The position numbers were made by a program, and so were the translations under genes. This document shows positions 1 through 64,000 of a stretch of DNA of 64,000 bases, in pieces; the first letter of the stretch is position 1, and every line of letters begins with the position of its first letter. The stretch lies in the NCBI GenBank assembly GCA_018001635.1, contig JAGNHS010000006.1:2905-66904 (forward strand), given 5' to 3'. The notes under the pieces were generated by a model that was given only the letters and a program-made list of their open reading frames with translations, did no database searches and had not been told where the DNA came from. Origin of the DNA: Pseudomonadota bacterium (GTDB taxonomy: Bacteria > Bdellovibrionota > UBA2428).

Positions 1-441
1 TTTTTCTAAGCTTCCTACGAGGTCGCTTTCAGAGTTTTCATAAAAATAACGAGTGCTTTCTTCGCAAAGAATTTGAAGATCGTTTTGCGTTTTAAAAAAA
101 TCTAAAAGAAGATCAAAAAGTTCCTTAGGGTAAAAGAAGCCATCGCAGATATTGGGATTACTGAGCCATACGGCTTTGAATTGATTTAAATTTAAACTTA
201 CAATTTGTTCGGGGTCTCTGGGAATTTCGATGAGTTTGATTTTTAGGGCTTGGGCAGCTTTCTCGAATATTTCGGGGTAGGGAGCAATCACTCCAACCAC
301 ATCATTTTCGGATATATTTTTAACTTTTGCCCAAGTCATTAAAGCTTCTACAGGTGTTGAATAAAAATAAACTTTTTCAGGATTTTTAACCCAGATAAGT
401 TTCTGCAAATTTTTGAGGTCCGTTGGCCATGATTGTTCCAT
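1..441 (-). CDS. hypothetical protein, C-terminally truncated by the window edge. Its start codon (ATG at 441..439) directly abuts the stop of the upstream TonB-like gene.
   Basis: The reverse-strand reading frame is open from 441 to position 1 (MEQSWPTDLKNLQKLIWVKNPEKVYFYSTPVEALMTW...). No family recognised. Confidence 0.4.
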   Translation of the reverse strand, partial: MEQSWPTDLKNLQKLIWVKNPEKVYFYSTPVEALMTWAKVKNISENDVVGVIAPYPEIFEKAAQALKIKLIEIPRDPEQIVSLNLNQFKAVWLSNPNICDGFFYPKELFDLLLDFFKTQNDLQILCEESTRYFYENSESDLVGSLEK

Positions 442-1362
442 TTAGCGATACCCCGTTCTTTGTATAGTAAATTGTACATTTTGATCAGCGTCGGCCACAA
501 GGACAAAGTCCCAACGAATACTCACTAGTCCATCGTCTCCAATCATACCTTGAGGCGGGTTGGGGAAGGGGGCAGATTGTCTGAACGCATCTGTGGCTGC
601 TCTATCAAGTCCAGCTAAGCCAGAGCCTTCAAGAATTTGTATTTTTTGGAGTTGGCCTGAAGGAGAGAGAAAAACTCGAATGCTAGTTTTACGAGTTTGA
701 TTGGAGATGGGGTGTCCTTGAGATTGGAGCAGGGGAATTTCCTCTCTGAGTTTGACTTGCCAAGTTTCGCTAAGTTTTTCGCGGATGCGAGCGTAAAAAC
801 TATAATATTTAAACTCTTTGGCGTTCAGCAGAGTTTGAGCTCCAATGGCGACATCTTGGAGATAGTCGTCAGTGGCTGATTCACCCTCGCCTTTGGGCCC
901 ATCTTCGCTAGCAGGTCTTCTTAATCGACCTGTTGGGGCGCTCGCGGGTTCGCGTCCTTTAGGAGGACTTTCAGTGCTGTCTGTGATTTTTAAAAGTTGA
1001 GAGATCTTTTTTTGATCTCCCCCATTGGGATTTCCTTGATTGAATATATTTTTAAATTTTCCAAATTTAGCGGCACGAGTTTCGTTGTCGGCAATTTGAT
1101 TATGACTCGATAAGTATTTTGCCTTTTCACTTGGGGCTTCTTCACTTTTAAGTGAAGGGTCTATTTGTACAATTTGTTTTTCTTTTGAGTTCGCTTCTAA
1201 TTCACGTTTAAGAGCTTTTTGAAAATCTGCTTCACTGACTGATTTGACTTCGATAGCAGATGCAGGAGCATAATTTTCTTCATGCTTTATGAGTGATTGA
1301 ATCACTAGCAAAAGAAATAGAATTAAGTGGCCAACAAGTGACCAAAGCAGGGATCTCTTCAC
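442..1362 (-). CDS. TonB-family energy transducer with a TonB C-terminal domain
   Basis: N-terminal transmembrane segment, then a charged/Pro-containing linker. The C-terminus (SIRVFLSPSGQLQKIQILEGSGLAGLDRAATDAFRQSAPFPNPP) matches the TonB C-terminal domain pattern. Confidence 0.6.
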   Translation of the reverse strand: MKRSLLWSLVGHLILFLLLVIQSLIKHEENYAPASAIEVKSVSEADFQKALKRELEANSKEKQIVQIDPSLKSEEAPSEKAKYLSSHNQIADNETRAAKFGKFKNIFNQGNPNGGDQKKISQLLKITDSTESPPKGREPASAPTGRLRRPASEDGPKGEGESATDDYLQDVAIGAQTLLNAKEFKYYSFYARIREKLSETWQVKLREEIPLLQSQGHPISNQTRKTSIRVFLSPSGQLQKIQILEGSGLAGLDRAATDAFRQSAPFPNPPQGMIGDDGLVSIRWDFVLVADADQNVQFTIQRTGYR

Positions 1363-1425
1363 CTAGGCTTATTCGGCAGCCTAGCTTAGGAATTAGAGTA
1401 GAAATGGCGTCAATAAATTAGGGGT

Positions 1426-2013
1426 CTATTTCTTGACGTTAGTGGCTTCAACACCGCTTACAATGGCCGTGGCGACTAAAACTTTAACAATTAGACCCGG
1501 AACAAAGGGGTAAAATCCCATAACAAGTAGGCTTTTCATAGGAACAAAAAAGCTTAGGCCCACTAAGCCGAAGCTAAAAATTATAGCTTTTCCTATTAGA
1601 GACGCCATGAGTGTGGAGCCAATGTTTTTAGTCCATCCACGATCGGCAAGAAGACCCACGACATAAGAAGCTGCAAGCATGCCCACTAAATATCCAGCAC
1701 TTGGAAACACTAAACCGCTTTTGAATTCAGCAAAAATAGGAAGTCCCGCCATACCCAAGCCTAAATAGCTAAGTGTGGTAGAAGTAGCTAAGCGTGAGCC
1801 ATAAAATAGTGCGATGAGAAGAACTCCCAAAGATTGACCTGTAATGGGAACAGGCGTGAAGGGAAGTGGAATGGAAACTTGAGCTAAAGCGCTGAGAAGA
1901 ATCACACCGCTTATGACAAAAGCAAGATTTAATAGTTTGAGTTGGCTAGCTTTTCGATTGAAAGCAATTCGTTGAATAAGAGTTTGGGGTTGTGCTTTGA
2001 CTTTGCTAATCAT
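1426..2013 (-). CDS. bioY: BioY-family biotin transporter (ECF S-component)
   Basis: About 190-aa polytopic membrane protein with BioY-like motifs (VPITGQSLGVLL..., PSAGYLVGM). Confidence 0.65.
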   Translation of the reverse strand: MISKVKAQPQTLIQRIAFNRKASQLKLLNLAFVISGVILLSALAQVSIPLPFTPVPITGQSLGVLLIALFYGSRLATSTTLSYLGLGMAGLPIFAEFKSGLVFPSAGYLVGMLAASYVVGLLADRGWTKNIGSTLMASLIGKAIIFSFGLVGLSFFVPMKSLLVMGFYPFVPGLIVKVLVATAIVSGVEATNVKK

Positions 2014-2033
2014 GAACTTAATAAAGTCGATCC

Positions 2034-3176
2034 CTAGATTTTTGGCAAGCTTTGAAGATAGTCTTGTAATTCTTTGAAGGCTCCTGCCATTTGAAGAACT
2101 TCTAAAAGCCGTGTTCTAGCAATGGGAATGTATTGGGCATATTCAGGCTTGCCGCCTTCCGTCGAAAGTCTTCCGTAGGCGCCTAAGGCCTGCATGAGTC
2201 TTTGACTTGCTGCAGGGGCAAAATAGTCGTGCTTCCAATCTGAGTAATTGAGATTTTGAGGAAGCACTTTGATTTTTTTTAGGCGCTCAAAGGAGTTTTT
2301 TAATAAATTTTCGCGAATATTTGGCGCTATCGAAACGTATGGGTCGTAAAGCAAAGAAGCAATGTCGTATTCGGGGCGTCCTAATCGCATGCCTTGATAA
2401 TCTATAAAGCCAGGAGAACGAGGTGTGGGAAAAAGTATATTCTCGGATTGAAAGTCTCGATGTAAAAGAAATCGTTCTTGGGAAGCAATTTTTTCAATAA
2501 AGGATTTTTGTTCAGCTTCGGGTAAAAGTTTGCGGGCTTTTTCTGAGCTTAAGCCCATATCTTTTTCTAATAGTTTTTCGCGAAATAAATCCTGTTCCCA
2601 GAGGTAATAATCAAAGTTAAAGGGGGGTTCCAGCGGGGCTCCTGCTAATTCACTTTCTTTGAGTTTATGCATTTTTGCCACTTCTCTTAGGACGGCCTTA
2701 TAATCGCGCTCAATGTTTTGAGGGCTTTCTTCGACTCTACGTTTGAGAAGTTGATCGCCAAAATCTTCGAGCAAAAGAAATTCTTCGCTTCCTTCTAGTT
2801 TTTCGTGGGCAAAAACTTTTGGGACTTTGACTCCATGGCTTTGGAGAAAGTCTGTGGCTTTTACAAAATTGAGATTGTCAGCACGACTGTCATTAAAGCG
2901 CATCACGATGTAGGACTTAAGCTTTCCGTTTTCACGACGTGTGATTCTATAAAATCTTCGTCCAGAGCCGCGTATGTCCATAACTTCTTTTATGGTCCAG
3001 GGAGAATTGTTGTCTTTATTGAGATTGGGGATTTGCTTGAGTTTATCGAAAACTAAATTGAGTTCTCCGTTTTTTTGACAAGCGAGTGTGAGGGCACGAA
3101 TAGCGCTATTATTCTCGGCATGACTTAATGGAATGAGGAGAAATGCAACTAAAAGAAATAAGCCTTCCAATGTCAT
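2034..3176 (-). CDS. Phosphotransferase-family kinase (APH/choline-kinase fold, AmgK-like) with a signal-peptide-like N-terminus
   Basis: Catalytic loop HRDFQSENILF, and IDYQGMRLGRPEYDIASLL typical of PF01636 kinases. The N-terminus MTLEGLFLLVAFLLIPLSHA is hydrophobic. Confidence 0.6.
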   Translation of the reverse strand: MTLEGLFLLVAFLLIPLSHAENNSAIRALTLACQKNGELNLVFDKLKQIPNLNKDNNSPWTIKEVMDIRGSGRRFYRITRRENGKLKSYIVMRFNDSRADNLNFVKATDFLQSHGVKVPKVFAHEKLEGSEEFLLLEDFGDQLLKRRVEESPQNIERDYKAVLREVAKMHKLKESELAGAPLEPPFNFDYYLWEQDLFREKLLEKDMGLSSEKARKLLPEAEQKSFIEKIASQERFLLHRDFQSENILFPTPRSPGFIDYQGMRLGRPEYDIASLLYDPYVSIAPNIRENLLKNSFERLKKIKVLPQNLNYSDWKHDYFAPAASQRLMQALGAYGRLSTEGGKPEYAQYIPIARTRLLEVLQMAGAFKELQDYLQSLPKI

Positions 3177-3240
3177 AGTTTTATTTTGAGCTATGGCAAA
3201 ATTAACTACAAGTACGAATTTAGAAGTTTTTCACTTAAGA

Positions 3241-4209
3241 CTACTTATACAAACCAATTTCACGAAGTCTTTGTGCCAAATATTCGCCTGCAGTGGTGGC
3301 GGGGTCTTTGGGGGGATTCTCGGCACTTGTGCAAGTGTCGAGAGCTGCTAATGACATGTCCGAAATGGGGTGTAGAAAAAAGGGAATAGAAAAACGAGGC
3401 TTGCTCATAGCAGAGCGATCTGTTGGATTCACGACTTGGTGTGTGGTGCTTTTAAGTCTGTAATTAGTGAGACGCTGAAGCATGTCGCCCACGTTAACTA
3501 CGATTTCATCGCGTCCACTTTGAAGTGCGACCCATTCGCCTTTGCGGTTTTTAACTTGGAGGCCGGGTTCAGATGCGCCAATCAAAAGTGTGATGAGGTT
3601 GATGTCTTCATGTGCAGAGGATCTGTAGGCTTTGGGTTCTTCATCACCCCTAAGTGGAGGGTAGTGAATGGGGCGAAGTATAGAATTTCCGTAACGGACT
3701 TTTTCAGTAAAATAATCTTCTGGAACTTCAAGTATGATGGAGATAGCTCTGAGCATGTCGATGCCAAGTTCCAGTAAACCACTATAGAGATTTCTAAGTG
3801 TTTGATCGAAGTCTTTCACATCGGATACGGAAACGTTTTTGGGATAAACTTTTGATAGTGGGTTGCTTTCGGGAACCTCAACACCAACATGAAAGAATTC
3901 TTTAAGATCAAATACAGGATTGTCTTTGGCGTGCTCTGTTTTAAAAGGTGTGAAACCTCGGGCGCCACCAGTATTTGGAATGTGGTATTTCATTTTTGTC
4001 TCATTGGGGAGAGCAAAAAAGTTTTGAACCACTTCATAACTTTTTTCTTGCAACTGTGAACTCACCTTGTGACCTTTGATGATCACAAAACCAATGTCTT
4101 CGTAGGCCGTTCGTAATCCCTGAACAAAGGCCTTTTTATCGCTAGAATTATTAGAATAAAATTGGTTGATATCGAGTGTAAGAATTTGGCTCATAGGCCT
4201 CGAATACAT
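3241..4209 (-). CDS. 2-oxoglutarate/Fe(II)-dependent dioxygenase (isopenicillin-N-synthase-like)
   Basis: HxD...H facial triad (HEDINLITLL ... TTHQVVNP) and an RxS motif (RFSIPFF). Confidence 0.65.
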   Translation of the reverse strand: MYSRPMSQILTLDINQFYSNNSSDKKAFVQGLRTAYEDIGFVIIKGHKVSSQLQEKSYEVVQNFFALPNETKMKYHIPNTGGARGFTPFKTEHAKDNPVFDLKEFFHVGVEVPESNPLSKVYPKNVSVSDVKDFDQTLRNLYSGLLELGIDMLRAISIILEVPEDYFTEKVRYGNSILRPIHYPPLRGDEEPKAYRSSAHEDINLITLLIGASEPGLQVKNRKGEWVALQSGRDEIVVNVGDMLQRLTNYRLKSTTHQVVNPTDRSAMSKPRFSIPFFLHPISDMSLAALDTCTSAENPPKDPATTAGEYLAQRLREIGLYK

Positions 4210-4292
4210 GGCTTCAAAGATTCTGGCAACTCAATAGCCCTTACATCCTGGACCCAAGGCCGCTGCCTAATAAATCTACGAAATTTAACCCT

Positions 4293-6071
4293 TTATAAAA
4301 GCTTTAATGGCCCCGCGACGAGCTCTCCACCTCTGTGAATACTCGCTTGGTTGGGGTGATTCAGAGCGATTCCTGGTGAAAGCTGTGCATAATTTTCAAC
4401 GCTAGTCATTGTTGCGCGAGTTTCATAGAGCGCTTGAATGGGCAGAATGAGGTCGGCTCTGTCTGTGTAAATGCTTTGAAAAGAATCAGCCACTATAACG
4501 AGAGGGGCGCTGGCAAGATATTGTGCGAGAGCTTCAGAGCGTTTTCTTTGCGTGCTTTGAGCAAATAAAAATATGGGGCCCTTAGCTTTTTGCCCTTGAA
4601 GAGAATTTTCCAAGTACTCAATAGGGGCGAGACCTTCATTTAGAAGTCCTCGAGAATTAGTGCCAGTCCAAAGCACAAGCTGTTGGCATTGTGCAGAGGC
4701 TTGAGACATGGCCTTGAGGTCAGTATCATTTTTAGGAGCTGATAAAAGCAATAAGTCTTCTGCGCCAAGTTTAGAAAATTCAGAAGAGTCTTTGTATTCA
4801 ATCCACTGCAATTTAGATTCTCTAACAGCTTGGGCAATTTTTAATTTTAAAATTGGAATGAGTTTTTCAAGTGTGTCTAAGGAAATTGGAGAATGAACTT
4901 TTTTGACTTGAGCCCAGTTAATTTGACCGGCACCTTGTGGAGTGGCGGCCAGAGTTTTCCAATAATTTAAGAGACTCGCCGAAGCTGGGCTCGGATTGAT
5001 GACTTCAACTTTTCGCCCTCGAGCGATCCAGGAATCTCTTAATTCTTTGGCCCAAGAAATTTCTTCGTGGGGGGCGGTGTCTTCTATCCAAAATTCCCAC
5101 GCATTTTGATTGGAGTATTCTTCAATGTTTCTTTGAATCTCTTTTAATGAAACTTCTTCGAGAGCTCCATTTTTTGATCGGCGTAACATTGGGGATTGAA
5201 GTCGAAGTTCGTCGTTATTGTGAAAGTGATATCCCCATCGTCCTTCGTCACACATCCACCAACGATTGATGTTTTGATTTTTGCGAGGAGTGAGTCGTAC
5301 AATTTTTGGATTAGGTGGAGCTTTGTCGGGGCGAACGATTCCAGGGTGGCGATGCTTGGTGTCGATTTCAACGTTGCAACCCATTGAGCATCCTGTGCAA
5401 ATAGCATCGTGGCTTTTAAGTTCCCAAGGACGCGCGGCAAATCTAAAATCCTGAGCTGTTAAGGCGCCCACAGGACAGAGATCGACGACGTTTCCTGAAA
5501 ATGCGGATTTTAAGGGAGCGTTGTTAAAGACGTCTATGACGTTGGAATTACCTCGGTTGTTGACAACAAGTTCTGCTTTGCCGTCAATTTCAGAGGAGAA
5601 TCGTACACAGCGAGTGCAGAGAATACATCGTTCTTGGTCGAGAACGATTTGGTCAGAAATGCTTTTATGTTTATCTCTCAAAACTTTTTCGTCTTCCATT
5701 CGAGAGAGTGGGGGGCCATATTGATAAGTGTAGTCTTGAAGTTTGCATTCTCCACCGCGATCGCAAATAGGGCAATCTAGAGGGTGATTGAGCAGTGTGA
5801 ATTCTAAAGACGCATTTTGTCCGCTTTGAACTTTTTCAGATTGAGTGATGACTTTCATGCCTTCGGCAACAGGGGTCGAGCAGGCTGTAGCCAATTTAGG
5901 CATGCCTTCAACTTCTACAAAACACATTCGGCATTGGCCCACTACCGTGAGGCCTTCATGATAGCAAAAATAGGGAACATGTTGTCCCGCTTTTTTGGTA
6001 GCCTTAATGATGTTGGACCCCTGGGGAACGCTAACTGGGATTCCGTCTACTGTAAGATTTATATCGCTCAC
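4293..6071 (-). CDS. nuoG: NADH:quinone oxidoreductase 75-kDa-subunit-like (NuoG-like) protein with a truncated C-terminal domain
   Basis: N-terminal 2Fe-2S ferredoxin fold (CYHEGLTVVGQCRMCFVEV), the His-Cys3 cluster motif HPLDCPICDRGGECKLQD, CILCTRCVRF and CPVGALT. It is only 592 aa, whereas NuoG is about 900 aa. Confidence 0.75.
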   Translation of the reverse strand: MSDINLTVDGIPVSVPQGSNIIKATKKAGQHVPYFCYHEGLTVVGQCRMCFVEVEGMPKLATACSTPVAEGMKVITQSEKVQSGQNASLEFTLLNHPLDCPICDRGGECKLQDYTYQYGPPLSRMEDEKVLRDKHKSISDQIVLDQERCILCTRCVRFSSEIDGKAELVVNNRGNSNVIDVFNNAPLKSAFSGNVVDLCPVGALTAQDFRFAARPWELKSHDAICTGCSMGCNVEIDTKHRHPGIVRPDKAPPNPKIVRLTPRKNQNINRWWMCDEGRWGYHFHNNDELRLQSPMLRRSKNGALEEVSLKEIQRNIEEYSNQNAWEFWIEDTAPHEEISWAKELRDSWIARGRKVEVINPSPASASLLNYWKTLAATPQGAGQINWAQVKKVHSPISLDTLEKLIPILKLKIAQAVRESKLQWIEYKDSSEFSKLGAEDLLLLSAPKNDTDLKAMSQASAQCQQLVLWTGTNSRGLLNEGLAPIEYLENSLQGQKAKGPIFLFAQSTQRKRSEALAQYLASAPLVIVADSFQSIYTDRADLILPIQALYETRATMTSVENYAQLSPGIALNHPNQASIHRGGELVAGPLKLL

Positions 6072-6086
6072 TTTTTAAAAAACCTC

Positions 6087-7793
6087 TTACCTATCAATTT
6101 CGCCTAAAACGGGATCGAGACTTGCAATGGTTGTGACCACATCGGCGATGAGTTTTCCTTTAACGAGTTCGGGAATAATTTGTACGCTTCTATAAGAAGG
6201 ACTGTGTATACGAGTGCGCACGGGTTTGTTGCCGCCATCACTTTTAATGAAAAATCCAAATTCTCCTTTGGGATTTTCAATGGCGGAATAAATCTGGCCC
6301 ACAGGAGCTTTGAAACCCTCGGAGATAATTTTAAAGTGCCAGATTAGAGCTTCCATTTGAGTGTAAACTTGATCTTTTGTTGGAATCACAACTTCAGGAA
6401 CATCGGCATTAACAGGGCCAGTAGGAAGATTGTTAATGGCTTGTTCGAGAATTTTGATACTCTCACGCATTTCAAGTTGGCGTACGAGATATCGATCGTA
6501 AGCATCGCCGTTGTCACCTAGGGGAACTTTAAAATCGAAATCTGAATAGGCCAAATAAGGCATGTTTTTTCGAAGATCCCAATTGATGCCAGTGGCTCTT
6601 AAGTTCGGACCACTAATTCCGTATTGCAGAGCTAGTTTTTGGCTTATGGCGCCTACACCGCTAGTGCGATCAATCCAGATACGATTGTTAGTAAGCAAAT
6701 GCTCCATGTCGTCGAGTGTGGCGGGTAATTGCTTTAGAAACGCTTGTAGTTCAGTAATGAATTCTTTGCTGGCGTCGCGAGCCACTCCACCAATGCGTGT
6801 ATAGCTTGTCGTGAATCGATGCCCAGCCAGTTTTTCAATGAGATCGTAAATTTTTTCACGTTCATCGAAGGTGTGGAAGAAAACTGTGCCGGCTCCAACG
6901 TCGAGAGCGTAAGTTCCAAGAGCCAATAGATGGGAACTAATTCTTGCTAATTCACAGGCGATCACTCTTACGTATTGAGCGCGTTTTGGAAGTTCAATTC
7001 CAAAAAGTTTTTCAACAGCCATGGCGTAGCTCACATTGTTAGAAAGCGGCGCTAAGTAGTCGAGTCGGTCAGTGTATGGAATAAATTGATGGAATCTTTT
7101 ATTTTCAGCAATTTTTTCGAAACCGCGATGGAGAAATCCAATATCGGGAATGCATTGAATCACTGTTTCGCCATCGATTTCTAGAATCATTCGGAGCACC
7201 CCGTGAGTGGAGGGGTGTTGTGGGCCCATGTTTAAAATTAAAGTGTCGTTATGCTTTTTTTGTATAGGAGTGCTGAGTTTTGGAAGGCTTAGCTTAACGG
7301 GTTCGTCGGATCGACTGATGGGATTTAATCCATGACTGCGCTTAATCTTTTTTTGCACCGTAAATAGAGCTTGCATGAGAGCTTCGGGACGGGGGGGACA
7401 ACCCGGAACATAAACATCTACGGGGAGAATGTGGTCGAGGCCCTGAACTACGGGATAGCTATCGAACATTCCCCCAGTGCAAAGACAGGTGCCCATGGCG
7501 ATGACCCATTTGGGTTCCATCATTTGCTCGTAAACACGTCGAACAACGGGCGCCATTTTGTATGTGAGAGTACCAGCCACGATCATAAGATCGGCTTGGC
7601 GCGGAGAGAATCGAAGCACTTCGCTTCCAAAGCGTGACATATCAAATTTAGGACCAACGGTGGCCATCATTTCGATAGCGCAACAAGAAATTCCCATAGG
7701 CATAGGCCACAGACTATTGGCCCGACCCCAATTGATGAGATCCTCCAAACGAGTTGTGATTATGGATTCGCCTAGTTTTGACTCAAGACCCAT
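6087..7793 (-). CDS. Fused NuoB (20 kDa, N2 Fe-S) and NuoD (49 kDa) complex-I subunits
   Basis: Residues 1 to about 165 carry the NuoB motifs [21 protein letters not shown] and VPGCPPRPE. After a short linker comes NuoD ([17 protein letters not shown] ... DPVLGEIDR). There is no NuoC segment and no NiFe-binding cysteines. Confidence 0.8.
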
Positions 7794-7795
7794 TT

Positions 7796-8164
7796 TTACA
7801 AAGTCTCCTCAAGATGTTCGTCTGCATCATCTTCTTCGCTCAAAGCGGCAGGTTTTTTCTTCATATCTGACTTGGATTGAAACTGTCGAATAAGGTGTTC
7901 TTCTCTTTGAAGAAGTTTGTCGATATTTTCAATTTTAATAATGAGGCGATCGATTTGCAGATCGGATATTTTGCCCTCTTTAGTGTGTTGAACTGCAATC
8001 TCACCAATTTTTTGTAAAAATTGAAGGCGCTGTTGCTGAAGTCTGGTCGCGTCATAAAGAGTTTGTGCAATTTTTCCGGTTCTAGAGAGTTCTTCGGCCG
8101 GACGAGCAAAAAATCGCCGAAAAGCATTGCTGATACTACGGGTAAAACTCTTTGATGTGCTCAT
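7796..8164 (-). CDS. hypothetical coiled-coil protein with an acidic C-terminus
   Basis: 122-aa ORF lying 2 nt upstream of nuoBD on the same strand. No recognisable family. Confidence 0.4.
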
Positions 8165-8260
8165 AGGATAGGATAGTTATACCCAGACTTGAAGCATAAC
8201 TCCAGACCAAGCTAAAATTGCTCTTAGATCTAAGATTGTCTTTAGTTTTCATCGTAGCTC

Positions 8261-8291
8261 TTGATAAAATTGAGGCTTCCACTTAGATAAT
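8261..8291 (+). promoter_or_regulatory. Putative sigma-70-type promoter for tRNA-Leu
   Basis: TTGATA (8261..8266), a 17-nt spacer, then TAGATAAT (8284..8291). The tRNA starts at 8304. Confidence 0.35.
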
Positions 8292-8303
8292 ACTTTCCAA
8301 TAC

Positions 8304-8387
8304 GGCTCTTTGGCGGAACTGGTAGACGCAGTGGACTCAAAATCCACCGCCTTCACGGGCGTCCGAGTTCGACTCTCGGAGGAGCCA
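8304..8387 (+). tRNA. tRNA-Leu, anticodon CAA
   Basis: Cloverleaf can be read directly. The acceptor stem is GGCTCTT/AGGAGCC, followed by the discriminator A. The anticodon loop is CTCAAAA flanked by GTGGA/TCCAC. There is a long variable arm (CGCCTTCACGGGCG) and a T-arm CCGAG-TTCGACT-CTCGG. No CCA is encoded. Confidence 0.85.
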
Positions 8388-8389
8388 TT

Positions 8390-9256
8390 TTAATGCAGTG
8401 GTCGCTTTTTAATCATTCCACCTCGGGTGTCTTTAATTGAATGTTGAATAATAAAAGCTTCTGGATCGATCAATTCAACTGCACTCAAAAGTTGAGTGAC
8501 CTCGAGTCGAGTGACGGCACAAAATAGAGCTTTGCGTTCTTCGGTGTCGTGACCTTTTTTTCCATAGCCACCTTCAGTTTTATAAACGGTGACGCCTCGT
8601 TGAAGCTCGTTCGTGAGCATCTTTCTAATTTTTTCAAACTTGGGCGAAATAATAGTAACCCCTATGTATTCTTCTATTCCGTTTAAAACGAAATCAACAC
8701 TTTTGGATGCGGAAACATAAGTGAGCATGGAATACATGGCTGTTTCAAAATTTAGTAAGAACGCTACGCCAATAAATAAAATAAAATTAAACAAGGCTAT
8801 AAAATCGCCAACTGAAAGGCTCGATTTTCGACTTATTTGAACTGCAAGCACTTCGGTGCCGTCAATAACAGCACCACCGCGAATAGTGAGACCTATTCCA
8901 AGTCCCAAGAAAACTCCACCGAATACAGCAATAAGTAATTTATCTTGAGTGAATGCAGGTATGTGAATTGAGTGAACGGCCAGAGCCAATATCACAATGG
9001 CGATGGCGCTTTTAAGGGCAAACTCTAATGAAATTTGTTTAATACCCATGAGTACAAAGGGAATATTCACAAGCACAATAAAAATAGAGAGATCAATATT
9101 TATAAAGTGGTTGAGTAATAGAGATATTCCCATGGCGCCACCATCAAAAAATCCGTTAGGCAGGAGAAAGCCCTTAAGACCAATAGTGGCAAAAATTATT
9201 CCTAATAAAATTAAAATATTTTTAGAAACCCATATAAATTTAAGAGGCTTAGGCAT
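8390..9256 (-). CDS. YitT-family (DUF161/DUF2179) membrane protein
   Basis: Multi-TM N-terminal part with GGAMGISLLLNHF and a soluble C-terminal domain. Overall resemblance to the YitT family. Confidence 0.55.
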   Translation of the reverse strand: MPKPLKFIWVSKNILILLGIIFATIGLKGFLLPNGFFDGGAMGISLLLNHFINIDLSIFIVLVNIPFVLMGIKQISLEFALKSAIAIVILALAVHSIHIPAFTQDKLLIAVFGGVFLGLGIGLTIRGGAVIDGTEVLAVQISRKSSLSVGDFIALFNFILFIGVAFLLNFETAMYSMLTYVSASKSVDFVLNGIEEYIGVTIISPKFEKIRKMLTNELQRGVTVYKTEGGYGKKGHDTEERKALFCAVTRLEVTQLLSAVELIDPEAFIIQHSIKDTRGGMIKKRPLH

Positions 9257-9338
9257 AGAGATTATATTTTATCAAAAATAATAATAGAGCAAGGCTCACT
9301 TTAAATTTAAGCCTTTTAAGAGAATTGCCGAAGTCTTC

Positions 9339-10040
9339 TTGATTCATATGAGTAGGAGACTTCAGATGAGATTTATCAACTTAAATTTAAAAACCTTTGG
9401 ATTTGTCATGCTAGGCTTTCTAGGTCTGTTTCAGACTCCATGGGTGCATGCGGGAAAACCTTCAAAGTCTCCTGTTGTTTTGTCTATGGATCCTAGGAAA
9501 TGGAATTTTTTATACAGTGTGGGAATGCCACGAAATCCGAGAGCAAGCTCATCGAATTCTTGGATTTTTGATTTCCCCGATATTAGCCAAGGGGAAATTG
9601 ATTATATAACTCAAAGCGTTTCTGGTGCAATTATGGGCACTCTCTTGAGAGCGGATATCAAAATTACAACTTTAGGGAATCCGGTGTTTGACTATAAAAC
9701 TGAGAGTGGAAACACGTGCGATTTTCCCGCTCATGCAAGATTCTACATTCAGCGTGCGTGGACAAATAATAATTATGATCGATGGTGGGCTAATCCCATT
9801 GCTTTCAAATTAGAATCTGCTTCTGCAACTTTGAGTGTGCCTTTAGATCCTAGCCAATGGACAGACACTTGGGGACATCGCGGAAGCGAAGATCTAGCTT
9901 CAGTGGCTGGTTTTAAGAAAGCTCTCAATGAGGTGACTCAAATTGGTTTAACCTTTGGTGGAGGTTGTTTTTTTGGACACGGGGTTAGAGTTGTTGGTGG
10001 CACCGCTGATTTTGAAGTGACTCAATTTAAAATTGAATAA
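9339..10040 (+). CDS. hypothetical secreted protein
   Basis: Signal-peptide-like segment (FGFVMLGFLGLFQTPWVHA). No recognisable domain. Confidence 0.45.
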   Translation: MIHMSRRLQMRFINLNLKTFGFVMLGFLGLFQTPWVHAGKPSKSPVVLSMDPRKWNFLYSVGMPRNPRASSSNSWIFDFPDISQGEIDYITQSVSGAIMGTLLRADIKITTLGNPVFDYKTESGNTCDFPAHARFYIQRAWTNNNYDRWWANPIAFKLESASATLSVPLDPSQWTDTWGHRGSEDLASVAGFKKALNEVTQIGLTFGGGCFFGHGVRVVGGTADFEVTQFKIE

Positions 10041-10042
10041 CT

Positions 10043-12979
10043 TCAATTTAGAGGTAGAACTAAAACGACCCAGTCTTTATCGAGGTCATTGGGTGGATTG
10101 CCCAGGTCTTTACGGGCTCCCTTAGTTTTAATTTCTCGAATGCTACCATTTTCGAAATTTCCACCACTTCGAGGATTAAACCAGAGCACTCTATATTTTC
10201 CTTCGTAGAGTTCTAGGGTGATTTTCTTAACTTTTGAGTCTTTGTAAACTACATGTTCATTGTTTGGAGTAGTTGCAATTCTAATGGGGGGATCATTTCT
10301 CTCATTTGTTGTAATTCGTAAATCCCAAAATGGGATTTTAAATTTCACAAAAAAATCATGGGCGATCTTAACTTGTTTCCAGAGCTTTTCACGTGTTCGG
10401 AAATCTTCAAGAGATAAAGATCCATCACTACCATTTGTGATTAATTCAAAGCCAGCTCCACCGGCAATGAGAGTCGGCCAAATGAATTCCTCTCTTTCAA
10501 CGTTATGGTCGGGATCAAGGCTGTCGGCAAAACCTGTACGAACAGCAGTCCCAGGTTCGTCGAGTGTTACTACCCATGGATGCTGATTTTTATTGGACCA
10601 ATATATCCATTTATAAACACTGTCAGAGCTTGAAACAGAAATTTGTTGGTTGCGATAACCTACATCGAATTCTTCAACGTTGTTTTGAAGGGAAGCTCCG
10701 TCAATGTTTTTATCTCCGAGTAAGCCAGAGTAAATTTTGTTTTTTTGCTTAGGTCCTGTGTGCACCACAATTGGGTGTTTGTAGGGATCTAAATTTTTAA
10801 TATAAGCAGCGAATTCCTTCAGGCGATCTGTTTTGTGATTAGTTTCTTCTCCTAAATTCCAAAAGAGTGCTGGATGATGAGCGAATCTTGCGATGAGTTC
10901 TCGATAATAAAGTTTTCTTTCGAGTGCTAATTTACCTGAATCAAGAACTTGGTCGACTTCACTTTCTTCAAGAACAAGATGTTGGGCGACTCCCATTTTA
11001 TCCATATGATTAAAAACTAGGTTCCATTGGGAGAGTTTACTTACGTCAAATCGAGTTTTTTCATCGGGGTTTATCCAAGGGAAAACGTCGTTGCCGTCGC
11101 CCCCATCAGAGTTATAAGTGAGAAAGTATTGAGTGTTTATTCCTTGGGAAGAAAGATAATTGATAGCGCCTATAATTCCTTTTCCTTTGCCATCGTCCCA
11201 CGTGGGGTCGCTTTCTTTCCAATCTTGAATATGGGCAGAGTAGAGGTGAGTTCTGTCTCCAGAGTTTTTCAAGTTTGGAACATGATAGGTGTTGTCGAAT
11301 TCTTTATAGGCTAAAAAATTTTCAGGATCGCTCGTGCCTGCTTTTAGAAAATATTTACCATTTGAGAATTTAAAAGCATTTTTTCCTACATATTTCAGAA
11401 ATCCATAATTACTAAAATCTAAGCTGCTATCGGTTTGTTGAGGAGTGACTAAAAATTCTCCTTTGTAGCCATGAAAGGCGAGAGTCTGAGATGGATCTTT
11501 GCTGAGTGCTTGGTCGAATTCATGAGTCAGAGCAATATTGTTTCCATATCGGAAAGTGACTGTAAAAGAACAGTTTCCTTGTATCTCTGGGCGATAATAG
11601 GCACGCCAAATTCGCCCACTGCTGGAATGAGAATTTTCACTATATCCATCGGCCGCATAAAATCCAGGGATGAGTAAATTTTGACCGCTGCAATTCATGT
11701 AGACATCCATACGATAATTGCTAAAGGGATTGTCTTCGGATTTTTCATCTAGATTGGGTCCCTGACAATCCACTTGCCAAGTTTGCCATTTCTTAACAAC
11801 TTTGGCGGCTCTGCAAAGTTTTTGTCTTTCCTCTAAATAAACTTTTGGAAATACTTTTTTAGTTTTAACTAATGTTTTTATGGGCATTGAGTGATTGAGT
11901 TTTTCAAAAAATCTATTGAGAGCTTTAGAGGCAGGAGCTTCAGTGACCTGATTTATTCTGGCGATAACCATTTTCCATTCAGGAATCACAATACAGAGAT
12001 TGTTGTTGCTTCCCATGGCCGCAAACGTTTTGGCTGGAGCTTTGTCCCATAGGGGTTTTTCTAAGCCATTAACCCACCATAGATATCCGTAGTGGCCCGG
12101 CCCGCTATCCCAATCACCCTTTTCGCTCTGTAGATGCGGTGATATCTGATTCTTTGTAGCCGCTTCAATCCAAGTTTTTGAGAGAATTTGTTGGCCTTTC
12201 CAAACTCCTTTATTTAAATAAAGGTGGCCCAGTCGAGCCAAATCCAAGGCACTGATTTCAAGCCCACGATTATTTCCAGAGGCAGAAGAAACCGGAAAAT
12301 TAAAGCCATAGTTGTCGTCTGGGGTCCAGGCGGTTTCCCAGTTAAAATTTTGCATCTCTAGGGGGCGAGCTATGCGATCTATAAAAATTTCTGCAAAGTT
12401 TTTTTGTGCGGCTGCAGAGAGTGCAAAACCCAGTATGTTGACCGAGTCGTCAGAATAAGACCATTGCTCAGCGGGAGAAAACTTTTTTTCAATGGAAAGC
12501 CAAGGGGTTTTAGATCCATCGCCACCTTCATCGACTCTATAACGACTGCCTTCAGCAAGGTATCCGGATTGCATAGTGAGTAAGTGTTCTAGAGTGACTT
12601 CGGGATAATTTTTATTCATCCAAGGCAAAAGCTCTGAAGCCTTTTGATCGATATTTATTTTTTTATCGTCGATGAGAATTCCTGCAACAGTTGAGGTGAA
12701 AGTTTTTGTGGCCGACCAAATTCGGTGTGATTGAGCCGCTTGAGATCCTTGGTAAATCAGGCGCCCATCGACAGCTATAACGGCTTCATCCATGGGAAAG
12801 GATCTTGATAATTCTGAAAGTGCATCTTTAAAAAGAATGGGGCTAATTCCAAATTTTTCCGGTGATTCTGTTATCCAATTTTTTTCTGGATAAACAACAC
12901 TGTTTTCATTGGAGAGACTCTTAGATGAATTAACTAGAAAAATAAAAAATAAGCTTATTTGATATTTTTTCAAATTCAT
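10043..12979 (-). CDS. Secreted two-module protein. The N-terminal module is a serine hydrolase of the beta-lactamase family. The C-terminal module is a putative glycoside-hydrolase-like TIM-barrel (DUF5060/DUF4038-like).
   Basis: Signal peptide. SxxK active-site motif (SATKTFTSTV) within a beta-lactamase-like N-terminal region of about 350 aa. The C-terminal region of about 600 aa has WNLGEE and a GH-like pattern. Assignment of the C-terminal domain rests on recollection only. Confidence 0.5.
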   Translation of the reverse strand: MNLKKYQISLFFIFLVNSSKSLSNENSVVYPEKNWITESPEKFGISPILFKDALSELSRSFPMDEAVIAVDGRLIYQGSQAAQSHRIWSATKTFTSTVAGILIDDKKINIDQKASELLPWMNKNYPEVTLEHLLTMQSGYLAEGSRYRVDEGGDGSKTPWLSIEKKFSPAEQWSYSDDSVNILGFALSAAAQKNFAEIFIDRIARPLEMQNFNWETAWTPDDNYGFNFPVSSASGNNRGLEISALDLARLGHLYLNKGVWKGQQILSKTWIEAATKNQISPHLQSEKGDWDSGPGHYGYLWWVNGLEKPLWDKAPAKTFAAMGSNNNLCIVIPEWKMVIARINQVTEAPASKALNRFFEKLNHSMPIKTLVKTKKVFPKVYLEERQKLCRAAKVVKKWQTWQVDCQGPNLDEKSEDNPFSNYRMDVYMNCSGQNLLIPGFYAADGYSENSHSSSGRIWRAYYRPEIQGNCSFTVTFRYGNNIALTHEFDQALSKDPSQTLAFHGYKGEFLVTPQQTDSSLDFSNYGFLKYVGKNAFKFSNGKYFLKAGTSDPENFLAYKEFDNTYHVPNLKNSGDRTHLYSAHIQDWKESDPTWDDGKGKGIIGAINYLSSQGINTQYFLTYNSDGGDGNDVFPWINPDEKTRFDVSKLSQWNLVFNHMDKMGVAQHLVLEESEVDQVLDSGKLALERKLYYRELIARFAHHPALFWNLGEETNHKTDRLKEFAAYIKNLDPYKHPIVVHTGPKQKNKIYSGLLGDKNIDGASLQNNVEEFDVGYRNQQISVSSSDSVYKWIYWSNKNQHPWVVTLDEPGTAVRTGFADSLDPDHNVEREEFIWPTLIAGGAGFELITNGSDGSLSLEDFRTREKLWKQVKIAHDFFVKFKIPFWDLRITTNERNDPPIRIATTPNNEHVVYKDSKVKKITLELYEGKYRVLWFNPRSGGNFENGSIREIKTKGARKDLGNPPNDLDKDWVVLVLPLN

Positions 12980-13064
12980 TTCGGGGCGTTTATAGCACGC
13001 CGTGGCAACTTTGTTTAAAATTTTTCAAGGCTAAAGTGATGATATTCAGAATTTTTGTGGAAGT

Positions 13065-14105
13065 TTATGATTTTACATAACTATTAAGCCATAAAGTTTT
13101 GTCTATATTGGGCTGATTGGCCATGAGCATGACTAATCTATCCACTCCAACGGCAATGCCTCCGGAGGGAGGCATACCTTCTTCCAGGGCTGCTAAAAAT
13201 TCTTCATCGATGGGATTTTTAGGAAAGGATTTTCCGTAAACTTGCTCACGCAAATTCATGTCCTCTTCAAAGCGTTTTCTTTGCTCAATTGGGTCGCAGA
13301 GTTCTTCAAAAGCATTTCCAAGTTCAAGCCCGCCGGCATAGGGCTCAAAGCGTTTTGCCCAGAAGCTTCCATCGGAGTTTTGCTCAAGCACACTTAAGGC
13401 CGCTTGAGAGGGAGGATAATGGTAAACAATAACTCCGCGATCATGGGGCAATTTGTTTTCAATAAAATTGAGCCAAATTTTAAAGTAAAGGTCGTCCCAT
13501 GTGTCAGCAGCATCAACATTGAGACCTAGTTTTTTGGCTTCTTCAGCCATGGACTCTTGGGTGCTTGCTTTTTTAATGTCGATTTGGGTGAATTCTAAAA
13601 ATAGATCGTAAACTTTTAAGCGTGTCCATGGGGCTTTGAGCTCAATGGGTTTTCCACAATATCTAATTTGGCTTGAGCCAGTAATTTGAATGGCTAGAAA
13701 TTCCATGAGTTCCTCGAAATCCTTCATGATGTCTTCATAGGAGGCATGGGCGCGATACCATTCAAGGAGTGTGAATTCAGGATGATGTTGAGGAGATTTT
13801 GGCTCGACTCTATAGGCGGGGCAAATCTGAAAAATTTTTTCTAAACCGCCTACCAAAAGCTTTTTCATGGAAAATTCTGGAGACGTGGCTAGATACTCTC
13901 CCGTGTTCAGTTGATAGGGGCGAATGTGGGTTTCCATTCCCGGTGAAACTACGATTGTGGGAGTGCGTACGTGTATAAATTCACGCATTTCAAAAAACTC
14001 ATGTATTCCCTTTTCAACCCTGCGACGAATTTTAGTGGCATGTTGGCGTTCGGGGTCTTGCACATGTTTTGACCAATAAGTGCTTTTGGGGGGCTTTTGA
14101 TTCAC
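13065..14105 (-). CDS. epmA: Elongation factor P (R)-beta-lysine ligase (EpmA/GenX, truncated LysRS-like class II aaRS paralog)
   Basis: Class II motif 2 (YRVEPKSPQHHPEFTLLEWY) and motif 3 (GGIAVGVDRLVMLM). At 346 aa it lacks an anticodon-binding domain. Confidence 0.65.
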   Translation of the reverse strand: MNQKPPKSTYWSKHVQDPERQHATKIRRRVEKGIHEFFEMREFIHVRTPTIVVSPGMETHIRPYQLNTGEYLATSPEFSMKKLLVGGLEKIFQICPAYRVEPKSPQHHPEFTLLEWYRAHASYEDIMKDFEELMEFLAIQITGSSQIRYCGKPIELKAPWTRLKVYDLFLEFTQIDIKKASTQESMAEEAKKLGLNVDAADTWDDLYFKIWLNFIENKLPHDRGVIVYHYPPSQAALSVLEQNSDGSFWAKRFEPYAGGLELGNAFEELCDPIEQRKRFEEDMNLREQVYGKSFPKNPIDEEFLAALEEGMPPSGGIAVGVDRLVMLMANQPNIDKTLWLNSYVKS

Positions 14106-14141
14106 AATTAGGACTTATAAGAGGCTTTAGCTTTATTCAAT

Positions 14142-15353
14142 GTGCTTTGTATCGTATTAAGGTTGGTCATGTATCCATCCCAAAAAAAACATCTTTTAGA
14201 TCTTTGGGTGGAGTATTGGACTCAGTCGGCCTATCAAAAATTTGATTTGTTTTTAGCTCGAGCTTTTAAAAAGCGACCCTTTATGGGGAAGCGCGATAGG
14301 GCTTGGTATTCTGAACAATTATTTACAGCTTTGCGTTTTGGTCTTTTAGCCATGGATTTAAAAACCAGTGATGAAATTTTTAAAGATGCCTCAATGTTGG
14401 CCTCTAAAGTTGCAAAAGTTGATGAAAATTTTTTTGATAAGGTCGAAGAAATTTCAAAAAATTCTCAAAATCACAGTGACTCTTCTTTTGAGAGTTTTTC
14501 TTGGCATCCTGATTGGATTCCTTTTTTTGAAAAATCTGGCTTGGATTTTAATAGACTTTCAAATTTAAACACTCGGGCTCCACTTTGGTTGAGAGCTAAA
14601 AGTCTTGCTGATTTAGAAAATATTAAAAAAGATCTTTCGCAAAGAAACATCGAATTTATAGTGGATGGATTGGCGTTGAAGGTGAGTGGAAACCCAAAAC
14701 TCCATGAGTGGACGAGTTTTAAGATGGGATCCTTCGAAATTCAAGATTGGGCCAGTCAGCAGATTTCATTGCTGGCACCCTTAAAAAAGGATGCTCTGGT
14801 GTGGGATGCTTGTGCTGGGGGTGGGGGTAAAACTTTGCAATTATCCGCGATTTTAGAAAACACTGGCGCAGTGATTGCTTCTGATGTGAGAGCCTTTAAA
14901 TTTGATGAAATTAAAGCAAGGGCCCTTAAAGCTCGAGCTCAAAACATAAGTTGTGTGGCTTGGGATGGCCGGCCTCAAATGCCGAATTTTCCTCAAGCTG
15001 TTTCTGATCATGGTGGATTTGATTTAGTGCTAGTGGATGCTCCTTGTTCGTCTTCCGGAACGGTGAGAAGAAACCCAGAGATTAAATGGCAAAGTCCTCA
15101 TTTGAAGTTGAGGACTCTTTCACAAACTCAGCTTCACATTTTAGAGGCTGTAGAAAAATCTGTAAAAACAGGTGGTCATTTATTGTATGGCACCTGTAGC
15201 TTTTTAAATGATGAAAACGAAGAGATCGCAAAGAAGTTTGCTGAAAAAATGGGAGCTCGTTGGAAGTTTTTAGAATTTAAGAAGCTCGGTTACTCGAAAG
15301 ATAATGATTCTGATTTGATGTTTGCAGCAATTTTTCAAAAGCTGACAAAATAG
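14142..15353 (+). CDS. RsmB/RsmF (Sun/NOP2) family rRNA cytosine-C5 methyltransferase
   Basis: SAM-binding motif DACAGGGGKT and catalytic LVDAPCSSSGTVRRNPE. Confidence 0.75.
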   Translation: MLCIVLRLVMYPSQKKHLLDLWVEYWTQSAYQKFDLFLARAFKKRPFMGKRDRAWYSEQLFTALRFGLLAMDLKTSDEIFKDASMLASKVAKVDENFFDKVEEISKNSQNHSDSSFESFSWHPDWIPFFEKSGLDFNRLSNLNTRAPLWLRAKSLADLENIKKDLSQRNIEFIVDGLALKVSGNPKLHEWTSFKMGSFEIQDWASQQISLLAPLKKDALVWDACAGGGGKTLQLSAILENTGAVIASDVRAFKFDEIKARALKARAQNISCVAWDGRPQMPNFPQAVSDHGGFDLVLVDAPCSSSGTVRRNPEIKWQSPHLKLRTLSQTQLHILEAVEKSVKTGGHLLYGTCSFLNDENEEIAKKFAEKMGARWKFLEFKKLGYSKDNDSDLMFAAIFQKLTK

Positions 15354-15463
15354 ATGTTTTGTTGTCTGAATCTGAATTTAAGTGGAGCAAACTTTTGGAA
15401 TATTTAAAATTCTGAGTTTTGTGCTTTGGTCTAATTTATTATTCAAATCTGCTAACCCCTTAA

Positions 15464-16048
15464 CTATGAAAACCCTGTGGAGCTAAGTTTTGTATTGTTT
15501 TCAATAAATTTAATTCTTTCATAAATTTCTCTAGCAGAAACTCTAGAGATTTTTAGATTAACTTCAATTCTATTAAGTTTTAAGTAATCAACGGCATTTT
15601 TAAAGTGACGTCCCCAGGAAATGATTCGACTCCAGGGCCGGGCGTCCCAGAATCTACGTTTTGAATCTTTCAATACAGCCGAATTTCTGTGAGCTCCTAG
15701 AACTTTTCGAGCTATTAGTGAAGATATAATTCTCAAAAACTTTCTAAATTCTCTGCGATTATGGGCTCGAAGGACCAAATGTATATGATTTCCAGCGTTC
15801 GCAATTTGGTAAATATTTACAAAAAAGCGATTGGCTTGCTTTCGTATTTCAGAATCAATTATTTTGCTTTTTAAAAGAAGTGAATACTTCCCTTTAGCTA
15901 AAGTAGATCTCAACACTACATGTTGTGCGTATTTTGAATGAAAAGGTCGTGCCACTTTGGCGTTGTTGCCGTTAAGTAGAGAGCCTCCAAATCCGTCTTT
16001 AGTCCATTTTTGTTCTTCTTTAATTAAAAAAAGCTTACGGTTTCTCAA
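15464..16048 (-). CDS. IS200/IS605-family Y1 (HUH) transposase, REP-associated tyrosine transposase (RAYT)-like
   Basis: HuH motif (GNHIHLVLRA) preceded by YAQHVVLRST, with a C-terminal Tyr-containing segment (AVDYLKLNRIE). 194 aa. No second IS605 orfB nearby. Confidence 0.5.
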   Translation of the reverse strand: MRNRKLFLIKEEQKWTKDGFGGSLLNGNNAKVARPFHSKYAQHVVLRSTLAKGKYSLLLKSKIIDSEIRKQANRFFVNIYQIANAGNHIHLVLRAHNRREFRKFLRIISSLIARKVLGAHRNSAVLKDSKRRFWDARPWSRIISWGRHFKNAVDYLKLNRIEVNLKISRVSAREIYERIKFIENNTKLSSTGFS

Positions 16049-16355
16049 TACGTTTAGTAATAATGTAGCTAATTAAATGTGTCAAATAGAAATTAAAAAT
16101 AGCTAAGGGATTTTTTGGAAGATTGAAAAGAATCGCATGCAAATAGACCCAGAAGTTCTGAGCTGAAAGATGAGCCTAGGGCACATCTATGTAATAAATG
16201 GATCTATCTTTTAGGTTCGGGTATTAGTTTTTAGTATAATCTTCATACAATATTCACATTCAAATGCCCTTATAAGAAATTTAGACAGTTTTTTAACCAT
16301 AATTTAACTTGGTCTTATTGGGCTCTGAACCGATAATAGTAAGTCGGGGGCGTGA

Positions 16356-18068
16356 ATGGGTTATACTTTTAATCTGCGTAAAATTCATGTCTCTTTAATG
16401 GGTGTCTTTTTAGCTTTGTCGACTCAAGCTGAAGTCTGTAAAAATCTGAAAATCACTCCTTCTATTATATCTACATTTAATAAATATAATAGAGCCACAA
16501 AAGACTATGAAAATCTTGGTCCTGAGGCTTTTGTAAATTCCATGGCTCTAACAAAGCTCGATTCAAAATTTATGATTTCCTTATTGAAGGGACTTCCTCC
16601 TCTTCCGAAACTTTCATGGGATCAAAAAGAGTTTTGGGTATTGCGCCTTAGAGATAAAAACAAAACAGCAGTTCTAGATTTTTGTAAAATTGATGATAAC
16701 GAAGTGAGTGTGAATGGGTATAAATTCAAAATATCCGAGAAAATGAGTGTAGAAGAATTGGCTCAGTTTTTAGAACCACTTTTTCCGAAACAAAACAATA
16801 TTGGGTTTCTTTTGTGGATACAAAATCAGATTATACCCTCTGCCGAAGCCGTAACAGTAATGGGCGGAGCCATGATTGGTGCCTTGGCGGGTCTTGCAGG
16901 TATGCTTCTTATGAATGTATTTAACGGAAATTCGTCTAGTAAAACGCAATCTCAACCCGCACCTCACATTACGGTGTCTGATGTGGGTTCAGGAGGCTCT
17001 CTACCTGGGCATACTGGCGCTGGAGCTTCTCCTGCTGGTGGAGCTCCTGCTGGGAGCGCGCCTGGAGAGGCTCCCCCAGATGCTCAAAATCCTGCTGGCG
17101 CAAATTCTGGGGGTGCACAACCTAATGGAGGAGCTGCCGGCTCAGGTGCGGGCGGAGCAAAACCCAATGCCACGCCAAACGCTCCATCAGCTAATAATGG
17201 CGAAACAAAGTGTAGCGATAAAACGACACCTATAGCAGGAGATAGAAAAGCAGAGCTCAGTAAACTTTCAGACGATCAAATCAAAAATTTTCAATGTTTT
17301 TCAAAATATCATGAATTTGGAAATTCAAAACTTCAAGTAGCCCAATGGAATGATGGTGAAGATTGGCTATCTCTAGGGGTGGGTCATTATATTTGGTATC
17401 CTAAGGAGGGAGAAAAAAAATATACTGAGAGCTTCCCGGATCTCATTAAATTTGCATGCAGTAATGGTTACACAGGCAGTCTACCCAAAGAGATTGGATA
17501 TACGGGAGGCAATCCAGTTTTAGGAGTCTGTCCTTGGAATAGCAAAAAGGAATTCGAAGATCCTAAAACTAAAAATTCAGATGAGTTAAAAAATATTCAG
17601 AACTTTTTATTAGGCCAAGATATGCAAAAGCAACAAGCGCTTTTTCAATACAACCGACTTTTAGATTTTATGGATAAGTGGAAACCAGCTAATAAAGTTG
17701 AAGAACATGCAAAAGAGTTTGCAGGTAGACTCATGCAAGATCCCAAAGGACTTTTGCAAATGATCGACTATGTGAATTTTAAAGGAGAGGGAACAGCTCC
17801 TGGTGAATACTATAAAAACAACAAGGGTGAAGTAGATCGGTGGGGTTTGAAACAGGTTTTAGAAACAGCAGTTAATGAAGGTCAGGGATTAACTTTTATT
17901 GAAGCCGCGAAAAGTACATTAAATAGAAAAATTAATACTGATCCCAAGATTTGTGAAAAACATACTAATCCTGAAGAATGTAAAAAAGACCTTAAAGCTG
18001 GTTGGGAAAAGAGAATCAACGACTATTCCAATATTGCTACGGCTCAATCGAAGTACAATTGTAAATAA
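16356..18068 (+). CDS. hypothetical secreted protein with a Gly/Ala/Pro-rich low-complexity linker and a Cys-containing C-terminal domain
   Basis: Signal peptide. A roughly 100-aa G/A/P/N-rich tract (GAGASPAGGAPAGSAPGEAPPDAQNPAGANSGG...). Its stop overlaps the next start by 1 nt (TAATG). Confidence 0.5.
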   Translation: MGYTFNLRKIHVSLMGVFLALSTQAEVCKNLKITPSIISTFNKYNRATKDYENLGPEAFVNSMALTKLDSKFMISLLKGLPPLPKLSWDQKEFWVLRLRDKNKTAVLDFCKIDDNEVSVNGYKFKISEKMSVEELAQFLEPLFPKQNNIGFLLWIQNQIIPSAEAVTVMGGAMIGALAGLAGMLLMNVFNGNSSSKTQSQPAPHITVSDVGSGGSLPGHTGAGASPAGGAPAGSAPGEAPPDAQNPAGANSGGAQPNGGAAGSGAGGAKPNATPNAPSANNGETKCSDKTTPIAGDRKAELSKLSDDQIKNFQCFSKYHEFGNSKLQVAQWNDGEDWLSLGVGHYIWYPKEGEKKYTESFPDLIKFACSNGYTGSLPKEIGYTGGNPVLGVCPWNSKKEFEDPKTKNSDELKNIQNFLLGQDMQKQQALFQYNRLLDFMDKWKPANKVEEHAKEFAGRLMQDPKGLLQMIDYVNFKGEGTAPGEYYKNNKGEVDRWGLKQVLETAVNEGQGLTFIEAAKSTLNRKINTDPKICEKHTNPEECKKDLKAGWEKRINDYSNIATAQSKYNCK

Positions 18069-19174
18069 TGAAAAGTTTATTTGTAAAATTTTTTCTATCT
18101 CTAAGAAATCTTTCTCTTCTCAATCTTATAATTGTTAGCCGTGTTTTTGCTTTCCAAGATGCCAGCGAAGAAGCCGTGCGAGCTTGGTATGTGCAAGGTA
18201 ATCCTTTTTATCCAACAGAAAGCATCAACATTCCTTCAACTGTGAATACGGGGCATCCTGAAGGGCTCGCTGTTTTTAATAATGATTATTATTTAAGTCT
18301 CATGGATGAAGATAAAACTTCTTCAAAAATTGAATGCAAACAATCTCGAATTCTTCATTTTAAAAAATTTGATTCGTCTTTAGTTTTAAAAGACGAAAAA
18401 ATTATTAGCACCAATGAACGTAATGAGTGCCATTTGGGTGGGCTTGTGTGGGGTGCTAACTATAATGAACTTTGGACAGCGTTGGCGCAATTTAAAGCCT
18501 CATCTTCGAGCACTATGCTCGCGATAAATCCTAACGATTTAAGTATTAAAAAAGAATTAAAAATAATGGATCATATCGGCTCCCAGATTTACACTCGTGA
18601 TGCTCTTTACGCTTTTAGTTGGGATTCTAGGAAGCTTTATAAAGCGGATCTCTGTGAGCATGATTTATCTAAGTGTAAGGTGTCGAAAATTTCAGAATCC
18701 AAGGCTCGCTCCAGTGCCTATCAAGATTGCAAAACATTAATCAGTGATGGGCGACCCATCACCGCATTTTGTAGTGGCTTAGACTTTGAGCCCTGGTCTT
18801 GGAACGTGATTGGCTTTTTGCGATGGGATTTATGGTGGAAAAATCAAAAGAGCTGGGAATGGCCTTTAAAATTAGAACGAACGGGCTATTTAGATTGGAT
18901 TGAAATCGACTCTAAGGGGACTCACTTATTAGGCCGCTTTAATTCGCCTAAGGTAGACGGAGTCTTTTTATCTCGCAACCCCATGGCAATATGGGAAGAG
19001 CGAAAAGATCATAAATTTAATTTAAATTTTGCTTTTGTTCCCGACGATCATCCTCGTTCTAAGCTTCTTATTTATGAAAGTGGATGGTTGGAATTTGCTC
19101 CTGTTAAAGAGAGTTCTGGCATGATTCTCCGTAATTTGTCGGGCGATGTCGATAAAATTAACAGCGATAATTAG
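18068..19174 (+). CDS. hypothetical secreted protein
   Basis: Signal peptide (MKSLFVKFFLSLRNLSLLNLIIVSRVFA). Translationally coupled to the upstream gene. Confidence 0.5.
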   Translation: MKSLFVKFFLSLRNLSLLNLIIVSRVFAFQDASEEAVRAWYVQGNPFYPTESINIPSTVNTGHPEGLAVFNNDYYLSLMDEDKTSSKIECKQSRILHFKKFDSSLVLKDEKIISTNERNECHLGGLVWGANYNELWTALAQFKASSSSTMLAINPNDLSIKKELKIMDHIGSQIYTRDALYAFSWDSRKLYKADLCEHDLSKCKVSKISESKARSSAYQDCKTLISDGRPITAFCSGLDFEPWSWNVIGFLRWDLWWKNQKSWEWPLKLERTGYLDWIEIDSKGTHLLGRFNSPKVDGVFLSRNPMAIWEERKDHKFNLNFAFVPDDHPRSKLLIYESGWLEFAPVKESSGMILRNLSGDVDKINSDN

Positions 19175-19490
19175 ACCGATAGCCTTTAAAACGCATTTAA
19201 ATGCTTATTAAGCCCCGGCACATAGCTTGCTTATGATTCAAGTGGATTTATATATTTGAAATTTTTTTGCCCTAATGGAGGATCGTTTATGGAGTTTTCT
19301 AAATATTTTAGTTTTGTAATTTCAAACACCCTTAATTTTCGAAAAAAGCCTGTAAAAAAAGATGAAAAGCCAAACTCTTCCTTGAGGTTTCATGAAGAAA
19401 GCAAAATCATGCGTAGACCTTCAATCACCGAACAGGTGGAAATATTTCGCCAAAATCTTATAAAAAAATCTACCGAAGACAAATCTTGAT

Positions 19491-19988
19491 TTATTGATTG
19501 AGTGAAATCAATTTGCCTTGAATGAGTTTGTAGTGAGCGGGGTCTTCTTCGTCGAAGGCCTCGAAGTTAATTTCTTTATTGTTAATTTTAATTTTTCGAG
19601 TTTCATCCAAAAGGGTTTTCTCGCCCTGAAATCTCAAGATTTTAAAAATATGATCATTTCCTACAGAAATCTCGCCTTTGTTTTCTGTGAATAAAAGCAC
19701 TCTTTCAATTTGGTTTTGAATGAGTGTTCCCGCAATTCCCGCGTCGTAATGTAACATGTAGACGCTCTCATCCGGACTAAATGTTTTATTTTCAATTTTT
19801 AAAAGTATGGGTTTTTCTGGACCAATAATTTGCAGGCTTCCTATTTCCTTGCCCTTCCATAACAATTTGCATGAGTTCGAAGAGCAGCTTTCGGCTAAAG
19901 TGAATTCATCAAGTTTTATTTCAGCTTGAGCAAGTGAAATAAAAAAGACTAAAAAAAGACTAATTAATATTAAATTAAAAAACTTCAT
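19491..19988 (-). CDS. hypothetical secreted protein
   Basis: Signal peptide. Its start overlaps the stop of the upstream gene (ATGA). Confidence 0.45.
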   Translation of the reverse strand: MKFFNLILISLFLVFFISLAQAEIKLDEFTLAESCSSNSCKLLWKGKEIGSLQIIGPEKPILLKIENKTFSPDESVYMLHYDAGIAGTLIQNQIERVLLFTENKGEISVGNDHIFKILRFQGEKTLLDETRKIKINNKEINFEAFDEEDPAHYKLIQGKLISLNQ

Positions 19989-21100
19989 AAAATCCCCTGA
20001 AAAAATATAAAGTCTTTAGGGGGAATCTCTTGTTCCATAAAGCTACTGGTGAGTTCTCGTAATAGAATGATCGGGTGAGTGATAAGGGCGTCTTGTGCCG
20101 ACCATCTTGGCACGAGGGCTAGAAATTTTGGTTTCTCCTGAGGAATTCTAAGAACTTTTAATCTTGGATGTTTTTTATAGAGTTCTTTGAGTTCTAATTC
20201 CTTTTTTCGAGAATAACTGAGGAGGCTGGGGGTCATATAATGTCGGGAGTCTTGCTCATTCAGAGGTTTGGGAACTTCAATATCGCCAGTGCTCATTCTA
20301 AAAAGCACTCGGGCTAGAGCTTTTAGCGCGGCTTGATCGTAGACTTTTAGTTTAGCATCATCACCTTTGCCCACCATTTTAGGCCCGAGGGCAACTTCCG
20401 CTAGATTTGGGTCGAAGGGTTCAAAGGATGTGAATTGAAAGCGTTGGGTGGCTACTTGCCATTTAGTTTTATTTTCGCTTAGGGCCTTGTCGACTTCACC
20501 TAGATTCATATTCTTTTGTGTGCGATTTCTAAGAACTTGAATCACGCTGGCCATCTTAGCTTGAAGTAGCAGGGAGTCTTCACTCATGAGTCCCCCAAGA
20601 TTTCGTGTTTCGCCCCAGGCCGTCAAGGCTTCAGGGAGAATGGAGGCATAGGCTGGAAATTTTTCTTGAAAAACAGAAACGAAATTTATGAATTTTTTTC
20701 GTGCTTTAAACTTTTGGCTTCGATTTTGCTCATTGTAATTAGCCCTAAGAGTTTTTTGTTGAGCTGAATTTAATTTTTCTTCGTTGCTGAGATTTTTTAA
20801 AAAATTTTCAGAATCTGAAGTTTCTATTTTGGCCTCTCGGAGGAGCGCATCAGAAGGTTTCTTTCCTTGGCTCATTTGCCAAAAAAGTTTTAAAGAAGCT
20901 TCTATTTGAGCTTCACTTTGAATGGAAGAATTTTTATTGGAATTAATAGAGTTATTGAGATTGGGTAGAGTGCTTTCATTGTTAGATTTTAAAATATTAG
21001 GGCGATTTTCTGTTTGAGCGTTGTGAAGGCTATCGGCGCTTATTGATTGACCCACTAAAAACAATGCAGACAAGGCAAAGTAGGCTTGCTTTTTACCCAT
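19985..21100 (-). CDS. hypothetical secreted protein
   Basis: Signal peptide (AYFALSALFLVGQSISA). Asn/Ser-rich N-terminal region. Confidence 0.45.
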   Translation of the reverse strand: MGKKQAYFALSALFLVGQSISADSLHNAQTENRPNILKSNNESTLPNLNNSINSNKNSSIQSEAQIEASLKLFWQMSQGKKPSDALLREAKIETSDSENFLKNLSNEEKLNSAQQKTLRANYNEQNRSQKFKARKKFINFVSVFQEKFPAYASILPEALTAWGETRNLGGLMSEDSLLLQAKMASVIQVLRNRTQKNMNLGEVDKALSENKTKWQVATQRFQFTSFEPFDPNLAEVALGPKMVGKGDDAKLKVYDQAALKALARVLFRMSTGDIEVPKPLNEQDSRHYMTPSLLSYSRKKELELKELYKKHPRLKVLRIPQEKPKFLALVPRWSAQDALITHPIILLRELTSSFMEQEIPPKDFIFFQGIL

Positions 21101-21165
21101 TTAATAATGATAACGGGAAAGCCTTTTCAAAGCCACCTAGTTGGGATTATTGTCGTTTGGCTAAG

Positions 21166-22239
21166 ATGAAAATTTTACATGTCATGCCTGCGCGATTTCC
21201 TATTCAACTTTACGGTGGCGCGGAGCGTGCTGCCTATAATTTAGCCAAAGGTTTGGCGGAATTAGGCCATGAAAACTATTTTTTGTGTTTAGAGGGAAGT
21301 GAAATTCCTTTTGCTAAAGTTATACCTTGGGATTTTTCCAAGGACTGGCAAAATGCTGTGCCTGATGGAATTGATATTGTTCAAGTCTACAATACGCCCA
21401 ATCGTAGGCCAGAATTTCCTTATTTAGTGTGTATCCAAGGTAATGGACGGCCTGGCGAACGGTTTCATGGCAACACTGTTTTTTTATCCGCAAATCATGC
21501 CAAAAGACATAATTGGACAGAGTATGTTTTTAATGGAATTGACCCTGCTGAATATCCCTTAGGAAAACATAAAAATCCTGGCCAGCTTCTATTTTTAGCA
21601 AAAGCATCTTGGCCCATTAAAAATCTCTATGGAGCTATGGATTTAACCGTTCAGTCTGGATGTCGTTTGGAAGTCTGCGGCGGTAAAGGAAGTTTATACT
21701 ATAAGATTTTTAGACCCTATGTTCATTTTAATGGCATGGTCGGTGGTGAGAAAAAAATTAAAATTTTACAAGAGTCCGAGGCTTTGTTGTTTCCTGTTCT
21801 TTGGCACGAGCCTTTTGGAATTGCGGTGATTGAAGCGATGGCTACGGGTGCGCCGGTTTTTGCCTCTAATCGCGGCAGTCTTCCCGAGTTGATTGATGAG
21901 AGCTCTGGGGCCATTTGTAATACCCGTGAAGAATTTATTGTGGCCATTAGTCGTCGGCATCAGTGGACGCCGGAGCAGTGTAGAGCGCGAGTTCTTAACA
22001 ACTTCACACATCGCCATCAAGCCGAACGCTATTTAGAAAAATACAAGATAATTATGAGTCAGGGACAATTGCGAGAGGGGCAAGCCTATTGTTCGGAAAA
22101 TTTCATTTCAGAAGAAATAAAATTAATCCCAAGACTGCGATCGACTTGGAAAATTGATTATAAATTGCTGAAGCAAAAAGAAGCTAAGATTGTGGCTCGG
22201 CGAAAGCGTGAAGACTTGCGTCTTTTAAAACCAGCCTAA
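21166..22239 (+). CDS. Glycosyltransferase family 1 (GT4-type)
   Basis: EPFGIAVIEAMATGAPV motif. The ATG at 21166 (MKILHVMPARFP) is preferred over the TTG at 21043, which would overlap the divergent gene. Confidence 0.7.
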   Translation: MKILHVMPARFPIQLYGGAERAAYNLAKGLAELGHENYFLCLEGSEIPFAKVIPWDFSKDWQNAVPDGIDIVQVYNTPNRRPEFPYLVCIQGNGRPGERFHGNTVFLSANHAKRHNWTEYVFNGIDPAEYPLGKHKNPGQLLFLAKASWPIKNLYGAMDLTVQSGCRLEVCGGKGSLYYKIFRPYVHFNGMVGGEKKIKILQESEALLFPVLWHEPFGIAVIEAMATGAPVFASNRGSLPELIDESSGAICNTREEFIVAISRRHQWTPEQCRARVLNNFTHRHQAERYLEKYKIIMSQGQLREGQAYCSENFISEEIKLIPRLRSTWKIDYKLLKQKEAKIVARRKREDLRLLKPA

Positions 22240-22701
22240 GTTTTTTAAAGCGCTTTGTGTTTCTTGGGCGTAATTTTTCCAAGACAACCATTTTAGAACT
22301 TTTACAATTTTTTGATTTTCGTCGATAAGAAATGTGACTCGATTCGCTTTACCTATGGGAAGTAAAACTTCATAATCTTTAGAAACTTTTTTAGAGTCAT
22401 CGGCTAAAATAGGAAAAGGTATTTTATGGTGCTCGGCAAATTCTGCGTGCTTAATAACGGAGTCCGTGCTGATTCCAATGACGGGAATTTTAGCTGTTCT
22501 AAAGGCTTCGAATTCATCTCGAAAGCTACAAGCTTCAGCTGTGCAGCCCATGGTAAAGTCGGCAGGATAAAAATAAAGAATAATTTTTTGCCCTTTAAAT
22601 TGTGAAAGACTTTGCTCGTGATTGTTTTGATCTTTTAAACAAAACTCAGGAGCTTGACTTCCCTCGGCTAAACCTTGACCTAAGAATGACATCAATCCCA
22701 T
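22225..22701 (-). CDS. bcp: Thiol peroxidase Bcp (peroxiredoxin, AhpC/TSA family)
   Basis: FYPADFTMGCTAEACSFRD with the peroxidatic Cys in its typical context. Its 3' end overlaps the convergent glycosyltransferase gene by 15 nt. Confidence 0.75.
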   Translation of the reverse strand: MGLMSFLGQGLAEGSQAPEFCLKDQNNHEQSLSQFKGQKIILYFYPADFTMGCTAEACSFRDEFEAFRTAKIPVIGISTDSVIKHAEFAEHHKIPFPILADDSKKVSKDYEVLLPIGKANRVTFLIDENQKIVKVLKWLSWKNYAQETQSALKNLGWF

Positions 22702-22718
22702 AAGAAAAATCTAGCAAA

Positions 22719-23960
22719 TCATTTATCGTTAGTCGTGAGTATAATTTTAGAAGCAAGCATTATTGTGAGAAGAGCAATAAGTGCAATACTTTGATTCACT
22801 TCAAGCCAATAGGCGGCGTTTGTTCCAATGATAGATCGAGGGCTGAGCGCAAGAAATAAACAAAGTGCCCAGATGTGTTTTGTATATTGAGATTTTTGAT
22901 CACAATAAAACAAGGCCGGTAAAATTATCCAAAAAAAACCATAAATGTGTTGCCATGGAAGTGGATTGATTAAGAGCGATAATAATATCCAAACTAGGGA
23001 GAGCGTGACCATAGAAGTTTGGTGCTTTTTGTATTGGAGGATTTTTAAAGTCCTAAATAATAAAAGTCCAACAAAGGGTAAGGCTAATAATAAAGAAAGA
23101 TTGGATCTTGAAGGAAGTCCTAAAAAGTGGCTGCCCATAGCAAAGAAACCTTGAAAATAAATGGAGCGATCTGAGAATGGAAAGAAACCCGTTGTGCTTT
23201 TAATTTGTTCTAACCAATTTTTCCATAAAATGGGATTTGGGAGGAGGGCCACACAAAGGGCTCCAGCAAAGAGCAACCCATATCTTTTATTTTTAAAGTT
23301 AAGCGATTGAGGGGTTAAGCCCAAGAGAGGAGTGAGCTTAAATATTCCTCCAAACATAAATAAGAATATTCCGAAAAATTCTCTAAAAATATTTTTAGGA
23401 TTTTTTAATAAGACTAAGGACCATACAATCAAGGCATAGGTGAGTTGATTGATGTTCTTGCTGTGAAACTCATTGTCGATAAATCTCAGGCTGGCTATGA
23501 GTCCAGCAAAACTTGTTAAGAGAAATAGTCTTCTTTGATTTGGGTTATTGGGAATAAATTCATTGTTAAACACATAATGAAGGGCCCAAGGAATGCTCAA
23601 GCAAGCGCTTAAATTGATAAGACCTAAGACCCAGCGAGCGTGATCTATGCTGACTAAGGCGAGGGGAGAAAAAAATAAAATTGTGATGGGAGGATATTTA
23701 AAGGGAAAGGCATCGCTGCTTAAGTAAATAGGATCACCCTGAAGCCAGCGGCTTGCGCATAGATAAAAGGCTTCGAAATCATTGTTGGAGGGGTCTTTGT
23801 AGCGACTTAAGAAACTTACAATAATGGGGAGACAAATTAAGGCCATTAGAGCGTAAAAAGGTTTTTCGTTTAAGGCTTTGTAAGGTTTCATTGAAGCAAA
23901 ATATCTCTCAGTCAATTTTCTATCACGAATCGATGGAATTTTGACTTTCTTAAGAAGCAT
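22719..23960 (-). CDS. Polytopic membrane protein, DUF2029/GT87-like putative glycosyltransferase
   Basis: At least 10 predicted TM segments. N-terminal DFEAFYLCASRWLQGDPIYL...FKYPP pattern resembles GT87/DUF2029. Confidence 0.4.
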   Translation of the reverse strand: MLLKKVKIPSIRDRKLTERYFASMKPYKALNEKPFYALMALICLPIIVSFLSRYKDPSNNDFEAFYLCASRWLQGDPIYLSSDAFPFKYPPITILFFSPLALVSIDHARWVLGLINLSACLSIPWALHYVFNNEFIPNNPNQRRLFLLTSFAGLIASLRFIDNEFHSKNINQLTYALIVWSLVLLKNPKNIFREFFGIFLFMFGGIFKLTPLLGLTPQSLNFKNKRYGLLFAGALCVALLPNPILWKNWLEQIKSTTGFFPFSDRSIYFQGFFAMGSHFLGLPSRSNLSLLLALPFVGLLLFRTLKILQYKKHQTSMVTLSLVWILLSLLINPLPWQHIYGFFWIILPALFYCDQKSQYTKHIWALCLFLALSPRSIIGTNAAYWLEVNQSIALIALLTIMLASKIILTTNDK

Positions 23961-24057
23961 TTTTCAGAGAAAGTTGAGAAAGGGTTTATTTTCCGATGCG
24001 CGTTTAACCTTTTTACGAAGGCTAAGGGTCTACATCAGGAAATAAGGGGGAAGAGCC

Positions 24058-24435
24058 ATGAATGCTCAAAATCTAGCTAAATATAAAAAGTTACTTTTAG
24101 AAAAGCGCGCGCAGATTCTTAACCGCGCTAATTCGAGATTCAAAGAAGCTCTTTCTATCAATCAAGAAGATTTAGTTGACGAGTCTGATCATGCGGCTGC
24201 TTTAATTCAGCAAGGCATGGCTATGGAAGTTCAAGAGCGCGATCGTTATGTTCTCCGAGAAATTGATCATGCTTTATCTAAAATGGAAGATGGCACTTAT
24301 GGAATTTGCGAAGAAAGTGAAGAGCCCATCGATGAAGCTCGTCTAGAAGCTCAACCTTGGACTCGATACAGTGTTGAAGAAGCCGAGAGAAGAGAGCAGC
24401 GAGCTAAGAGATACGTTAATCAAAAAGGTTCTTGA
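24058..24435 (+). CDS. DksA/TraR-family regulator lacking the Cys4 zinc finger
   Basis: DGTYGICEESEEPIDEARLEAQPWTRY matches the DksA C-terminal G-YG-C...RL-A-P pattern, but only one Cys is present. Confidence 0.5.
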   Translation: MNAQNLAKYKKLLLEKRAQILNRANSRFKEALSINQEDLVDESDHAAALIQQGMAMEVQERDRYVLREIDHALSKMEDGTYGICEESEEPIDEARLEAQPWTRYSVEEAERREQRAKRYVNQKGS

Positions 24436-24439
24436 AAAA

Positions 24440-25477
24440 TTACTTTGTAGGTTGATTTTTTAAATGCTCTAAAACTTTATTAATGGAAATGGCTTCGTTT
24501 TCTTTTTCAAGTTTCTTAGTATGACTTTTTTCAGCTAAGTTGTTGAGCAGATAAGCCAGGCGAATTCCAGCTTTAAAGAGTCGCTCTTCAATCACGGGTA
24601 AAACTTTGGCTACGTAGCGTTTATCTAGTGTAGGAATTTTTGATTTTTTGTAATTTGTTTCGTTAATTTTATGAGTGGATGGGTCTACGAATTTGCAATA
24701 AGCACGAAGTTTGGGGTCGGAGATTGCAATTTTGTCGGGATATACAACGGAGTGAAGCGCTTGGGATTCCTCAAACCAAATCTCGGGAGTGGCTGAGGAA
24801 ATTTTGTTGAGTTCTTCTGGGCTAAAAGTCTTTTCAAAGTTTTTTTCTAAATAAGCTCCGAGATATGGATATTGAAAATAACCCATAAGCTTTTTTTCTT
24901 TTTTGGCATTTTCAATGACGAGTTCCTTGAGCTCATCGACCATGGAATTGTCCCAAAGATTATGGAGATTCGTTTCCTTGCTTAGAAAGGAGTTGCGTGC
25001 TCTAAATTTAACGTCGCAAAGGTTGGCGCCACGATCGAGCCCATTGCCAATGTGCAGGGGTTGGTGCACGTCGCCCACTATGTGCACGAGATATCGAAAG
25101 AGCAGGGCTTTGTCGTTGTTGGAGAGGCTATTGTCTAAAAGTAAGTTTGGAACATTTTCAATGATGCTGGCGGCATCCTTTGGAGCGCGCTTTTCTGGGC
25201 TGATATCTTTGAACTTCATGCCTAAGGGAATTTCCAAGTAATGAAAGGGGGCAAAGTCTGCGAAGCGTTCATCAGATCGAACGAGGTCGGGCCAGACCGC
25301 TGATACGGCTAAGGGTTCGCTTCCCATAAAACTATTGATGAATCCTTTGGCTTTTGCTGTGAGGCGAGTTTCGGCTAAATATCCTACGGTAGAGTGACCT
25401 AAATCTCCCCAAGCGAAAATCTTTGCGGGAGCTAAGATTAAAAAACAGAGTGAAAGAATTCGAGTGTTTAGATTCAT
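24440..25477 (-). CDS. S1/P1-family nuclease, secreted
   Basis: Signal peptide followed by the WGDLGHSTVGYLA start of the mature protein, as in P1/S1 nucleases. Several His/Asp zinc-ligand positions. Confidence 0.65.
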   Translation of the reverse strand: MNLNTRILSLCFLILAPAKIFAWGDLGHSTVGYLAETRLTAKAKGFINSFMGSEPLAVSAVWPDLVRSDERFADFAPFHYLEIPLGMKFKDISPEKRAPKDAASIIENVPNLLLDNSLSNNDKALLFRYLVHIVGDVHQPLHIGNGLDRGANLCDVKFRARNSFLSKETNLHNLWDNSMVDELKELVIENAKKEKKLMGYFQYPYLGAYLEKNFEKTFSPEELNKISSATPEIWFEESQALHSVVYPDKIAISDPKLRAYCKFVDPSTHKINETNYKKSKIPTLDKRYVAKVLPVIEERLFKAGIRLAYLLNNLAEKSHTKKLEKENEAISINKVLEHLKNQPTK

Positions 25478-25538
25478 TTTTATTGATTATCGATCCGCTT
25501 AATTTTTGTCTATGCCAAGAATCCCTTTGTTCAATGAT

Positions 25539-25730
25539 CTATTGTGCGCGAGGAAACGGGCCTGGCTTATGAGCACCAAAATTTATTAATATCTTTAAAT
25601 TCAAAGACTAGAGCATCTTGGGGTGAGCGATGAGGCAGCGCCTCGAGCTTCAGGGGTCGCCCAAGCCGCTCTAGTTTTTGAATTTAAAGGTATATATAGA
25701 TTTCCAGGCCCGGTTCTTCGCGCACAATAG
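25539..25730. repeat. Nested long inverted repeat (about 190 bp) in an intergenic region
   Basis: Outer arms 25539..25565 and 25704..25730 (27 nt, 2 mismatches). Inner arms 25597..25614 and 25668..25685. Innermost arms cttggg/cccaag. Confidence 0.7.
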
Positions 25731-25748
25731 TTCTAGAGCGGGAGGGGC

Positions 25749-26552
25749 TTAATCCAAAGTCCAGGTGGCGCGGGCTTGCGATTTGCGGATTTGCTCTTTG
25801 GCTTCTTTGAGATAATGCTTCCAAGTTTGCTCCACAATTCTTGCAGCTTCTTTGGGATCATCGGTAACATGGAGATCGTCGAGATCCTTGGGATTGATCA
25901 TTCCATCTTTTACGAGAGTTTCTCGAATGAACTCGAGCAAAGGTTTCCAATATTTTTTCCCCATGAGAATGACGGGGAAGTCGCTGACTTTTTTTGTTTG
26001 AATGAGAGTGAGAGCTTCAAACATTTCATCGAGTGTTCCAAGTCCGCCCGGACAGATAACAAAAGCGTGAGCATATTTTACGAGCATCACTTTTCGTACA
26101 AAAAAGAAATTAAACATTTCGCTATCGTCGAGATAAGGGTTGAGACTGTCTTCGAAAGGCAATTTTATTCCCAAACCTATCGAATTGGCGCCAGCATCTT
26201 GCGCTCCACGGTTAGCTGCCTCCATAACGCCGGGTCCGCCCCCTGTAATTATGGTAAAACCCTTTTTCCCAAGTTCAAATCCCACTTTTCTTGCCATGTT
26301 GTAATAGGGTGAATCTCTTTTGATACGGGCACTTCCGAAGATAGAAACACCTTTTGAAACTCCATAAAGTTTATCTAAACCCTTGATAAATTCAGAGAGA
26401 ATTCTAAAAACGCGCCAAGTTTCTTGCTCGAGCGAATCTTCGCCGGAAAGGAAGCGAAACTCCTCTAATTTGGGTTTTTCAGAGGAGCGAAAATTTTTTT
26501 TTGATTTTTTTTGCATAGAGCTAAGTTTATCAAATGACAATTTTTTTACCAC
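25749..26552 (-). CDS. LOG-family (TIGR00730) cytokinin riboside 5'-monophosphate phosphoribohydrolase-like protein
   Basis: GGGPGVMEAANRGA and PGGLGTLDEMFE motifs. Confidence 0.75.
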   Translation of the reverse strand: MVKKLSFDKLSSMQKKSKKNFRSSEKPKLEEFRFLSGEDSLEQETWRVFRILSEFIKGLDKLYGVSKGVSIFGSARIKRDSPYYNMARKVGFELGKKGFTIITGGGPGVMEAANRGAQDAGANSIGLGIKLPFEDSLNPYLDDSEMFNFFFVRKVMLVKYAHAFVICPGGLGTLDEMFEALTLIQTKKVSDFPVILMGKKYWKPLLEFIRETLVKDGMINPKDLDDLHVTDDPKEAARIVEQTWKHYLKEAKEQIRKSQARATWTLD

Positions 26553-26706
26553 AATTAACCTATTTTCTTGGCACCACTGTCAAAATACTTGAGACTCAAG
26601 AATTGACGCCTGAGAGTTTTGACTTTTTAATCGATAGTAGGGGATATCGTTTTCGGGGATCGATTAACTAAGTTAATCAAGTAAAACGCCGGTCTCAAGA
26701 ACATCC

Positions 26707-28620
26707 ATGGGGGGGGAACTAGGGATGGCACACGGACACGTGAGTATTGTCTTGGGGGTTCAATCGGGCTTAGGTCCGATTGTTCACATCTTCGAGAGTG
26801 TCAAAAAAGGGATAGGTCTTAATCAGAACCTAAACTTTGCGACAAAAAACCGAAGCAGTGATTTTGACATCCACAACATTTTGGCACAGTTGCTCCAGAT
26901 GGATCAATTGTTGCGTCGTGAAGAAGTCGACGTCAGTTGGTCGCTTTTGGGATCTAATCCAAGAGTGGAACTACCGTTGCTTTTTTCATGTTTAGGAATC
27001 AGTCAGGAGACTGGGAACATCATGGGGCTTGAAAGTATTCAAGACACGCCCACCGATGCTCTCGTCTACGTGCCTGTGGACGTGCTTCAGTCACGTCAAA
27101 TCGAGCAACTGGCTCGTTTGACCATGATTTGTCCGCGCACACGACACGTGACCTTTGCAGCGACTCCACGATGGAATCACATGCAATTGATGGCTCTTAA
27201 AGAAACTTGGGAGTGGGTCGATCCTAAAGCGACTCAAGCCGTAACAAAGTTTGCTGAAGATATTATTCGAGCTAATGGTGGCATCACTCAGAAAGATCTC
27301 GATAAAGTGCAAACATTAATGTCGAATGGTGCTTCAGGCTCGTCTTCTGCTTCGTCTAAAGAAAAGTCTGTAGAACCTAATATCATTATGCACTCACCTA
27401 AAATGAAAGAGCTCATTCATTTGGTAGACGCTGTTGCTGATTCCGATAGCACCATTTTAGTTTATGGTGAATCGGGAACAGGTAAGGAGCTTGTTGCTGA
27501 AAGAATTCATGCACGCTCTAATCGCAATGGACATCCACTTGTGGCTGTGAATTGCGGCGCGATTCCTTCGGAACTACTTGAAAGTGAATTGTTCGGTCAT
27601 GTTAAAGGCGCATTTACTGGCGCTATTTCGAATCGTGAAGGACGTTTTCAAGTGGCAGAAGGTGGAACTCTTTTTCTCGATGAAATCGGGGAAATGGGCA
27701 CTTCTCTTCAGGTAAAACTTTTACGCGTACTTCAAACTCGTAAATTCGAACCTGTAGGTTCGACTCAAGCTATCAATGCGAATGTGAGAATCATCGCAGC
27801 GACAAATCGTGATCTCGAAGAGATGGTTCGTCAGGGCCAATTTCGCGAAGATCTTTTTTATCGCCTCAATGTGATTCCAGTTCACATTCCATCACTCCGA
27901 GAAAAGAAAGAAGATATTCCTTATCTCGTAGAGTATTTCGTGCGGAAGTTTAATTCCGAAAAGAAAAGACGGGTAACCGGCGTAACACGCGCCGCTCTTA
28001 GGGCTATGGTCGCCTACGACTGGCCAGGCAACATACGCGAATTAGAAAATCTAATTGAACGTATGGTGATCTTAAAGAGCTCAGGCATGATAGACGCGCT
28101 GGATTTTCCGGAAAAATATCGAAGGCAGACTTTGTCTGAGATCGAATACGAGGATCTGATGAATCCTCAAAGAAAAGAACAAGCGTTGCATCAAGTTCAA
28201 ACTAAAGCCACAGGGGGGGATATGGCTATGGACGATAATAACACGACCTTTAATTACAATTCTTCGTTGTTCCAAAAGAAGAACATCGAGCAAAGTGCTT
28301 CAAACATTGAAGGCACAGCTTCGATTTCTGCAAACAACGCAAGCACCATTGGTGGAGAAGACATGGTTCGCATCGAAGATGCCATTCGTATGCTTTCTGA
28401 CCGCCTTCATTTTCCTGTTGAAGGTTTAGATTTTAATTCTGTGGTCGATCAATTTGAAAATATTTTGATCCTTCACGCTCTTGAACGTACTGGTTGGAAC
28501 CGTAATCGCGCTGCAGGTCTTTTGCGTTTGAACCGTACAACATTGGTAGAAAAGCTTAAAAAGAAGCAATTGATTCCTCCAATGCATGCACAAGAGGGAA
28601 TGACTAGCGGAAACGCTTAG
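26707..28620 (+). CDS. Sigma-54-dependent transcriptional activator (bacterial enhancer-binding protein)
   Basis: Sigma-54 interaction domain (GESGTGKELVAE, GAFTGA, ESELFGH) and a C-terminal Fis-type HTH. The N-terminal region of about 230 aa is unassigned. An Asn/Ser-rich insertion lies before the HTH. Confidence 0.85.
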   Translation: MGGELGMAHGHVSIVLGVQSGLGPIVHIFESVKKGIGLNQNLNFATKNRSSDFDIHNILAQLLQMDQLLRREEVDVSWSLLGSNPRVELPLLFSCLGISQETGNIMGLESIQDTPTDALVYVPVDVLQSRQIEQLARLTMICPRTRHVTFAATPRWNHMQLMALKETWEWVDPKATQAVTKFAEDIIRANGGITQKDLDKVQTLMSNGASGSSSASSKEKSVEPNIIMHSPKMKELIHLVDAVADSDSTILVYGESGTGKELVAERIHARSNRNGHPLVAVNCGAIPSELLESELFGHVKGAFTGAISNREGRFQVAEGGTLFLDEIGEMGTSLQVKLLRVLQTRKFEPVGSTQAINANVRIIAATNRDLEEMVRQGQFREDLFYRLNVIPVHIPSLREKKEDIPYLVEYFVRKFNSEKKRRVTGVTRAALRAMVAYDWPGNIRELENLIERMVILKSSGMIDALDFPEKYRRQTLSEIEYEDLMNPQRKEQALHQVQTKATGGDMAMDDNNTTFNYNSSLFQKKNIEQSASNIEGTASISANNASTIGGEDMVRIEDAIRMLSDRLHFPVEGLDFNSVVDQFENILILHALERTGWNRNRAAGLLRLNRTTLVEKLKKKQLIPPMHAQEGMTSGNA

Positions 28621-28663
28621 TCCTTAGGGCTGCAGGCCCTAATAAATTTTGGTTCCTATGGAA

Positions 28664-28707
28664 AAGGGTTTCCAAGCAAGTTGCGCTTGGAAACCCTTAG
28701 TTTTTTA
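28664..28707. terminator. Bidirectional rho-independent terminator between convergent genes
   Basis: Perfect 14-bp stem (28664..28677 and 28685..28698) with a 7-nt loop. Preceded by GAAAA and followed by TTTTTTAT. Confidence 0.7.
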
Positions 28708-29817
28708 TGAGTCAATGTCGGCCGGGATTAATTCAGAGTCGCAGTGTAGAAGGCTTGGTGCGCTGAGGCGATGCCCGATTTCATTGGGCTTGAGTTTGAC
28801 CTGAAAAAGCAAAAAGTAATTAGGAAAAGGAATTTTTGTAAATTCCATAGTGGCTAAATACGAATCTGTGAGTTGAAAGATGTCGGCTATTTCGACTTTC
28901 ATTCTTTGAAAGAGTTCATGAAGAAAATAAATTCGGTCTCTGAGTGAACGATTGCGAAGTTCATTCTGCCAAATTCGGGATCGGGTTTGTTTAAAGAAAT
29001 TGTCTGAGTCTGTTAAAATCAAAAATCGATTTGGGTTTCTAAAAGAATCTTCAAGGTCGACAAGACCATTTCTTTGCCCGCGATTAATGTCAAGAGTCTT
29101 AATGTTAAGCAGTGCTTGTCCATGTTCGGCGAAAGAAGCCGCATAGAGTTCGGCAAATAATTTACGGAATAATTGCATCACGTGATTGGCTAAATCGTAA
29201 CTATTCATGAGTTCATTGTTTTGTAAGAAGCCGTCTAAAGTTTTTAAATGACGTGATCTTTCTTCTTTGGCAATCGTTAGGTTGGCAATAAGATCGTCAT
29301 TGTCCTCGGGTTTGCCGGGAGCATTTGAAAACAATTTAAAATTTTTATTGTATTCATGTTCTGCCAATCTTAAATTTTGTTGGGCTTTAACAATTTTGTA
29401 GTAACTTTGATAGGTCCTGGAAACTTCAAAGCCATTATTGAGGATTTCAGAATCAAAGAGCGCTTGTCCCAGTGCAGTTAGGTTGAGAATCATTTCTGGG
29501 CTTAAAGCCTTTTCGGCGTTAGGAATTCTGATTTTTTTATCTAGGGTGACCGTTAATTCACCAGGCCTCGACTGAACTGATCTGGGATTGTTCTCAACCT
29601 TTAAATAAAGATTGTTTTTAAGCTTAAAAGGTTCTGAGAGAAATAAAATATGTTCCAGCTGCCGTTGTATTAGGTGGGCTTTAGTTTTGTTGACTTCGTG
29701 AGAGGGGAAGAGAGTGTCGATAAAGGGCCTCGGGTGAGCGCTTATGGCCCTTGGGGCTAAGCAAAAAAGTATTAAGGCGCCTATGTAGCGCAATAAGGGG
29801 GGCTTCCTTAAAGTCAC
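28705..29817 (-). CDS. hypothetical secreted protein
   Basis: Signal peptide (LLRYIGALILFCLAPRAISA). No family recognised. Confidence 0.45.
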   Translation of the reverse strand: MTLRKPPLLRYIGALILFCLAPRAISAHPRPFIDTLFPSHEVNKTKAHLIQRQLEHILFLSEPFKLKNNLYLKVENNPRSVQSRPGELTVTLDKKIRIPNAEKALSPEMILNLTALGQALFDSEILNNGFEVSRTYQSYYKIVKAQQNLRLAEHEYNKNFKLFSNAPGKPEDNDDLIANLTIAKEERSRHLKTLDGFLQNNELMNSYDLANHVMQLFRKLFAELYAASFAEHGQALLNIKTLDINRGQRNGLVDLEDSFRNPNRFLILTDSDNFFKQTRSRIWQNELRNRSLRDRIYFLHELFQRMKVEIADIFQLTDSYLATMEFTKIPFPNYFLLFQVKLKPNEIGHRLSAPSLLHCDSELIPADIDS

Positions 29818-29879
29818 TTGGGATCTTTAGCATCCGAGCTCTAGTCTCATCCCCTTAATAAGCCTTAATTATTAAAAGC

Positions 29880-30854
29880 TTATAGTAGTGATATATCGCA
29901 GGCTTCAGTTGGGTTGATGGCTAAATTAATCTCAGATTCTTCATCGGGGCTGATGGGGCGAGTTTTCATGTCTTTTAATAAGAAAAAATTATGATGAACT
30001 AACTCGTTACGTTTGAGGCCTGAATATCTTATGGCGATGTTGACGTTGGGCCAGCGATTCTTTTGAATTTCCGCCATGAGACCTTGAGAGACGTGACTGA
30101 TATAGGCGTAGCTATCGTCGGAGAATTCAAAATAATGCAAATCATTCCATTTTATTGCTTTGCTTTGTGCTTTAAGGGGTTTGGAATTTAAATTGTCGAG
30201 TAAGTCCATGAGAACCCATAGTTTTGCATCTGGAGCCATAAGCTTTGCCGTGGGCCCATATTGATAGGCAATGGTGTGAATGTTTTCTAATTTTGGAAGA
30301 TCCGTAATGATATTTTTATCTAATAGATACTTTAAACCTTCTAGAAATTGTTCAGGCGAATGACCTCTGGAGGTGACGATGTTTAAGGTCTCTAAGACTT
30401 TGGGGTTTTTTAATGCACTATAGAATCTTCGAAATGCAGGGCCCCTAAAGCTTTCATCATCGATATTAGTTTTGAGTAGAGCTTCTAAAAAATAATTTTT
30501 ATCGAGTGCATCCGTGAATCTATAAGATCCGGCAAAAGGATTGTCGGGATCCCTTCTTATTTCGTAGCCAGGATAGGCATCAGAAATTCTATCGCGGTGA
30601 AGGGCCAATTCAGCTGAGCTGATAATTAACTCTTCAGTATGAGAGTTAGAAATAGGAAAAAGAACAACTGGAGCCTCTAAGTGGGCAATGTGCAAATCCC
30701 AATCCATGGCGAGCACAATAAGATTGTCGCTTTGAGCATGGCTATTGCTAAGACTTAGTAAACTCATAAAGAAAGTCATTAAGCTTTTGCACACGAGATT
30801 TCTCGTGTATATAGATAAAACTCTTTTCACAAGGAATATTTGTATGAACTTCAA
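29880..30854 (-). CDS. hypothetical protein. The true start may be the internal Met near 30779.
   Basis: An internal signal-peptide-like segment MTFFMSLLSLSNSHAQ suggests a later start. Confidence 0.4.
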   Translation of the reverse strand: MKFIQIFLVKRVLSIYTRNLVCKSLMTFFMSLLSLSNSHAQSDNLIVLAMDWDLHIAHLEAPVVLFPISNSHTEELIISSAELALHRDRISDAYPGYEIRRDPDNPFAGSYRFTDALDKNYFLEALLKTNIDDESFRGPAFRRFYSALKNPKVLETLNIVTSRGHSPEQFLEGLKYLLDKNIITDLPKLENIHTIAYQYGPTAKLMAPDAKLWVLMDLLDNLNSKPLKAQSKAIKWNDLHYFEFSDDSYAYISHVSQGLMAEIQKNRWPNVNIAIRYSGLKRNELVHHNFFLLKDMKTRPISPDEESEINLAINPTEACDISLL

Positions 30855-31854
30855 AAAGATTGTTATTATTCTCTCCGTTACTCTAAATTTTCAATCTAAT
30901 GCCGCGCTCCCGATGCCCGATCCTAGTGCTCCTGAGTTTTGTTCTTTCTATTTAGAAGCAGAAACAAGAGAGTTAACAGAAGATGATGCCCCTTTGATTC
31001 AAAGTTTAAAGGCTCAAGTCGAGAGTGTTTGGACAAGATTTAAAGAGCTTCATAAGGGCCCAGTGACTTTTAGTGGTCTTGATCCTGTTTTTAGAGATGA
31101 AGTTAATCAACTCAGTATAAAGTTAATTGAATTAGAGAGCGTCTTTGGTTTTGATAAGGTTGTTGAATTAGGTTTGCATGGAGCCACTCTTGCCCAAATT
31201 TCGAACTATGCGGGATTTCTTCCTACAAAAGACGATCTTATTCAGCTCCAGAGAGATTTTTTTTCAGGTGCGGAAAAGGCCCTCAATCCAAGTTTAAGTG
31301 CAGACAAGGCTTATGATTTGCTGGCTGAGGGGCTTTGGCAAATGGGAGCTCAATTGCAGCAACTTCCTACTCTATATAATGAAGTGTTTCCGGAAAATTC
31401 TTTTGAAAGAGATTATGAATATGAACAAAAAATTATGGGACAACTCATTGCTAAAATGCGATTGAGTGCGATTAAAGAAAATCAGTTAACCAGCATATTT
31501 AATAAAATTTGGAGCGCAGAAACTACAGCTTCTCCTTCTGATTGGACAGAAGAAAATCCTTCTTGGGGTCAGTGTGCAGTGACGGCTTTAGTGGTTCAAG
31601 ACATTTTAGGTGGTGAGATTGTTTGGGCTGAGGCAGAATTAGCCGATGGTCGTAAAATTTCTCATTATAAAAATCTCGTGGATGGACGAGAAATTGATTT
31701 TACGAATCAACAATTCCCGCCTGATACGACAATCCCTGCAGGTGTTCCAAAAACTAAAACTTACTCTAGCACTCGTGACTATGTTCTATCTTACGAGCCC
31801 ACACGAAAGCGTTATGACCTTTTAAAATCACGCCTTATGGAAACATTAAATTAG
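30844..31854 (+). CDS. hypothetical secreted protein with a C-terminal Cys-containing domain
   Basis: Signal peptide at the internal Met (MNFKKIVIILSVTLNFQSNA). The ORF-track start at 30745 would overlap the divergent gene. Conserved-looking SWGQCAVTALVVQDILGG. Confidence 0.45.
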   Translation: MNFKKIVIILSVTLNFQSNAALPMPDPSAPEFCSFYLEAETRELTEDDAPLIQSLKAQVESVWTRFKELHKGPVTFSGLDPVFRDEVNQLSIKLIELESVFGFDKVVELGLHGATLAQISNYAGFLPTKDDLIQLQRDFFSGAEKALNPSLSADKAYDLLAEGLWQMGAQLQQLPTLYNEVFPENSFERDYEYEQKIMGQLIAKMRLSAIKENQLTSIFNKIWSAETTASPSDWTEENPSWGQCAVTALVVQDILGGEIVWAEAELADGRKISHYKNLVDGREIDFTNQQFPPDTTIPAGVPKTKTYSSTRDYVLSYEPTRKRYDLLKSRLMETLN

Positions 31855-31862
31855 GTGAAATA

Positions 31863-31995
31863 GTTGCAAAGGGCCTGAAATAAATAAATTCTTAGCAACA
31901 ATCCGCAGATCCATACCGTTTTAAGCATTTGTTAAAAGTGTATTCTTGGATCGAGGACGTTGCTAAGAATTTGCTTCTTTCAGGCCCCTTGCAAC
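31863..31995. repeat. Long imperfect inverted repeat (37-nt arms with a 59-nt spacer), a putative bidirectional terminator or palindromic element
   Basis: Arms 31863..31899 and 31959..31995 are complementary at about 32 of 37 positions. Lies between convergent genes. Confidence 0.65.
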
Positions 31996-32002
31996 AATTC
32001 GC

Positions 32003-33211
32003 TTAAAATGCTCTCCACTGGCTGGCCGAGACTTCCATCACGTAAGACAACGCCAATTTGGCAAACATCGCTGAGTGCTCAAAATTGATTTCCGCAGTGA
32101 TAGTGTCTTGTGGCGTGTGAATGTTGGGATTGTATTCATCCATATGCGATTCAAATGGAATTACAGTAGGAAATCCATTGCGATACCAAGAAGCATGGTC
32201 GCTGCATCCATAACCACATTCACTATGAATAACTTCGCCACCTACATAGAGAGTGTTCAAATCTTCGATGAGCTTGCGAAGAGTGGGCGTTGTGAAATCG
32301 GTCATGTTTGAAAACTTAAATAGGCCACTCCCTGGAAATGAAGTCATATCTAATTGCATAACGGCCACAACATTTTTTCCTTCATTTTTGTAAGACTCAG
32401 CAATTTCCGCAGAACCCAAGAGACCAGACTCTTCTCCAGCATAGAAGAATAAATGGATACTTCTTTCGGGCGTGAATCCTGTTTCAGAGATGACATTAAG
32501 CACTTCAACAATGTCGGCTGAACCAGAAGCATTGTCGTCAGCGCCTGGTGCGTTGCCTCTAAAGCTGATGGAATCGGCGTGGCCTCCAAGGACGACAATT
32601 TCGTTAGGTCGACTGCGACCTGGAATGATCACACGGAGGCTTTTTTGCCCGGTACTATCATGCTCGATAAAGTCTTGAGTCCAGTTTGGGTGCGACACTA
32701 AGACACTATCTTGAAGTCTTTTGGCCAGAGCTTGCATAGGTAAATTTGAATCACGGCTTTTATTGTTTCTATTGGGAAAGCTGCTAAACCAAGAAACAAA
32801 ATCCTTAATACGTTCTTTTTGAACAAGCTTAAGAGCCTCTCGAATTTCTCTTCTTTCAGCGAGATTCTCAGAAATGCCAGGACCGGCTAATTTAATGTCT
32901 TTTTGTAAGAGTAAATCGCGTTTTTGAAAACTTTTAATTTTAGAAAAAATTCCGGCAATTCTATTTTGATTAAAAGTTTCTTTTTGAGAAAGCACTTCAT
33001 AGCCGCCGCAGCGTCCGCGAGCATGGGCTAATTGATGTAACCTCATTTCTTGTAATGGGTTTAAAACGGCATAAGCCACTTTTGCAGAGAGATCTTCGTT
33101 TAGCGCGGCGACTCCCATTTCTTTAAGTAACCAGGGATCGGTTAGAACCGCTGTTTGTGAAAACGCAGAGAAGCTTAATAGAAGTGTTAAACTGGCGAAG
33201 ATGTTTTTCAT
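32003..33211 (-). CDS. M28-family Zn aminopeptidase, secreted
   Basis: VVLGGHADSI, DDNASGSA, FFYAGEESGLLGS and HSECGYGCSDHASW (metal-ligand motifs). Signal peptide. Confidence 0.8.
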   Translation of the reverse strand: MKNIFASLTLLLSFSAFSQTAVLTDPWLLKEMGVAALNEDLSAKVAYAVLNPLQEMRLHQLAHARGRCGGYEVLSQKETFNQNRIAGIFSKIKSFQKRDLLLQKDIKLAGPGISENLAERREIREALKLVQKERIKDFVSWFSSFPNRNNKSRDSNLPMQALAKRLQDSVLVSHPNWTQDFIEHDSTGQKSLRVIIPGRSRPNEIVVLGGHADSISFRGNAPGADDNASGSADIVEVLNVISETGFTPERSIHLFFYAGEESGLLGSAEIAESYKNEGKNVVAVMQLDMTSFPGSGLFKFSNMTDFTTPTLRKLIEDLNTLYVGGEVIHSECGYGCSDHASWYRNGFPTVIPFESHMDEYNPNIHTPQDTITAEINFEHSAMFAKLALSYVMEVSASQWRAF

Positions 33212-33314
33212 ATTAGGTGAGTTTAACGTGGAACATTCGTATTAAATAGCTTGTTAAAAAATCTAAGAGCTTTTAAGGCAGATCATTACGAGAAAGTGTC
33301 AATGCGTTGACGTT

Positions 33315-34394
33315 TTAAGGATGAAGTGAGTTGATAAATCCTTCTGGAATGCCCGTCACTTCTAAAGCCAAAGCTTTTGGACAAGCGGCGAATTCTCCTT
33401 GGCTTAAATTTTTGATCTTTTCGCTATCTGGATTTCCAAAAACTACCGTGAATCGCCAGATGCTTTCTTCGGGTTTTGAAAAGTTTTGAGAAACTAATTC
33501 TGCAAGCACCTTTTGACCTCTGAAGAGTCGGCAATGAGTTTCTTTGATTTTTGGAGCAATTTTAAGCAGCTTTCTTTGCTCTTCGTTTAAATTTCTAATT
33601 CGAATGTTTATGAAGTTAGCGAAGATTGTATAAGTTGTTCCACTTTCAAGGCTAAAGTTAGTAGTGTTAAAGGGGTATTGATCGTTGAAAAGTTCAGAAA
33701 ACAAACGGTTGATGAAATATTCGTGGCCGTAAATTCCATTGTCTTCAATTATGGAATATTCAGGATAAAATTTTTCCCAAACTTCTAATAAAAATTTTTG
33801 ATCGCTAAAAATATAATCATCAAATCTTTCATGAAGTTCGTGAGTCAGCGCGTAGGCTGCTTGCATCACTAATGAATACTTTGTTGGGCCTAGGTGGCCC
33901 TGCCAGTCCCAATAAGTTGAGAGCATACTCATAAAAACTTCTTGAACAAGTTCTTTGGGAAGTTTTGAGTCATTGGTGAGGACTTCGAGCCAGTAAATCA
34001 TAGCCACTAGAAAGTGTTGCTGGTCTAAAAGTTGAGTTCCAAAGACTTTTTGAGCATAGTTTTTAGCGCCGTCGCTAATAGTGTTTGTGCCGCGATCACG
34101 CATGAAAAGGCGTGAGAATTTTAGTTCGCGATTAAATATTTCAAGAGCATTTCGTATGAAGATTTGGCGGTCTTCAATGTTGAATGCTTTAATTTTTGTT
34201 TCGTAGATAGTGTCTAAACCCTTGCTTAAAAAACTAAAATCATCCATTTGAGCTTGGCTTAGTGGACCGCCTGATAAATTCATTTCACATTTATCAAAGG
34301 GGCCAAAATCGAAACGGCTTGAGCTATTGGTGTCCTGATTGTCTGCCCAAGTTACTAAACAGCTTAAGGTTAAGATTAGACTTAGAGCACGCAT
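33315..34394 (-). CDS. hypothetical secreted protein
   Basis: Signal peptide. No family recognised. Confidence 0.45.
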   Translation of the reverse strand: MRALSLILTLSCLVTWADNQDTNSSSRFDFGPFDKCEMNLSGGPLSQAQMDDFSFLSKGLDTIYETKIKAFNIEDRQIFIRNALEIFNRELKFSRLFMRDRGTNTISDGAKNYAQKVFGTQLLDQQHFLVAMIYWLEVLTNDSKLPKELVQEVFMSMLSTYWDWQGHLGPTKYSLVMQAAYALTHELHERFDDYIFSDQKFLLEVWEKFYPEYSIIEDNGIYGHEYFINRLFSELFNDQYPFNTTNFSLESGTTYTIFANFINIRIRNLNEEQRKLLKIAPKIKETHCRLFRGQKVLAELVSQNFSKPEESIWRFTVVFGNPDSEKIKNLSQGEFAACPKALALEVTGIPEGFINSLHP

Positions 34395-34501
34395 CGCGCG
34401 GGACTTTAAAGGTTTTTTGGAGGCTAACGCAAATGCTATTTACTTAAAAAGCCTTACGAAAGAGTTTGACTGAAAGGGGTTAAAACGACTAAATCCTGAA
34501 T

Positions 34502-35992
34502 ATGGCGCTGGAAATTTCACCAACAAATTTCAGTCATTGTTTCGCATTCGACGACGTCTTGCTCAAACCCGGATATAGTGAATTAGTTCCTTCTGAGGTT
34601 AAAGTAGATTCTCGTTTGGGTTTAATCCCACTCAAAGTTCCTGTTTTATCGGCTGCGATGGACACTGTGACTGAGGCTCAAATGGCTATTGCTATGGCCT
34701 TGCTCGGCGGTGTGGGTGTGCTCCACAAAAACAACAGCATCGAAGAGCAAGCTTCTGATGTGAGTCGTGTTAAAAAATTCCAACATGCGGTGATCACCGA
34801 TCCTATTACTGTAAAAGCTGATTTCACTTTAGCTCAGGTCAAAGAACTTATTCGTGAAACGGGTATTACTGGATTTCCTGTCATCGATAATAGCGGGAAG
34901 TTAGTGGGCATGTGTACGGGGCGCGACATTCGTTATGCTGAAGATTCTCAGATTCGTGTTCAGGATGTGATGAGTTCTCCTGTTAAGAGTCTTCCCGAGG
35001 GAAGCGATCATAAGCAGGCCGTAGAATTTTTCCGAAAATACAAAGTTGAAAAGCTTCCTCTTGTTAATAAAGAGGGGCATTTAAAAGGTCTCATCACCTC
35101 TAAGGATTGGCGTCAGCAATCAGATCACCCTTTAGCTCTCAAAGATGATAGCGGAAGTTTGATTGTGGCCGCAGCCTTGGGTGTTGGAAATAAAGACGGA
35201 ATAGATCGAGCCATGGCATTGGTTAAAGCTAAGGTCGATTGTTTGGTTTTAGATTCGGCTCATGGTCACTCCAAAGGAATCATTGAAACTCTAAAAGATC
35301 TTCGTAAAAAATTTCCTGATGTCACTCTGATTGGTGGAAATGTGGCCACAGTTGAAGGCGCTCAAGCGCTTATTGATGCCGGTGCCAATGTCGTTAAGAT
35401 TGGTGTGGGGCCAGGTTCTATTTGTACGACTCGTATAGTGAGCGGTGCCGGAGTTCCTCAGCTCACTGCCATATACGAAATTTGCCAAAACTTAAGAGCT
35501 AAGCACCCCAATGTGAGCTTTATTGCTGATGGTGGAATTCGTTATTCGGGTGATATTACTAAAGCCCTTGCGGCTGGTGCGCACGCTGTGATGTTGGGTT
35601 CGCTTTTAGCGGGGACTGAAGAGAGTCCCGGTGAAACCATAATTTACATGGGTCGTTCTTATAAATTTTATCGTGGCATGGGTTCACTTTCAGCCATGAA
35701 AAAAGGTTCTAAAGATCGTTATCGTCAAGCCAGCGTAGAATCATCTAAATTAGTACCAGAGGGCGTGGAAGCTCGAGTGCCTTACCGAGGTAAGGTTCAA
35801 GATGTGATTTATCAACTCGTGGGTGGTCTACGTTCTGGAATGGGTTATGTGGGCGCAAAAGATTTAGAAGACTTAGTTAAGAAAGCTCAGTTTGTAAGAA
35901 TTTCTCAAGGTGCACTTAAAGAGAGCCATGTTCACGATGTTTCAATTGTGGCGGAGTCTCCTAATTACAGTGGAAGGCCCAAGGAAGAATGA
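34502..35992 (+). CDS. guaB: IMP dehydrogenase
   Basis: [13 protein letters not shown] start, tandem CBS region, catalytic GSICTTR loop and GGIRYSGDI. Confidence 0.95.
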
Positions 35993-37512
35993 TTCTTCTA
36001 TTTGATTTTGGATCTCAATACACTCAGTTAATTGCTAAAGCCTTTCGTCATATGGGTTATCCCTGTGAAGTTGTCGCCGGAAAAACTTCTGCCTCAGCTG
36101 TGGATTTATCAAAAGTACGAGGCTTAGTTTTTTCGGGTTCTCCGATGAGTGTGAATAAAGATTGGACCCCCGATCCTAAAATTCTCGATCTCAATTTGCC
36201 AATACTAGCTATTTGCTACGGATATCACTTTATTGCTTCTCATTTTGGTGGCGACATAGTGTCGCAAAAAAATCGTGAGTATGGAGAAGCCTGGGTTACG
36301 AAAACTTCTTTTGGAAAATCAGATCCCTTGCTTTCAAAGTTTCCCGAGCGTTCAAGGGTCTGGATGAGTCATGGTGACTCCGTAGGAGGATTACCTCCTG
36401 GCGCCCAACTTCTTCTTGAGTCTGGAGATAAACCAGCGGCTTTTTGTCTTCCCAAAGAAAAGGTTTGGGCCCTTCAATTTCATCCTGAAGTGGCGCATTC
36501 TCATGATGGTTTAAAAATCTTAGAAGCTTTTGCCTCTGATATTGTAGGACATAAGCCTGAGTGGAAAATGACCACGGTGCTCGACGATCTTCGTGCCGAG
36601 CTCAAGCTTCAACTTAAGGGAATCGACGAAGTTTATTGTGGCGTTTCCGGCGGTGTGGATTCAACGGTGATGGCGGCTTTGCTTTCTGAGTTCTGCAAAG
36701 TTAAAGCGCTTTTTGTGGATCATGGATTTCTACGTGAATATGATTGGTCGGATTTGCAAGGGTATTTCGCCAATTTTAAAAATGTTGAACTTCAAAAAAT
36801 TGATGCGCGCGATATGTTTTGGAAAGAGCTTAAAGGATCTTTTGATCCCGAAACAAAAAGAAAAATCATTGGGCGACTTTTTGTAGAAGCTTTTTATTCA
36901 AAGATTCCTTCCGATCGTAAAATTCATTTAGCTCAAGGAACTATTTATTCAGACGTTATAGAAAGTGCCTCTAATGAATTGGGTCCTGCTCATAAAATAA
37001 AAAGCCATCACAACGTGGGTGGATTGCCTAAAGATTTAAAATTTCATTTGCTCGAACCCCTTCGAAAATTCTTTAAAGATGAAGTTCGAGAAATTGGAAA
37101 ACTATTAGGACTTGGCTCAGAACTTTTAGATCGTCATCCCTTTCCTGGTCCTGGACTCGCCATTCGATGTTTGGGTCCTTTAGAACCTGAGCGCATTGAA
37201 TTGCTGAGGCGGGCTGATACTGTATTTCATAGAGAATTAAATAAGCGCGATCTTTATAAAAAAACTTGGCAGGCCTTCGTTGTGTTGCTCCCGATTTCGA
37301 GCGTGGGAGTTATGGGTGATGAGCGGACTTATGAGTCCACCTTGGCCATACGCGCAGTTTCTTCTCGAGAAGCCATGACCGCAGAGGCCACGGAATTTCC
37401 ATGGGAAGAACTCAAGGGAATAGCTTCAATTATTATCAATGAAGTGCGGGGAATTAATCGTGTGGTTTACGATCTGACCAGCAAACCCCCAGGAACTATT
37501 GAATGGGAGTGA
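35989..37512 (+). CDS. guaA: GMP synthase (glutamine-hydrolysing)
   Basis: GATase domain (ICYGYHF), ATP-PPase SGGVDS motif, and a C-terminal dimerisation domain ending PPGTIEWE. Overlaps the guaB stop by 4 nt. Confidence 0.95.
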   Translation: MILLFDFGSQYTQLIAKAFRHMGYPCEVVAGKTSASAVDLSKVRGLVFSGSPMSVNKDWTPDPKILDLNLPILAICYGYHFIASHFGGDIVSQKNREYGEAWVTKTSFGKSDPLLSKFPERSRVWMSHGDSVGGLPPGAQLLLESGDKPAAFCLPKEKVWALQFHPEVAHSHDGLKILEAFASDIVGHKPEWKMTTVLDDLRAELKLQLKGIDEVYCGVSGGVDSTVMAALLSEFCKVKALFVDHGFLREYDWSDLQGYFANFKNVELQKIDARDMFWKELKGSFDPETKRKIIGRLFVEAFYSKIPSDRKIHLAQGTIYSDVIESASNELGPAHKIKSHHNVGGLPKDLKFHLLEPLRKFFKDEVREIGKLLGLGSELLDRHPFPGPGLAIRCLGPLEPERIELLRRADTVFHRELNKRDLYKKTWQAFVVLLPISSVGVMGDERTYESTLAIRAVSSREAMTAEATEFPWEELKGIASIIINEVRGINRVVYDLTSKPPGTIEWE

Positions 37513-38129
37513 AGCAGCCTTGGTTTGTGTTTTCTTCTTCGTCGGGAGAAACTTTTGAGAAACTTTATAATTCTTTAAGTCATGAGGCTAAAAACTCGCT
37601 TCAAGCTTTTTATGTGGATCGTGAGTGTGGAGCTTTTGAACGAGCTCAAAAGATTTTAGGCTCCGATAAAGTTAAAAGTTTTTCTAAAAAAGAATTTGAA
37701 GCTTCGGTTTTAAATTTACTAAAAAATTCGGGTCACTCTCAGGCCATTATTTTGTTATGCGGATTTTTTGGAATTCTCACTAAGGCCTTTTTAGATCAAT
37801 GTCCATTTACAGTGCTCAACACTCATCCTTCTTTGCTCCCAGCTTTTCCGGGCTTAGATAAAAAGGTTCATCAAGCTGTTTTTGATCAAGCTCATTTTAG
37901 TGGTTTTACTCTTCATTTGGTCAACGAAACCCTGGATGGGGGCGCCATCGTTTTTCAAAAATCACTTTCGATAAAAGAAACGAAAACTTGGGAAGAATGT
38001 CGCGATAAGGTTCGCGATTTGGAGCAAACAGAGCTTCCTAAAATATGGGATAAAGTCCTAGAATTAAGTTTTCGTCCCGAAGACCGTTACTCAACGGCCC
38101 GACAACTCCTTCAGAAATATAATTTTTGA
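37503..38129 (+). CDS. purN: Phosphoribosylglycinamide formyltransferase
   Basis: Formyl-transferase motif LNTHPSLLPAFPG. Overlaps the guaA stop. Confidence 0.75.
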   Translation: MGVKQPWFVFSSSSGETFEKLYNSLSHEAKNSLQAFYVDRECGAFERAQKILGSDKVKSFSKKEFEASVLNLLKNSGHSQAIILLCGFFGILTKAFLDQCPFTVLNTHPSLLPAFPGLDKKVHQAVFDQAHFSGFTLHLVNETLDGGAIVFQKSLSIKETKTWEECRDKVRDLEQTELPKIWDKVLELSFRPEDRYSTARQLLQKYNF

Positions 38130-38142
38130 GAATTTAAATTTC

Positions 38143-39591
38143 TTATTTTGTACCTGCCAGCTTAGGGAGTGAGTCGATTGTGGCTTGTGAAATCGCATAG
38201 CCCCTAGTTTGAGCAAGTCTTGCAGAAAGTGCCGATACGTAGGGCACCATATGTTTTCCAGGGCAATCATGACCATCATTTACGTTGAGGCAAACTCCCG
38301 TTAGGCAATGTCCTTTATCTCTATGAGTTCGTACGTGTTCTATAGGATATTTCATAGCGATTTGATCTTGAAGTTTTGTGAGGAGAGTTACAACTTCTTC
38401 AGGCACGGCATCTTTATCGTAATCTCCTGCAATTGAAACTCCGATAGATCGAGCATTGCAATCAGACGCGTGACAACCGCGATAACCTAATGGAGTTCCT
38501 TCAAAAATTTTCCACTCTCCTCGAGCATCCTTCTTAATCACAAAATGATAACCCAAATCTTTAAAAGGTTTTTGAAAGCGGTGAAACAAACTCATATCGA
38601 CAAGATTGGGTGATTGAGATCCATCGGTGTGGTGAATAACTATTTCATCGTAGGTGAGTTCTTGTTTTCTTTCCTGGAACCATTTTGGGTCCTGAGAGCT
38701 GACAGTCTGAGTGCTATATTTTCTTTTTTTTCCATTCACAGAGGAAAGAGCGCGATACTTTTGTCCATGGGCTTCCTCAGACCACCATTGTGCGCGAGAT
38801 ACAATATTGACATTTGAATTTGGGCTAAATCTTCGAGAGCTCACTTTGCTTTTGGCATTTTTAAGAGCGTTTCTGTCATTTTCAACAAGGGATAGAAATT
38901 TTGAATGCTGATTTCGGTAATCACTACTAGATAAAGAGAGCCATAAACTGTCTTCAACACATTTAAATTTTTTAGAAATATTGGAATTTTTTAAGGCTTT
39001 AATGAGGGCCAATTGAGTCTGCGTGACTTCTTGTTCTAAGGAGTCATTCTTAACAAGGGCTTCTTGGTCCATTCCGTGGGTTTTCATTTTTACAAAAAAT
39101 CCCTTTTGCGAATGACTTAAAAAGAAATGTTCTTGCTTTTGAACGGCATTCAAATAATTTATAAGACTCAAGTTTAAGCTACTAATGGCGGACTTTGTTC
39201 GACTCTTTTGAGGCCCATCGCTGAGCTTAAGTTTGAGTCCTTCGATGAAAGAAATTCTTTCATCAAGGTGATCTTTGTTGATGTATATTGCAAGTTGATC
39301 GAGATCATTGACTAGACTTGAATCAGGACAGGCACCCTTGTTAAAAATAAATTCTATAGGATCTGAATCAGTTTTAATATTATTGTTTGAACTTTGAGGA
39401 GTTTTTGTGTTTTGAATTTCTTCTCTTGAGGTTGCTTTTGTTGTTGTGTTTTTGTTGCTGTTCGCCGGATTCCTGTGAAAAATTCTACTAAAAAAACTAT
39501 CTGTAGCTGAAAAAACTGCTGGTATTGAAATTAAATTCAACAAACCTAAAATAAAAAAAACAAATGAGTACTGAGTTTTTTTCATGCCCAC
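38143..39591 (-). CDS. Secreted N-acetylmuramoyl-L-alanine amidase (amidase_2/PGRP family) with a long N-terminal region
   Basis: Signal peptide. The C-terminal domain has IVIHHTDGS, GYHFVI, GCHASDCNARSIGVSIAGDY and HRDKGHCLTG. Confidence 0.65.
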   Translation of the reverse strand: MGMKKTQYSFVFFILGLLNLISIPAVFSATDSFFSRIFHRNPANSNKNTTTKATSREEIQNTKTPQSSNNNIKTDSDPIEFIFNKGACPDSSLVNDLDQLAIYINKDHLDERISFIEGLKLKLSDGPQKSRTKSAISSLNLSLINYLNAVQKQEHFFLSHSQKGFFVKMKTHGMDQEALVKNDSLEQEVTQTQLALIKALKNSNISKKFKCVEDSLWLSLSSSDYRNQHSKFLSLVENDRNALKNAKSKVSSRRFSPNSNVNIVSRAQWWSEEAHGQKYRALSSVNGKKRKYSTQTVSSQDPKWFQERKQELTYDEIVIHHTDGSQSPNLVDMSLFHRFQKPFKDLGYHFVIKKDARGEWKIFEGTPLGYRGCHASDCNARSIGVSIAGDYDKDAVPEEVVTLLTKLQDQIAMKYPIEHVRTHRDKGHCLTGVCLNVNDGHDCPGKHMVPYVSALSARLAQTRGYAISQATIDSLPKLAGTK

Positions 39592-39759
39592 CCCTACTTT
39601 GTATTTTAAAGTAAATCGCTGAGATCTTGGAATGAATGTTAAGAAATTCTCTCTCAGAAATCGATAACTTATACTTACATCATGTTTATAAGAATGACAC
39701 TTTGTCTAATAGATCTACAATTTTCTTAACAATTGAGATGAAATGAAAACACACCCTAA

Positions 39760-42700
39760 TTATTTTTTCTTCTTATTCTCTGTTTTGAATAGTTTTCTAA
39801 GAAGTTTTACAACATTCACTTTTTCTTCTTCCTCGGAGATGAGTTGATAACCTACAAAGTTATCCATTTTAGCTTTCCCGATGAGGAATTGTCCAAGGGC
39901 ATCTTCTTCGCTGTAAGCTGTAAAGTTTATAGTTCCAAAGAATCGTGAATTGCCCATAACTTTTTCAATATTAGATTGAGCTGAATCGCTAAGATCTGCA
40001 ATGAGGTCGCCAAACATGAATGTGAAACGATCGTATTCAGAATCTGGAAATTTGGCTTGCACCTCTAAGGCTTTAGCCGCGCCCACTCCATAATCTGTGC
40101 CTCCACCCAGTTGGACTTTATAGAAGTCATTTTCATGGGCTTCGTCAAAATCATAAGCCACTCCGTCAAAAGCCACGTAGGTAAAAACGATGTTTTTATA
40201 TTTGTGTTTTAAAAGTGAGCGAATGTTGAAAATGATTTCCTTCATTTTCTCTACATATCCCATCATACTTCCTGATAGGTCAGAGATAATAGTGACATGG
40301 GCAGAGATGTCGGGGTCAGGTTGCTGCCGATGATTTTTAGAATGAATGTTTTTCTTCTGTAAAAAGTCCACGCCAACTTCGAAGGGGTCAAGCTCGGAGG
40401 TATCCTCGCCCTCTTCTTCTCGAAGGTTGATCACGCCGAGTCCGAGTTTAATGGCATCGCGAACAATTTTCTTAGCCACATAGGGTTTACGGTCTAAAGG
40501 TTGAGAGCCAACAAATATTTTACGCATTTGTTCGGTTTGTCCCTTGAGTGGTCTTAGGTTGGGTAACTCAACTTCATCCTTTATGAGGCTTTGATAAAGC
40601 TCTAATGGAATTTCAATATAAGAGGGGTCGCCACCGCCGCAGCCTTGACCATTTGAGGGTTTGCCTGTGTCACTATCCTCATCGCTACCTTCGTCGGGTT
40701 CTCCGTCGCCTTCACCATCACCGTCATTTCCATCGCCAGGCTGGTTTGAGGATTTTTCAACATAGTATTCCTTGTCCTTAAGACCTTGGGGCTGCAAAAG
40801 AAGTCCATCATCAGTTACAAAGGGATTGTTGTCTAAATCATTCACTTTTGAGAGTAATCTTTTTATTCCGTTTTGCGCACGTCGATCGAAGACTATTCCG
40901 CCAACTTCAGGCAGCACTTTGAGGCTATAGCCGCTGCCAGTTCGAGTGAGGCCACCATTGTTGGCCGCTTTTGAGAATGCCGCTAAAAATCTTTCTGCAA
41001 CTTTTTGGTGATATCGATTGAGTGCTTTGAGAATTCCGTGAGGAACTTCATTGAGTGCCATAGAACCTACAACATCGTTGATGTTTTTATAAATACTACC
41101 TAGAGGATCAATTTCAATTCCTTCTTTGTTTTTGAGAGTGCTGACAATTCCCTTTGGAACTTCAGTTTGATCGATATGGTAATCTATTAAAAATTCTCTT
41201 AAATTTTTAAATAGATGACCGTAAATTTCTTTGTCTACTGTAGATTTTTCTGCAGCCTCAGGAGTCCATTCTCTAAAGCTAGGCGTTTGATGAATTTCAA
41301 TTCCTTCTTCCCAAGAAGAATTACTATCCAATATTTCCATTTTTTTAAGAGTTGAGACGTTTATTTGTCCTTCAGGGTTGACTCTTATTTTCGCTCTAGC
41401 CAAGCGATATCCAATGACTTTCATTTTAGGTTTGAAACTAAACCAGTCCCACGTCACTTCTTTTATAACATCGATGATAAGTGTGGCTTCTAATTCAACA
41501 GTTTTCCTAAGTATTTTGGCCCAACTGAGTAGAGTAGGGGCTACAGTTTTTCTATTGATGGGTGTGAAGTAACCCATTTCATTACTCACAGATAATTTCG
41601 CAACATCATCTGTCTGATTGTGCAAATTATTCCAGACAACACGCGGATAGGCGTAGGAGAGGTTCCAGTCCTGTTGCACTTGATATCGAATACGTTCAGG
41701 ATCGTGAGTGATGACCTGATAGAGGGTGCCGTCCATATAATCTTGAGGAAGAGGAGCCCCTTGTTGAGCAAGTTGGAATTTTTCTTCGTTGCTGAATTTT
41801 TTAACTAGGGCTAGGTGCCTGTTTTTGATCCATTGATCAGTCAGCTTAGAAAAAATAAACATGACATTATTGCCAAGGTTTGGATTGTTTATGATTTCTC
41901 TAGCATAATTTATAAATTTTTGATCGCGCTCCATTCCTTCCAATTTAATGTTTTCAGGGCGCCTATTGAATTCTTCTCTAATTTCTCTCCAAATTTCGAG
42001 TCCGAGAAAATAAGGATTTGTGAGTGAGGGTCGCGCTACTCTTCCAGCGAGCATCCCAATTTCAGCAGCGTCACCAAAACTTCGTGCATAGTCGGGGTGA
42101 TGTGAGAAAATAATTTCCTCAACGAGCATGGCAAAACCTTCATTGAGTAACTTTGTGTTAACGGCACCAGGAATAAAGCGATTCATTTTTTCAAATTTTT
42201 TCGCCATTTCTAATTTCCAAGGTGCGATATCGCTTGGTAGTTCACTAACAAAGGCTTGAAGAAGGCTTACCGTTTGCTTTCCTGAACTCTGACTAGTCTG
42301 AACAAGGCCATCGCGCCATTGATTGAATCCTATGGGTCTGTCAGCCTTTAAGTCTTTAGGTTCTACATAGGCACCGCTCCAAACATCTTGTGCCATTTCA
42401 AGCGAAAGTAAATGGAAAAACCAATCCTCTACTTCTCGAGGATCTTCATATTTTCCAATATCTGTCATTAGTTCATCGAGCTCAACAGAAACTCCAACGC
42501 GATCATGGGAAGTTTTGTGTTTAAAGTAAGAATTCACATGGAAGAAATTATGGCCATAGACGTGAGCCAATATGTTCATGAATAATATGGGACTTAAGTT
42601 GCTCAAGTAATAGCTATGCTGTGTGCTGTGGCCCGAGAGTACAAATTCTAAAACCCCTTGAAGATTTCGTGCTTGATTGAAAATTGCGGCCCCGTCACTC

Positions 42701-42969
42701 CAGCTGCCGACAGGGTAACGATTCACCGCCGCCATTCCAGCCACTGAAGACGGATTGAGTAATTCTACAATATGTTTTTTTATGCCATTTAGAAGACCTA
42801 ATTTATCGGCGATGTCATGAACTTCAGCTAAACGTTTATGATATTCCGCTGCGTCAGGTTGGTTGTGCGAGTCCGCTATTAAGTGCTCTTGGCAGCTGAA
42901 AGAGTGTTGGGCAAAGATGAAGCTAAGGATACTGAGAAACTTTAGAGTGTTTAATCTAATAAAGCTCAT
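39760..42969 (-). CDS. Fusion protein with an N-terminal SpoVR/YcgB-family domain and a C-terminal YeaH/YhbH (DUF444, vWA-like) domain, preceded by a signal-peptide-like N-terminus
   Basis: SpoVR motifs LAHVYGHNFFHVNSYF, NEGFAMLVEEII and NPYFLGLEIWREI. An acidic/Gly linker (DGDGEGDGEPDEGSDEDSD...GCGGGD) is followed by ELPNL and the DUF444 vWA core HVTIISDLSGSMMGY...KYKNIVFTYV...FYKVQLGGGT. Its start overlaps the upstream stop (ATGA). Confidence 0.7.
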   Translation of the reverse strand: MSFIRLNTLKFLSILSFIFAQHSFSCQEHLIADSHNQPDAAEYHKRLAEVHDIADKLGLLNGIKKHIVELLNPSSVAGMAAVNRYPVGSWSDGAAIFNQARNLQGVLEFVLSGHSTQHSYYLSNLSPILFMNILAHVYGHNFFHVNSYFKHKTSHDRVGVSVELDELMTDIGKYEDPREVEDWFFHLLSLEMAQDVWSGAYVEPKDLKADRPIGFNQWRDGLVQTSQSSGKQTVSLLQAFVSELPSDIAPWKLEMAKKFEKMNRFIPGAVNTKLLNEGFAMLVEEIIFSHHPDYARSFGDAAEIGMLAGRVARPSLTNPYFLGLEIWREIREEFNRRPENIKLEGMERDQKFINYAREIINNPNLGNNVMFIFSKLTDQWIKNRHLALVKKFSNEEKFQLAQQGAPLPQDYMDGTLYQVITHDPERIRYQVQQDWNLSYAYPRVVWNNLHNQTDDVAKLSVSNEMGYFTPINRKTVAPTLLSWAKILRKTVELEATLIIDVIKEVTWDWFSFKPKMKVIGYRLARAKIRVNPEGQINVSTLKKMEILDSNSSWEEGIEIHQTPSFREWTPEAAEKSTVDKEIYGHLFKNLREFLIDYHIDQTEVPKGIVSTLKNKEGIEIDPLGSIYKNINDVVGSMALNEVPHGILKALNRYHQKVAERFLAAFSKAANNGGLTRTGSGYSLKVLPEVGGIVFDRRAQNGIKRLLSKVNDLDNNPFVTDDGLLLQPQGLKDKEYYVEKSSNQPGDGNDGDGEGDGEPDEGSDEDSDTGKPSNGQGCGGGDPSYIEIPLELYQSLIKDEVELPNLRPLKGQTEQMRKIFVGSQPLDRKPYVAKKIVRDAIKLGLGVINLREEEGEDTSELDPFEVGVDFLQKKNIHSKNHRQQPDPDISAHVTIISDLSGSMMGYVEKMKEIIFNIRSLLKHKYKNIVFTYVAFDGVAYDFDEAHENDFYKVQLGGGTDYGVGAAKALEVQAKFPDSEYDRFTFMFGDLIADLSDSAQSNIEKVMGNSRFFGTINFTAYSEEDALGQFLIGKAKMDNFVGYQLISEEEEKVNVVKLLRKLFKTENKKKK

Positions 42970-45900
42970 TTTTTCTCCTCAGGAATCAATAAATATTCGC
43001 AACGATCGCCGAATCCAGCATGATTTCTTTCCAATTCCGGAACCTTATCTCTTATGAGATCATTACCTTCTAAAAGTTGTGTGACGTATTCAACAGTAAG
43101 AGGTGAGAGTGGAGATTCTTCAGTTTTAAAGGCAAATTCAGCGAATTCAGCTCGGGTGCTGAGCGCGGGTTCGTCTATGATTTCTTCGAGCATTTTCATC
43201 ATGAAAACGTTGGCATTGTCCCAGGGTAGATTGGCAATGGCTTGGTCTATAGCCCAAAGAAAAATAATCGCTAAATCACTTGAGCTCAAATTTCTGTGGA
43301 GTCCTTTTTGTACTTCTTTGAGTTTGGGATTTAAAAAACCCTGATTAGAGACAAACATTTGAAAGAGGTCTCTTATTTTGTCTGTAGTGCTTGCAAATTC
43401 TTCACGCACTTCTTTTGAGTTTTTCATGGAATCAAGCCAAGCTTGAGAGTTGGATTCTTGAAATCCATTGGATTGATAAAATTTGTAAAACAAATTTTTC
43501 ATGAGCGATTCAATGTTGATAATTAAGCGGCTTATGTATTCACGTTGTCCTTCTTGTTCCTGAATTGAGCCTTTAATTTTTAAAAAATCATCTAGGGAAT
43601 CGCTCTCAAGAACGCTAGACGCGGGAAGTTTGAAAGGAATAACGGGTTTTGAATTATGATGAGCATCCATGAGGTCTTGGAATTCGGAAAGGAAACCAGA
43701 GTGGTTATTTATTTTTAATCGAACTGGGGATAGATCCAAATTCCAAAATCTTAATTCTGGACGATTTCTTAAGTTGAGATAGACTCCCGTGATGAGCGGT
43801 TTGAGGTAGTACATTTCATTTTGAAGACTCGCCCTAAAAAACTTATGATTTTGGATTGAGTTTATGAAATGATTATAAAAATTGATTCTAAAAGAGTTAG
43901 AATTAAATTCTGCGAAATCAAGTCTTCCGCGAAGGTTGTCAAAGGTGACTGGTTTTACAACAACATGTTTCTTAATTTGGTTTCTTAATGTGGTTGAATT
44001 TATAGTGGAACCACCTTCTTCCACTTGATGATCATCATTGTACCATTCATCAACATTCCAATCGTCTTTGAGGTCTTTGCTGTCATGGGTATCGCTTTTA
44101 GAGCTAGTCACATAATAGAGTGGAGCGGGGGCTAGAGAGTCATCTTTAGCTTCTGTGAATAGAGAGTTAGTAACGGGCATTAAAAAGTTTCGCGCGTGAG
44201 CTTTGGGGAAAATTTGTGCAATTTCAGAAAGAATATGTGGATTCACTAAAATCAGTTTGTTTGAAAGAGTTAATTCTTGGAGACTTCGAGCTCTGATTTT
44301 TGAAATCAAACCCGAGGCTTTGGCCTCACGTGGAAAATCACCAAAGTTAATGAGATCAGAAAAACGAGCTAAGATGGAGGGCTCATATTGAGCACCTTCA
44401 ACTTGTGAAAGTGCTGCAATGATTTGTGATTCAATAGAACTAGCATCATCGATATATTGATCTCTAATTTCACGATTGGATGCAGGGTTGATGGTTACAA
44501 ATAAAGAGATATTTCTAACAGGAATTTCGATGGTCATTTTATCTTCAAGACGAGAGACTCTGACCAAGTTGTTGTTCAGTAAGTTTTGGATATAAGACAT
44601 AACTCGACTGAGAACGTTGGCGTTCTTAGCTTTGTGAAGATCGTCAATAAGTATGAAACCTCGGTAGCCGAGAGGAAGTGATAAGAAATTGTCTAAGTGT
44701 TTCAGTGCGTCTTCAACATATAAACTTTTTCCAGTGGCTTCTTCTTTTTTATCTACCAAATCTTCTACTTTTAGGAAAAAGGCTTGAGCATTTTCATCTA
44801 AAGGTCTGTTGAAGTCGTAAACTTTTATATCGAGTAATTGGATGAGCTTCTCAAAGAAAAAAGTTTTTCCTAAACTTGTTTCACCGAAAAATACGGCTGA
44901 TGAGGGAATTTGCTTTGAACTATCGGACCCTTGAGTTTGCGAAAGAATAAGCCTGAAAATTCTTTCTTTGAGATCCAGTTGACCAGCATATCCTAGTTTT
45001 GTGAGATCCACTGCGGCTCGAGCGGTGTCTTTAATTTTATGAAGAACGTCTTCGGGTTCAAGGGATTTATAATTTAAGGGGATGGGGAAAACTTTGGCTA
45101 AAAATCTTTCTACATAGTTTTCGTCAATCACTCGACTTCTTCTGAGTTTATGGTCGTCGACTAATGATTTTCTAAAAATGGAATAGGAGCGTACAAAGGC
45201 TTCGATGGGTTCTTGATTGAGTGAATTGGCAACAGCTTCAATTCGATTGGCTAAAAATTTGGTGATGTTCAAAAACGGAGCGCTGTTTCTTTCGGCGCCA
45301 GATTCGTTTCCATTGTATCGAAATGAGTAATTCAGAGTTCTAATGTCTTCTCGATAGAATAAATTTCTCAAAATGTTAGAGCGGTGCTCTACGCTTGGAT
45401 ATTCAAGTCGAACTATTTCAAAATCTTTTTGAAGATCCATAAAATGCGACTCAAGGCCTAAATCTTTTTCTAAATCTTCGATTTGTTCAGGAGTGGCTAC
45501 AATAATTTCTGAAACGCTTGGGGTAGCTTCATCTCTTAAGCGCCATTGCTTTTTTAATTTAGGTTGGATTCTTCTACCTTCGGAGGCCAACCACCACATG
45601 ATGTGAGGGAAAATTGTATTGGGTTTGTCTATGTCGCTACGAGAAGAACTGTTTCCATCTTTGTCACTGCCTTCGTTGGGGCTGTTGGCGCTCGATTGAG
45701 CCTCGGAAGCCGTTTCAGCTAATAGCTCAGTTTTTTTCATGGCCGCAGGATCGCTAATTCTAAAAGGTTTGATGTCGCTTTTTTCTCCAACTAGTGGACG
45801 TTCATTGCGTAAAAGGTCGCTCGCATCTGCTAAAAGAACAACACTATTTTCTTGGCTGAGTCTTCTCATGGCGTCTAGATTGCCAAAGATTTCTTCTTGA

Positions 45901-48900
45901 TGAACTTTTCCACCTTGTGGATATCTGAATATTGAAAGATGGGGATTTCGAAAATTCCAGGAAGTGTTTAAATTTGGATTTCCATTAGTATCTCTTTCTA
46001 GGGCCACGTTGTAGCGACTCGACCAATGAGTCATTAAAAAGCGAAGCATGAGTTTTTTGATGTTTTCAGGGACAACTATGATTCTATGTTTAGGTTTTTC
46101 AGGTTTTTTAGAGAGCTCACTCAAAATGGGTCTTAAATTTGGGAAAACTTGAAGATCGTCTGAGGTGAGCGCACTCACCGACATTCTTCTGATGTCAGGA
46201 GTGGATCTCGGAGTGTTCGGAGGCCAGTTGTACCATTGTGAGGTTAAGAATCTTGCATCGATTTCAAATAGACCTTTGTCTACTAAGCCTGCTTTGAATT
46301 CATGAGGATGAGCTTCTTGAAGTTTTAAAAGTTTTTTAGGAGTTGTTAGAACAACAGTTGTCACAGATTTGAAGGAGTCTGATGGAGAGCTTAAATCTTT
46401 AAGGTGTCGTCCTTTTCCTTCCGTGGCTAAGAGAAAAAGTCCAGAAAGTTTATGGGGCGAAGAGGGATCGTAAATGTGATCAGACGAGGTTGAGCGTGCT
46501 GATTCGGAGAAGCTTTCTTCATCGAGTTCATCGCCACCTTGGTTTGTTTCTACAACTTCTGGTTCATCTTCTTCATGCTTGTGTTTAGTTCCTTTGTTTC
46601 TGCCGTCGTTCTCTTCTTCATCCTCTTCGTCATCTTCTGTCTTTTTGTTTGAAGCTTTAGACTCGGGATCATTATTAGCGCTTACGGTTTCGATTCCCAT
46701 TTGTCTTTCAGAGTCGCTTGAGGCGTAGTCGAGTATGCTAAACGAGGATGCACTGTCACTATCTTCAGAGTTTTTGCCGTCTGTTTCTAATATGAAAGTT
46801 TGTAAAAGCTCGTCGGAGCCTGCAAATAGTACGTTTTGTGTTGTTGATTCAGAGGCAAGTTTTAATTCCTTGCGCATTTCCCGAGCATCGGATTGATGGT
46901 CAAAGAAGTAGAGTTCAAAATCGTTTCCACCGGGTTTCCATTTAAGGGACCAACCTGTTTTTTTGTTATCGAGTTTAAGGAGCATGAGGTTATAAAAGTT
47001 GGCGTAGTCTTCGTCAGACACTACAAGGAAAGTTTTTTTACCTTTTTTAGAAGGATCTACGACTAAGGAATCTAGGTACTCGTCTAAGAGTGGGTAAAGT
47101 GGTCCTTTCCCCCCAGGTCCGAAATTTAAATCTTTATAAGTTTTAGCTTGCTCAGCTTCATTTCCGTCGAGTGCTTTGGAAAGTGTTGAATTAATTGAGC
47201 GTAATCCAGTGGAGGATGAAATGCTCCATCGACTTCCTATCCAAAATAAGCGACCCTCTTTTTCGTTTTCCTGAACAATTCTTTCTTTAAGGCGAATATT
47301 AATATTTTCTTTTGAGGGAACAACAAGTTTAGAGACGTAATTAAAACATCTCATTTTATATTTTGCAGAAAAATAATCTTCATTGGGAGTGTCAACCCAA
47401 TACAGGGCACCATTGCCATCGGGAAGCACTCGGTCGCTAATGCGATTGGCGGTCACATAACTTTTTGTAAGCCAACCTGAGGAATCTGGAATGTTGTTGG
47501 CTGTGAATTCAATTTTTCCAGCTTTGAGTTGAGATTGAATTTCGTATCCTAGCAGATACACGCCACCCGTGTTCTGACGAGTCCTTTTGAGAAAGAGCAT
47601 AACGTAAATGCTGTTAGCGTGCTTTCTTAAACCTTTAAAAACTCTTACACCCTCAATTTGAGAGAATGAAAATGGAAGCTCTCGTGTGGCGAAGAAAGTG
47701 TTCTTTATGTTTTCTCCAACTCGACCCTCGTAATTAAAAAGGGTCACAAGATTGAATTTTCCTTCTAAATTAGGTTGCTGAGAGTTGTTTGGAAGCATTC
47801 CAAACAAATGGATTTTGAAGGCTTCCAATTGCTTCGAAGATTCGCTGAGTGGAAGATGAATGTCAGTGGTGTATAGAACAGCACGAATGGAATCTTTGGA
47901 AATGGATGTTCTTGAATTTTTCTTTGTCTTTGTTTTTGAGCTATTGGAATAGATAAGCTGTCCGGGAATGAATGATGAATCATCTTTGTTTAAATGCGAT
48001 GTTGAATCAGCAGGTGTTTCGTGTCGATCTGCGGAATGCGTATCCTCAAGATAGACTCCGGTTTTTTCATTGAGTTGTGATTGTTTGTCGTTATTGAATT
48101 CTCGATAAACAACATGGGGGCTCATGATTACGGGAAACTCGTTTTTAGCTTGAAGAAATACTGTTTTCTTTTTGGGGTCGCTTTCAGAGACGTTAAGATA
48201 GGCGGTGACTCGCAGTCCTCCGGGATTTTTTTGAGAATCACTTCTATAGGTTTTGGGCCCCACGCGAGGAGTGCTGTTGTCGAAAACTAAACCAAGGTTT
48301 TCCACATTCTTGATTCGTAATTCTAGTTCTTCTTTGCTGAAACTGTACGTATTCGATATAACCTGCATGTCTTTAACGCTGACGTGACCCATGGATTCTT
48401 CAAGTTCAATCGCGAAAGTTCCCCCTCCAGGATAATATTGAGTTTTTCCTGATAAAATTAAATAATGTTTTTTGTAAACCGCACCAGAAATGAGTTCGTC
48501 ATCAGGGGTGTTGTCTGAAAATCCAAAAATGGGTGCTGATTTTCTTTTTTCGATTTTAGGTTGTGGAAGATCAAAGGACTCTAGAATTATAACGTTGTCG
48601 TTGTTGAAAGGGTCGAATTTGAGTTTGGTAAATTGTTCTTGAACTTCGACAACCTGAATACTTCTGTTTCTGGATTTTAGTCTTAACAGAATGCTTTTAT
48701 CCAATGAGAATAAAACCTCAACAGAGGAATCGTTTGAGAGAGATCGAGTTAAAAACTTTTTATTGTCTTGATCCCAGCTGAGTCTTCCTTTTTGGGGTGG
48801 AGTACCTTCATATTGAAAGGAGAGCCCATCTCCTAAGGGTTCAAAGAATTGAGTGACTCCCGAAATGGCCATGTTAGAAACTTGAGGTTCGGGTCTTTTC

Positions 48901-49844
48901 TCGAGGACATCCACTAAGGGAGGATTAGTGAGCACACTCAGTTTAAGAGATTTTCCAGAATTAATATCGATGTCTCTATATCGACTTGTAAAAGTTTTTT
49001 TATCGATTTTGGAATTGGGGTCGAGATAATCCAATAAAAGCTTCACTTTTTTTAACCAAATATCAACGAGAGGGTGCTCTTTGTCGTTTTTCCATTTTTC
49101 ATAAACTGTTTTTAGAAGATAGGGGGAGTATGCTTTGTCGGGTGAATAGTCGGCAAAAAGTCTTATGAGTCCTTGGTCTGTGGGGTGAAATCTATAATCG
49201 AGGAGCACCGGTTCAGATATTTTAAATTCACCTGTTTCGATGCCTCCGTTTTTAACAATAGCAAAAGTGATTCCGTCAGAACCCATTTGAGGAATGCCTT
49301 GCTTAACTGAGATGATATACATACACGAGTTGTCTACAGGGTATTGTACAATCGTGATGTCTTTGGGGTCCTTTATGTTTTCAAGATAAATTTTACGTTT
49401 CGTGAGAGGATCGATGATTGGGACGGGAGTGGCAAATTTGTTGGGTATTTTTTGGGATTCATTAGCGCCAATAATGAGTGAGCTGGCTGCTTTTTTTTCT
49501 GAAGTGTTTTTGTTAACGATATAAATTTGTCCATCGAGAATGACTAAGGCTTCTTGATTTCCTTGTTGAGTGACAGGAGCTAAGAGTACAAAAGTTTCAG
49601 CGGATCGCTTATTCACGCCAAGCACTTCTTTTTGAATCAGTGGAGTAGAGTTTTCAGCTCCAGTATTAAAAAAATAAATTCCCTTTTTTTTGCCATTGAG
49701 TTCAGTGTTGAATACCAACTCGTATAAGGCTCTTGCATTATGAGGATGTGGAAAAATGAAAGACCCCTCGTCGGCCGCGCGTAAGGCTCCACTTTGTCCG
49801 ACAAGTAGGGCGGCAAGGGCAATATGTTTGAGGAGGTGTCTCAT
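42966..49844 (-). CDS. Giant (2292 aa) secreted protein with a Clp/Hsp100-like AAA+ ATPase domain and a poly-acidic low-complexity region
   Basis: Signal peptide (LKHIALAALLVGQSGALRA). Walker A FFGETSLGKT and Walker B GFILIDDLHKA, with ...LFVTINPASN resembling the Clp D2 core. A long Asp/Glu/Ser tract (TEDDEEDEEENDG...). The remainder is unassigned. Confidence 0.6.
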   Translation of the reverse strand: MRHLLKHIALAALLVGQSGALRAADEGSFIFPHPHNARALYELVFNTELNGKKKGIYFFNTGAENSTPLIQKEVLGVNKRSAETFVLLAPVTQQGNQEALVILDGQIYIVNKNTSEKKAASSLIIGANESQKIPNKFATPVPIIDPLTKRKIYLENIKDPKDITIVQYPVDNSCMYIISVKQGIPQMGSDGITFAIVKNGGIETGEFKISEPVLLDYRFHPTDQGLIRLFADYSPDKAYSPYLLKTVYEKWKNDKEHPLVDIWLKKVKLLLDYLDPNSKIDKKTFTSRYRDIDINSGKSLKLSVLTNPPLVDVLEKRPEPQVSNMAISGVTQFFEPLGDGLSFQYEGTPPQKGRLSWDQDNKKFLTRSLSNDSSVEVLFSLDKSILLRLKSRNRSIQVVEVQEQFTKLKFDPFNNDNVIILESFDLPQPKIEKRKSAPIFGFSDNTPDDELISGAVYKKHYLILSGKTQYYPGGGTFAIELEESMGHVSVKDMQVISNTYSFSKEELELRIKNVENLGLVFDNSTPRVGPKTYRSDSQKNPGGLRVTAYLNVSESDPKKKTVFLQAKNEFPVIMSPHVVYREFNNDKQSQLNEKTGVYLEDTHSADRHETPADSTSHLNKDDSSFIPGQLIYSNSSKTKTKKNSRTSISKDSIRAVLYTTDIHLPLSESSKQLEAFKIHLFGMLPNNSQQPNLEGKFNLVTLFNYEGRVGENIKNTFFATRELPFSFSQIEGVRVFKGLRKHANSIYVMLFLKRTRQNTGGVYLLGYEIQSQLKAGKIEFTANNIPDSSGWLTKSYVTANRISDRVLPDGNGALYWVDTPNEDYFSAKYKMRCFNYVSKLVVPSKENINIRLKERIVQENEKEGRLFWIGSRWSISSSTGLRSINSTLSKALDGNEAEQAKTYKDLNFGPGGKGPLYPLLDEYLDSLVVDPSKKGKKTFLVVSDEDYANFYNLMLLKLDNKKTGWSLKWKPGGNDFELYFFDHQSDAREMRKELKLASESTTQNVLFAGSDELLQTFILETDGKNSEDSDSASSFSILDYASSDSERQMGIETVSANNDPESKASNKKTEDDEEDEEENDGRNKGTKHKHEEDEPEVVETNQGGDELDEESFSESARSTSSDHIYDPSSPHKLSGLFLLATEGKGRHLKDLSSPSDSFKSVTTVVLTTPKKLLKLQEAHPHEFKAGLVDKGLFEIDARFLTSQWYNWPPNTPRSTPDIRRMSVSALTSDDLQVFPNLRPILSELSKKPEKPKHRIIVVPENIKKLMLRFLMTHWSSRYNVALERDTNGNPNLNTSWNFRNPHLSIFRYPQGGKVHQEEIFGNLDAMRRLSQENSVVLLADASDLLRNERPLVGEKSDIKPFRISDPAAMKKTELLAETASEAQSSANSPNEGSDKDGNSSSRSDIDKPNTIFPHIMWWLASEGRRIQPKLKKQWRLRDEATPSVSEIIVATPEQIEDLEKDLGLESHFMDLQKDFEIVRLEYPSVEHRSNILRNLFYREDIRTLNYSFRYNGNESGAERNSAPFLNITKFLANRIEAVANSLNQEPIEAFVRSYSIFRKSLVDDHKLRRSRVIDENYVERFLAKVFPIPLNYKSLEPEDVLHKIKDTARAAVDLTKLGYAGQLDLKERIFRLILSQTQGSDSSKQIPSSAVFFGETSLGKTFFFEKLIQLLDIKVYDFNRPLDENAQAFFLKVEDLVDKKEEATGKSLYVEDALKHLDNFLSLPLGYRGFILIDDLHKAKNANVLSRVMSYIQNLLNNNLVRVSRLEDKMTIEIPVRNISLFVTINPASNREIRDQYIDDASSIESQIIAALSQVEGAQYEPSILARFSDLINFGDFPREAKASGLISKIRARSLQELTLSNKLILVNPHILSEIAQIFPKAHARNFLMPVTNSLFTEAKDDSLAPAPLYYVTSSKSDTHDSKDLKDDWNVDEWYNDDHQVEEGGSTINSTTLRNQIKKHVVVKPVTFDNLRGRLDFAEFNSNSFRINFYNHFINSIQNHKFFRASLQNEMYYLKPLITGVYLNLRNRPELRFWNLDLSPVRLKINNHSGFLSEFQDLMDAHHNSKPVIPFKLPASSVLESDSLDDFLKIKGSIQEQEGQREYISRLIINIESLMKNLFYKFYQSNGFQESNSQAWLDSMKNSKEVREEFASTTDKIRDLFQMFVSNQGFLNPKLKEVQKGLHRNLSSSDLAIIFLWAIDQAIANLPWDNANVFMMKMLEEIIDEPALSTRAEFAEFAFKTEESPLSPLTVEYVTQLLEGNDLIRDKVPELERNHAGFGDRCEYLLIPEEKK

Positions 49845-49862
49845 TTTCCAGCTTTACTCAGT

Positions 49863-52463
49863 TTATTTTTTGTCGTGCTTGTTGACGTGCTCCACTAAGA
49901 ATCGAAGCGCTTGCACGAAAGATCTCTCGTTGTATCCGTATCTTTCCAAGTTGCTGAGTATCTTTTGCCCAGCCGTTTGAGTTTCAGTGGCCACGGATCT
50001 TCCTTGCATGAAATCAAGGAGGCTTTGGTAGCTGTTAGTTTTTAAGTTCTGACTCATCAACCAATCAGAAATAGCTTTTTCAAGCTTAATCCACATGGGG
50101 AGGGGTGATCCGTCAGTATTATGAAGCGCTAAATTGGCAACATAAGCTTGGAGATCTGGGGGATTAAGATCGTCGCCCCAGCGTTTTCTAAAGGCCTTTT
50201 TAATTTCAGTGAGTCTATCAAAATTGATGGCAGTAGGTATGTCGCCTTTTGATTTAGTGTGGTGTGTGGCTTTAGAGTCTTGCGCTAAGTGTGAAATTTC
50301 CGAAGTGACTGCATCGTAAATACTGCGCACTTTATTGGTGTCGTTAGCAATAATCGAGTTCACATCGTTCATGAGCTTAGGAAGTATGAGCTCTGCTGCA
50401 ATTCTCTCGGCGAGTTCGAGCCATTTAGCGTATTCAGGGCGTTCCTTTTGAAATTGGTTTTCGTGAAGGGTGAGTCTAAAGGCGTCTTTTATTTCTACAG
50501 GAGTTAAAGTGTTTGAATGTCCGGGAGATTGTGCGAGTTCAAGGGCCTTTTTAAAGACCACTTCAATATCGCGTTGTCCAATTCCATTATCGCCTTCATT
50601 GAGAAGAGCTTCCTTTGAGAATTCCGTTAAAGCCGCTAGAACTTCTTGATTCTCAACAACTTCATCTCCTGTGATAATTCGAAGACGGTCAATTGGGTCG
50701 GTGAACCATCTTAGATCGGGACGTGTGATACGAGTGAGAATGTTGGCGTCTTTGAGTTTATCGATATTTGTTTCAAGCGAAGAGCCTGCGGCAATGCATC
50801 CCAAGAAATATAGCGAATAGGGTGAAATATCGACAAAGGAACTTTTGCTAGCGCTGATTTCAGCTGGCGAATCAATTTTAACTCTTACGGCGTAATGACC
50901 CTCAGGGCCTGAAATATTTCCATTGCTGTCGGGTTCTGCATAAATTTCCTTGATGAGGGGTGAATTTGAGCTTTCGTTTAGTGTGGCGAGATTTTTGTGT
51001 TCTGTTGAATCCAATTTGCGTGCACTAAAGTTATTGGGTTTGAGAGTGAGTAAAAGTGCAAGCTCTCTCCATCTTGGATGGAGGAGGTTTTTCATGGCAA
51101 TATGTTGTAAGCGAGATAGAAGAGCGTCGGTGTCCATGCGTTTTTTGGAATCTGCAATGGAACTATAGTTTGCAGAAAACACATTAAAGGTGTCCATCGC
51201 TAAAGCGGGGGTGTCTGAACCTTTGGCGACGCCTTCTTGTAATACAGAAAGTAGGAAGTGGAGAACTACGGGGTCGTTTCGAGTAACGTCGTCCCAAATG
51301 ATCATGGAGCCATCGTTTTGAGAGAGGGGTCCGTTAAAATGGAAGCCGAGAGTGTTATTGGCGCCTTTAATTCTTGCGGCTACGTTGGCAGTTCCAATTA
51401 AAGAAGAGGTGTCGGGGGCTTCTTCCATAGGACGAATAATGGGATCGCGATTGGAGGCAAGGCTGATGTCTTTTCTTGCAATACCCACAAAATTTTCAAA
51501 TATGGCTAAATAGTCAGCTACGGTGAGAGAAGTTGCTTTTGTGGCTTTTAAAATATGTTTTTTATAAAAAGGAATGAGAAATTCTCTTAGGATATCTTCT
51601 GCATGAGAATCGCGGGCGACAGCTTGGCCAGGATTTCTTTCGTAGAAATCACCAATGTCGAAACCTAACATTTTAGAGGCGGTGGCACCTAGAGTTTTTG
51701 CGTAAGCCACTTTGAGTTCGGTGGGAAGTAGGCTGAAGGGACTTCTTTGAAGGCTTGTAACATTAAGGCGATCGCTATCTTTGACTAAGAATTGATCGAG
51801 TCTTTGACCTAATGAAGGATCAGTTTGTTTTATCATGTCCAAATTTTTCCAAAAATAGGTGTATTCCTTGAATAGAGGATCTCGAACTGAGAGGTGGGCT
51901 AGGGCATATCGAATGACGTATTCGAGAACTGTTTTTCCAGTTCCTGGAGGTCCCTTTAAAAGTGGTCCTTTACTTCCGCGCATACCTTGTGCGGCTTCGG
52001 AGATGATTTTTGCCAAGCTCGAGCTAGCTTCATATTGGCCTACGAGAAAAAGTCCGCCAGTTGCGGGCAAGGCATCATGATAGACTTTGGGAACATTATA
52101 ATATTGGTGCTTGTAGACGGGGTCTAAAACTCGGCGATATCCAAAATTATTCAAGACCGCTAATTGTTTTTGATCAGCATTCATTAAAAGTAAGGGATGC
52201 TCTTTTATGAGATCGGGTAATTTTGAAAAAGGATACTCTACGGCGTATTCTTCGGTGCCGGCAATAGCTAGTTGAGCCACTGTTTCGGGCACTAAAAGAG
52301 TTGAGCATAATTTTGGATCAACATGAAAACTTTTAGGAGTGCTAGTTGTTGATTTAGCCGCGGATGCTTTTTTGCTTTCTGCTGCAAATGAAAAATTTTC
52401 TAAGCTCATTAAAAAAATAACGACGTGTGTAATTTTTAGAATTGTAGGTAGGCTTTTTCTCAT
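49863..52463 (-). CDS. Divergent PrkA/YeaG-like AAA+ serine protein kinase homolog with a signal-peptide-like N-terminus
   Basis: Walker A LLKGPPGTGKT. The region LIGTANVAARIKG...GPLSQNDGSMIIWDD...VLHFLLSVLQEGVA parallels PrkA LVGKVD...GALCRANQGIMEFVE...LHPLLTATQEGNY. The C-terminus GYNERSFVQALRFL parallels PrkA GYTRKQVRLLCEW. Homology assignment is from recollection of YeaG. Confidence 0.55.
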   Translation of the reverse strand: MRKSLPTILKITHVVIFLMSLENFSFAAESKKASAAKSTTSTPKSFHVDPKLCSTLLVPETVAQLAIAGTEEYAVEYPFSKLPDLIKEHPLLLMNADQKQLAVLNNFGYRRVLDPVYKHQYYNVPKVYHDALPATGGLFLVGQYEASSSLAKIISEAAQGMRGSKGPLLKGPPGTGKTVLEYVIRYALAHLSVRDPLFKEYTYFWKNLDMIKQTDPSLGQRLDQFLVKDSDRLNVTSLQRSPFSLLPTELKVAYAKTLGATASKMLGFDIGDFYERNPGQAVARDSHAEDILREFLIPFYKKHILKATKATSLTVADYLAIFENFVGIARKDISLASNRDPIIRPMEEAPDTSSLIGTANVAARIKGANNTLGFHFNGPLSQNDGSMIIWDDVTRNDPVVLHFLLSVLQEGVAKGSDTPALAMDTFNVFSANYSSIADSKKRMDTDALLSRLQHIAMKNLLHPRWRELALLLTLKPNNFSARKLDSTEHKNLATLNESSNSPLIKEIYAEPDSNGNISGPEGHYAVRVKIDSPAEISASKSSFVDISPYSLYFLGCIAAGSSLETNIDKLKDANILTRITRPDLRWFTDPIDRLRIITGDEVVENQEVLAALTEFSKEALLNEGDNGIGQRDIEVVFKKALELAQSPGHSNTLTPVEIKDAFRLTLHENQFQKERPEYAKWLELAERIAAELILPKLMNDVNSIIANDTNKVRSIYDAVTSEISHLAQDSKATHHTKSKGDIPTAINFDRLTEIKKAFRKRWGDDLNPPDLQAYVANLALHNTDGSPLPMWIKLEKAISDWLMSQNLKTNSYQSLLDFMQGRSVATETQTAGQKILSNLERYGYNERSFVQALRFLVEHVNKHDKK

Positions 52464-52608
52464 GACGCACCATTAGTGCTTTGTGAATAAATGTGTCAAA
52501 AGCATATTGCATAAAGTCAGGATGTAAGGCGAATTAAGATTTAACGCAAATCGTCACGATGGAAAACAAAAAATACAAAGTGTCATTGATGCCGACTATA
52601 TTTGCGGA

Positions 52609-53148
52609 ATGCGAGTCGTTTTTGTTTTTTCTTTTTTATGGGCTGCGCTTCTTTATTCTGCCACAACGAGTCAAGATTCTGCGAGCACTATATATTTTAA
52701 GGTGCTCAAGGGTTTTGATGTAGAAAAAAAGAAATCAAATGCTGAAGTAGACGCATTAGTCGGCAAAAAAATTCGCATTCCTGGATTTATGGTTCCTCTT
52801 GAATATAAATCTCAAAAGGTGACTGAGTTTTTGTTAGTACAGTCTCTTCCCTCTTGCATTCACGTACCTCCCCCCTCTCCTAATCAAACCATTATGGTGA
52901 AGATGAAGGATAAAAAAACAGTGTCTTTGAGTATGGATCCCATTTGGGTGACAGGAATCTTAAAATTGGTCAAACAAGACAAATATACATTTGGTGATGC
53001 CGTTTATAGCATTGAGGGCGAGTCTTCTGCTCCTGTAGATTCAAAAGACTTTAATAAAGTGGGTTTATTTATGGGAGATCAGGTGGATATGGCTCCTTTA
53101 GAGGAGAATCCTTTTGGTGGTGAGAGTAAAACTAAGAAAAAGAAATAG
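52609..53148 (+). CDS. DUF3299-like periplasmic protein
   Basis: Signal peptide. The FLLVQSLPSCIHVPPPSPNQ motif is characteristic of DUF3299 (assignment from recollection). Confidence 0.5.
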   Translation: MRVVFVFSFLWAALLYSATTSQDSASTIYFKVLKGFDVEKKKSNAEVDALVGKKIRIPGFMVPLEYKSQKVTEFLLVQSLPSCIHVPPPSPNQTIMVKMKDKKTVSLSMDPIWVTGILKLVKQDKYTFGDAVYSIEGESSAPVDSKDFNKVGLFMGDQVDMAPLEENPFGGESKTKKKK

Positions 53149-53185
53149 AAATAGTTTAAGAAATAGACTTAAAGGGTACGACATT

Positions 53186-53761
53186 ATGAAAAAGCATTTT
53201 TTAAAATCCCTAACATTAAGTTTGTGTCTCTCAATAACTTTGATGGCCAAAGAAAAACATCATCATCATGAGTCTTTGGCAAAGCATATTCACGGTGAAG
53301 CTAATCTCAATTTGATACTTGAAGATGATAAAAAGGGTGAGCTTGAATTTGAGGCCCCTGGCATGGATGTCGTTGGATTTGAATACGATGCCAAAACACC
53401 CAAGGAAAAAGAGAAGCTCAATCAAGTTTTGTCAGAATTTAAAAGCAAAGCTCAAGAATTATTTGTTTTGGATGCAAGTCTAAAATGCGTTTTAACTCCT
53501 AAAGAGGTGGCCTGGGAATCGGAGGATCACGAAGAGCCTGAAGGCGTTCATAGAGATCATGAAAAACAGCCCGTCGCAGAACATCATGCGATTGAAGCTT
53601 CTTACTCTATAAATTGTCAAAAGCCTCTTAAGGGGACTCGTTTTAATTTGGAGCTTTTCAAAAAATTTAAATCGTTAAAAAAAGTCAATTTTCAGTATAT
53701 GGGCAGCAATCTTCAGCGGGCCAGCGAGTTGTCTGCTGGAAAGTCTAGCATTGAGCTCTAA
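53186..53761 (+). CDS. His-rich periplasmic metal-binding protein, ZrgA/DUF2796-like
   Basis: Signal peptide. HHHHE, HIHGE and HRDHEKQPVAEHH tracts. The start is set at the internal ATG at 53186 (MKKHF). Confidence 0.5.
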   Translation: MKKHFLKSLTLSLCLSITLMAKEKHHHHESLAKHIHGEANLNLILEDDKKGELEFEAPGMDVVGFEYDAKTPKEKEKLNQVLSEFKSKAQELFVLDASLKCVLTPKEVAWESEDHEEPEGVHRDHEKQPVAEHHAIEASYSINCQKPLKGTRFNLELFKKFKSLKKVNFQYMGSNLQRASELSAGKSSIEL

Positions 53762-54455
53762 AGAGTCCATTTCTGTAGAGGCTTTAGAGTTTTCATATGT
53801 AAGAAATTCTAAGCCCTTGTTAAAAATTCCTGATTTAAAAATATTAAATGGAGATAGAGTTTTTTTATTTGGCCCAAGTGGTTCCGGAAAAAGCACCTTG
53901 CTTTCATTGCTCACTGGAGTTTTGAAACCTCAAAAAGGCAAGATAACACTTTTAAATAATTTTGAAATATCTCAGGCTAATACTATGGCGGCCGATATTT
54001 TTCGGGGGGCGCATATGGGGTATATATTCCAGCAGTTTAATTTGCTTCCTCATTTAAGCGTGCGCGAAAATATTTCATTAGTTTTGGATTTAAATCCTCT
54101 CCGATTAAATAAAGTTTTAAAATCAAGCACTGTTGAATTGGAAATTAAAAGATTAGCTCAACATTTAGAGATTGAAAATATCTTAGATCGCTCTGCAATG
54201 GCTATTAGTGTTGGTCAGCAACAACGAGTTGCCGCTGCTCGTGCCTTAATTGGTGCTCCGGACATTATTATTGCTGATGAACCCACATCTTCTTTGGATA
54301 CAGATCGCCGAGATCTTTTTATGAAAATGATTCTTAGTGAAGTTGAATTGAGTCAAAGCACTTTGATTTTTGTGAGTCATGATCAAAGTTTGATGAAGCA
54401 TTTTAATAAGCATTTTTCTATTCTGGATTGGAGTGCAGAGGGAGTCGTGCAGTGA
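53751..54455 (+). CDS. ABC transporter ATP-binding protein
   Basis: Walker A GPSGSGKST, Q-loop, signature VGQQQRVAAARAL and Walker B IIIADEPTSSLD. Confidence 0.85.
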   Translation: MSSKESISVEALEFSYVRNSKPLLKIPDLKILNGDRVFLFGPSGSGKSTLLSLLTGVLKPQKGKITLLNNFEISQANTMAADIFRGAHMGYIFQQFNLLPHLSVRENISLVLDLNPLRLNKVLKSSTVELEIKRLAQHLEIENILDRSAMAISVGQQQRVAAARALIGAPDIIIADEPTSSLDTDRRDLFMKMILSEVELSQSTLIFVSHDQSLMKHFNKHFSILDWSAEGVVQ

Positions 54456-55711
54456 TTTGGTGGCGTTTGGCGATTCGTTCTCTTGTCTTTCGTTGGCAGG
54501 CTTCATTACTAACTGTAGTTTCTATGGCGCTCAGTGTGGCGCTTTATTGTTCGGTTGAATCTCTGCGGTTGGGGGTTCATGAAACTTTTGAACAAACTGT
54601 AAGTCAAACAGATCTTATCGTGGGTGCTCGAAGCTCACCTCTGAATATTATTTTATACACCCTTTTTCATATGGGCGATGCTACGAACAATCTTCGTTAT
54701 GAAACTTTTAAGAAAATTTCATCGCATCCCGTAGTTCGATGGAGCATTCCTTTTTCTTTGGGTGATTCCCATCGTGGCTTTAGGGTGATGGCCACTAATG
54801 AAAGTTTTTATGAGTTTTTTCAATTTCGTGGGAATTGGCATATTGAATTTAATTCTGGAACTTTAGCCAAAGATGTTTTCGATGTTGTTTTAGGTTCCGA
54901 AGTGGCGGCCCGCTTGAATTACAAACTGAATGACAGAGTTGTGATTGCCCATGGAATGAGTTCAGAGAAGGGTGCTTTTTCAGAGCACAGTGATAAACCA
55001 TTTCATGTGGTGGGTATTTTGAAGCGCACAGGGACACCGGTCGATCGGGCTCTTTTTATAACTCTTGAAGGAATGGAAGCTATTCATATTAATTGGAAGG
55101 ATGGCTCAGCAGATGAATCTTCAACTCCTAAAGCGATAACAAAAGATCAGATTAAGGTGACACAAATCACATCTTTTCTATTGGGGCTGAAGTCGCGTGT
55201 TGCAGTTTTACATATGCAAAGGATGATTCAAAATTATGCGGATGAGTCTCTTGAGGCGGCTATTCCTGGTTTTGTACTGAGCCGCTTTTGGGAAAGTCTT
55301 GGAGCCTTTGAGCGCACTTTAAGTTTAATGACTCTAGCTATCTTTATAGTGGGGCTTATAGGTATGTTGATTGCATTGCTGACGTCTTTGGATCAGAGGC
55401 GAAGAGAAATGGCTGTCTTGAGGGCTTTGGGTTCTAGGGCTTTTCAAATATTTATTTTACTTTTAAGCGAAGCTTATTTTTTGATGGCTTCTTCTATTGT
55501 TGCAGGTTTGGGTCTCTATTCTCTTTTGTTCTTTCTCTTTCGTGATTTTGTTGAGTCAAAATATGGTGTGGTTTTAGTCTTGTGGCCCTTTGATTCTGAG
55601 AATCTCTATATTCTTTTAGGTCTCTTTGTGGCGGGAACTATCGCGGCATTAATACCTGCAGCTGTTGCCTACCTTAGAAGTGTTTCAGATGGATTGCAGC
55701 AAAGAACTTAG
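54428..55711 (+). CDS. ABC transporter permease, FtsX/MacB-like. A likely GTG start at 54452 overlaps the ATPase stop.
   Basis: N-terminal TM segment, a large periplasmic domain and three C-terminal TM helices, the typical FtsX-like architecture. Confidence 0.7.
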   Translation: MECRGSRAVIWWRLAIRSLVFRWQASLLTVVSMALSVALYCSVESLRLGVHETFEQTVSQTDLIVGARSSPLNIILYTLFHMGDATNNLRYETFKKISSHPVVRWSIPFSLGDSHRGFRVMATNESFYEFFQFRGNWHIEFNSGTLAKDVFDVVLGSEVAARLNYKLNDRVVIAHGMSSEKGAFSEHSDKPFHVVGILKRTGTPVDRALFITLEGMEAIHINWKDGSADESSTPKAITKDQIKVTQITSFLLGLKSRVAVLHMQRMIQNYADESLEAAIPGFVLSRFWESLGAFERTLSLMTLAIFIVGLIGMLIALLTSLDQRRREMAVLRALGSRAFQIFILLLSEAYFLMASSIVAGLGLYSLLFFLFRDFVESKYGVVLVLWPFDSENLYILLGLFVAGTIAALIPAAVAYLRSVSDGLQQRT

Positions 55712-55865
55712 TTTAAAAAGTATTTGGTTTAATAGAAAAGCATGTCATAATAATTTTGCTTAGGTTCATAATTACAGGATTTAAATGATATGAAGTTTTT
55801 CATTAATTTAAATAGTGAAATTCTTTTAGAATTTAAAATTGTCTGTTCAAAGTTTTAGGTGAGAG

Positions 55866-57881
55866 ATGAATGTGGGGAGATTGTTGAATTTTAACTTTGT
55901 ATTGCAAGAAAAGTCATTTTCATTTTTAAAAAAAATTGTTTTTAACATCTCCTGGTGTTTATTGTTGACGCTTTCAGCCTCTTCTTTAACCTATTATTGT
56001 CAGGATGGAGTTAATTGCTATTTGTCCGATGGAGCCACTACAACTTTTCATAATTATGGCACAGACTGGAAGGCTAGTGCTAGCACTGGTTATGCCGGAG
56101 ACATCGGTGTCATTTCGACTGACGGAAGCATAAGAGTGACGTCTTCGGTGGCTTTAGCTGGTGCAGTGGCTTCTATTCAGTTCACTTCAGGTTCTTATAT
56201 AGTTGAATTGATATCGAGCGGAGGTCATGGTTCTGCGTTTCAACATGCAGCACATATGTGGGGTGAATGTGGTTTTGCCACTGAATGTGATAATCCAACG
56301 GAAGCAGGTTCGTTGGATGATGACTTCACTAAAGATCCCAGTACTGGGTTAGCCAAAAAAGAAACTTGGGGCGATCCAGTAAAAGCAAATTTATTGTCAA
56401 CGAAAGGGTTTCATGGGGTTGAAGGTTCTACAGATGGCTCGTCTAGTAGCCGAATTCATACATTTGAAGTTTTGCAAAATCCAGATACGGGTGCACAAAA
56501 TAGAATTCACTCTATAGTAAATATGGCTAATTTTGTAGCCCCCGATGGACGATCGGAATATAATTGGTGCAAGCCAAAACATTTATTGAATGTGCCTTCA
56601 ACTCAACCCATGGGGGATTGGTTGGAGAAATGGGTTGATGTTGGTGTGAATTTAAACGGCACACTATACCCTGATATCATTAGAACCAAATCTCGTTTTG
56701 TACCAGGTAGAGGAGCTCCGTTTGCAGATAATCGATTGATTGCTTATTTGAATGCTGGAGTTTTTACATGGCAAGCATTGTATAATCCTCGCACTGATAA
56801 ATATGTTGACCTTTTAGCTATAAGTCGTGACCTTGGATATTATGATTATTTATATAAATTAAATAAAGATTTTCAGGATACAGCACTTTGGCTTTCAACT
56901 GCTGTAGCAAGCGGAGTCAGTGCGGCAGATATTGAACTAGGAAAATCTTATCAAGAAACTCGCATCAAGCAATTAACGGATCTTCATCAAGCTTTCGAAA
57001 CTGAAAAATATGAGCGTATGAAAAAGGCGACACCTCCATCGGAGCTTGATAATTTTATTTATCAACCCTGGGTTGCTATAGCTACCAATCCTGATGGAAA
57101 TGTTGCAATGGGAATGATGGTTATGCCAACGTCGAGAGACGTGAATCATGTTATTTGGCAAGTGTCTTATACCGACGCCTCTTGGCAGATTGCCAATCCC
57201 AACTACCCTTATAGTTATGTTACTTTGAATGCACATGATTTTTACCGTAATGTAAAAAAAGATCAGGAATATATTATGAATTCCTATGCATTTGTTGGAA
57301 CTTTTGATCGTGTTAAAACCTTAGCTAAAGCAGTCTGCAAATCAAAAAATCTTTGCGGTTCAGATACAAGTTTATTGCAAAAACCCCCTGAAGACCCGAG
57401 CTTTTTTACCTCAGATAGTAACACTCTACCAGTTTGTCGGTACTATAGTGTAGATACGGGAAGATATACCGAACTTTCTTACGGGCGATATGGAAGTGGA
57501 AGTTCTTGGTTTGGGGGAAATTGGTATATTGGAATACCTGGAGATATTTACGCTGGAGGTTATTCCATTGCTAAATTGGCAAATCCTGATGATGGTAAAT
57601 TCGCCATTGTTGGTGCAGATATTCCACTTTATCGTTGTCTTTATGGTCATGCAAAAAGTGGGACTTATTTTACATTTGTTTCTAAAGATGAAAAATGCGA
57701 AGGCCAAGTGAAGCAAGATATTTTAGGATATGGCTGGTCCTCCAATACGGGAGGGTTAAAAGAGTTGGCTAGGTGCTTTAGGTCAACGCCTTCACAGACT
57801 TCGATATTAACTACTAACCCCGGATCTGATTGTTCTGGATGGAGTGAAATTATACATTTAGGGGTGTGGGCTATACCATGA
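55866..57881 (+). CDS. Large hypothetical secreted protein (671 aa) heading the pilin-like gene cluster
   Basis: Hydrophobic N-terminus, Cys pairs and Gly/Tyr/Trp-rich repeats. Its stop overlaps the next start (ATGA). Confidence 0.45.
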   Translation: MNVGRLLNFNFVLQEKSFSFLKKIVFNISWCLLLTLSASSLTYYCQDGVNCYLSDGATTTFHNYGTDWKASASTGYAGDIGVISTDGSIRVTSSVALAGAVASIQFTSGSYIVELISSGGHGSAFQHAAHMWGECGFATECDNPTEAGSLDDDFTKDPSTGLAKKETWGDPVKANLLSTKGFHGVEGSTDGSSSSRIHTFEVLQNPDTGAQNRIHSIVNMANFVAPDGRSEYNWCKPKHLLNVPSTQPMGDWLEKWVDVGVNLNGTLYPDIIRTKSRFVPGRGAPFADNRLIAYLNAGVFTWQALYNPRTDKYVDLLAISRDLGYYDYLYKLNKDFQDTALWLSTAVASGVSAADIELGKSYQETRIKQLTDLHQAFETEKYERMKKATPPSELDNFIYQPWVAIATNPDGNVAMGMMVMPTSRDVNHVIWQVSYTDASWQIANPNYPYSYVTLNAHDFYRNVKKDQEYIMNSYAFVGTFDRVKTLAKAVCKSKNLCGSDTSLLQKPPEDPSFFTSDSNTLPVCRYYSVDTGRYTELSYGRYGSGSSWFGGNWYIGIPGDIYAGGYSIAKLANPDDGKFAIVGADIPLYRCLYGHAKSGTYFTFVSKDEKCEGQVKQDILGYGWSSNTGGLKELARCFRSTPSQTSILTTNPGSDCSGWSEIIHLGVWAIP

Positions 57882-58525
57882 AATTAAAAACTAATTATTA
57901 CGGATTTACTATTGTAGAAGTTGTTATGAGTGTTGGAATCGGGGCTATTGCTTTGGTTCTTTTGGCGACGATCATAAACAATGGAATGAAATCTTTAAAT
58001 AAGATTGAAGTCAGTCAAGACCGAGATGAGGCTTTACGTTTAGCAAGGTTGGTATTATTGCAGCCAGGCCAATGTCGATGCAATTTTAAGGAATTGGTGT
58101 TGTCTGATACGGCACCAACACCAGTTAGCGCTATATCTCTATTTGCCAACACTCAAACGTGTGCCAATCCTACGGTAATTTTAAAAATAGGGCAAAAAGT
58201 GGGACAAGCAACTAAAAATATTTCTTCGATGGAATTACGTAAAATGGCTAATTTTGGAATTAAATCTACTTTAGCAGAGTTAAATGTTTTAATTTCTGGG
58301 GAATCTAATCCTGATACAGTTTTGTTCGGCGTTGACTATGGACCGTCCGGTATGAAAATTGCTCGATGTTACTTGGATCACCCCGCTACAGTCTCTAGAA
58401 TATGTAATACTTTTGTTAGCTCTACAGTCAACTCAAGCACTTGCCAAACAGGATGTACGCCCTTTGTTACTTCAGATGCCGGTGGATTGAAGTCAGGAAT
58501 TTGCTTGGAAGCTGCTACATTTTAA
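57878..58525 (+). CDS. Type IV pilin-like protein with a prepilin-type N-terminal cleavage/methylation domain
   Basis: MKLKTNYYG|FTIVEVVMSVGIGAIALVLLATII matches the class III signal peptide (G followed by F-T-[IL]-[IV]-E). Confidence 0.65.
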   Translation: MKLKTNYYGFTIVEVVMSVGIGAIALVLLATIINNGMKSLNKIEVSQDRDEALRLARLVLLQPGQCRCNFKELVLSDTAPTPVSAISLFANTQTCANPTVILKIGQKVGQATKNISSMELRKMANFGIKSTLAELNVLISGESNPDTVLFGVDYGPSGMKIARCYLDHPATVSRICNTFVSSTVNSSTCQTGCTPFVTSDAGGLKSGICLEAATF

Positions 58526-58533
58526 AAAATATT

Positions 58534-59181
58534 ATGAGAATGAAAAATAATTCAGGATCAATTCTAATGGCGGCGATTTTTACGGTAATATTTTTAGGAA
58601 TAATTGGATACACATTGCCCATTATTATTAAAAATTTTTCCACTAATAGATTAAACGAGGTCAAGGTACAGGCAGTAAAAGATTTGCATAGGCAACTCGT
58701 TTTGATCAGTACCTTAAGATCCAGTAAAGATTGTTGGATTAAGGATGTTCCAGATTCAAGCATTTTAAATTGGACCGATTTAAAAATTTACTCAGACAAT
58801 ACGTGTAGCTCATTTCAAAAATTATGGGAAGTTGGAAAAAATATTGGTTACTTAAAGTTAGAAAAAATCCAATGGAAGTTTAATTCTTTAGTCAATGGAT
58901 TTAGGGAAGGTAAATTAGTGCTTTCAGTATCTTCGAGCGCGTCCCCAAACTTGACCAAAACAATTGAATTAGATCTTGTTGCAAGGGTGGTGAGTGCTAA
59001 GTTTGTGTCTCTAAAATTAAAAAAAGCTCCTGATGGAGGTGGTGTTTGTCGAAGCTTCGCGCAAAATGCTTCAAGCCCTTTTACAATTTCTTGCCCCTCT
59101 GAATGCTTTCCATTTGTCACGCAAACAATAAACTCTGGTTTGAGTAATAAATTTTTTCGTGGACTGTGTTTAAGGTTATAG
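58534..59181 (+). CDS. Minor pilin/PilX-like protein
   Basis: N-terminus SGSILMAAIFTVIFLGIIG resembles the PilX N-terminal hydrophobic domain. Start placed at the internal ATG at 58534. Confidence 0.4.
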   Translation: MRMKNNSGSILMAAIFTVIFLGIIGYTLPIIIKNFSTNRLNEVKVQAVKDLHRQLVLISTLRSSKDCWIKDVPDSSILNWTDLKIYSDNTCSSFQKLWEVGKNIGYLKLEKIQWKFNSLVNGFREGKLVLSVSSSASPNLTKTIELDLVARVVSAKFVSLKLKKAPDGGGVCRSFAQNASSPFTISCPSECFPFVTQTINSGLSNKFFRGLCLRL

Positions 59182-59263
59182 GTGCTACGCGTTAGTGTTT
59201 GTGTTGATGCTTCAGTCTACTTTAAGAAAGATCAGATAAACTGTAATTGAAATTTAGATTAAA

Positions 59264-60385
59264 ATGATAAAAAAAATAGTCAGAAAAAAAAATGCATTTA
59301 CAATAGTACAAGTTATGGTCGCCCTTGCTCTGGCGGGTCTGTTGATGCTCAGTGTTTCTCAAATTGTTAGTTATATAAATAATGCGAGCGTTCAATCGAA
59401 GTCTACAGCGACACTTAATTTTCTTAAAAGCCAAGCTATTTCTATTCAAAAAGATCTTCCTTCATGGTTAGAAAAACTTCGGCTATCAAATTCATTATTA
59501 GCAAATTGCATTCCTTCTGGAAGTGTCACTCTTTTTTCTTGCCCGCCAGGAGGTGTTAATGACCCTCAAATCACGGCATTGTTTTCAGGACAAATTATTA
59601 CAAGTGTTGCATTAGTCGACTTTTTTCAAAAACCCTTAACAGGTACTGAGACTAGTCCACTTTATTTGGATATTTCTGGATCTCCTTGTATGACTACATC
59701 TTGTCAAAAGTTCTCACTTGTTGGATATATGGCTCGCGAAAATACATCTGGTAATCCAGGATCTATTGAATTTGCCTATAAAATCGTAACTTTTAAAACT
59801 CAGGTGAATGAAGTGCCAACAAAAGAAGTTATTGTAAGAATCCCTGTAGGAAAAAACTGGACAGACATGTCGGGACAATGTCCTCCAGCTGGATTCCCAA
59901 AACGAACATTAATGACTGGTATAGATTCTAATAGAATTCCAATTTGTATCGAGCCACCTCCTATTCCTCTGAGTTGTCCTCCTAACCATATATTGGCTCC
60001 CAATGGAAGTGGTGGCTTAATGTGTGCACTAATTCCACTTCCTAAAATAGTATGTACTGTGAGATCTTCTGATTTGTCGGGATTAGGATTTCCGGGCGCT
60101 ACTTGCCAAGCGGGTGAAGTATTAACAGGAGGAGGTTTTAAAGCTCACAATCCTAATGTTGCCTCGGAAACTTTTAGTAATTGTATAAAGACTTATAAAA
60201 CTCCTACAGCAGTAACTTCTGAAACAATTGGTTGGCCACATTCGATGGAGCCCATTGGTAATCAAATATGGGTAAATTTTTGGAGAGGACAGGTTGAACC
60301 AAAGGCTGATGGTGTTGGAAATACTGTTCACGAATATGATACTTGTGGAATTTCTTATGCCATTTGTTGTAAAATCTCACATTAA
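59264..60385 (+). CDS. Pilin-like protein (prepilin-type N-terminus variant), Cys-rich
   Basis: KKNA|FTIVQVMVALALAGLLML is pilin-like, but with Ala at -1 and Gln at +5. At least 18 Cys residues. Confidence 0.5.
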   Translation: MIKKIVRKKNAFTIVQVMVALALAGLLMLSVSQIVSYINNASVQSKSTATLNFLKSQAISIQKDLPSWLEKLRLSNSLLANCIPSGSVTLFSCPPGGVNDPQITALFSGQIITSVALVDFFQKPLTGTETSPLYLDISGSPCMTTSCQKFSLVGYMARENTSGNPGSIEFAYKIVTFKTQVNEVPTKEVIVRIPVGKNWTDMSGQCPPAGFPKRTLMTGIDSNRIPICIEPPPIPLSCPPNHILAPNGSGGLMCALIPLPKIVCTVRSSDLSGLGFPGATCQAGEVLTGGGFKAHNPNVASETFSNCIKTYKTPTAVTSETIGWPHSMEPIGNQIWVNFWRGQVEPKADGVGNTVHEYDTCGISYAICCKISH

Positions 60386-60470
60386 ATATAATTGATTTTA
60401 GTCAATTCTGATTTTCATTTGGATGTATTTAGAATAGCTATTTTTGTTTTGTGTCAAATACAGAGAAAGG

Positions 60471-61766
60471 CTAATTAATTTTGTTAGTCTCTTCTACATA
60501 GGAGAGAATGCTCTTTTTAATTTCATTCACATCATCGCTGTCGACAACGTTGTCTAGGGGGTTGCCGGCAATTTCTTTAGTATTAATGTTGCTTTCCTTT
60601 ATGTAAATTTCCCAAATGCTTTGATTTTCAGCGCGGTCTCTATCGATGGACTTTCCTAGTTGATTGATTTTCAGTAAACCAAGTGAGCCTGTGTGATAGA
60701 AAAAGGCATTGTCTTTTTCGTTTTGTGTTTCGTTTGTAAGATCGCCAAGATTTTTAATTCCCATAGATAATATGGTTTTATGTTTTACAAAATCGGCCGC
60801 ACCTTCAGCGTATTCAAGGTGCCGTAGCATCTTATAAGTTTCGGGATATTTTGATTTAAGCTCTTTGAGGCACCACTCAATTTTGCTGAGAGACATTTTT
60901 TCTTCTTCGGGATTGGGTTGCGGGATGGATGTGATTTTAAAAACTTCTTTTTTATAAAGTTGGAGTAACTTGAAAACCTCAGGTTTGTTGTTCACTTCTT
61001 TTAATGTGTCTTCATCGGAATAATTTTCAGTAGTTTTACCAAAAGGTGGATTTTCTTCTCTGTTTCTGTCGCCTTCTATTACATGAAAGCTTTCATGGAT
61101 AAATGTTTCAAAAAAAATATTTCCTGATCCCTTTGGAAATTGTTTTTGATAGAAACTTTCGTTGGGAAAAAGTTTGCGTATAGGAGTTTCGTCTGGGGAG
61201 TAAATCGGCATTGTCTCAGCGCCAAGAGCTACGCGTAGAGGATGTTTTTTGTCGAAGTAATTTTCGTTAAAGGGGAGTGGAACAGGGAATCTCGCCCCTT
61301 GAAGATAAGTGAAGCCTAGAATCTCTCCCGTTCCTTGTTGCGAATCAATGTTTTGAGTGTTGATATTTTTTAATTCGTAGACTTTTCGGCCCATTCTTTG
61401 AGAGAGTTCTGGATTTTCCTTCATTCCAGCAACGGGTTCTTTATCCCAATTGAAAATATAAAGTGTAGCTATACCTTTTTCAGCTTTTCCAACTAAGCCA
61501 ATGGGACTTTTGCTGAGATTAAATTCTTTAAGGGTAGGGCCCATGTAGGCTTCGAGCGGGTGTTCTTGGTGTTCTTTAAGAAGATTTAGAAAATCTTCGA
61601 CTTTTTGATTTTCGTCTTTATTTAAATTCGGAATGATAGATTTATTGTCTGAAGTTTCTTGGCGGGGAGTGCTTTCATTTACATTTTTTGAGCTTTTGTT
61701 TGCGGTGTGTTCAGCCCAAGCGCTTATGTTAAGGATCAGTGAAACAAGTATGGCAAATAGACACAT
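60471..61766 (-). CDS. Secreted protein with an HEXXH motif (putative Zn-metallopeptidase)
   Basis: Signal peptide. FIHESFHVIEG contains HEXXH. No further family assignment. Confidence 0.4.
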   Translation of the reverse strand: MCLFAILVSLILNISAWAEHTANKSSKNVNESTPRQETSDNKSIIPNLNKDENQKVEDFLNLLKEHQEHPLEAYMGPTLKEFNLSKSPIGLVGKAEKGIATLYIFNWDKEPVAGMKENPELSQRMGRKVYELKNINTQNIDSQQGTGEILGFTYLQGARFPVPLPFNENYFDKKHPLRVALGAETMPIYSPDETPIRKLFPNESFYQKQFPKGSGNIFFETFIHESFHVIEGDRNREENPPFGKTTENYSDEDTLKEVNNKPEVFKLLQLYKKEVFKITSIPQPNPEEEKMSLSKIEWCLKELKSKYPETYKMLRHLEYAEGAADFVKHKTILSMGIKNLGDLTNETQNEKDNAFFYHTGSLGLLKINQLGKSIDRDRAENQSIWEIYIKESNINTKEIAGNPLDNVVDSDDVNEIKKSILSYVEETNKIN

Positions 61767-61898
61767 TATTAATGCCTATCGGTAGCCATACTTGCTGTCT
61801 CAATGGCGGAATTAAATTAAATTTATTAGAGGAAAATCCGCGTTAATGTCTTGAGCTTAATAGGAATAATTAATTAATCTTAACTAAGTATTTTTACG

Positions 61899-62040
61899 GA
61901 TTCTACTGTGCGACGTAAAGAGTGGGGCATGTGTGGGACCTGATCAATTGAGAGGGAGAGTCGTGGCGAGGGCTCGAAGGAGATCTGCATTTTTCCTAAG
62001 CATTTTGCTTCAAACACTCTTAACGTCGCACAGTAGATTC
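61899..62040. repeat. 26-bp inverted repeat (2 mismatches) separated by 90 nt, lying 130 nt upstream of the RcnA-like transporter gene
   Basis: GATTCTACTGTGCGACGTAAAGAGTG (61899..61924) against CACTCTTAACGTCGCACAGTAGATTC (62015..62040). Confidence 0.7.
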
Positions 62041-62169
62041 TGTGCGATCTTGATGGATTGGGGTTGAATTATCATGTGATTACATGTGTTTACCGTGAGT
62101 TCATAATCTAATTGTTATCTTGGGTTGAGCGACTTTAGATTGAGACTCTATCTTTAGTCTGCTAAGGCT

Positions 62170-62907
62170 TTGTCCATGTTTGAGAGTCTTTTTGCCTATT
62201 TATCCTCGGCATTTTTATTGGGAGTCTCTCATAGTCTTCAGCCCGGACATGGTAAAACCACAGCCCTAACTTTCGGAACCGATCTCAAGCGCAATTGGGT
62301 TGATCTCGTGATTTTGTCTTTTTCAGCGGCGGCCTTTCAGTTGGCGCTGCTTTTATTTTTAGGTTTGGTTCTTCAGTGGAGCCTTTTTTCATTCTTTAAA
62401 ACAGAGACTAAAACGATTTTTGCTTTAGGTGCTGCTGGGCTTATGGCTTTATGGGGAATTGTTGAAACCATTAGGGCCTCTTTGCAGTATCATTTTAGAA
62501 ATCGTCATCCCGTGAGTCCTTCTGAGTGTTCGTTGATGAAAAAACCATGGCTTCATAAAATTCTAGAACGATCTGTGATTTCTCGTTCTCGATATTTCTC
62601 AAGTTTTTTGGTGGGACTCAGCATTGGACTTATTCCTTGCCCTGTAGCCTTTAGTGGTTTGATGACCAGTCTTTTGAGTAAAGGAATGTTTGCGGCGCTT
62701 ATTTATTCTTCTATGTTTTGTTTGGGAATCGGTTCTGTTTTGCTTTTTTGCGCGAGCTCATTGCGTTGGCCTTTGCCTTTTACAAAAAAGCTTTATGTAT
62801 CTCTTTTGCACTTTGACGATAGGCATCCTTATGCGTTGTCTTTTATGCGTGGAATTGTCCTACTTTTTACGGCACTTTCACTCTTTTTAAATCTCTCTCC
62901 TGCTTGA
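62170..62907 (+). CDS. NicO/RcnA-family nickel/cobalt transporter-like membrane protein
   Basis: HSLQPGHGKT motif in TM1, characteristic of PF03824. About six TM helices. Confidence 0.5.
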   Translation: MSMFESLFAYLSSAFLLGVSHSLQPGHGKTTALTFGTDLKRNWVDLVILSFSAAAFQLALLLFLGLVLQWSLFSFFKTETKTIFALGAAGLMALWGIVETIRASLQYHFRNRHPVSPSECSLMKKPWLHKILERSVISRSRYFSSFLVGLSIGLIPCPVAFSGLMTSLLSKGMFAALIYSSMFCLGIGSVLLFCASSLRWPLPFTKKLYVSLLHFDDRHPYALSFMRGIVLLFTALSLFLNLSPA

Positions 62908-63019
62908 GGAGCGCTACGCCCCGCAGCACTCGGGCTTAGAAAATTCACTCTGAAAAAAGTGTGGTAGAGGATAGTAGTCGTGCATGCTATCTTCGCTGCA
63001 GGGAAAGACACCTCTGAAA

Positions 63020-64000
63020 ATGAGCGAAAAACAAAAAATGACATTTAGTCCCTTGGATGGTCGCTATCGAAACGATTTGCCTTGGGAACTTTCAGAAGAG
63101 GCCTCATTATTTTTTCAACTAGAAGTTGAAAAAGCCTGGTTTAAAATACTTATTGAAAAAGGTTTAACTCCAAAAATTTCAGACTCAGATTTAAATAAAG
63201 TTTTCTCAGCCGTGACCCAAGAGAAAATAGATGAAATTGAAAAGACCACTCGGCATGCAACTCGAGCCTTGGTTGAGGCCATCGCAAATGAATTTAAAGC
63301 CCTTGGACAAGTCGATGCGGCTCGTTGGGTTCACGTAGGTCTTACCAGTTTTGATACGGTCGATACTGCGCAAAGATTGCGTTTACGGGCTTATATGGAA
63401 AAAGCCTTTCATCCCGCCTTGGATTCGTTGAAAAAAACTCTTCGCGATTTAGCTCGAAAAAACAAAGACACACTTCAGTGTGGCCGAACTCACGGACAGT
63501 GGGCCGTGCCAACCTTGTTTGGACTAGTCTTCGCAAAGGCTCACGAGCGAATTAGTCAGATTGAGGAGAATCTTAAAAAAGCTACTGAAAGCCTTACGGG
63601 TAAATCCTCTGGTGCCATTGGTGGCTATCATGCTTCGGGACTTCTTTTTGAAAATCCAATTGAAATTGAATCAGAGTTTTTAAAAAAATTGAGCTTAAAG
63701 CGACATTTGTCTTCAACTCAAATTTTACCACCGGAAGATCTTTTGAGTGTGGCTCAGCTTACTTATCAAATTGGATCGGTCGTGGCTAAACTAGCAGAAG
63801 ACCTGCGCCATCTTTCACGTTCAGAAATTGCGGAAGTTGCTGAGGGTTTAGCGCCGGGACAAGTGGGCTCTTCCACTATGCCGCAAAAAAGAAATCCCTG
63901 GAATTTTGAACATGTTTGTTCGCTTTATAAAATTTTACTGACAAAGCTTCAGCTTTTAGAGCTAGACACCATTAGTGAGCATCAAAGAGATTTAACAAAT
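63020..64000 (+). CDS. purB: Adenylosuccinate lyase (E. coli-type PurB), truncated at the window end
   Basis: SPLDGRY near the N-terminus. Fumarate-lyase signature GSSTMPQKRNP. Ends RDLTN, with the ORF still open. Confidence 0.8.
   Translation, partial: MSEKQKMTFSPLDGRYRNDLPWELSEEASLFFQLEVEKAWFKILIEKGLTPKISDSDLNKVFSAVTQEKIDEIEKTTRHATRALVEAIANEFKALGQVDAARWVHVGLTSFDTVDTAQRLRLRAYMEKAFHPALDSLKKTLRDLARKNKDTLQCGRTHGQWAVPTLFGLVFAKAHERISQIEENLKKATESLTGKSSGAIGGYHASGLLFENPIEIESEFLKKLSLKRHLSSTQILPPEDLLSVAQLTYQIGSVVAKLAEDLRHLSRSEIAEVAEGLAPGQVGSSTMPQKRNPWNFEHVCSLYKILLTKLQLLELDTISEHQRDLTN

Follow-up and report, generated by a model that had tools for sequence, protein, structure and literature searches.

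A Bdellovibrionota-associated branch of the PrkA/YeaG family whose operon probably encodes the PrkA–YeaH–SpoVR module in an exported form

PrkA/YeaG, YeaH/YhbH and SpoVR/YcgB make up a widespread and normally cytoplasmic module that is tied to sporulation and to survival of starvation. An AAA+ ATPase encoded beside a vWA-type protein is also the arrangement of the MoxR AAA+/vWA pairs, and MoxR systems are cytoplasmic or cytoplasm-facing. Among secreted toxins, anthrax edema factor leaves the producing cell by the Sec route and its activity needs a nucleotide that occurs only within the target cell. The canonical prkA–yeaH(yhbH)–spoVR(ycgB) operon, in which prkA comes first, is represented by bd0228-bd0231 and by E. 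coli yeaGH with ycgB, and the B. bacteriovorus prkA–spoVR operon bd0228-0231 has been likened by its authors to operons in many non-predatory bacteria (PMC5430801). B. anthracis PrkA has been found to have negligible kinase and protease activities and is assigned to the AAA+ ATPases (PMC13001217), which makes the label 'kinase', given to the gene described here in a first-pass annotation, doubtful.

We analysed a stretch of 64,000 nucleotides (the window) that carries an operon encoding the same three protein families, again with the prkA-like gene in first place. It differs from the canonical operon in that a single protein of ~1050-1140 aa combines SpoVR with YeaH, in that the gene of a giant protein (1779-2292 aa), which has a second P-loop domain, separates prkA from the fusion, and in that every product has a predicted signal peptide.

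The first gene is an 866-aa open reading frame at 49863..52463 on the minus strand, the product of which begins MRKSLPTILKITHVVIFLMSLENFSFAAES, as had been quoted before, and which we assign to the PrkA/YeaG-like AAA+ proteins from marginal Pfam matches, hhalign and an AF2 model. The PrkA C-terminal domain (PF06798) was matched at 26.6 bits, marginally over the cut-off of 25, with the match spanning only profile positions 2-117 of 255, and AAA_PrkA (PF08298) at 20.5 bits, under its cut-off of 25, over profile positions 195-306 of 358. The NCBIfam PrkA model (NF011999) gave no match at E <= 1, in a library against which E. coli YeaG reaches 1342 bits. When a profile of the 122-member family described below was aligned with E. 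coli YeaG by hhalign, homology was seen over nearly the full length, at 99.3% probability, E 7e-21 and 16% identity over 596 columns (query 58-811 to YeaG 13-634), which bears out the earlier claim of relationship to PrkA/YeaG. Judged by profile comparison, the homology of the 866-aa protein to PrkA/YeaG is genuine, though distant. A usable AF2 model needed the 122-sequence alignment (pLDDT 91.2, against 33.7 with three sequences only), and in comparison with the PDB it resembles the AAA+ structures PspF/NtrC, LonB/LonC and ClpC. The protein shares with PrkA/YeaG an N-terminal AAA+ domain, with a Walker A motif and a Walker B motif of deviating sequence (see below), a PrkA-type C-terminal domain and genomic linkage to YeaH/YhbH and SpoVR; however, it is ~220 aa longer than YeaG, the N-terminus of which has no counterpart of its predicted signal peptide, its linker or its conserved Cys motif.

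Homologue searches with a word index returned just two matches for the protein, two for the family profile and one for the giant protein, and only an exhaustive HMMER search revealed the family, with 197 cluster representatives at E <= 1e-3. These form a separate family from which canonical PrkA appears to be absent, since canonical PrkA would be expected to occupy many more clusters. Only five members carried a taxon-specific name, all of them Bdellovibrionota: Bacteriovoracaceae (2), Bdellovibrionales (2) and Oligoflexia (1). In a scan of genome contigs one locus was found, a 97%-identical copy in a Bacteriovoracaceae MAG, which places the organism in a predator lineage. The best explanation is that the gene's product belongs to the PrkA/YeaG family of AAA+ proteins, in a branch that has not been described before and is associated with Bdellovibrionota.

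At the N-terminus of the window protein there is a predicted Sec signal peptide (residues 1-27, 52383..52463, minus strand), which was assigned from heuristic scoring, the helix in the AF2 model and a DNA comparison with locus L003; for the family and the operon proteins, signal peptides were assigned by heuristic scoring of our own. The sequence hallmarks of a Sec/SPI signal are present: a positively charged n-region (MRKSLPTILK, net +3, with basic residues R2, K3 and K10), a hydrophobic core of the 7-15-residue type (ITHVVIFLMSL, I11-L21, 11 residues, mean Kyte-Doolittle 2.12) and a c-region, ENFSFA, in which the residues at -3 and -1 of the predicted cleavage point A27|A28 are small and uncharged (S25-F26-A27|A28). 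Within the set examined no core is as weak as this one, which has His13 inside it and Glu22 directly after it. In the AF2 model a helix spans residues 5-28, a disordered linker residues 29-46, and a confident fold starts at ~residue 50. The low-complexity linker, rich in Lys, Ser, Thr and Ala (residues 28-49, 52317..52382, minus strand; pLDDT < 50 at 29-46), holds several substitutions relative to the 97%-identical copy. The signal-peptide stretch differs from that of L003 at a single, synonymous DNA position, and ~9 changes are seen in the 97 nt upstream. A lipoprotein (signal peptidase II) signal was rejected, as inspection of the sequences by eye found no lipobox ([LVI][ASTVI][GAS]C) where the core ends and no Cys straight after it. 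The first Cys of the window protein, C53, lies 26 residues past the predicted cleavage point (3 to 37 across the family); in the family alignment it is the only conserved Cys, present in 93% of the family within the motif C-[ES]-x-x-[LF] (52305..52307, minus strand). A Tat signal was likewise rejected, the n-region having no RR pair and the motif not being general among the family N-termini listed.

If the start had been mis-called, the hydrophobic segment would be untranslated and the protein would be an ordinary cytoplasmic PrkA homologue. The annotated ATG does lack a Shine-Dalgarno motif, and a weak GGTG upstream of it is not kept in L003; however, an in-frame stop lies four codons upstream of this ATG, and no Shine-Dalgarno motif precedes any of the downstream in-frame starts M19 (which falls inside the hydrophobic core), V58, V62, M94, L104 and L132. 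Thus a downstream start with a good ribosome-binding site that would remove the segment, the possibility on which the first-pass annotation had made its signal peptide depend, was looked for and not found, although this is a weak test in this genome because a Shine-Dalgarno core occurs at only 5 of the 34 ORF starts in the window. Starts at M94 or later would also drop residues 59-91, which are invariant in a three-sequence alignment, and a hydrophobic N-terminus is kept in relatives down to ~20% identity as well as in both partner proteins. We consider a mis-called start extremely improbable.

Hydrophobic N-termini are frequent among the proteins of this window, so a single case proves little. 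Across the family alignment, heuristic scoring finds a hydrophobic core in 116 of the 122 full-length members, and by a separate count the N-terminus is strongly hydrophobic in 109/125; no internal TM-like segments were found. The N-terminal signal peptide claimed earlier for one protein therefore looks genuine and conserved. Several PrkA-like members have Lys-rich stretches just past the predicted cleavage site, and such stretches can hinder Sec export.

The gene order PrkA-like protein, giant protein, SpoVR::YeaH fusion is complete in the window, in L001, L003, L008, L010, L011, L012 and L013 and on the P0152 contig, and partial in L005, L006, L007 and L014, while L009 encodes a family member without the partner genes. 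The giant protein of the window (2292 aa, 42966..49844, minus strand) has the signal-peptide-like N-terminus MRHLLKHIALAALLVGQSGALRA|AD, and its gene begins 18 nt past the stop codon of the PrkA-like gene; orthologues of 1779-2248 aa occupy the equivalent operon position at other loci. Its residues 1649-1760 (44565..44900, minus strand) form a putative P-loop/AAA+-like domain, identified from a weak match to Pfam AAA_22 (21 bits, under the cut-off of 27) and from the motifs GETSLGKT (Walker A, 44862-44885) and FILIDD (Walker B, 44640-44657), both of which are kept in 6/6 full-length orthologues. No match to the giant protein was found among PDB sequences, and its likeness to the PrkA-like profile is confined to the surroundings of the P-loop (hhalign probability 4%).

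The third gene, the start of which overlaps the stop of the giant gene (ATGA), encodes a SpoVR::YeaH/YhbH (DUF444) fusion of 1069 aa (39760..42969, minus strand), and such a fusion is operon gene 3 in the window and at eight other loci. Two Pfam models scored over the cut-off, SpoVR with 46.6 bits over residues 100-397 and DUF444 with 60.7 bits over residues 867-1064, and TIGR02877 (YhbH) aligned at residues 745-1059. The protein carries DLSGS (40267-40281), a possible vWA MIDAS motif, and has a signal-peptide-like N-terminus. When the N-termini of the three operon proteins were examined by heuristic scoring at 12 loci, all 32 were signal-peptide-like, with early mature regions that were mostly neutral or acidic. 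Thus the earlier view of one protein with a signal peptide holds for that protein, but it was too narrow, as export signals are predicted throughout a three-gene operon and the whole family. None of the three proteins matched a PADLOC defence system, and a scan for promoters and terminators gave results at chance level.

The form of the N-terminal segment bears on whether the proteins are released from the membrane. In length the cores correspond to those of signal peptides (median 13.5 aa; at least 19 aa in only 8/116), and Ala is found at -1 in 112/122 members, where the residue at -3 is small or aliphatic. An uncleaved inner-membrane anchor, one of the options offered by the first-pass annotation, is for these reasons less likely than a cleaved signal peptide. 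If the segment were an uncleaved signal anchor, it would tether all three proteins to the predator's own inner membrane, on the periplasmic side, and they would act on the envelope; in keeping with this, a flexible linker comes after the short core of the window protein, a peptidoglycan hydrolase of the Amidase_2 type that has a signal peptide itself is encoded directly downstream, and SpoVR homologues have been tied to cortex formation in Bacillus and Myxococcus (as cited in PMC5430801). The envelope target might be, for example, peptidoglycan, which would echo the link of SpoVR to spore cortex formation. However, the amidase neighbour is not a conserved feature in L008, L010, L012 and L013, and two ATPases with conserved motifs would be placed in the periplasm, where no ATP is expected. 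Taken with the length of the cores and the residues at -1 and -3, this makes the arrangement unlikely.

A segment inserted in the opposite sense (N-out, C-in) would tether the ATPase domains to the inner membrane on its cytoplasmic side, beside ATP, and the ATP paradox would be gone; some PrkA-like members are indeed net positive just past the hydrophobic segment, by up to +3. Against this, the stretch before the segment is net positive in 27/27 scored N-termini (+1 to +6), a charge that speaks for N-in, past the segment the partner proteins are mostly neutral or acidic, and the cores are too short for a membrane span. The three operon proteins are also strongly depleted in Cys (0.13-0.23%, against ~1% in the other ORFs of the window), which is weakly consistent with an extracytoplasmic location and fits an exported protein better than a cytoplasmic one. 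We judge the reversed orientation to be highly unlikely, and a cleaved Sec signal peptide remains the preferred reading of the segment.

The nucleotide-binding motifs were compared across the 122 aligned sequences of the PrkA-like family. Walker A (GPPGTGKT, residues 171-178, 51930..51953, minus strand) is intact, with K177 invariant in 122/122, as are N432 and R451 (51105..51179, minus strand), the roles of which, as sensor-1 and candidate arginine finger, we infer from where they sit within the AAA+ fold. The Walker B motif at residues 387-392 (MIIWDD, 51288..51305, minus strand) ends in DD in the subclade of the window, in place of the DE consensus of 115/122 members. As to the Walker residues, the conservation of which was raised as a check in the first-pass annotation, the window protein has an intact Walker A and a Walker B that departs from the consensus. 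The region that matches the Pfam PrkA C-terminal domain (residues 592-710, 50334..50690, minus strand; Pfam and alignment) includes G624, G627 and R631, which are invariant, and R593, E623 and D700, which are near-invariant. The near-universal R562 is replaced by Ser in the lineage of the window, uniquely among the 122 sequences. The DD and the Ser would suit proteins that are exported but no longer use ATP, with the P-loop kept as a structural relic or binding some other extracellular ligand. That the Walker A Lys, N432 and R451 do not vary across the family, that DE prevails in it, and that the giant protein has retained both of its Walker motifs at every full-length orthologue argue against such a loss, which we regard as rather improbable. 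Because the motifs are conserved both in the PrkA-like family and in the giant protein, their sequences imply a nucleotide site that would be functional in most members. A purely periplasmic role is correspondingly disfavoured, since ATP is not expected in that compartment.

We propose, on the strength of these sequence features, that what the operon encodes is probably an exported version of the PrkA–YeaH–SpoVR module. The PrkA-like branch, unlike canonical PrkA, would be made with a cleavable Sec-type signal peptide and would be co-expressed from one operon with the giant P-loop protein and the SpoVR::YeaH/YhbH fusion, each with its own predicted signal peptide, so that all three components of the module and one extra ATPase would cross the inner membrane. 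Outside the cytoplasm of the producer the three proteins may assemble into a nucleotide-dependent remodelling machine. The pairing of an AAA+ protein with a putative vWA-type protein is reminiscent of the MoxR–vWA systems, as a functional analogy only; PrkA differs from these in having an additional kinase-like C-terminal domain.

Such a machine would be active only where ATP is present, and for a predator this would most plausibly be the invaded prey, either the bdelloplast or the prey cytoplasm, where the availability of ATP could serve as an on-switch. We put forward the placement in a prey compartment, taken by itself, tentatively, as something possible rather than probable. The fuller proposal, that Bdellovibrionota secrete a multi-subunit, ATP-driven AAA+ machine into invaded prey and that prey ATP is both its fuel and its location cue, is speculative and must be regarded as doubtful at present. 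In Bdellovibrio the Sec system has been reported to be important for secreting enzymes of degradation into the cytoplasm of the prey (PMC2797640). The sequences gave no indication of passage across the outer membrane or of entry into prey. Toxins of the edema factor type are unrelated in fold and mechanism, and their entry route is known whereas none is known here. Our search of the literature on secreted or periplasmic AAA+ proteins and on PrkA in Bdellovibrio found nothing on this PrkA-like family. We are not aware that an AAA+ remodelling system exported by Sec has been described, and none turned up in the literature searched.

A branch of this module with predicted export signals on all of its components and on an extra ATPase challenges the view that AAA+ machines belong only to the ATP-rich cytoplasm. 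The gene set is compact and conserved. It amounts to a natural experiment, in which the target of the module must be accessible from beyond the inner membrane of the producer, and in predatory bacteria it would be a candidate device for the manipulation or digestion of prey. If the reading in which prey ATP is used were true, the enigmatic PrkA–YeaH–SpoVR module would gain a defined role, specific to one compartment.

Three genes on the minus strand form a compact operon. The first encodes an 866-amino-acid protein (52463 to 49863) that the first-pass annotation had described as a PrkA-like kinase. The Pfam PrkA C-terminal domain was matched with 26.6 bits (cut-off 25), but AAA_PrkA scored 20.5 bits, below its cut-off of 25, and an NCBIfam scan gave no PrkA match, using the same library in which Escherichia coli YeaG scores 1342 bits. 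When YeaG was compared with a profile of 122 full-length relatives of the protein, however, the alignment covered 596 columns across both domains at a probability of 99.3% (E 7e-21). An AlphaFold2 model from the 122-sequence alignment (pLDDT 91.2, pTM 0.88) consisted of a helix at residues 5–28, a disordered stretch at 29–46 and a compact fold that begins near residue 50, and a Foldseek search of the PDB with this model returned AAA+ ATPases (PspF/NtrC-type activators, LonB/LonC and ClpC; E about 1e-3), with no structure annotated as PrkA among the matches. We conclude that the protein is a true but distant PrkA homologue. The label ‘kinase’ needs caution, since B. anthracis PrkA showed negligible kinase and protease activity and was classed as an AAA+ ATPase (PMC13001217).

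A word-index search with the protein found two relatives only, at 97% and 44% identity. Exhaustive HMMER searching of 1.84 billion cluster representatives gave 197 matches with E values up to 1e-3, of which 175 were at or below 1e-10; almost all are 800–870 amino acids long. Canonical PrkA would be expected to cover far more clusters than this, and the family therefore looks like a bounded side branch of PrkA rather than the main family. The 97%-identical copy is found in an uncultured Bacteriovoracaceae MAG. NCBI names were looked up for 30 members; the taxon-specific ones were Oligoflexia bacterium, Bacteriovoracaceae bacterium and two Bdellovibrionales bacteria, and one further member carries just the name ‘bacterium’. 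The named cases, five in all with two from Bacteriovoracaceae, are Bdellovibrionota in 5/5, in what is a small sample. Source annotations read ‘hypothetical protein’, ‘predicted Ser/Thr protein kinase’ or ‘sigma 54-interacting transcriptional regulator’, the last of which is probably wrong. Literature searches on secreted PrkA or exported AAA+ proteins found nothing.

The N-terminal sequence quoted for the PrkA-like protein in the first-pass annotation, MRKSLPTILKITHVVIFLMSLENFSFAAES, matched exactly. An in-frame stop four codons upstream of the ATG makes an earlier start impossible, and none of the downstream in-frame candidates (M19, V58, V62, M94, L104 and L132) is preceded by a Shine–Dalgarno motif. 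The annotated ATG also lacks one, but this is uninformative because such motifs are rare in this genome (a core within 20 nt at 5 of the 34 ORF starts in the window), and a test based on ribosome-binding sites therefore has little power here. Conservation gives the stronger argument for the annotated start: M19 lies within the hydrophobic core, and any start at or beyond M94 would remove residues 59–91, all of them unchanged when aligned with the 44%-identical orthologue. That the hydrophobic segment arises from a mis-called start codon is thus highly improbable.

This segment has a basic n-region (R2, K3 and K10), an 11-residue core (I11–L21, mean hydrophobicity 2.12) and a predicted cleavage site, SFA|A. 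A lipoprotein signal and a Tat signal were rejected, there being no lipobox and no twin-arginine motif. The predictions come from our own heuristic scoring, which, as a check, gave low values for window ORFs taken to encode cytoplasmic housekeeping proteins (among them 34502–35992, 35989–37512, 4293–6071 and 6087–7793). Across the family, a strongly hydrophobic N-terminal decamer was present in 109/125 full-length members; among the 122 aligned, 116 had a hydrophobic core (median 13.5 residues, with at least 19 in just 8) and 112 had Ala at −1, position −3 being small or aliphatic. Short cores together with Ala at −1 are what a cleavable Sec signal peptide, rather than a membrane anchor, would show, and the window protein fits this pattern at its weak end. 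The first-pass observation is thus borne out, with the signal peptide as a prediction, and its interpretation is supported in part; an uncleaved anchor with the catalytic domain facing the periplasm, suggested at the same time, would also account for the hydrophobic N-terminus but, given these features, is unlikely. N-termini resembling signal peptides are found in many other window ORFs, as would fit the secretion-rich genome of a predator; the GC content of the window is 40%.

The second gene (42966–49844, minus strand) starts 18 nt past the stop of the first and encodes a giant protein of 2292 amino acids. It had no Pfam family above the gathering cut-off, the sole match being a weak AAA_22, and no match in NCBIfam, PADLOC or PDB sequences; a word search found one distant homologue (24% identity, 2012 amino acids). 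Its sequence includes a lengthy acidic stretch of low complexity and, around residue 1650, a single P-loop domain, with Walker A GETSLGKT and Walker B FILIDD kept in all six full-length orthologues aligned. The third gene (39760–42969, minus strand), which overlaps the stop of the second, encodes a 1069-amino-acid fusion of an N-terminal SpoVR part (46.6 bits) to a C-terminal DUF444/YeaH part (60.7 bits in Pfam, and TIGR02877 YhbH). PrkA, YeaH and SpoVR form a well-known association, and by these matches the operon holds all three together with one large extra protein. In E. coli the genes yeaG and yeaH are adjacent, and a prkA–spoVR operon (bd0228-0231) is known from B. bacteriovorus (PMC5430801). 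The full gene order recurs at L001, L003, L008, L010, L011, L012, L013 and on the P0152 contig, with PrkA-like identity down to about 20%, and four further loci (L005, L006, L007 and L014) hold a partial operon ended by a contig edge. The partner genes are missing solely at L009, where member P0113 (10001–12463 on a 1.6-Mb contig) stands alone with a signal peptide and the cysteine motif described below.

All 32 readable N-termini of the three products, from the window and 11 other loci, share one layout: basic residues at the start, then a short hydrophobic core, then a site of AxA type (SAFA|NREE, PAWA|NDDD, FALA|ADP and TVSA|VNE are examples). The early mature regions of the partners are mostly neutral or acidic, as expected of exported proteins. 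None of the three window proteins has an internal transmembrane-like segment, and all are strongly depleted in cysteine, with 0.13–0.23% against about 1% in other window ORFs. All three products thus look exported, and we consider it likely that the operon encodes an exported form of the PrkA–YeaH–SpoVR module with cleavable Sec signal peptides; a reverse anchor keeping the domains cytoplasmic is very unlikely.

The PrkA-like protein and the fusion each carry one conserved cysteine (C53, 52305–52307; C26, 42892–42894) in a motif, C-[ESAQ]-x-x-[LFIM], soon after the predicted cleavage site. Among PrkA-like members 93% have it, as do 7/7 fusion proteins read (window, L001, L008, L010, L011, L012 and L013), with flanks alike within a genome, as in L001 (DTCEQRFQLPDE versus DACEKKFSPDPK). 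The pair might form an intermolecular disulfide or serve as a common docking or sorting motif. Divergent from the operon, on the plus strand, lie genes for a DUF3299 protein, a ZrgA-family zinc-uptake protein, an ABC ATPase and a permease (52609–55711) that look like a zinc-import system. An Amidase_2 gene (N-acetylmuramoyl-L-alanine amidase, 482 amino acids, signal peptide; 38143–39591, minus strand) lies 168 nt downstream and is not conserved at the other loci. At the 44%-identical locus (L001/L002) a divergent gene for a 972-amino-acid M16 peptidase (6879–9797/3570–6488) adjoins the operon; its window counterpart may be the 978-amino-acid ORF at 10043–12979, about 40 kb away.

The Walker A lysine (K177), sensor-1 Asn (N432) and candidate arginine finger (R451) are invariant across the family, Walker B is DE in 115/122 members and R562 is present in 120/122. 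Sites conserved in this way are under selection, and most members probably do use a nucleotide. The window protein departs from this pattern: its Walker B (51288–51305) is DD, as in 7/122 members including its closest relatives, and residue 562 (codon about 50778–50780) is Ser, which among the 122 sequences is seen only in this protein and its copy at 97% identity, so that the window protein may hydrolyse ATP poorly. These departures would suit a module that is exported but has given up ATP use, yet with Walker motifs conserved in the family and in the giant protein we regard such a loss as improbable. ATP is not expected in the periplasm, a concern raised in the first-pass annotation that motif conservation sharpens rather than removes. 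The carriers are predators, and in Bdellovibrio Sec is reported to matter for delivering degradative enzymes to the prey cytoplasm (PMC2797640). The most economical reading of these points, which we hold with low confidence, is that the module would act in an ATP-containing prey compartment, where ATP would be its fuel and perhaps also its cue. With its added giant ATPase, this lineage-restricted operon is a previously uncharacterised system; where it acts and what it does are, like its export, predictions at this stage, and the apparent export of a PrkA–YeaH–SpoVR operon would surprise specialists.

What the first reader, a model, noticed from the sequence alone, without database searches (positions are those of the whole stretch)
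55866..60385. Cluster of three pilin-like genes behind a 671-aa secreted protein
57878..58525 has a canonical type IV prepilin leader (G|FTIVE). 58534..59181 has a PilX-like hydrophobic N-terminus. 59264..60385 is a 373-aa Cys-rich pilin-like protein with atypical -1 Ala and +5 Gln. The first three genes overlap or abut, consistent with an operon. This may encode minor pilins plus a tip-associated protein. It is relevant to predation if the organism is Bdellovibrio-like. The region looks visibly more AT-rich than the housekeeping genes.
Basis: partly seen in the sequence, partly recalled or inferred. Interest (0 to 1): 0.55.

Follow-up and report, generated by a model that had tools for sequence, protein, structure and literature searches.

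The report
Orphan pilin-like genes with secreted partner
A four-gene block in an uncultured, probably Bdellovibrio-related bacterium encodes three type IV pilin-like proteins behind a secreted sugar-enzyme-like protein that is not the usual pilus-tip protein PilY1; this is an unusual but unproven variant of a pilus-tip or secretion module.

Summary
The four ORFs exist exactly as described. A strict prepilin-leader pattern hits only genes B (G|FTIVE) and D (A|FTIVQ) in all six frames of the 64-kb window. It hits nothing in 100 random sequences.

Gene C is a diverged tandem paralogue of B. It has lost Phe1 and Glu5, as tip pilins PilX and GspK lack Glu5. D has a 47%-identical orthologue in a Bdellovibrionota MAG with leader G|FSIVQ, so Gln5 is conserved. 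Synonymous changes show the leader is translated.

The 671-aa protein A is not PilY1-like. Its core models as a beta-supersandwich, the fold of galactose mutarotase and YidC-P1, with weak GH174 similarity. It belongs to an undescribed secreted family with no Pfam or PDB sequence match. Its tail is DUF5648-like. That family usually has no pilin neighbours and is T9SS cargo in Bacteroidota. Three low-GC relatives do place it beside pilin-like genes or an orphan TadA-like ATPase.

Most likely this is an accessory minor-pilin module with a glycan-binding or glycan-cleaving partner, served by machinery encoded elsewhere. The composition deviation is mild. No assembly genes lie in the window. Function is inferred only.

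The parts
55866..57881 (+). Gene A: 671-aa secreted non-pilin protein. It has a signal peptide, a beta-supersandwich 'X domain' and a DUF5648-like tail.
   Evidence: ORF. A good Shine-Dalgarno sequence (GGTGAGA) precedes the ATG. No Pfam or NCBIfam family. 37 representative homologues by exhaustive phmmer.
55866..55985 (+). N-terminal export signal of A, about aa 1-40: a long n-region, KK, the hydrophobic core IVFNISWCLLLTL, then SASS.
   Evidence: Read from the sequence. AF2 predicts a helix at aa 18-36. Homologues carry signal peptides, a lipobox (P0002, LASC) or a T9SS sorting domain. Inferred; not run through SignalP.
56103..57365 (+). X domain of A, about aa 80-500: an undescribed secreted family. 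Invariant residues are S103, H121, G122, Q126, C141, P144, T145 and G148 (GGHGxxxQ ... ECxNPTEAG ... DD).
   Evidence: Alignment A1. AF2 pLDDT is mostly 80-97 in the conserved strands. Best Foldseek PDB matches are GH174 endo-1,3-fucanase, Slr1438, the YidC P1 domain and galactose mutarotase. No PDB or Pfam sequence hit.
57522..57827 (+). DUF5648-like Cys-containing repeats in the tail of A, about aa 553-654 (PLYRC...F.F.S...CEG...LGYGW).
   Evidence: phmmer links aa 553-647 and 587-654 to P0033 and P0037. P0037 scores 47.5 bits on PF18885 (DUF5648) over the same region. The link is transitive; A itself gives no Pfam hit. AF2 confidence is low here.
57878..58525 (+). Gene B: 215-aa type IV pilin-like protein. 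Leader MKLKTNYYG|FTIVE; 8 Cys.
   Evidence: N_methyl 18.5 bits, E = 0.0014, below the cut-off. Its start overlaps A's stop (ATGA).
58534..59181 (+). Gene C: 215-aa diverged paralogue of B with a degenerate leader (MRMKNNSG|SILMA; no Phe1, no Glu5). An alternative start at 58567 gives 204 aa.
   Evidence: Smith-Waterman against shuffles gives z = 11.6 for the full length and z = 6.7 without the first 35 aa. B and C share the C-terminal motif C..F..C...C.PFVT..GL..G.CL. No family hit.
59264..60385 (+). Gene D: 373-aa Cys-rich (14 Cys) pilin-like protein. Leader MIKKIVRKKNA|FTIVQ, with Gln at +5.
   Evidence: A 47%-identical orthologue in Bdellovibrionota MAG JTS-AC59 has the leader MKG|FSIVQ, and almost all Cys are conserved. 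Five synonymous and one conservative difference in the 9 leader codons show that the region is translated. The best PDB match is sub-threshold: Geobacter PilA-N, aligned in register.
60488..60517 (+). Terminator-like hairpin plus T-run about 100 nt after D's stop, inside the 3' end of the convergent gene. Probable end of the transcription unit.
   Evidence: This is a consensus match only.

Best explanation
The block is an accessory minor-pilin module of a type IV filament system (T4aP- or T2SS-type) whose assembly machinery is encoded elsewhere.

B (Glu5), its paralogue C (no Glu5) and the large Cys-rich D (Gln5) would be inserted in the inner membrane. The prepilin peptidase would trim them. 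They would then assemble through their N-terminal helices into a small priming or tip complex. Subunits without Glu5 would sit at the apex, as proposed for PilX and GspK.

A is made from the same transcript, translationally coupled to B, and exported by Sec. It is the non-pilin partner: a glycan-binding or glycan-cleaving protein that the filament displays at its tip or pushes out of the cell. It would play the role that PilY1, T2SS substrates or the T4b-secreted CofJ/TcpF play elsewhere.

Shown here: the ORFs, the leaders, the B/C paralogy, the D orthologue, A's fold class and family, and gene linkage in relatives.

Inferred: processing, assembly, the partnership between A and the pilins, and the ligand.
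For: - The prepilin-type leaders are unique to B and D in the 64 kb, with 0 hits in 100 random sequences.
- All three leaders are short and basic and are followed by about 20 hydrophobic residues.
- B and C are paralogues.
- D's leader, including Gln5, is conserved at 47% overall identity and is under purifying selection.
- A and B overlap by ATGA, and the B-C gap is 8 nt.
- Gene linkage recurs in relatives. In L003 an A homologue (29% identity) is followed by a 363-aa G|FSIIE pilin (N_methyl 21.3 bits, at threshold) and an overlapping G|FSIMA protein without Glu5.
- In MAG JTS-AC59 two A-family genes lie within about 5 kb of the D orthologue, although the flanking genes differ from the window's. 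They lie next to an orphan TadA/VirB11-like ATPase, as in L005.
- A's family is extracellular in other phyla: it is T9SS cargo in Bacteroidota.
[quoted passage not shown] Three-pilin tip complexes with a Glu5-less subunit and bulky modular pilins exist in S. sanguinis (PMC9934059). Cys-rich interchangeable three-pilin 'Tips' exist in predators (PMC12075869).
Against: - No curated pilin HMM reaches its threshold for B, C or D, and none of the FimU/PilV/W/X, GspH/I/J/K or TadE/F/G families is hit.
- Two of the three subunits lack Glu5, whereas known complexes have one.
- The D model is unusable (pLDDT 36.5), so a pilin fold is not shown.
- There are no assembly genes in the window.
- 79 of 80 genome loci of the A family have no pilin-like neighbour (JTS-AC59 is the exception), and none of the 80 metagenome loci has one. 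A is therefore not intrinsically a pilus protein.
- The pilins next to A homologues in L003 are not detectably homologous to B, C or D beyond the leader.
- D may be a separate transcription unit, given the 82-nt gap.
Confidence: 0.45

Rival explanations
1. The pilin-like proteins are peptidase-processed, membrane-anchored or periplasmic/surface proteins that never enter a filament. This would resemble the many 'prepilin-type N-terminal cleavage/methylation domain' proteins of Planctomycetes and Verrucomicrobia. A is an independent secreted enzyme or lectin, and the genes are neighbours only because they serve the same extracellular process.
For: - The globular parts of B, C and D match no pilin family or structure.
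- NCBIfam's best, sub-threshold hit for B is a Verrucomicrobia/Chthoniobacter cassette protein, over the N-terminus only.
- C and D lack Glu5, the residue needed for filament incorporation.
- A's family normally occurs without pilins.
Against: - The ATGA coupling of A and B.
- Linkage of A-family genes with pilin-like genes or a TadA-like ATPase recurs in three further low-GC loci.
- One canonical Glu5 subunit plus Glu5-less partners is exactly the make-up of known tip complexes (PMC7541494, PMC9934059).
Confidence: 0.2
2. This is a dedicated T2SS-like export device. B, C and D are pseudopilins of a short periplasmic piston, and A is simply its secreted substrate, released into the medium rather than displayed.
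For: - Substrate genes often sit next to T2SS genes (own knowledge).
- A has a Sec signal, and its family is exported by whichever system the host has, for example T9SS in Bacteroidota.
- GspK-type subunits lack Glu5 and contact substrates (PMC7541494).
Against: - No GspG/H/I/J/K HMM passes. gspI scores 14.4 bits against a cut-off of 44.
- There are three genes rather than five pseudopilin genes.
- No gspC-F or gspL-O genes are nearby.
- D, at 373 aa with 14 Cys, is far larger than the usual pseudopilins.
Confidence: 0.15
3. The cluster is a horizontally acquired island, as its AT-richness suggests, with no integrated function in the host.
For: - GC3 of all four genes is below the window mean, and D is at z = -2.95.
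- B, C and D are orphans: D has only two lineages among 5.8 billion proteins.
Against: - Overall GC lies within 2 sd of the window's genes.
- The synonymous-codon likelihood is normal.
- No tRNA, integrase or repeat boundary was noticed among the ORFs scanned.
- The D orthologue and A homologues sit in a related MAG in a chromosomal context.
Confidence: 0.05

Closest known systems
T4aP minor-pilin/PilY1 priming and tip complex (FimU-PilV-PilW-PilX-PilY1) and the T2SS GspH-I-J-K tip
   Same: It is an operon of several low-abundance pilin-like proteins with class III leaders. One canonical Glu5 subunit sits with Glu5-less subunits. A large non-pilin protein with a type I signal peptide is encoded in the same operon (PMC7541494).
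   Different: There are three pilin-like genes, not four. None matches the FimU/PilV/W/X or GspH-K models. The non-pilin partner is a beta-supersandwich plus DUF5648-like protein, not a PilY1 beta-propeller. The partner is encoded first in the operon. Two subunits lack Glu5.
Streptococcus sanguinis PilA-PilB-PilC tip complex with modular pilins (PMC9934059)
   Same: Three pilins are encoded together. One has a degenerate leader without Glu5 that prediction tools miss. One or more are unusually large, with extra C-terminal modules. The function is glycan binding.
   Different: There the lectin module is grafted onto a pilin. Here the candidate glycan-binding module is a separate Sec-exported protein. 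There is no sequence similarity. The host here is diderm and probably predatory.
Myxococcus Kil (Tad) 'Tip' complexes KilL/M/N and their Bdellovibrio and Bradymonas analogues (PMC12075869)
   Same: These are three-gene minor-pilin sets scattered away from the machinery genes. They are rich in predicted disulfides and include one large pilin with a variable distal domain. They occur in predatory lineages. Relatives of this locus sit next to an orphan TadA-like ATPase.
   Different: The leaders here are the GFTxxE (T4a/T2SS) type, not the TadE type. There is no TadE/F/G HMM hit. The Kil Tips are not described with an additional secreted non-pilin protein.
Type IVb pilus-secreted colonisation factors (ETEC CofJ with the minor pilin CofB; V. 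cholerae TcpF) (own knowledge, not checked here)
   Same: A Sec-exported soluble protein is encoded in the pilin operon. It depends on, and docks to, a tip minor pilin for export or display.
   Different: No sequence or fold relation was tested. T4b leaders are long, whereas those here are short T4a-like leaders.
Galactose-mutarotase-like beta-supersandwich carbohydrate-active proteins (GH174 endo-1,3-fucanase 8jd7/9k1g, aldose epimerases, GH65 N-domains) and DUF5648 (PF18885)
   Same: A's core gives Foldseek E-values of 2.5e-6 to 5e-4 against these, and 1e-13 to 1e-5 against chlorovirus and GH65 proteins in BFVD. A's tail is linked to DUF5648 through P0037.
   Different: TM-scores are low: 0.30 normalised to the query and 0.38-0.58 to the targets. 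Identity is 8-10%. No sequence-level hit appears in PDB or Pfam. The invariant GGHG/Q/ECxNPTEAG/DD signature is not that of any described family.

Membership tests
Type IV pilin-like proteins (class III signal peptide; Pfam PF07963 N_methyl, TIGR02532) | Short basic leader ending in Gly (or Ala/Ser) at -1 | tested here: met
   B ends ...YYG|, D ends ...KKNA| (its orthologue ends MKG|) and C ends ...NNSG|.
Type IV pilin-like proteins (class III signal peptide; Pfam PF07963 N_methyl, TIGR02532) | Phe (or Met) at +1 and Glu at +5 of the mature protein | tested here: inconclusive
   B has F1 and E5, so it meets the feature. D has F1 but Q5, and Q5 is conserved in the orthologue. C has S1 and A5. 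Glu5-less minor pilins are known, for example PilX, GspK and S. sanguinis PilA (PMC7541494, PMC9934059).
Type IV pilin-like proteins (class III signal peptide; Pfam PF07963 N_methyl, TIGR02532) | About 20 hydrophobic residues (alpha1N) directly after the cleavage site | tested here: met
   At least 17 of 21 residues are hydrophobic in B and D. C reads SILMAAIFTVIFLGIIGYTLPIII.
Type IV pilin-like proteins (class III signal peptide; Pfam PF07963 N_methyl, TIGR02532) | Score at or above the curated HMM threshold | tested here: not met
   On N_methyl, B scores 18.5 and D 13.9 against a cut-off of 21.2. On TIGR02532, B scores 11.7 against 16.3. C has no hit.
Type IV pilin-like proteins (class III signal peptide; Pfam PF07963 N_methyl, TIGR02532) | Pilin fold: a long N-terminal helix packed on an antiparallel beta-sheet | tested here: inconclusive
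   The AF2 model of D shows a helix at aa 12-64 followed by strands, but mean pLDDT is 36.5.
Type IV pilin-like proteins (class III signal peptide; Pfam PF07963 N_methyl, TIGR02532) | Cleavage and N-methylation by a prepilin peptidase, and incorporation into a filament | not testable with these tools
   This needs experiment. No pilD is in the window.
PilY1 / PilC tip adhesin (C-terminal beta-propeller, Pfam PF05567) | PilY1 C-terminal beta-propeller domain | tested here: not met
   A has no Pfam hit at E <= 1. The AF2 core is a beta-sandwich whose best PDB matches are GH174, YidC-P1 and mutarotases, with no propeller.
[quoted passage not shown] | Match to the family HMMs, and a four-gene set | tested here: not met
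   Only N-terminal, sub-threshold hits were found: gspI 14.4 against a cut-off of 44, PRK10557 21 against 120, and ComGE 12 against 49. There are three genes, not four.
Tad minor pilins TadE/TadF/TadG (Kil 'Tip' complexes) | TadE-type N-terminal motif or HMM | tested here: not met
   No TadE-like Pfam or NCBIfam hit for B, C or D. The leaders are of the GFTxxE type.
DUF5648 (PF18885), for the tail of A | Match to PF18885 | tested here: inconclusive
   A itself has no hit. A's aa 587-654 aligns to P0037, whose matching region scores 47.5 bits on PF18885. P0002 scores 15.6 bits.
Glycoside hydrolase family GH174 | Sequence membership and catalytic residues | tested here: not met
   The profile of the A family finds no PDB sequence at E <= 0.1, and GH174 structures are in the PDB. 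The fold match is weak only (TM 0.30-0.42, 8-10% identity). Catalytic residues were not mapped.

The most novel reading that the evidence does not exclude
In a Bdellovibrionota lineage, a previously undescribed secreted carbohydrate-active-like domain family has been recruited as the cargo or tip effector of a type IV filament. Recruitment would be through dedicated, lineage-specific minor pilins, including a conserved Gln5 modular pilin with a Cys-rich distal domain. This would be a new kind of interchangeable 'predation tip' that recognises or breaches prey envelope glycans. It would be analogous to, but unrelated in sequence to, the Myxococcus Kil Tips and PilY1.
Probability: 0.2. Interest if true: 0.7.

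Novelty: new variant of a known kind. Interest (0 to 1): 0.4.

Why it matters
If the module works as proposed, it adds a third solution to how type IV filaments are functionalised. The known solutions are PilY1-type tip adhesins and modular pilins. Here a separate Sec-exported glycan-binding or glycan-cleaving protein would be coupled to orphan minor pilins.

It also gives a first functional handle on an uncharacterised secreted domain family. That family is present in more than 130 species, among them actinomycetes, Planctomycetota, Opitutales and Bacteroidota.

In predatory Bdellovibrionota, pili (T4aP and Tad) are needed for prey attachment and entry. Such a tip module would therefore be a candidate prey-recognition or envelope-breaching device.

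The conserved Gln5 in the D family is a natural test case for the role of residue 5 in pilin assembly.

Tried and rejected
- **PilY1 hypothesis for A.** Rejected by Pfam and by the structure model.
- **Sequence searches for D.** Only its own species and one MAG turn up among 5.8 billion proteins. The JGI metagenome scan gave pattern matches but no relatives.
- **PDB sequence searches.** For B, C, D and the A family there was nothing significant.
- **AF2 of D with a 2-sequence alignment.** pLDDT was 36.5, so it was not used for a fold search.
- **Homology between B/C and D, or between the window's pilins and those of L003, beyond the leader.** None was found by BLASTP, shuffle tests or hhalign.
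- **Similarity of A's tail to the Cys-rich tails of B, C and D.** Not significant: best z = 3.2, with 4 of 300 shuffles as good.
- **General link between the A family and pilins.** Rejected: 79 of 80 genome loci and all 80 metagenome loci have no pilin-like neighbour.
- **Sigma-54 promoter upstream of A or D.** No match better than chance. The sigma-70 and terminator scans were at background, except for one hairpin after D.
- **Riboswitch or other Rfam RNA.** None.
- **Origin of the assemblies.** No paper mentions the accessions.
- **One wasted look-up.** The longest-ORF translation for 10043-12979 is not on record.


Full report
**1. What is in the sequence**

- A: 55866-57881, 671 aa.
- B: 57878-58525, 215 aa.
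- C: 58534-59181, 215 aa. The public gene call starts at 58567 and gives 204 aa.
- D: 59264-60385, 373 aa.

A's stop overlaps B's start (ATGA at 57878-57881). B and C are 8 nt apart. C and D are 82 nt apart. About 100 nt after D there is one terminator-like hairpin, facing a convergent gene. The block sits between an ABC-transporter operon and purine-biosynthesis genes, on an 80-kb contig of assembly GCA_020049755.1.

**2. Are the pilin signatures more than chance?**

I searched for a strict class III leader pattern: [GAS][FMILVYW][ST]x x[EQ], then at least 17 of 21 hydrophobic residues, within 40 residues of a start codon, in an ORF of at least 90 aa. It hits only B (MKLKTNYYG|FTIVE) and D (MIKKIVRKKNA|FTIVQ) in all six frames of the 64 kb. 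It hits nothing in 100 Markov-2 random sequences.

The curated HMMs see both leaders, but below threshold. N_methyl scores 18.5 bits for B and 13.9 bits for D, against a cut-off of 21.2. The NCBIfam hits are N-terminal and weak.

C matches no family. It is nevertheless a diverged paralogue of B: same length, colinear from Met1, Smith-Waterman z = 11.6 against shuffles, and z = 6.7 without the first 35 residues. B and C also share a Cys motif at the C-terminus, C..F..C...C.PFVT..GL..G.CL. C is therefore pilin-derived but has lost Phe1 and Glu5 (G|SILMA).

D has a 47%-identical orthologue in a Bdellovibrionota MAG, JTS-AC59, at L006 11853-13010. Its leader is MKG|FSIVQ and almost all cysteines are conserved. 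Gln5 is therefore a family trait, not a sequencing oddity.

One public annotation starts D at Met18 (P0003), which would remove the leader. However, the nine leader codons differ between the orthologues by five synonymous changes and one Thr/Ser change. The leader is therefore translated.

D's only PDB echo is Geobacter PilA-N, aligned in register but not significant.

**3. Protein A**

A has no Pfam, NCBIfam or PDB sequence match. The word-indexed search of 5.8 billion proteins found only one distant relative.

Exhaustive phmmer found 37 representatives that share a module around residues 82-160. In the alignment, S103, H121, G122, Q126, C141, P144, T145 and G148 are invariant, giving the signature GGHGxxxQ...ECxNPTEAG...DD.

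With that alignment, AlphaFold2 gives a confident beta-sandwich core at about residues 80-500, with many blocks at pLDDT 85-97. The last 160 residues are poorly defined.

Foldseek places the core in the galactose-mutarotase-like supersandwich class. Hits include GH174 endo-1,3-fucanases (E = 2.5e-6), Slr1438, the YidC periplasmic domain and mutarotases. In the viral library it matches chlorovirus proteins and GH65 enzymes. TM-scores are low (0.3-0.6) and identity is 8-10%. This is therefore a fold class, not a family assignment.

A's tail (about residues 553-654) aligns to proteins whose matching region is DUF5648.

There is no beta-propeller and no PilY1 domain. The PilY1 idea is rejected.

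**4. Where A's family occurs**

A scan of one genome per species found 133 loci. They lie mostly in Nonomuraea and other actinomycetes, Planctomycetota, Opitutales and Bacteroidales. The best hit is the same Bdellovibrionota MAG.

Of the 80 loci retrieved, only that MAG has a pilin-like gene nearby. None of the 80 metagenome loci does. In Bacteroidota the domain is fused to PKD domains and a T9SS sorting signal. The family is thus a general extracellular module that uses whatever export route its host offers.

**5. Linkage in relatives**

Three low-GC loci tie the family to type IV filament parts:
- L003: an A homologue (29% identity, with a lipobox) is followed by a 363-aa G|FSIIE pilin and an overlapping G|FSIMA protein without Glu5.
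- JTS-AC59: two A-family genes lie within about 5 kb of the D orthologue, and the surrounding genes are unrelated to the window's. An orphan TadA/VirB11-like ATPase sits directly upstream.
- L005: the same ATPase-then-A-homologue arrangement.

P0002 and P0005 also share a second repeat domain, so these contigs probably come from related organisms. They are therefore not fully independent samples.

The window itself contains no assembly genes.

**6. Composition**

Cluster genes have GC 0.344-0.395, against 0.398 +/- 0.027 for the 44 window genes. guaB is 0.445 and guaA is 0.424. GC3 is below the mean for all four genes, but only D is an outlier (0.217, z = -2.95). Synonymous-codon likelihood is ordinary. 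The cluster is more AT-rich than guaBA, but this is no evidence of foreign origin.

**7. Most likely mechanism**

Published models supply the frame. Glu5-less PilX and GspK cap a minor-pilin complex that primes the filament and carries PilY1 or a substrate (PMC7541494). S. sanguinis uses three pilins, one with a degenerate Glu5-less leader and two bulky modular ones, to bind glycans (PMC9934059). Predators carry interchangeable, disulfide-rich three-pilin 'Tips' away from the machinery genes (PMC12075869). B. bacteriovorus PilD processes pilins of more than one system (bioRxiv 10.64898/2026.07.08.737194).

On that basis I propose that B, C and D form an accessory tip or priming complex for a filament machine encoded elsewhere. 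A would be its Sec-exported, glycan-directed partner, either displayed or released. Only the gene content, the leaders, the paralogy and orthology, the fold class and the linkage are shown. Everything else is inference. Confidence is about 0.45.

Rivals:
- Processed pilin-like proteins that never polymerise (0.2).
- A dedicated T2SS-like exporter with A as substrate (0.15).
- An acquired island (0.05).

**8. Novelty and verdict**

The kind is known: a minor-pilin cluster with a non-pilin partner. Every specific membership test fails, however. That covers FimU/PilVWX, GspHIJK, TadEFG, PilY1 and GH174.

The pilin globular domains are orphans. D carries a conserved Gln5. The partner belongs to an undescribed family. 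I rate it a new variant of a known kind, interest 0.4. It is worth a follow-up by multimer modelling and a genome-wide machinery inventory, but it is not yet a discovery.

Noticed in passing
window 39760-52463 (minus strand): This is an unusual version of the PrkA/YeaG-YeaH-YcgB stress module. It has an 866-aa weak PrkA-like AAA protein (49863-52463) and a 2292-aa protein with only an AAA_22 trace (42966-49844). It also has a 1069-aa fusion with SpoVR at the N-terminus and DUF444 at the C-terminus (39760-42969).
   Followed up: no
window 60471-61766 (minus strand): This convergent 431-aa gene has a signal peptide and an HExxH motif (FIHESFHVIEG) but no Pfam or NCBIfam hit. It lies next to D in a second assembly of the same organism as well (L004). 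It is a possible novel secreted metalloprotease.
   Followed up: partly
L006 3145-4224 and L005 3233-4366: An orphan 359-377-aa TadA/VirB11-like ATPase (TIGR03819, 273-281 bits, below its cut-off) sits immediately upstream of A-family genes in two low-GC contigs. This recalls the isolated tadA paralogues reported for B. bacteriovorus.
   Followed up: partly
L052 5632-7566, L132 3922-6108, L129 84-2237: In Bacteroidota the same X domain is fused to PKD domains and a T9SS C-terminal sorting domain. In L132 it is followed by a T9SS-tagged peptidyl-arginine deiminase.
   Followed up: partly
L003 1079-3556 and L006 4552-6927: The A homologues P0002 and P0005 carry a second repeated domain of about 110 aa (..VEGWAC..C.TSGV.H.F..) in different positions relative to the X domain. 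It has no Pfam match.
   Followed up: no
window 52609-55711: The operon upstream of the cluster is DUF3299 - ZrgA-like His-rich protein (KEKHHHHE..) - ABC ATPase - MacB/FtsX permease. It is probably a metal (zinc) related exporter or uptake accessory.
   Followed up: no
window 6087-7793 (minus strand): This single 568-aa ORF combines the NADH dehydrogenase 20-kDa (NuoB-type) and 49-kDa (NuoD-type) domains. It is an uncommon fusion.
   Followed up: no
L004 (GCA_020047435.1, contig JAHZTN010052639.1) and L002 (Logan SRR11088468): Near-identical pieces of this bacterium occur in a sister assembly with more than 52,000 contigs and in an independent read set. The organism may therefore be a passenger in a larger (host or community) sequencing project. 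No paper mentions the accessions.
   Followed up: partly
window 24440-25477 and 38143-39591 (minus strand): These ORFs are an S1/P1-type nuclease and a 482-aa protein with an N-acetylmuramoyl-L-alanine amidase domain. They are degradative enzymes that may fit a predatory or scavenging lifestyle.
   Followed up: no
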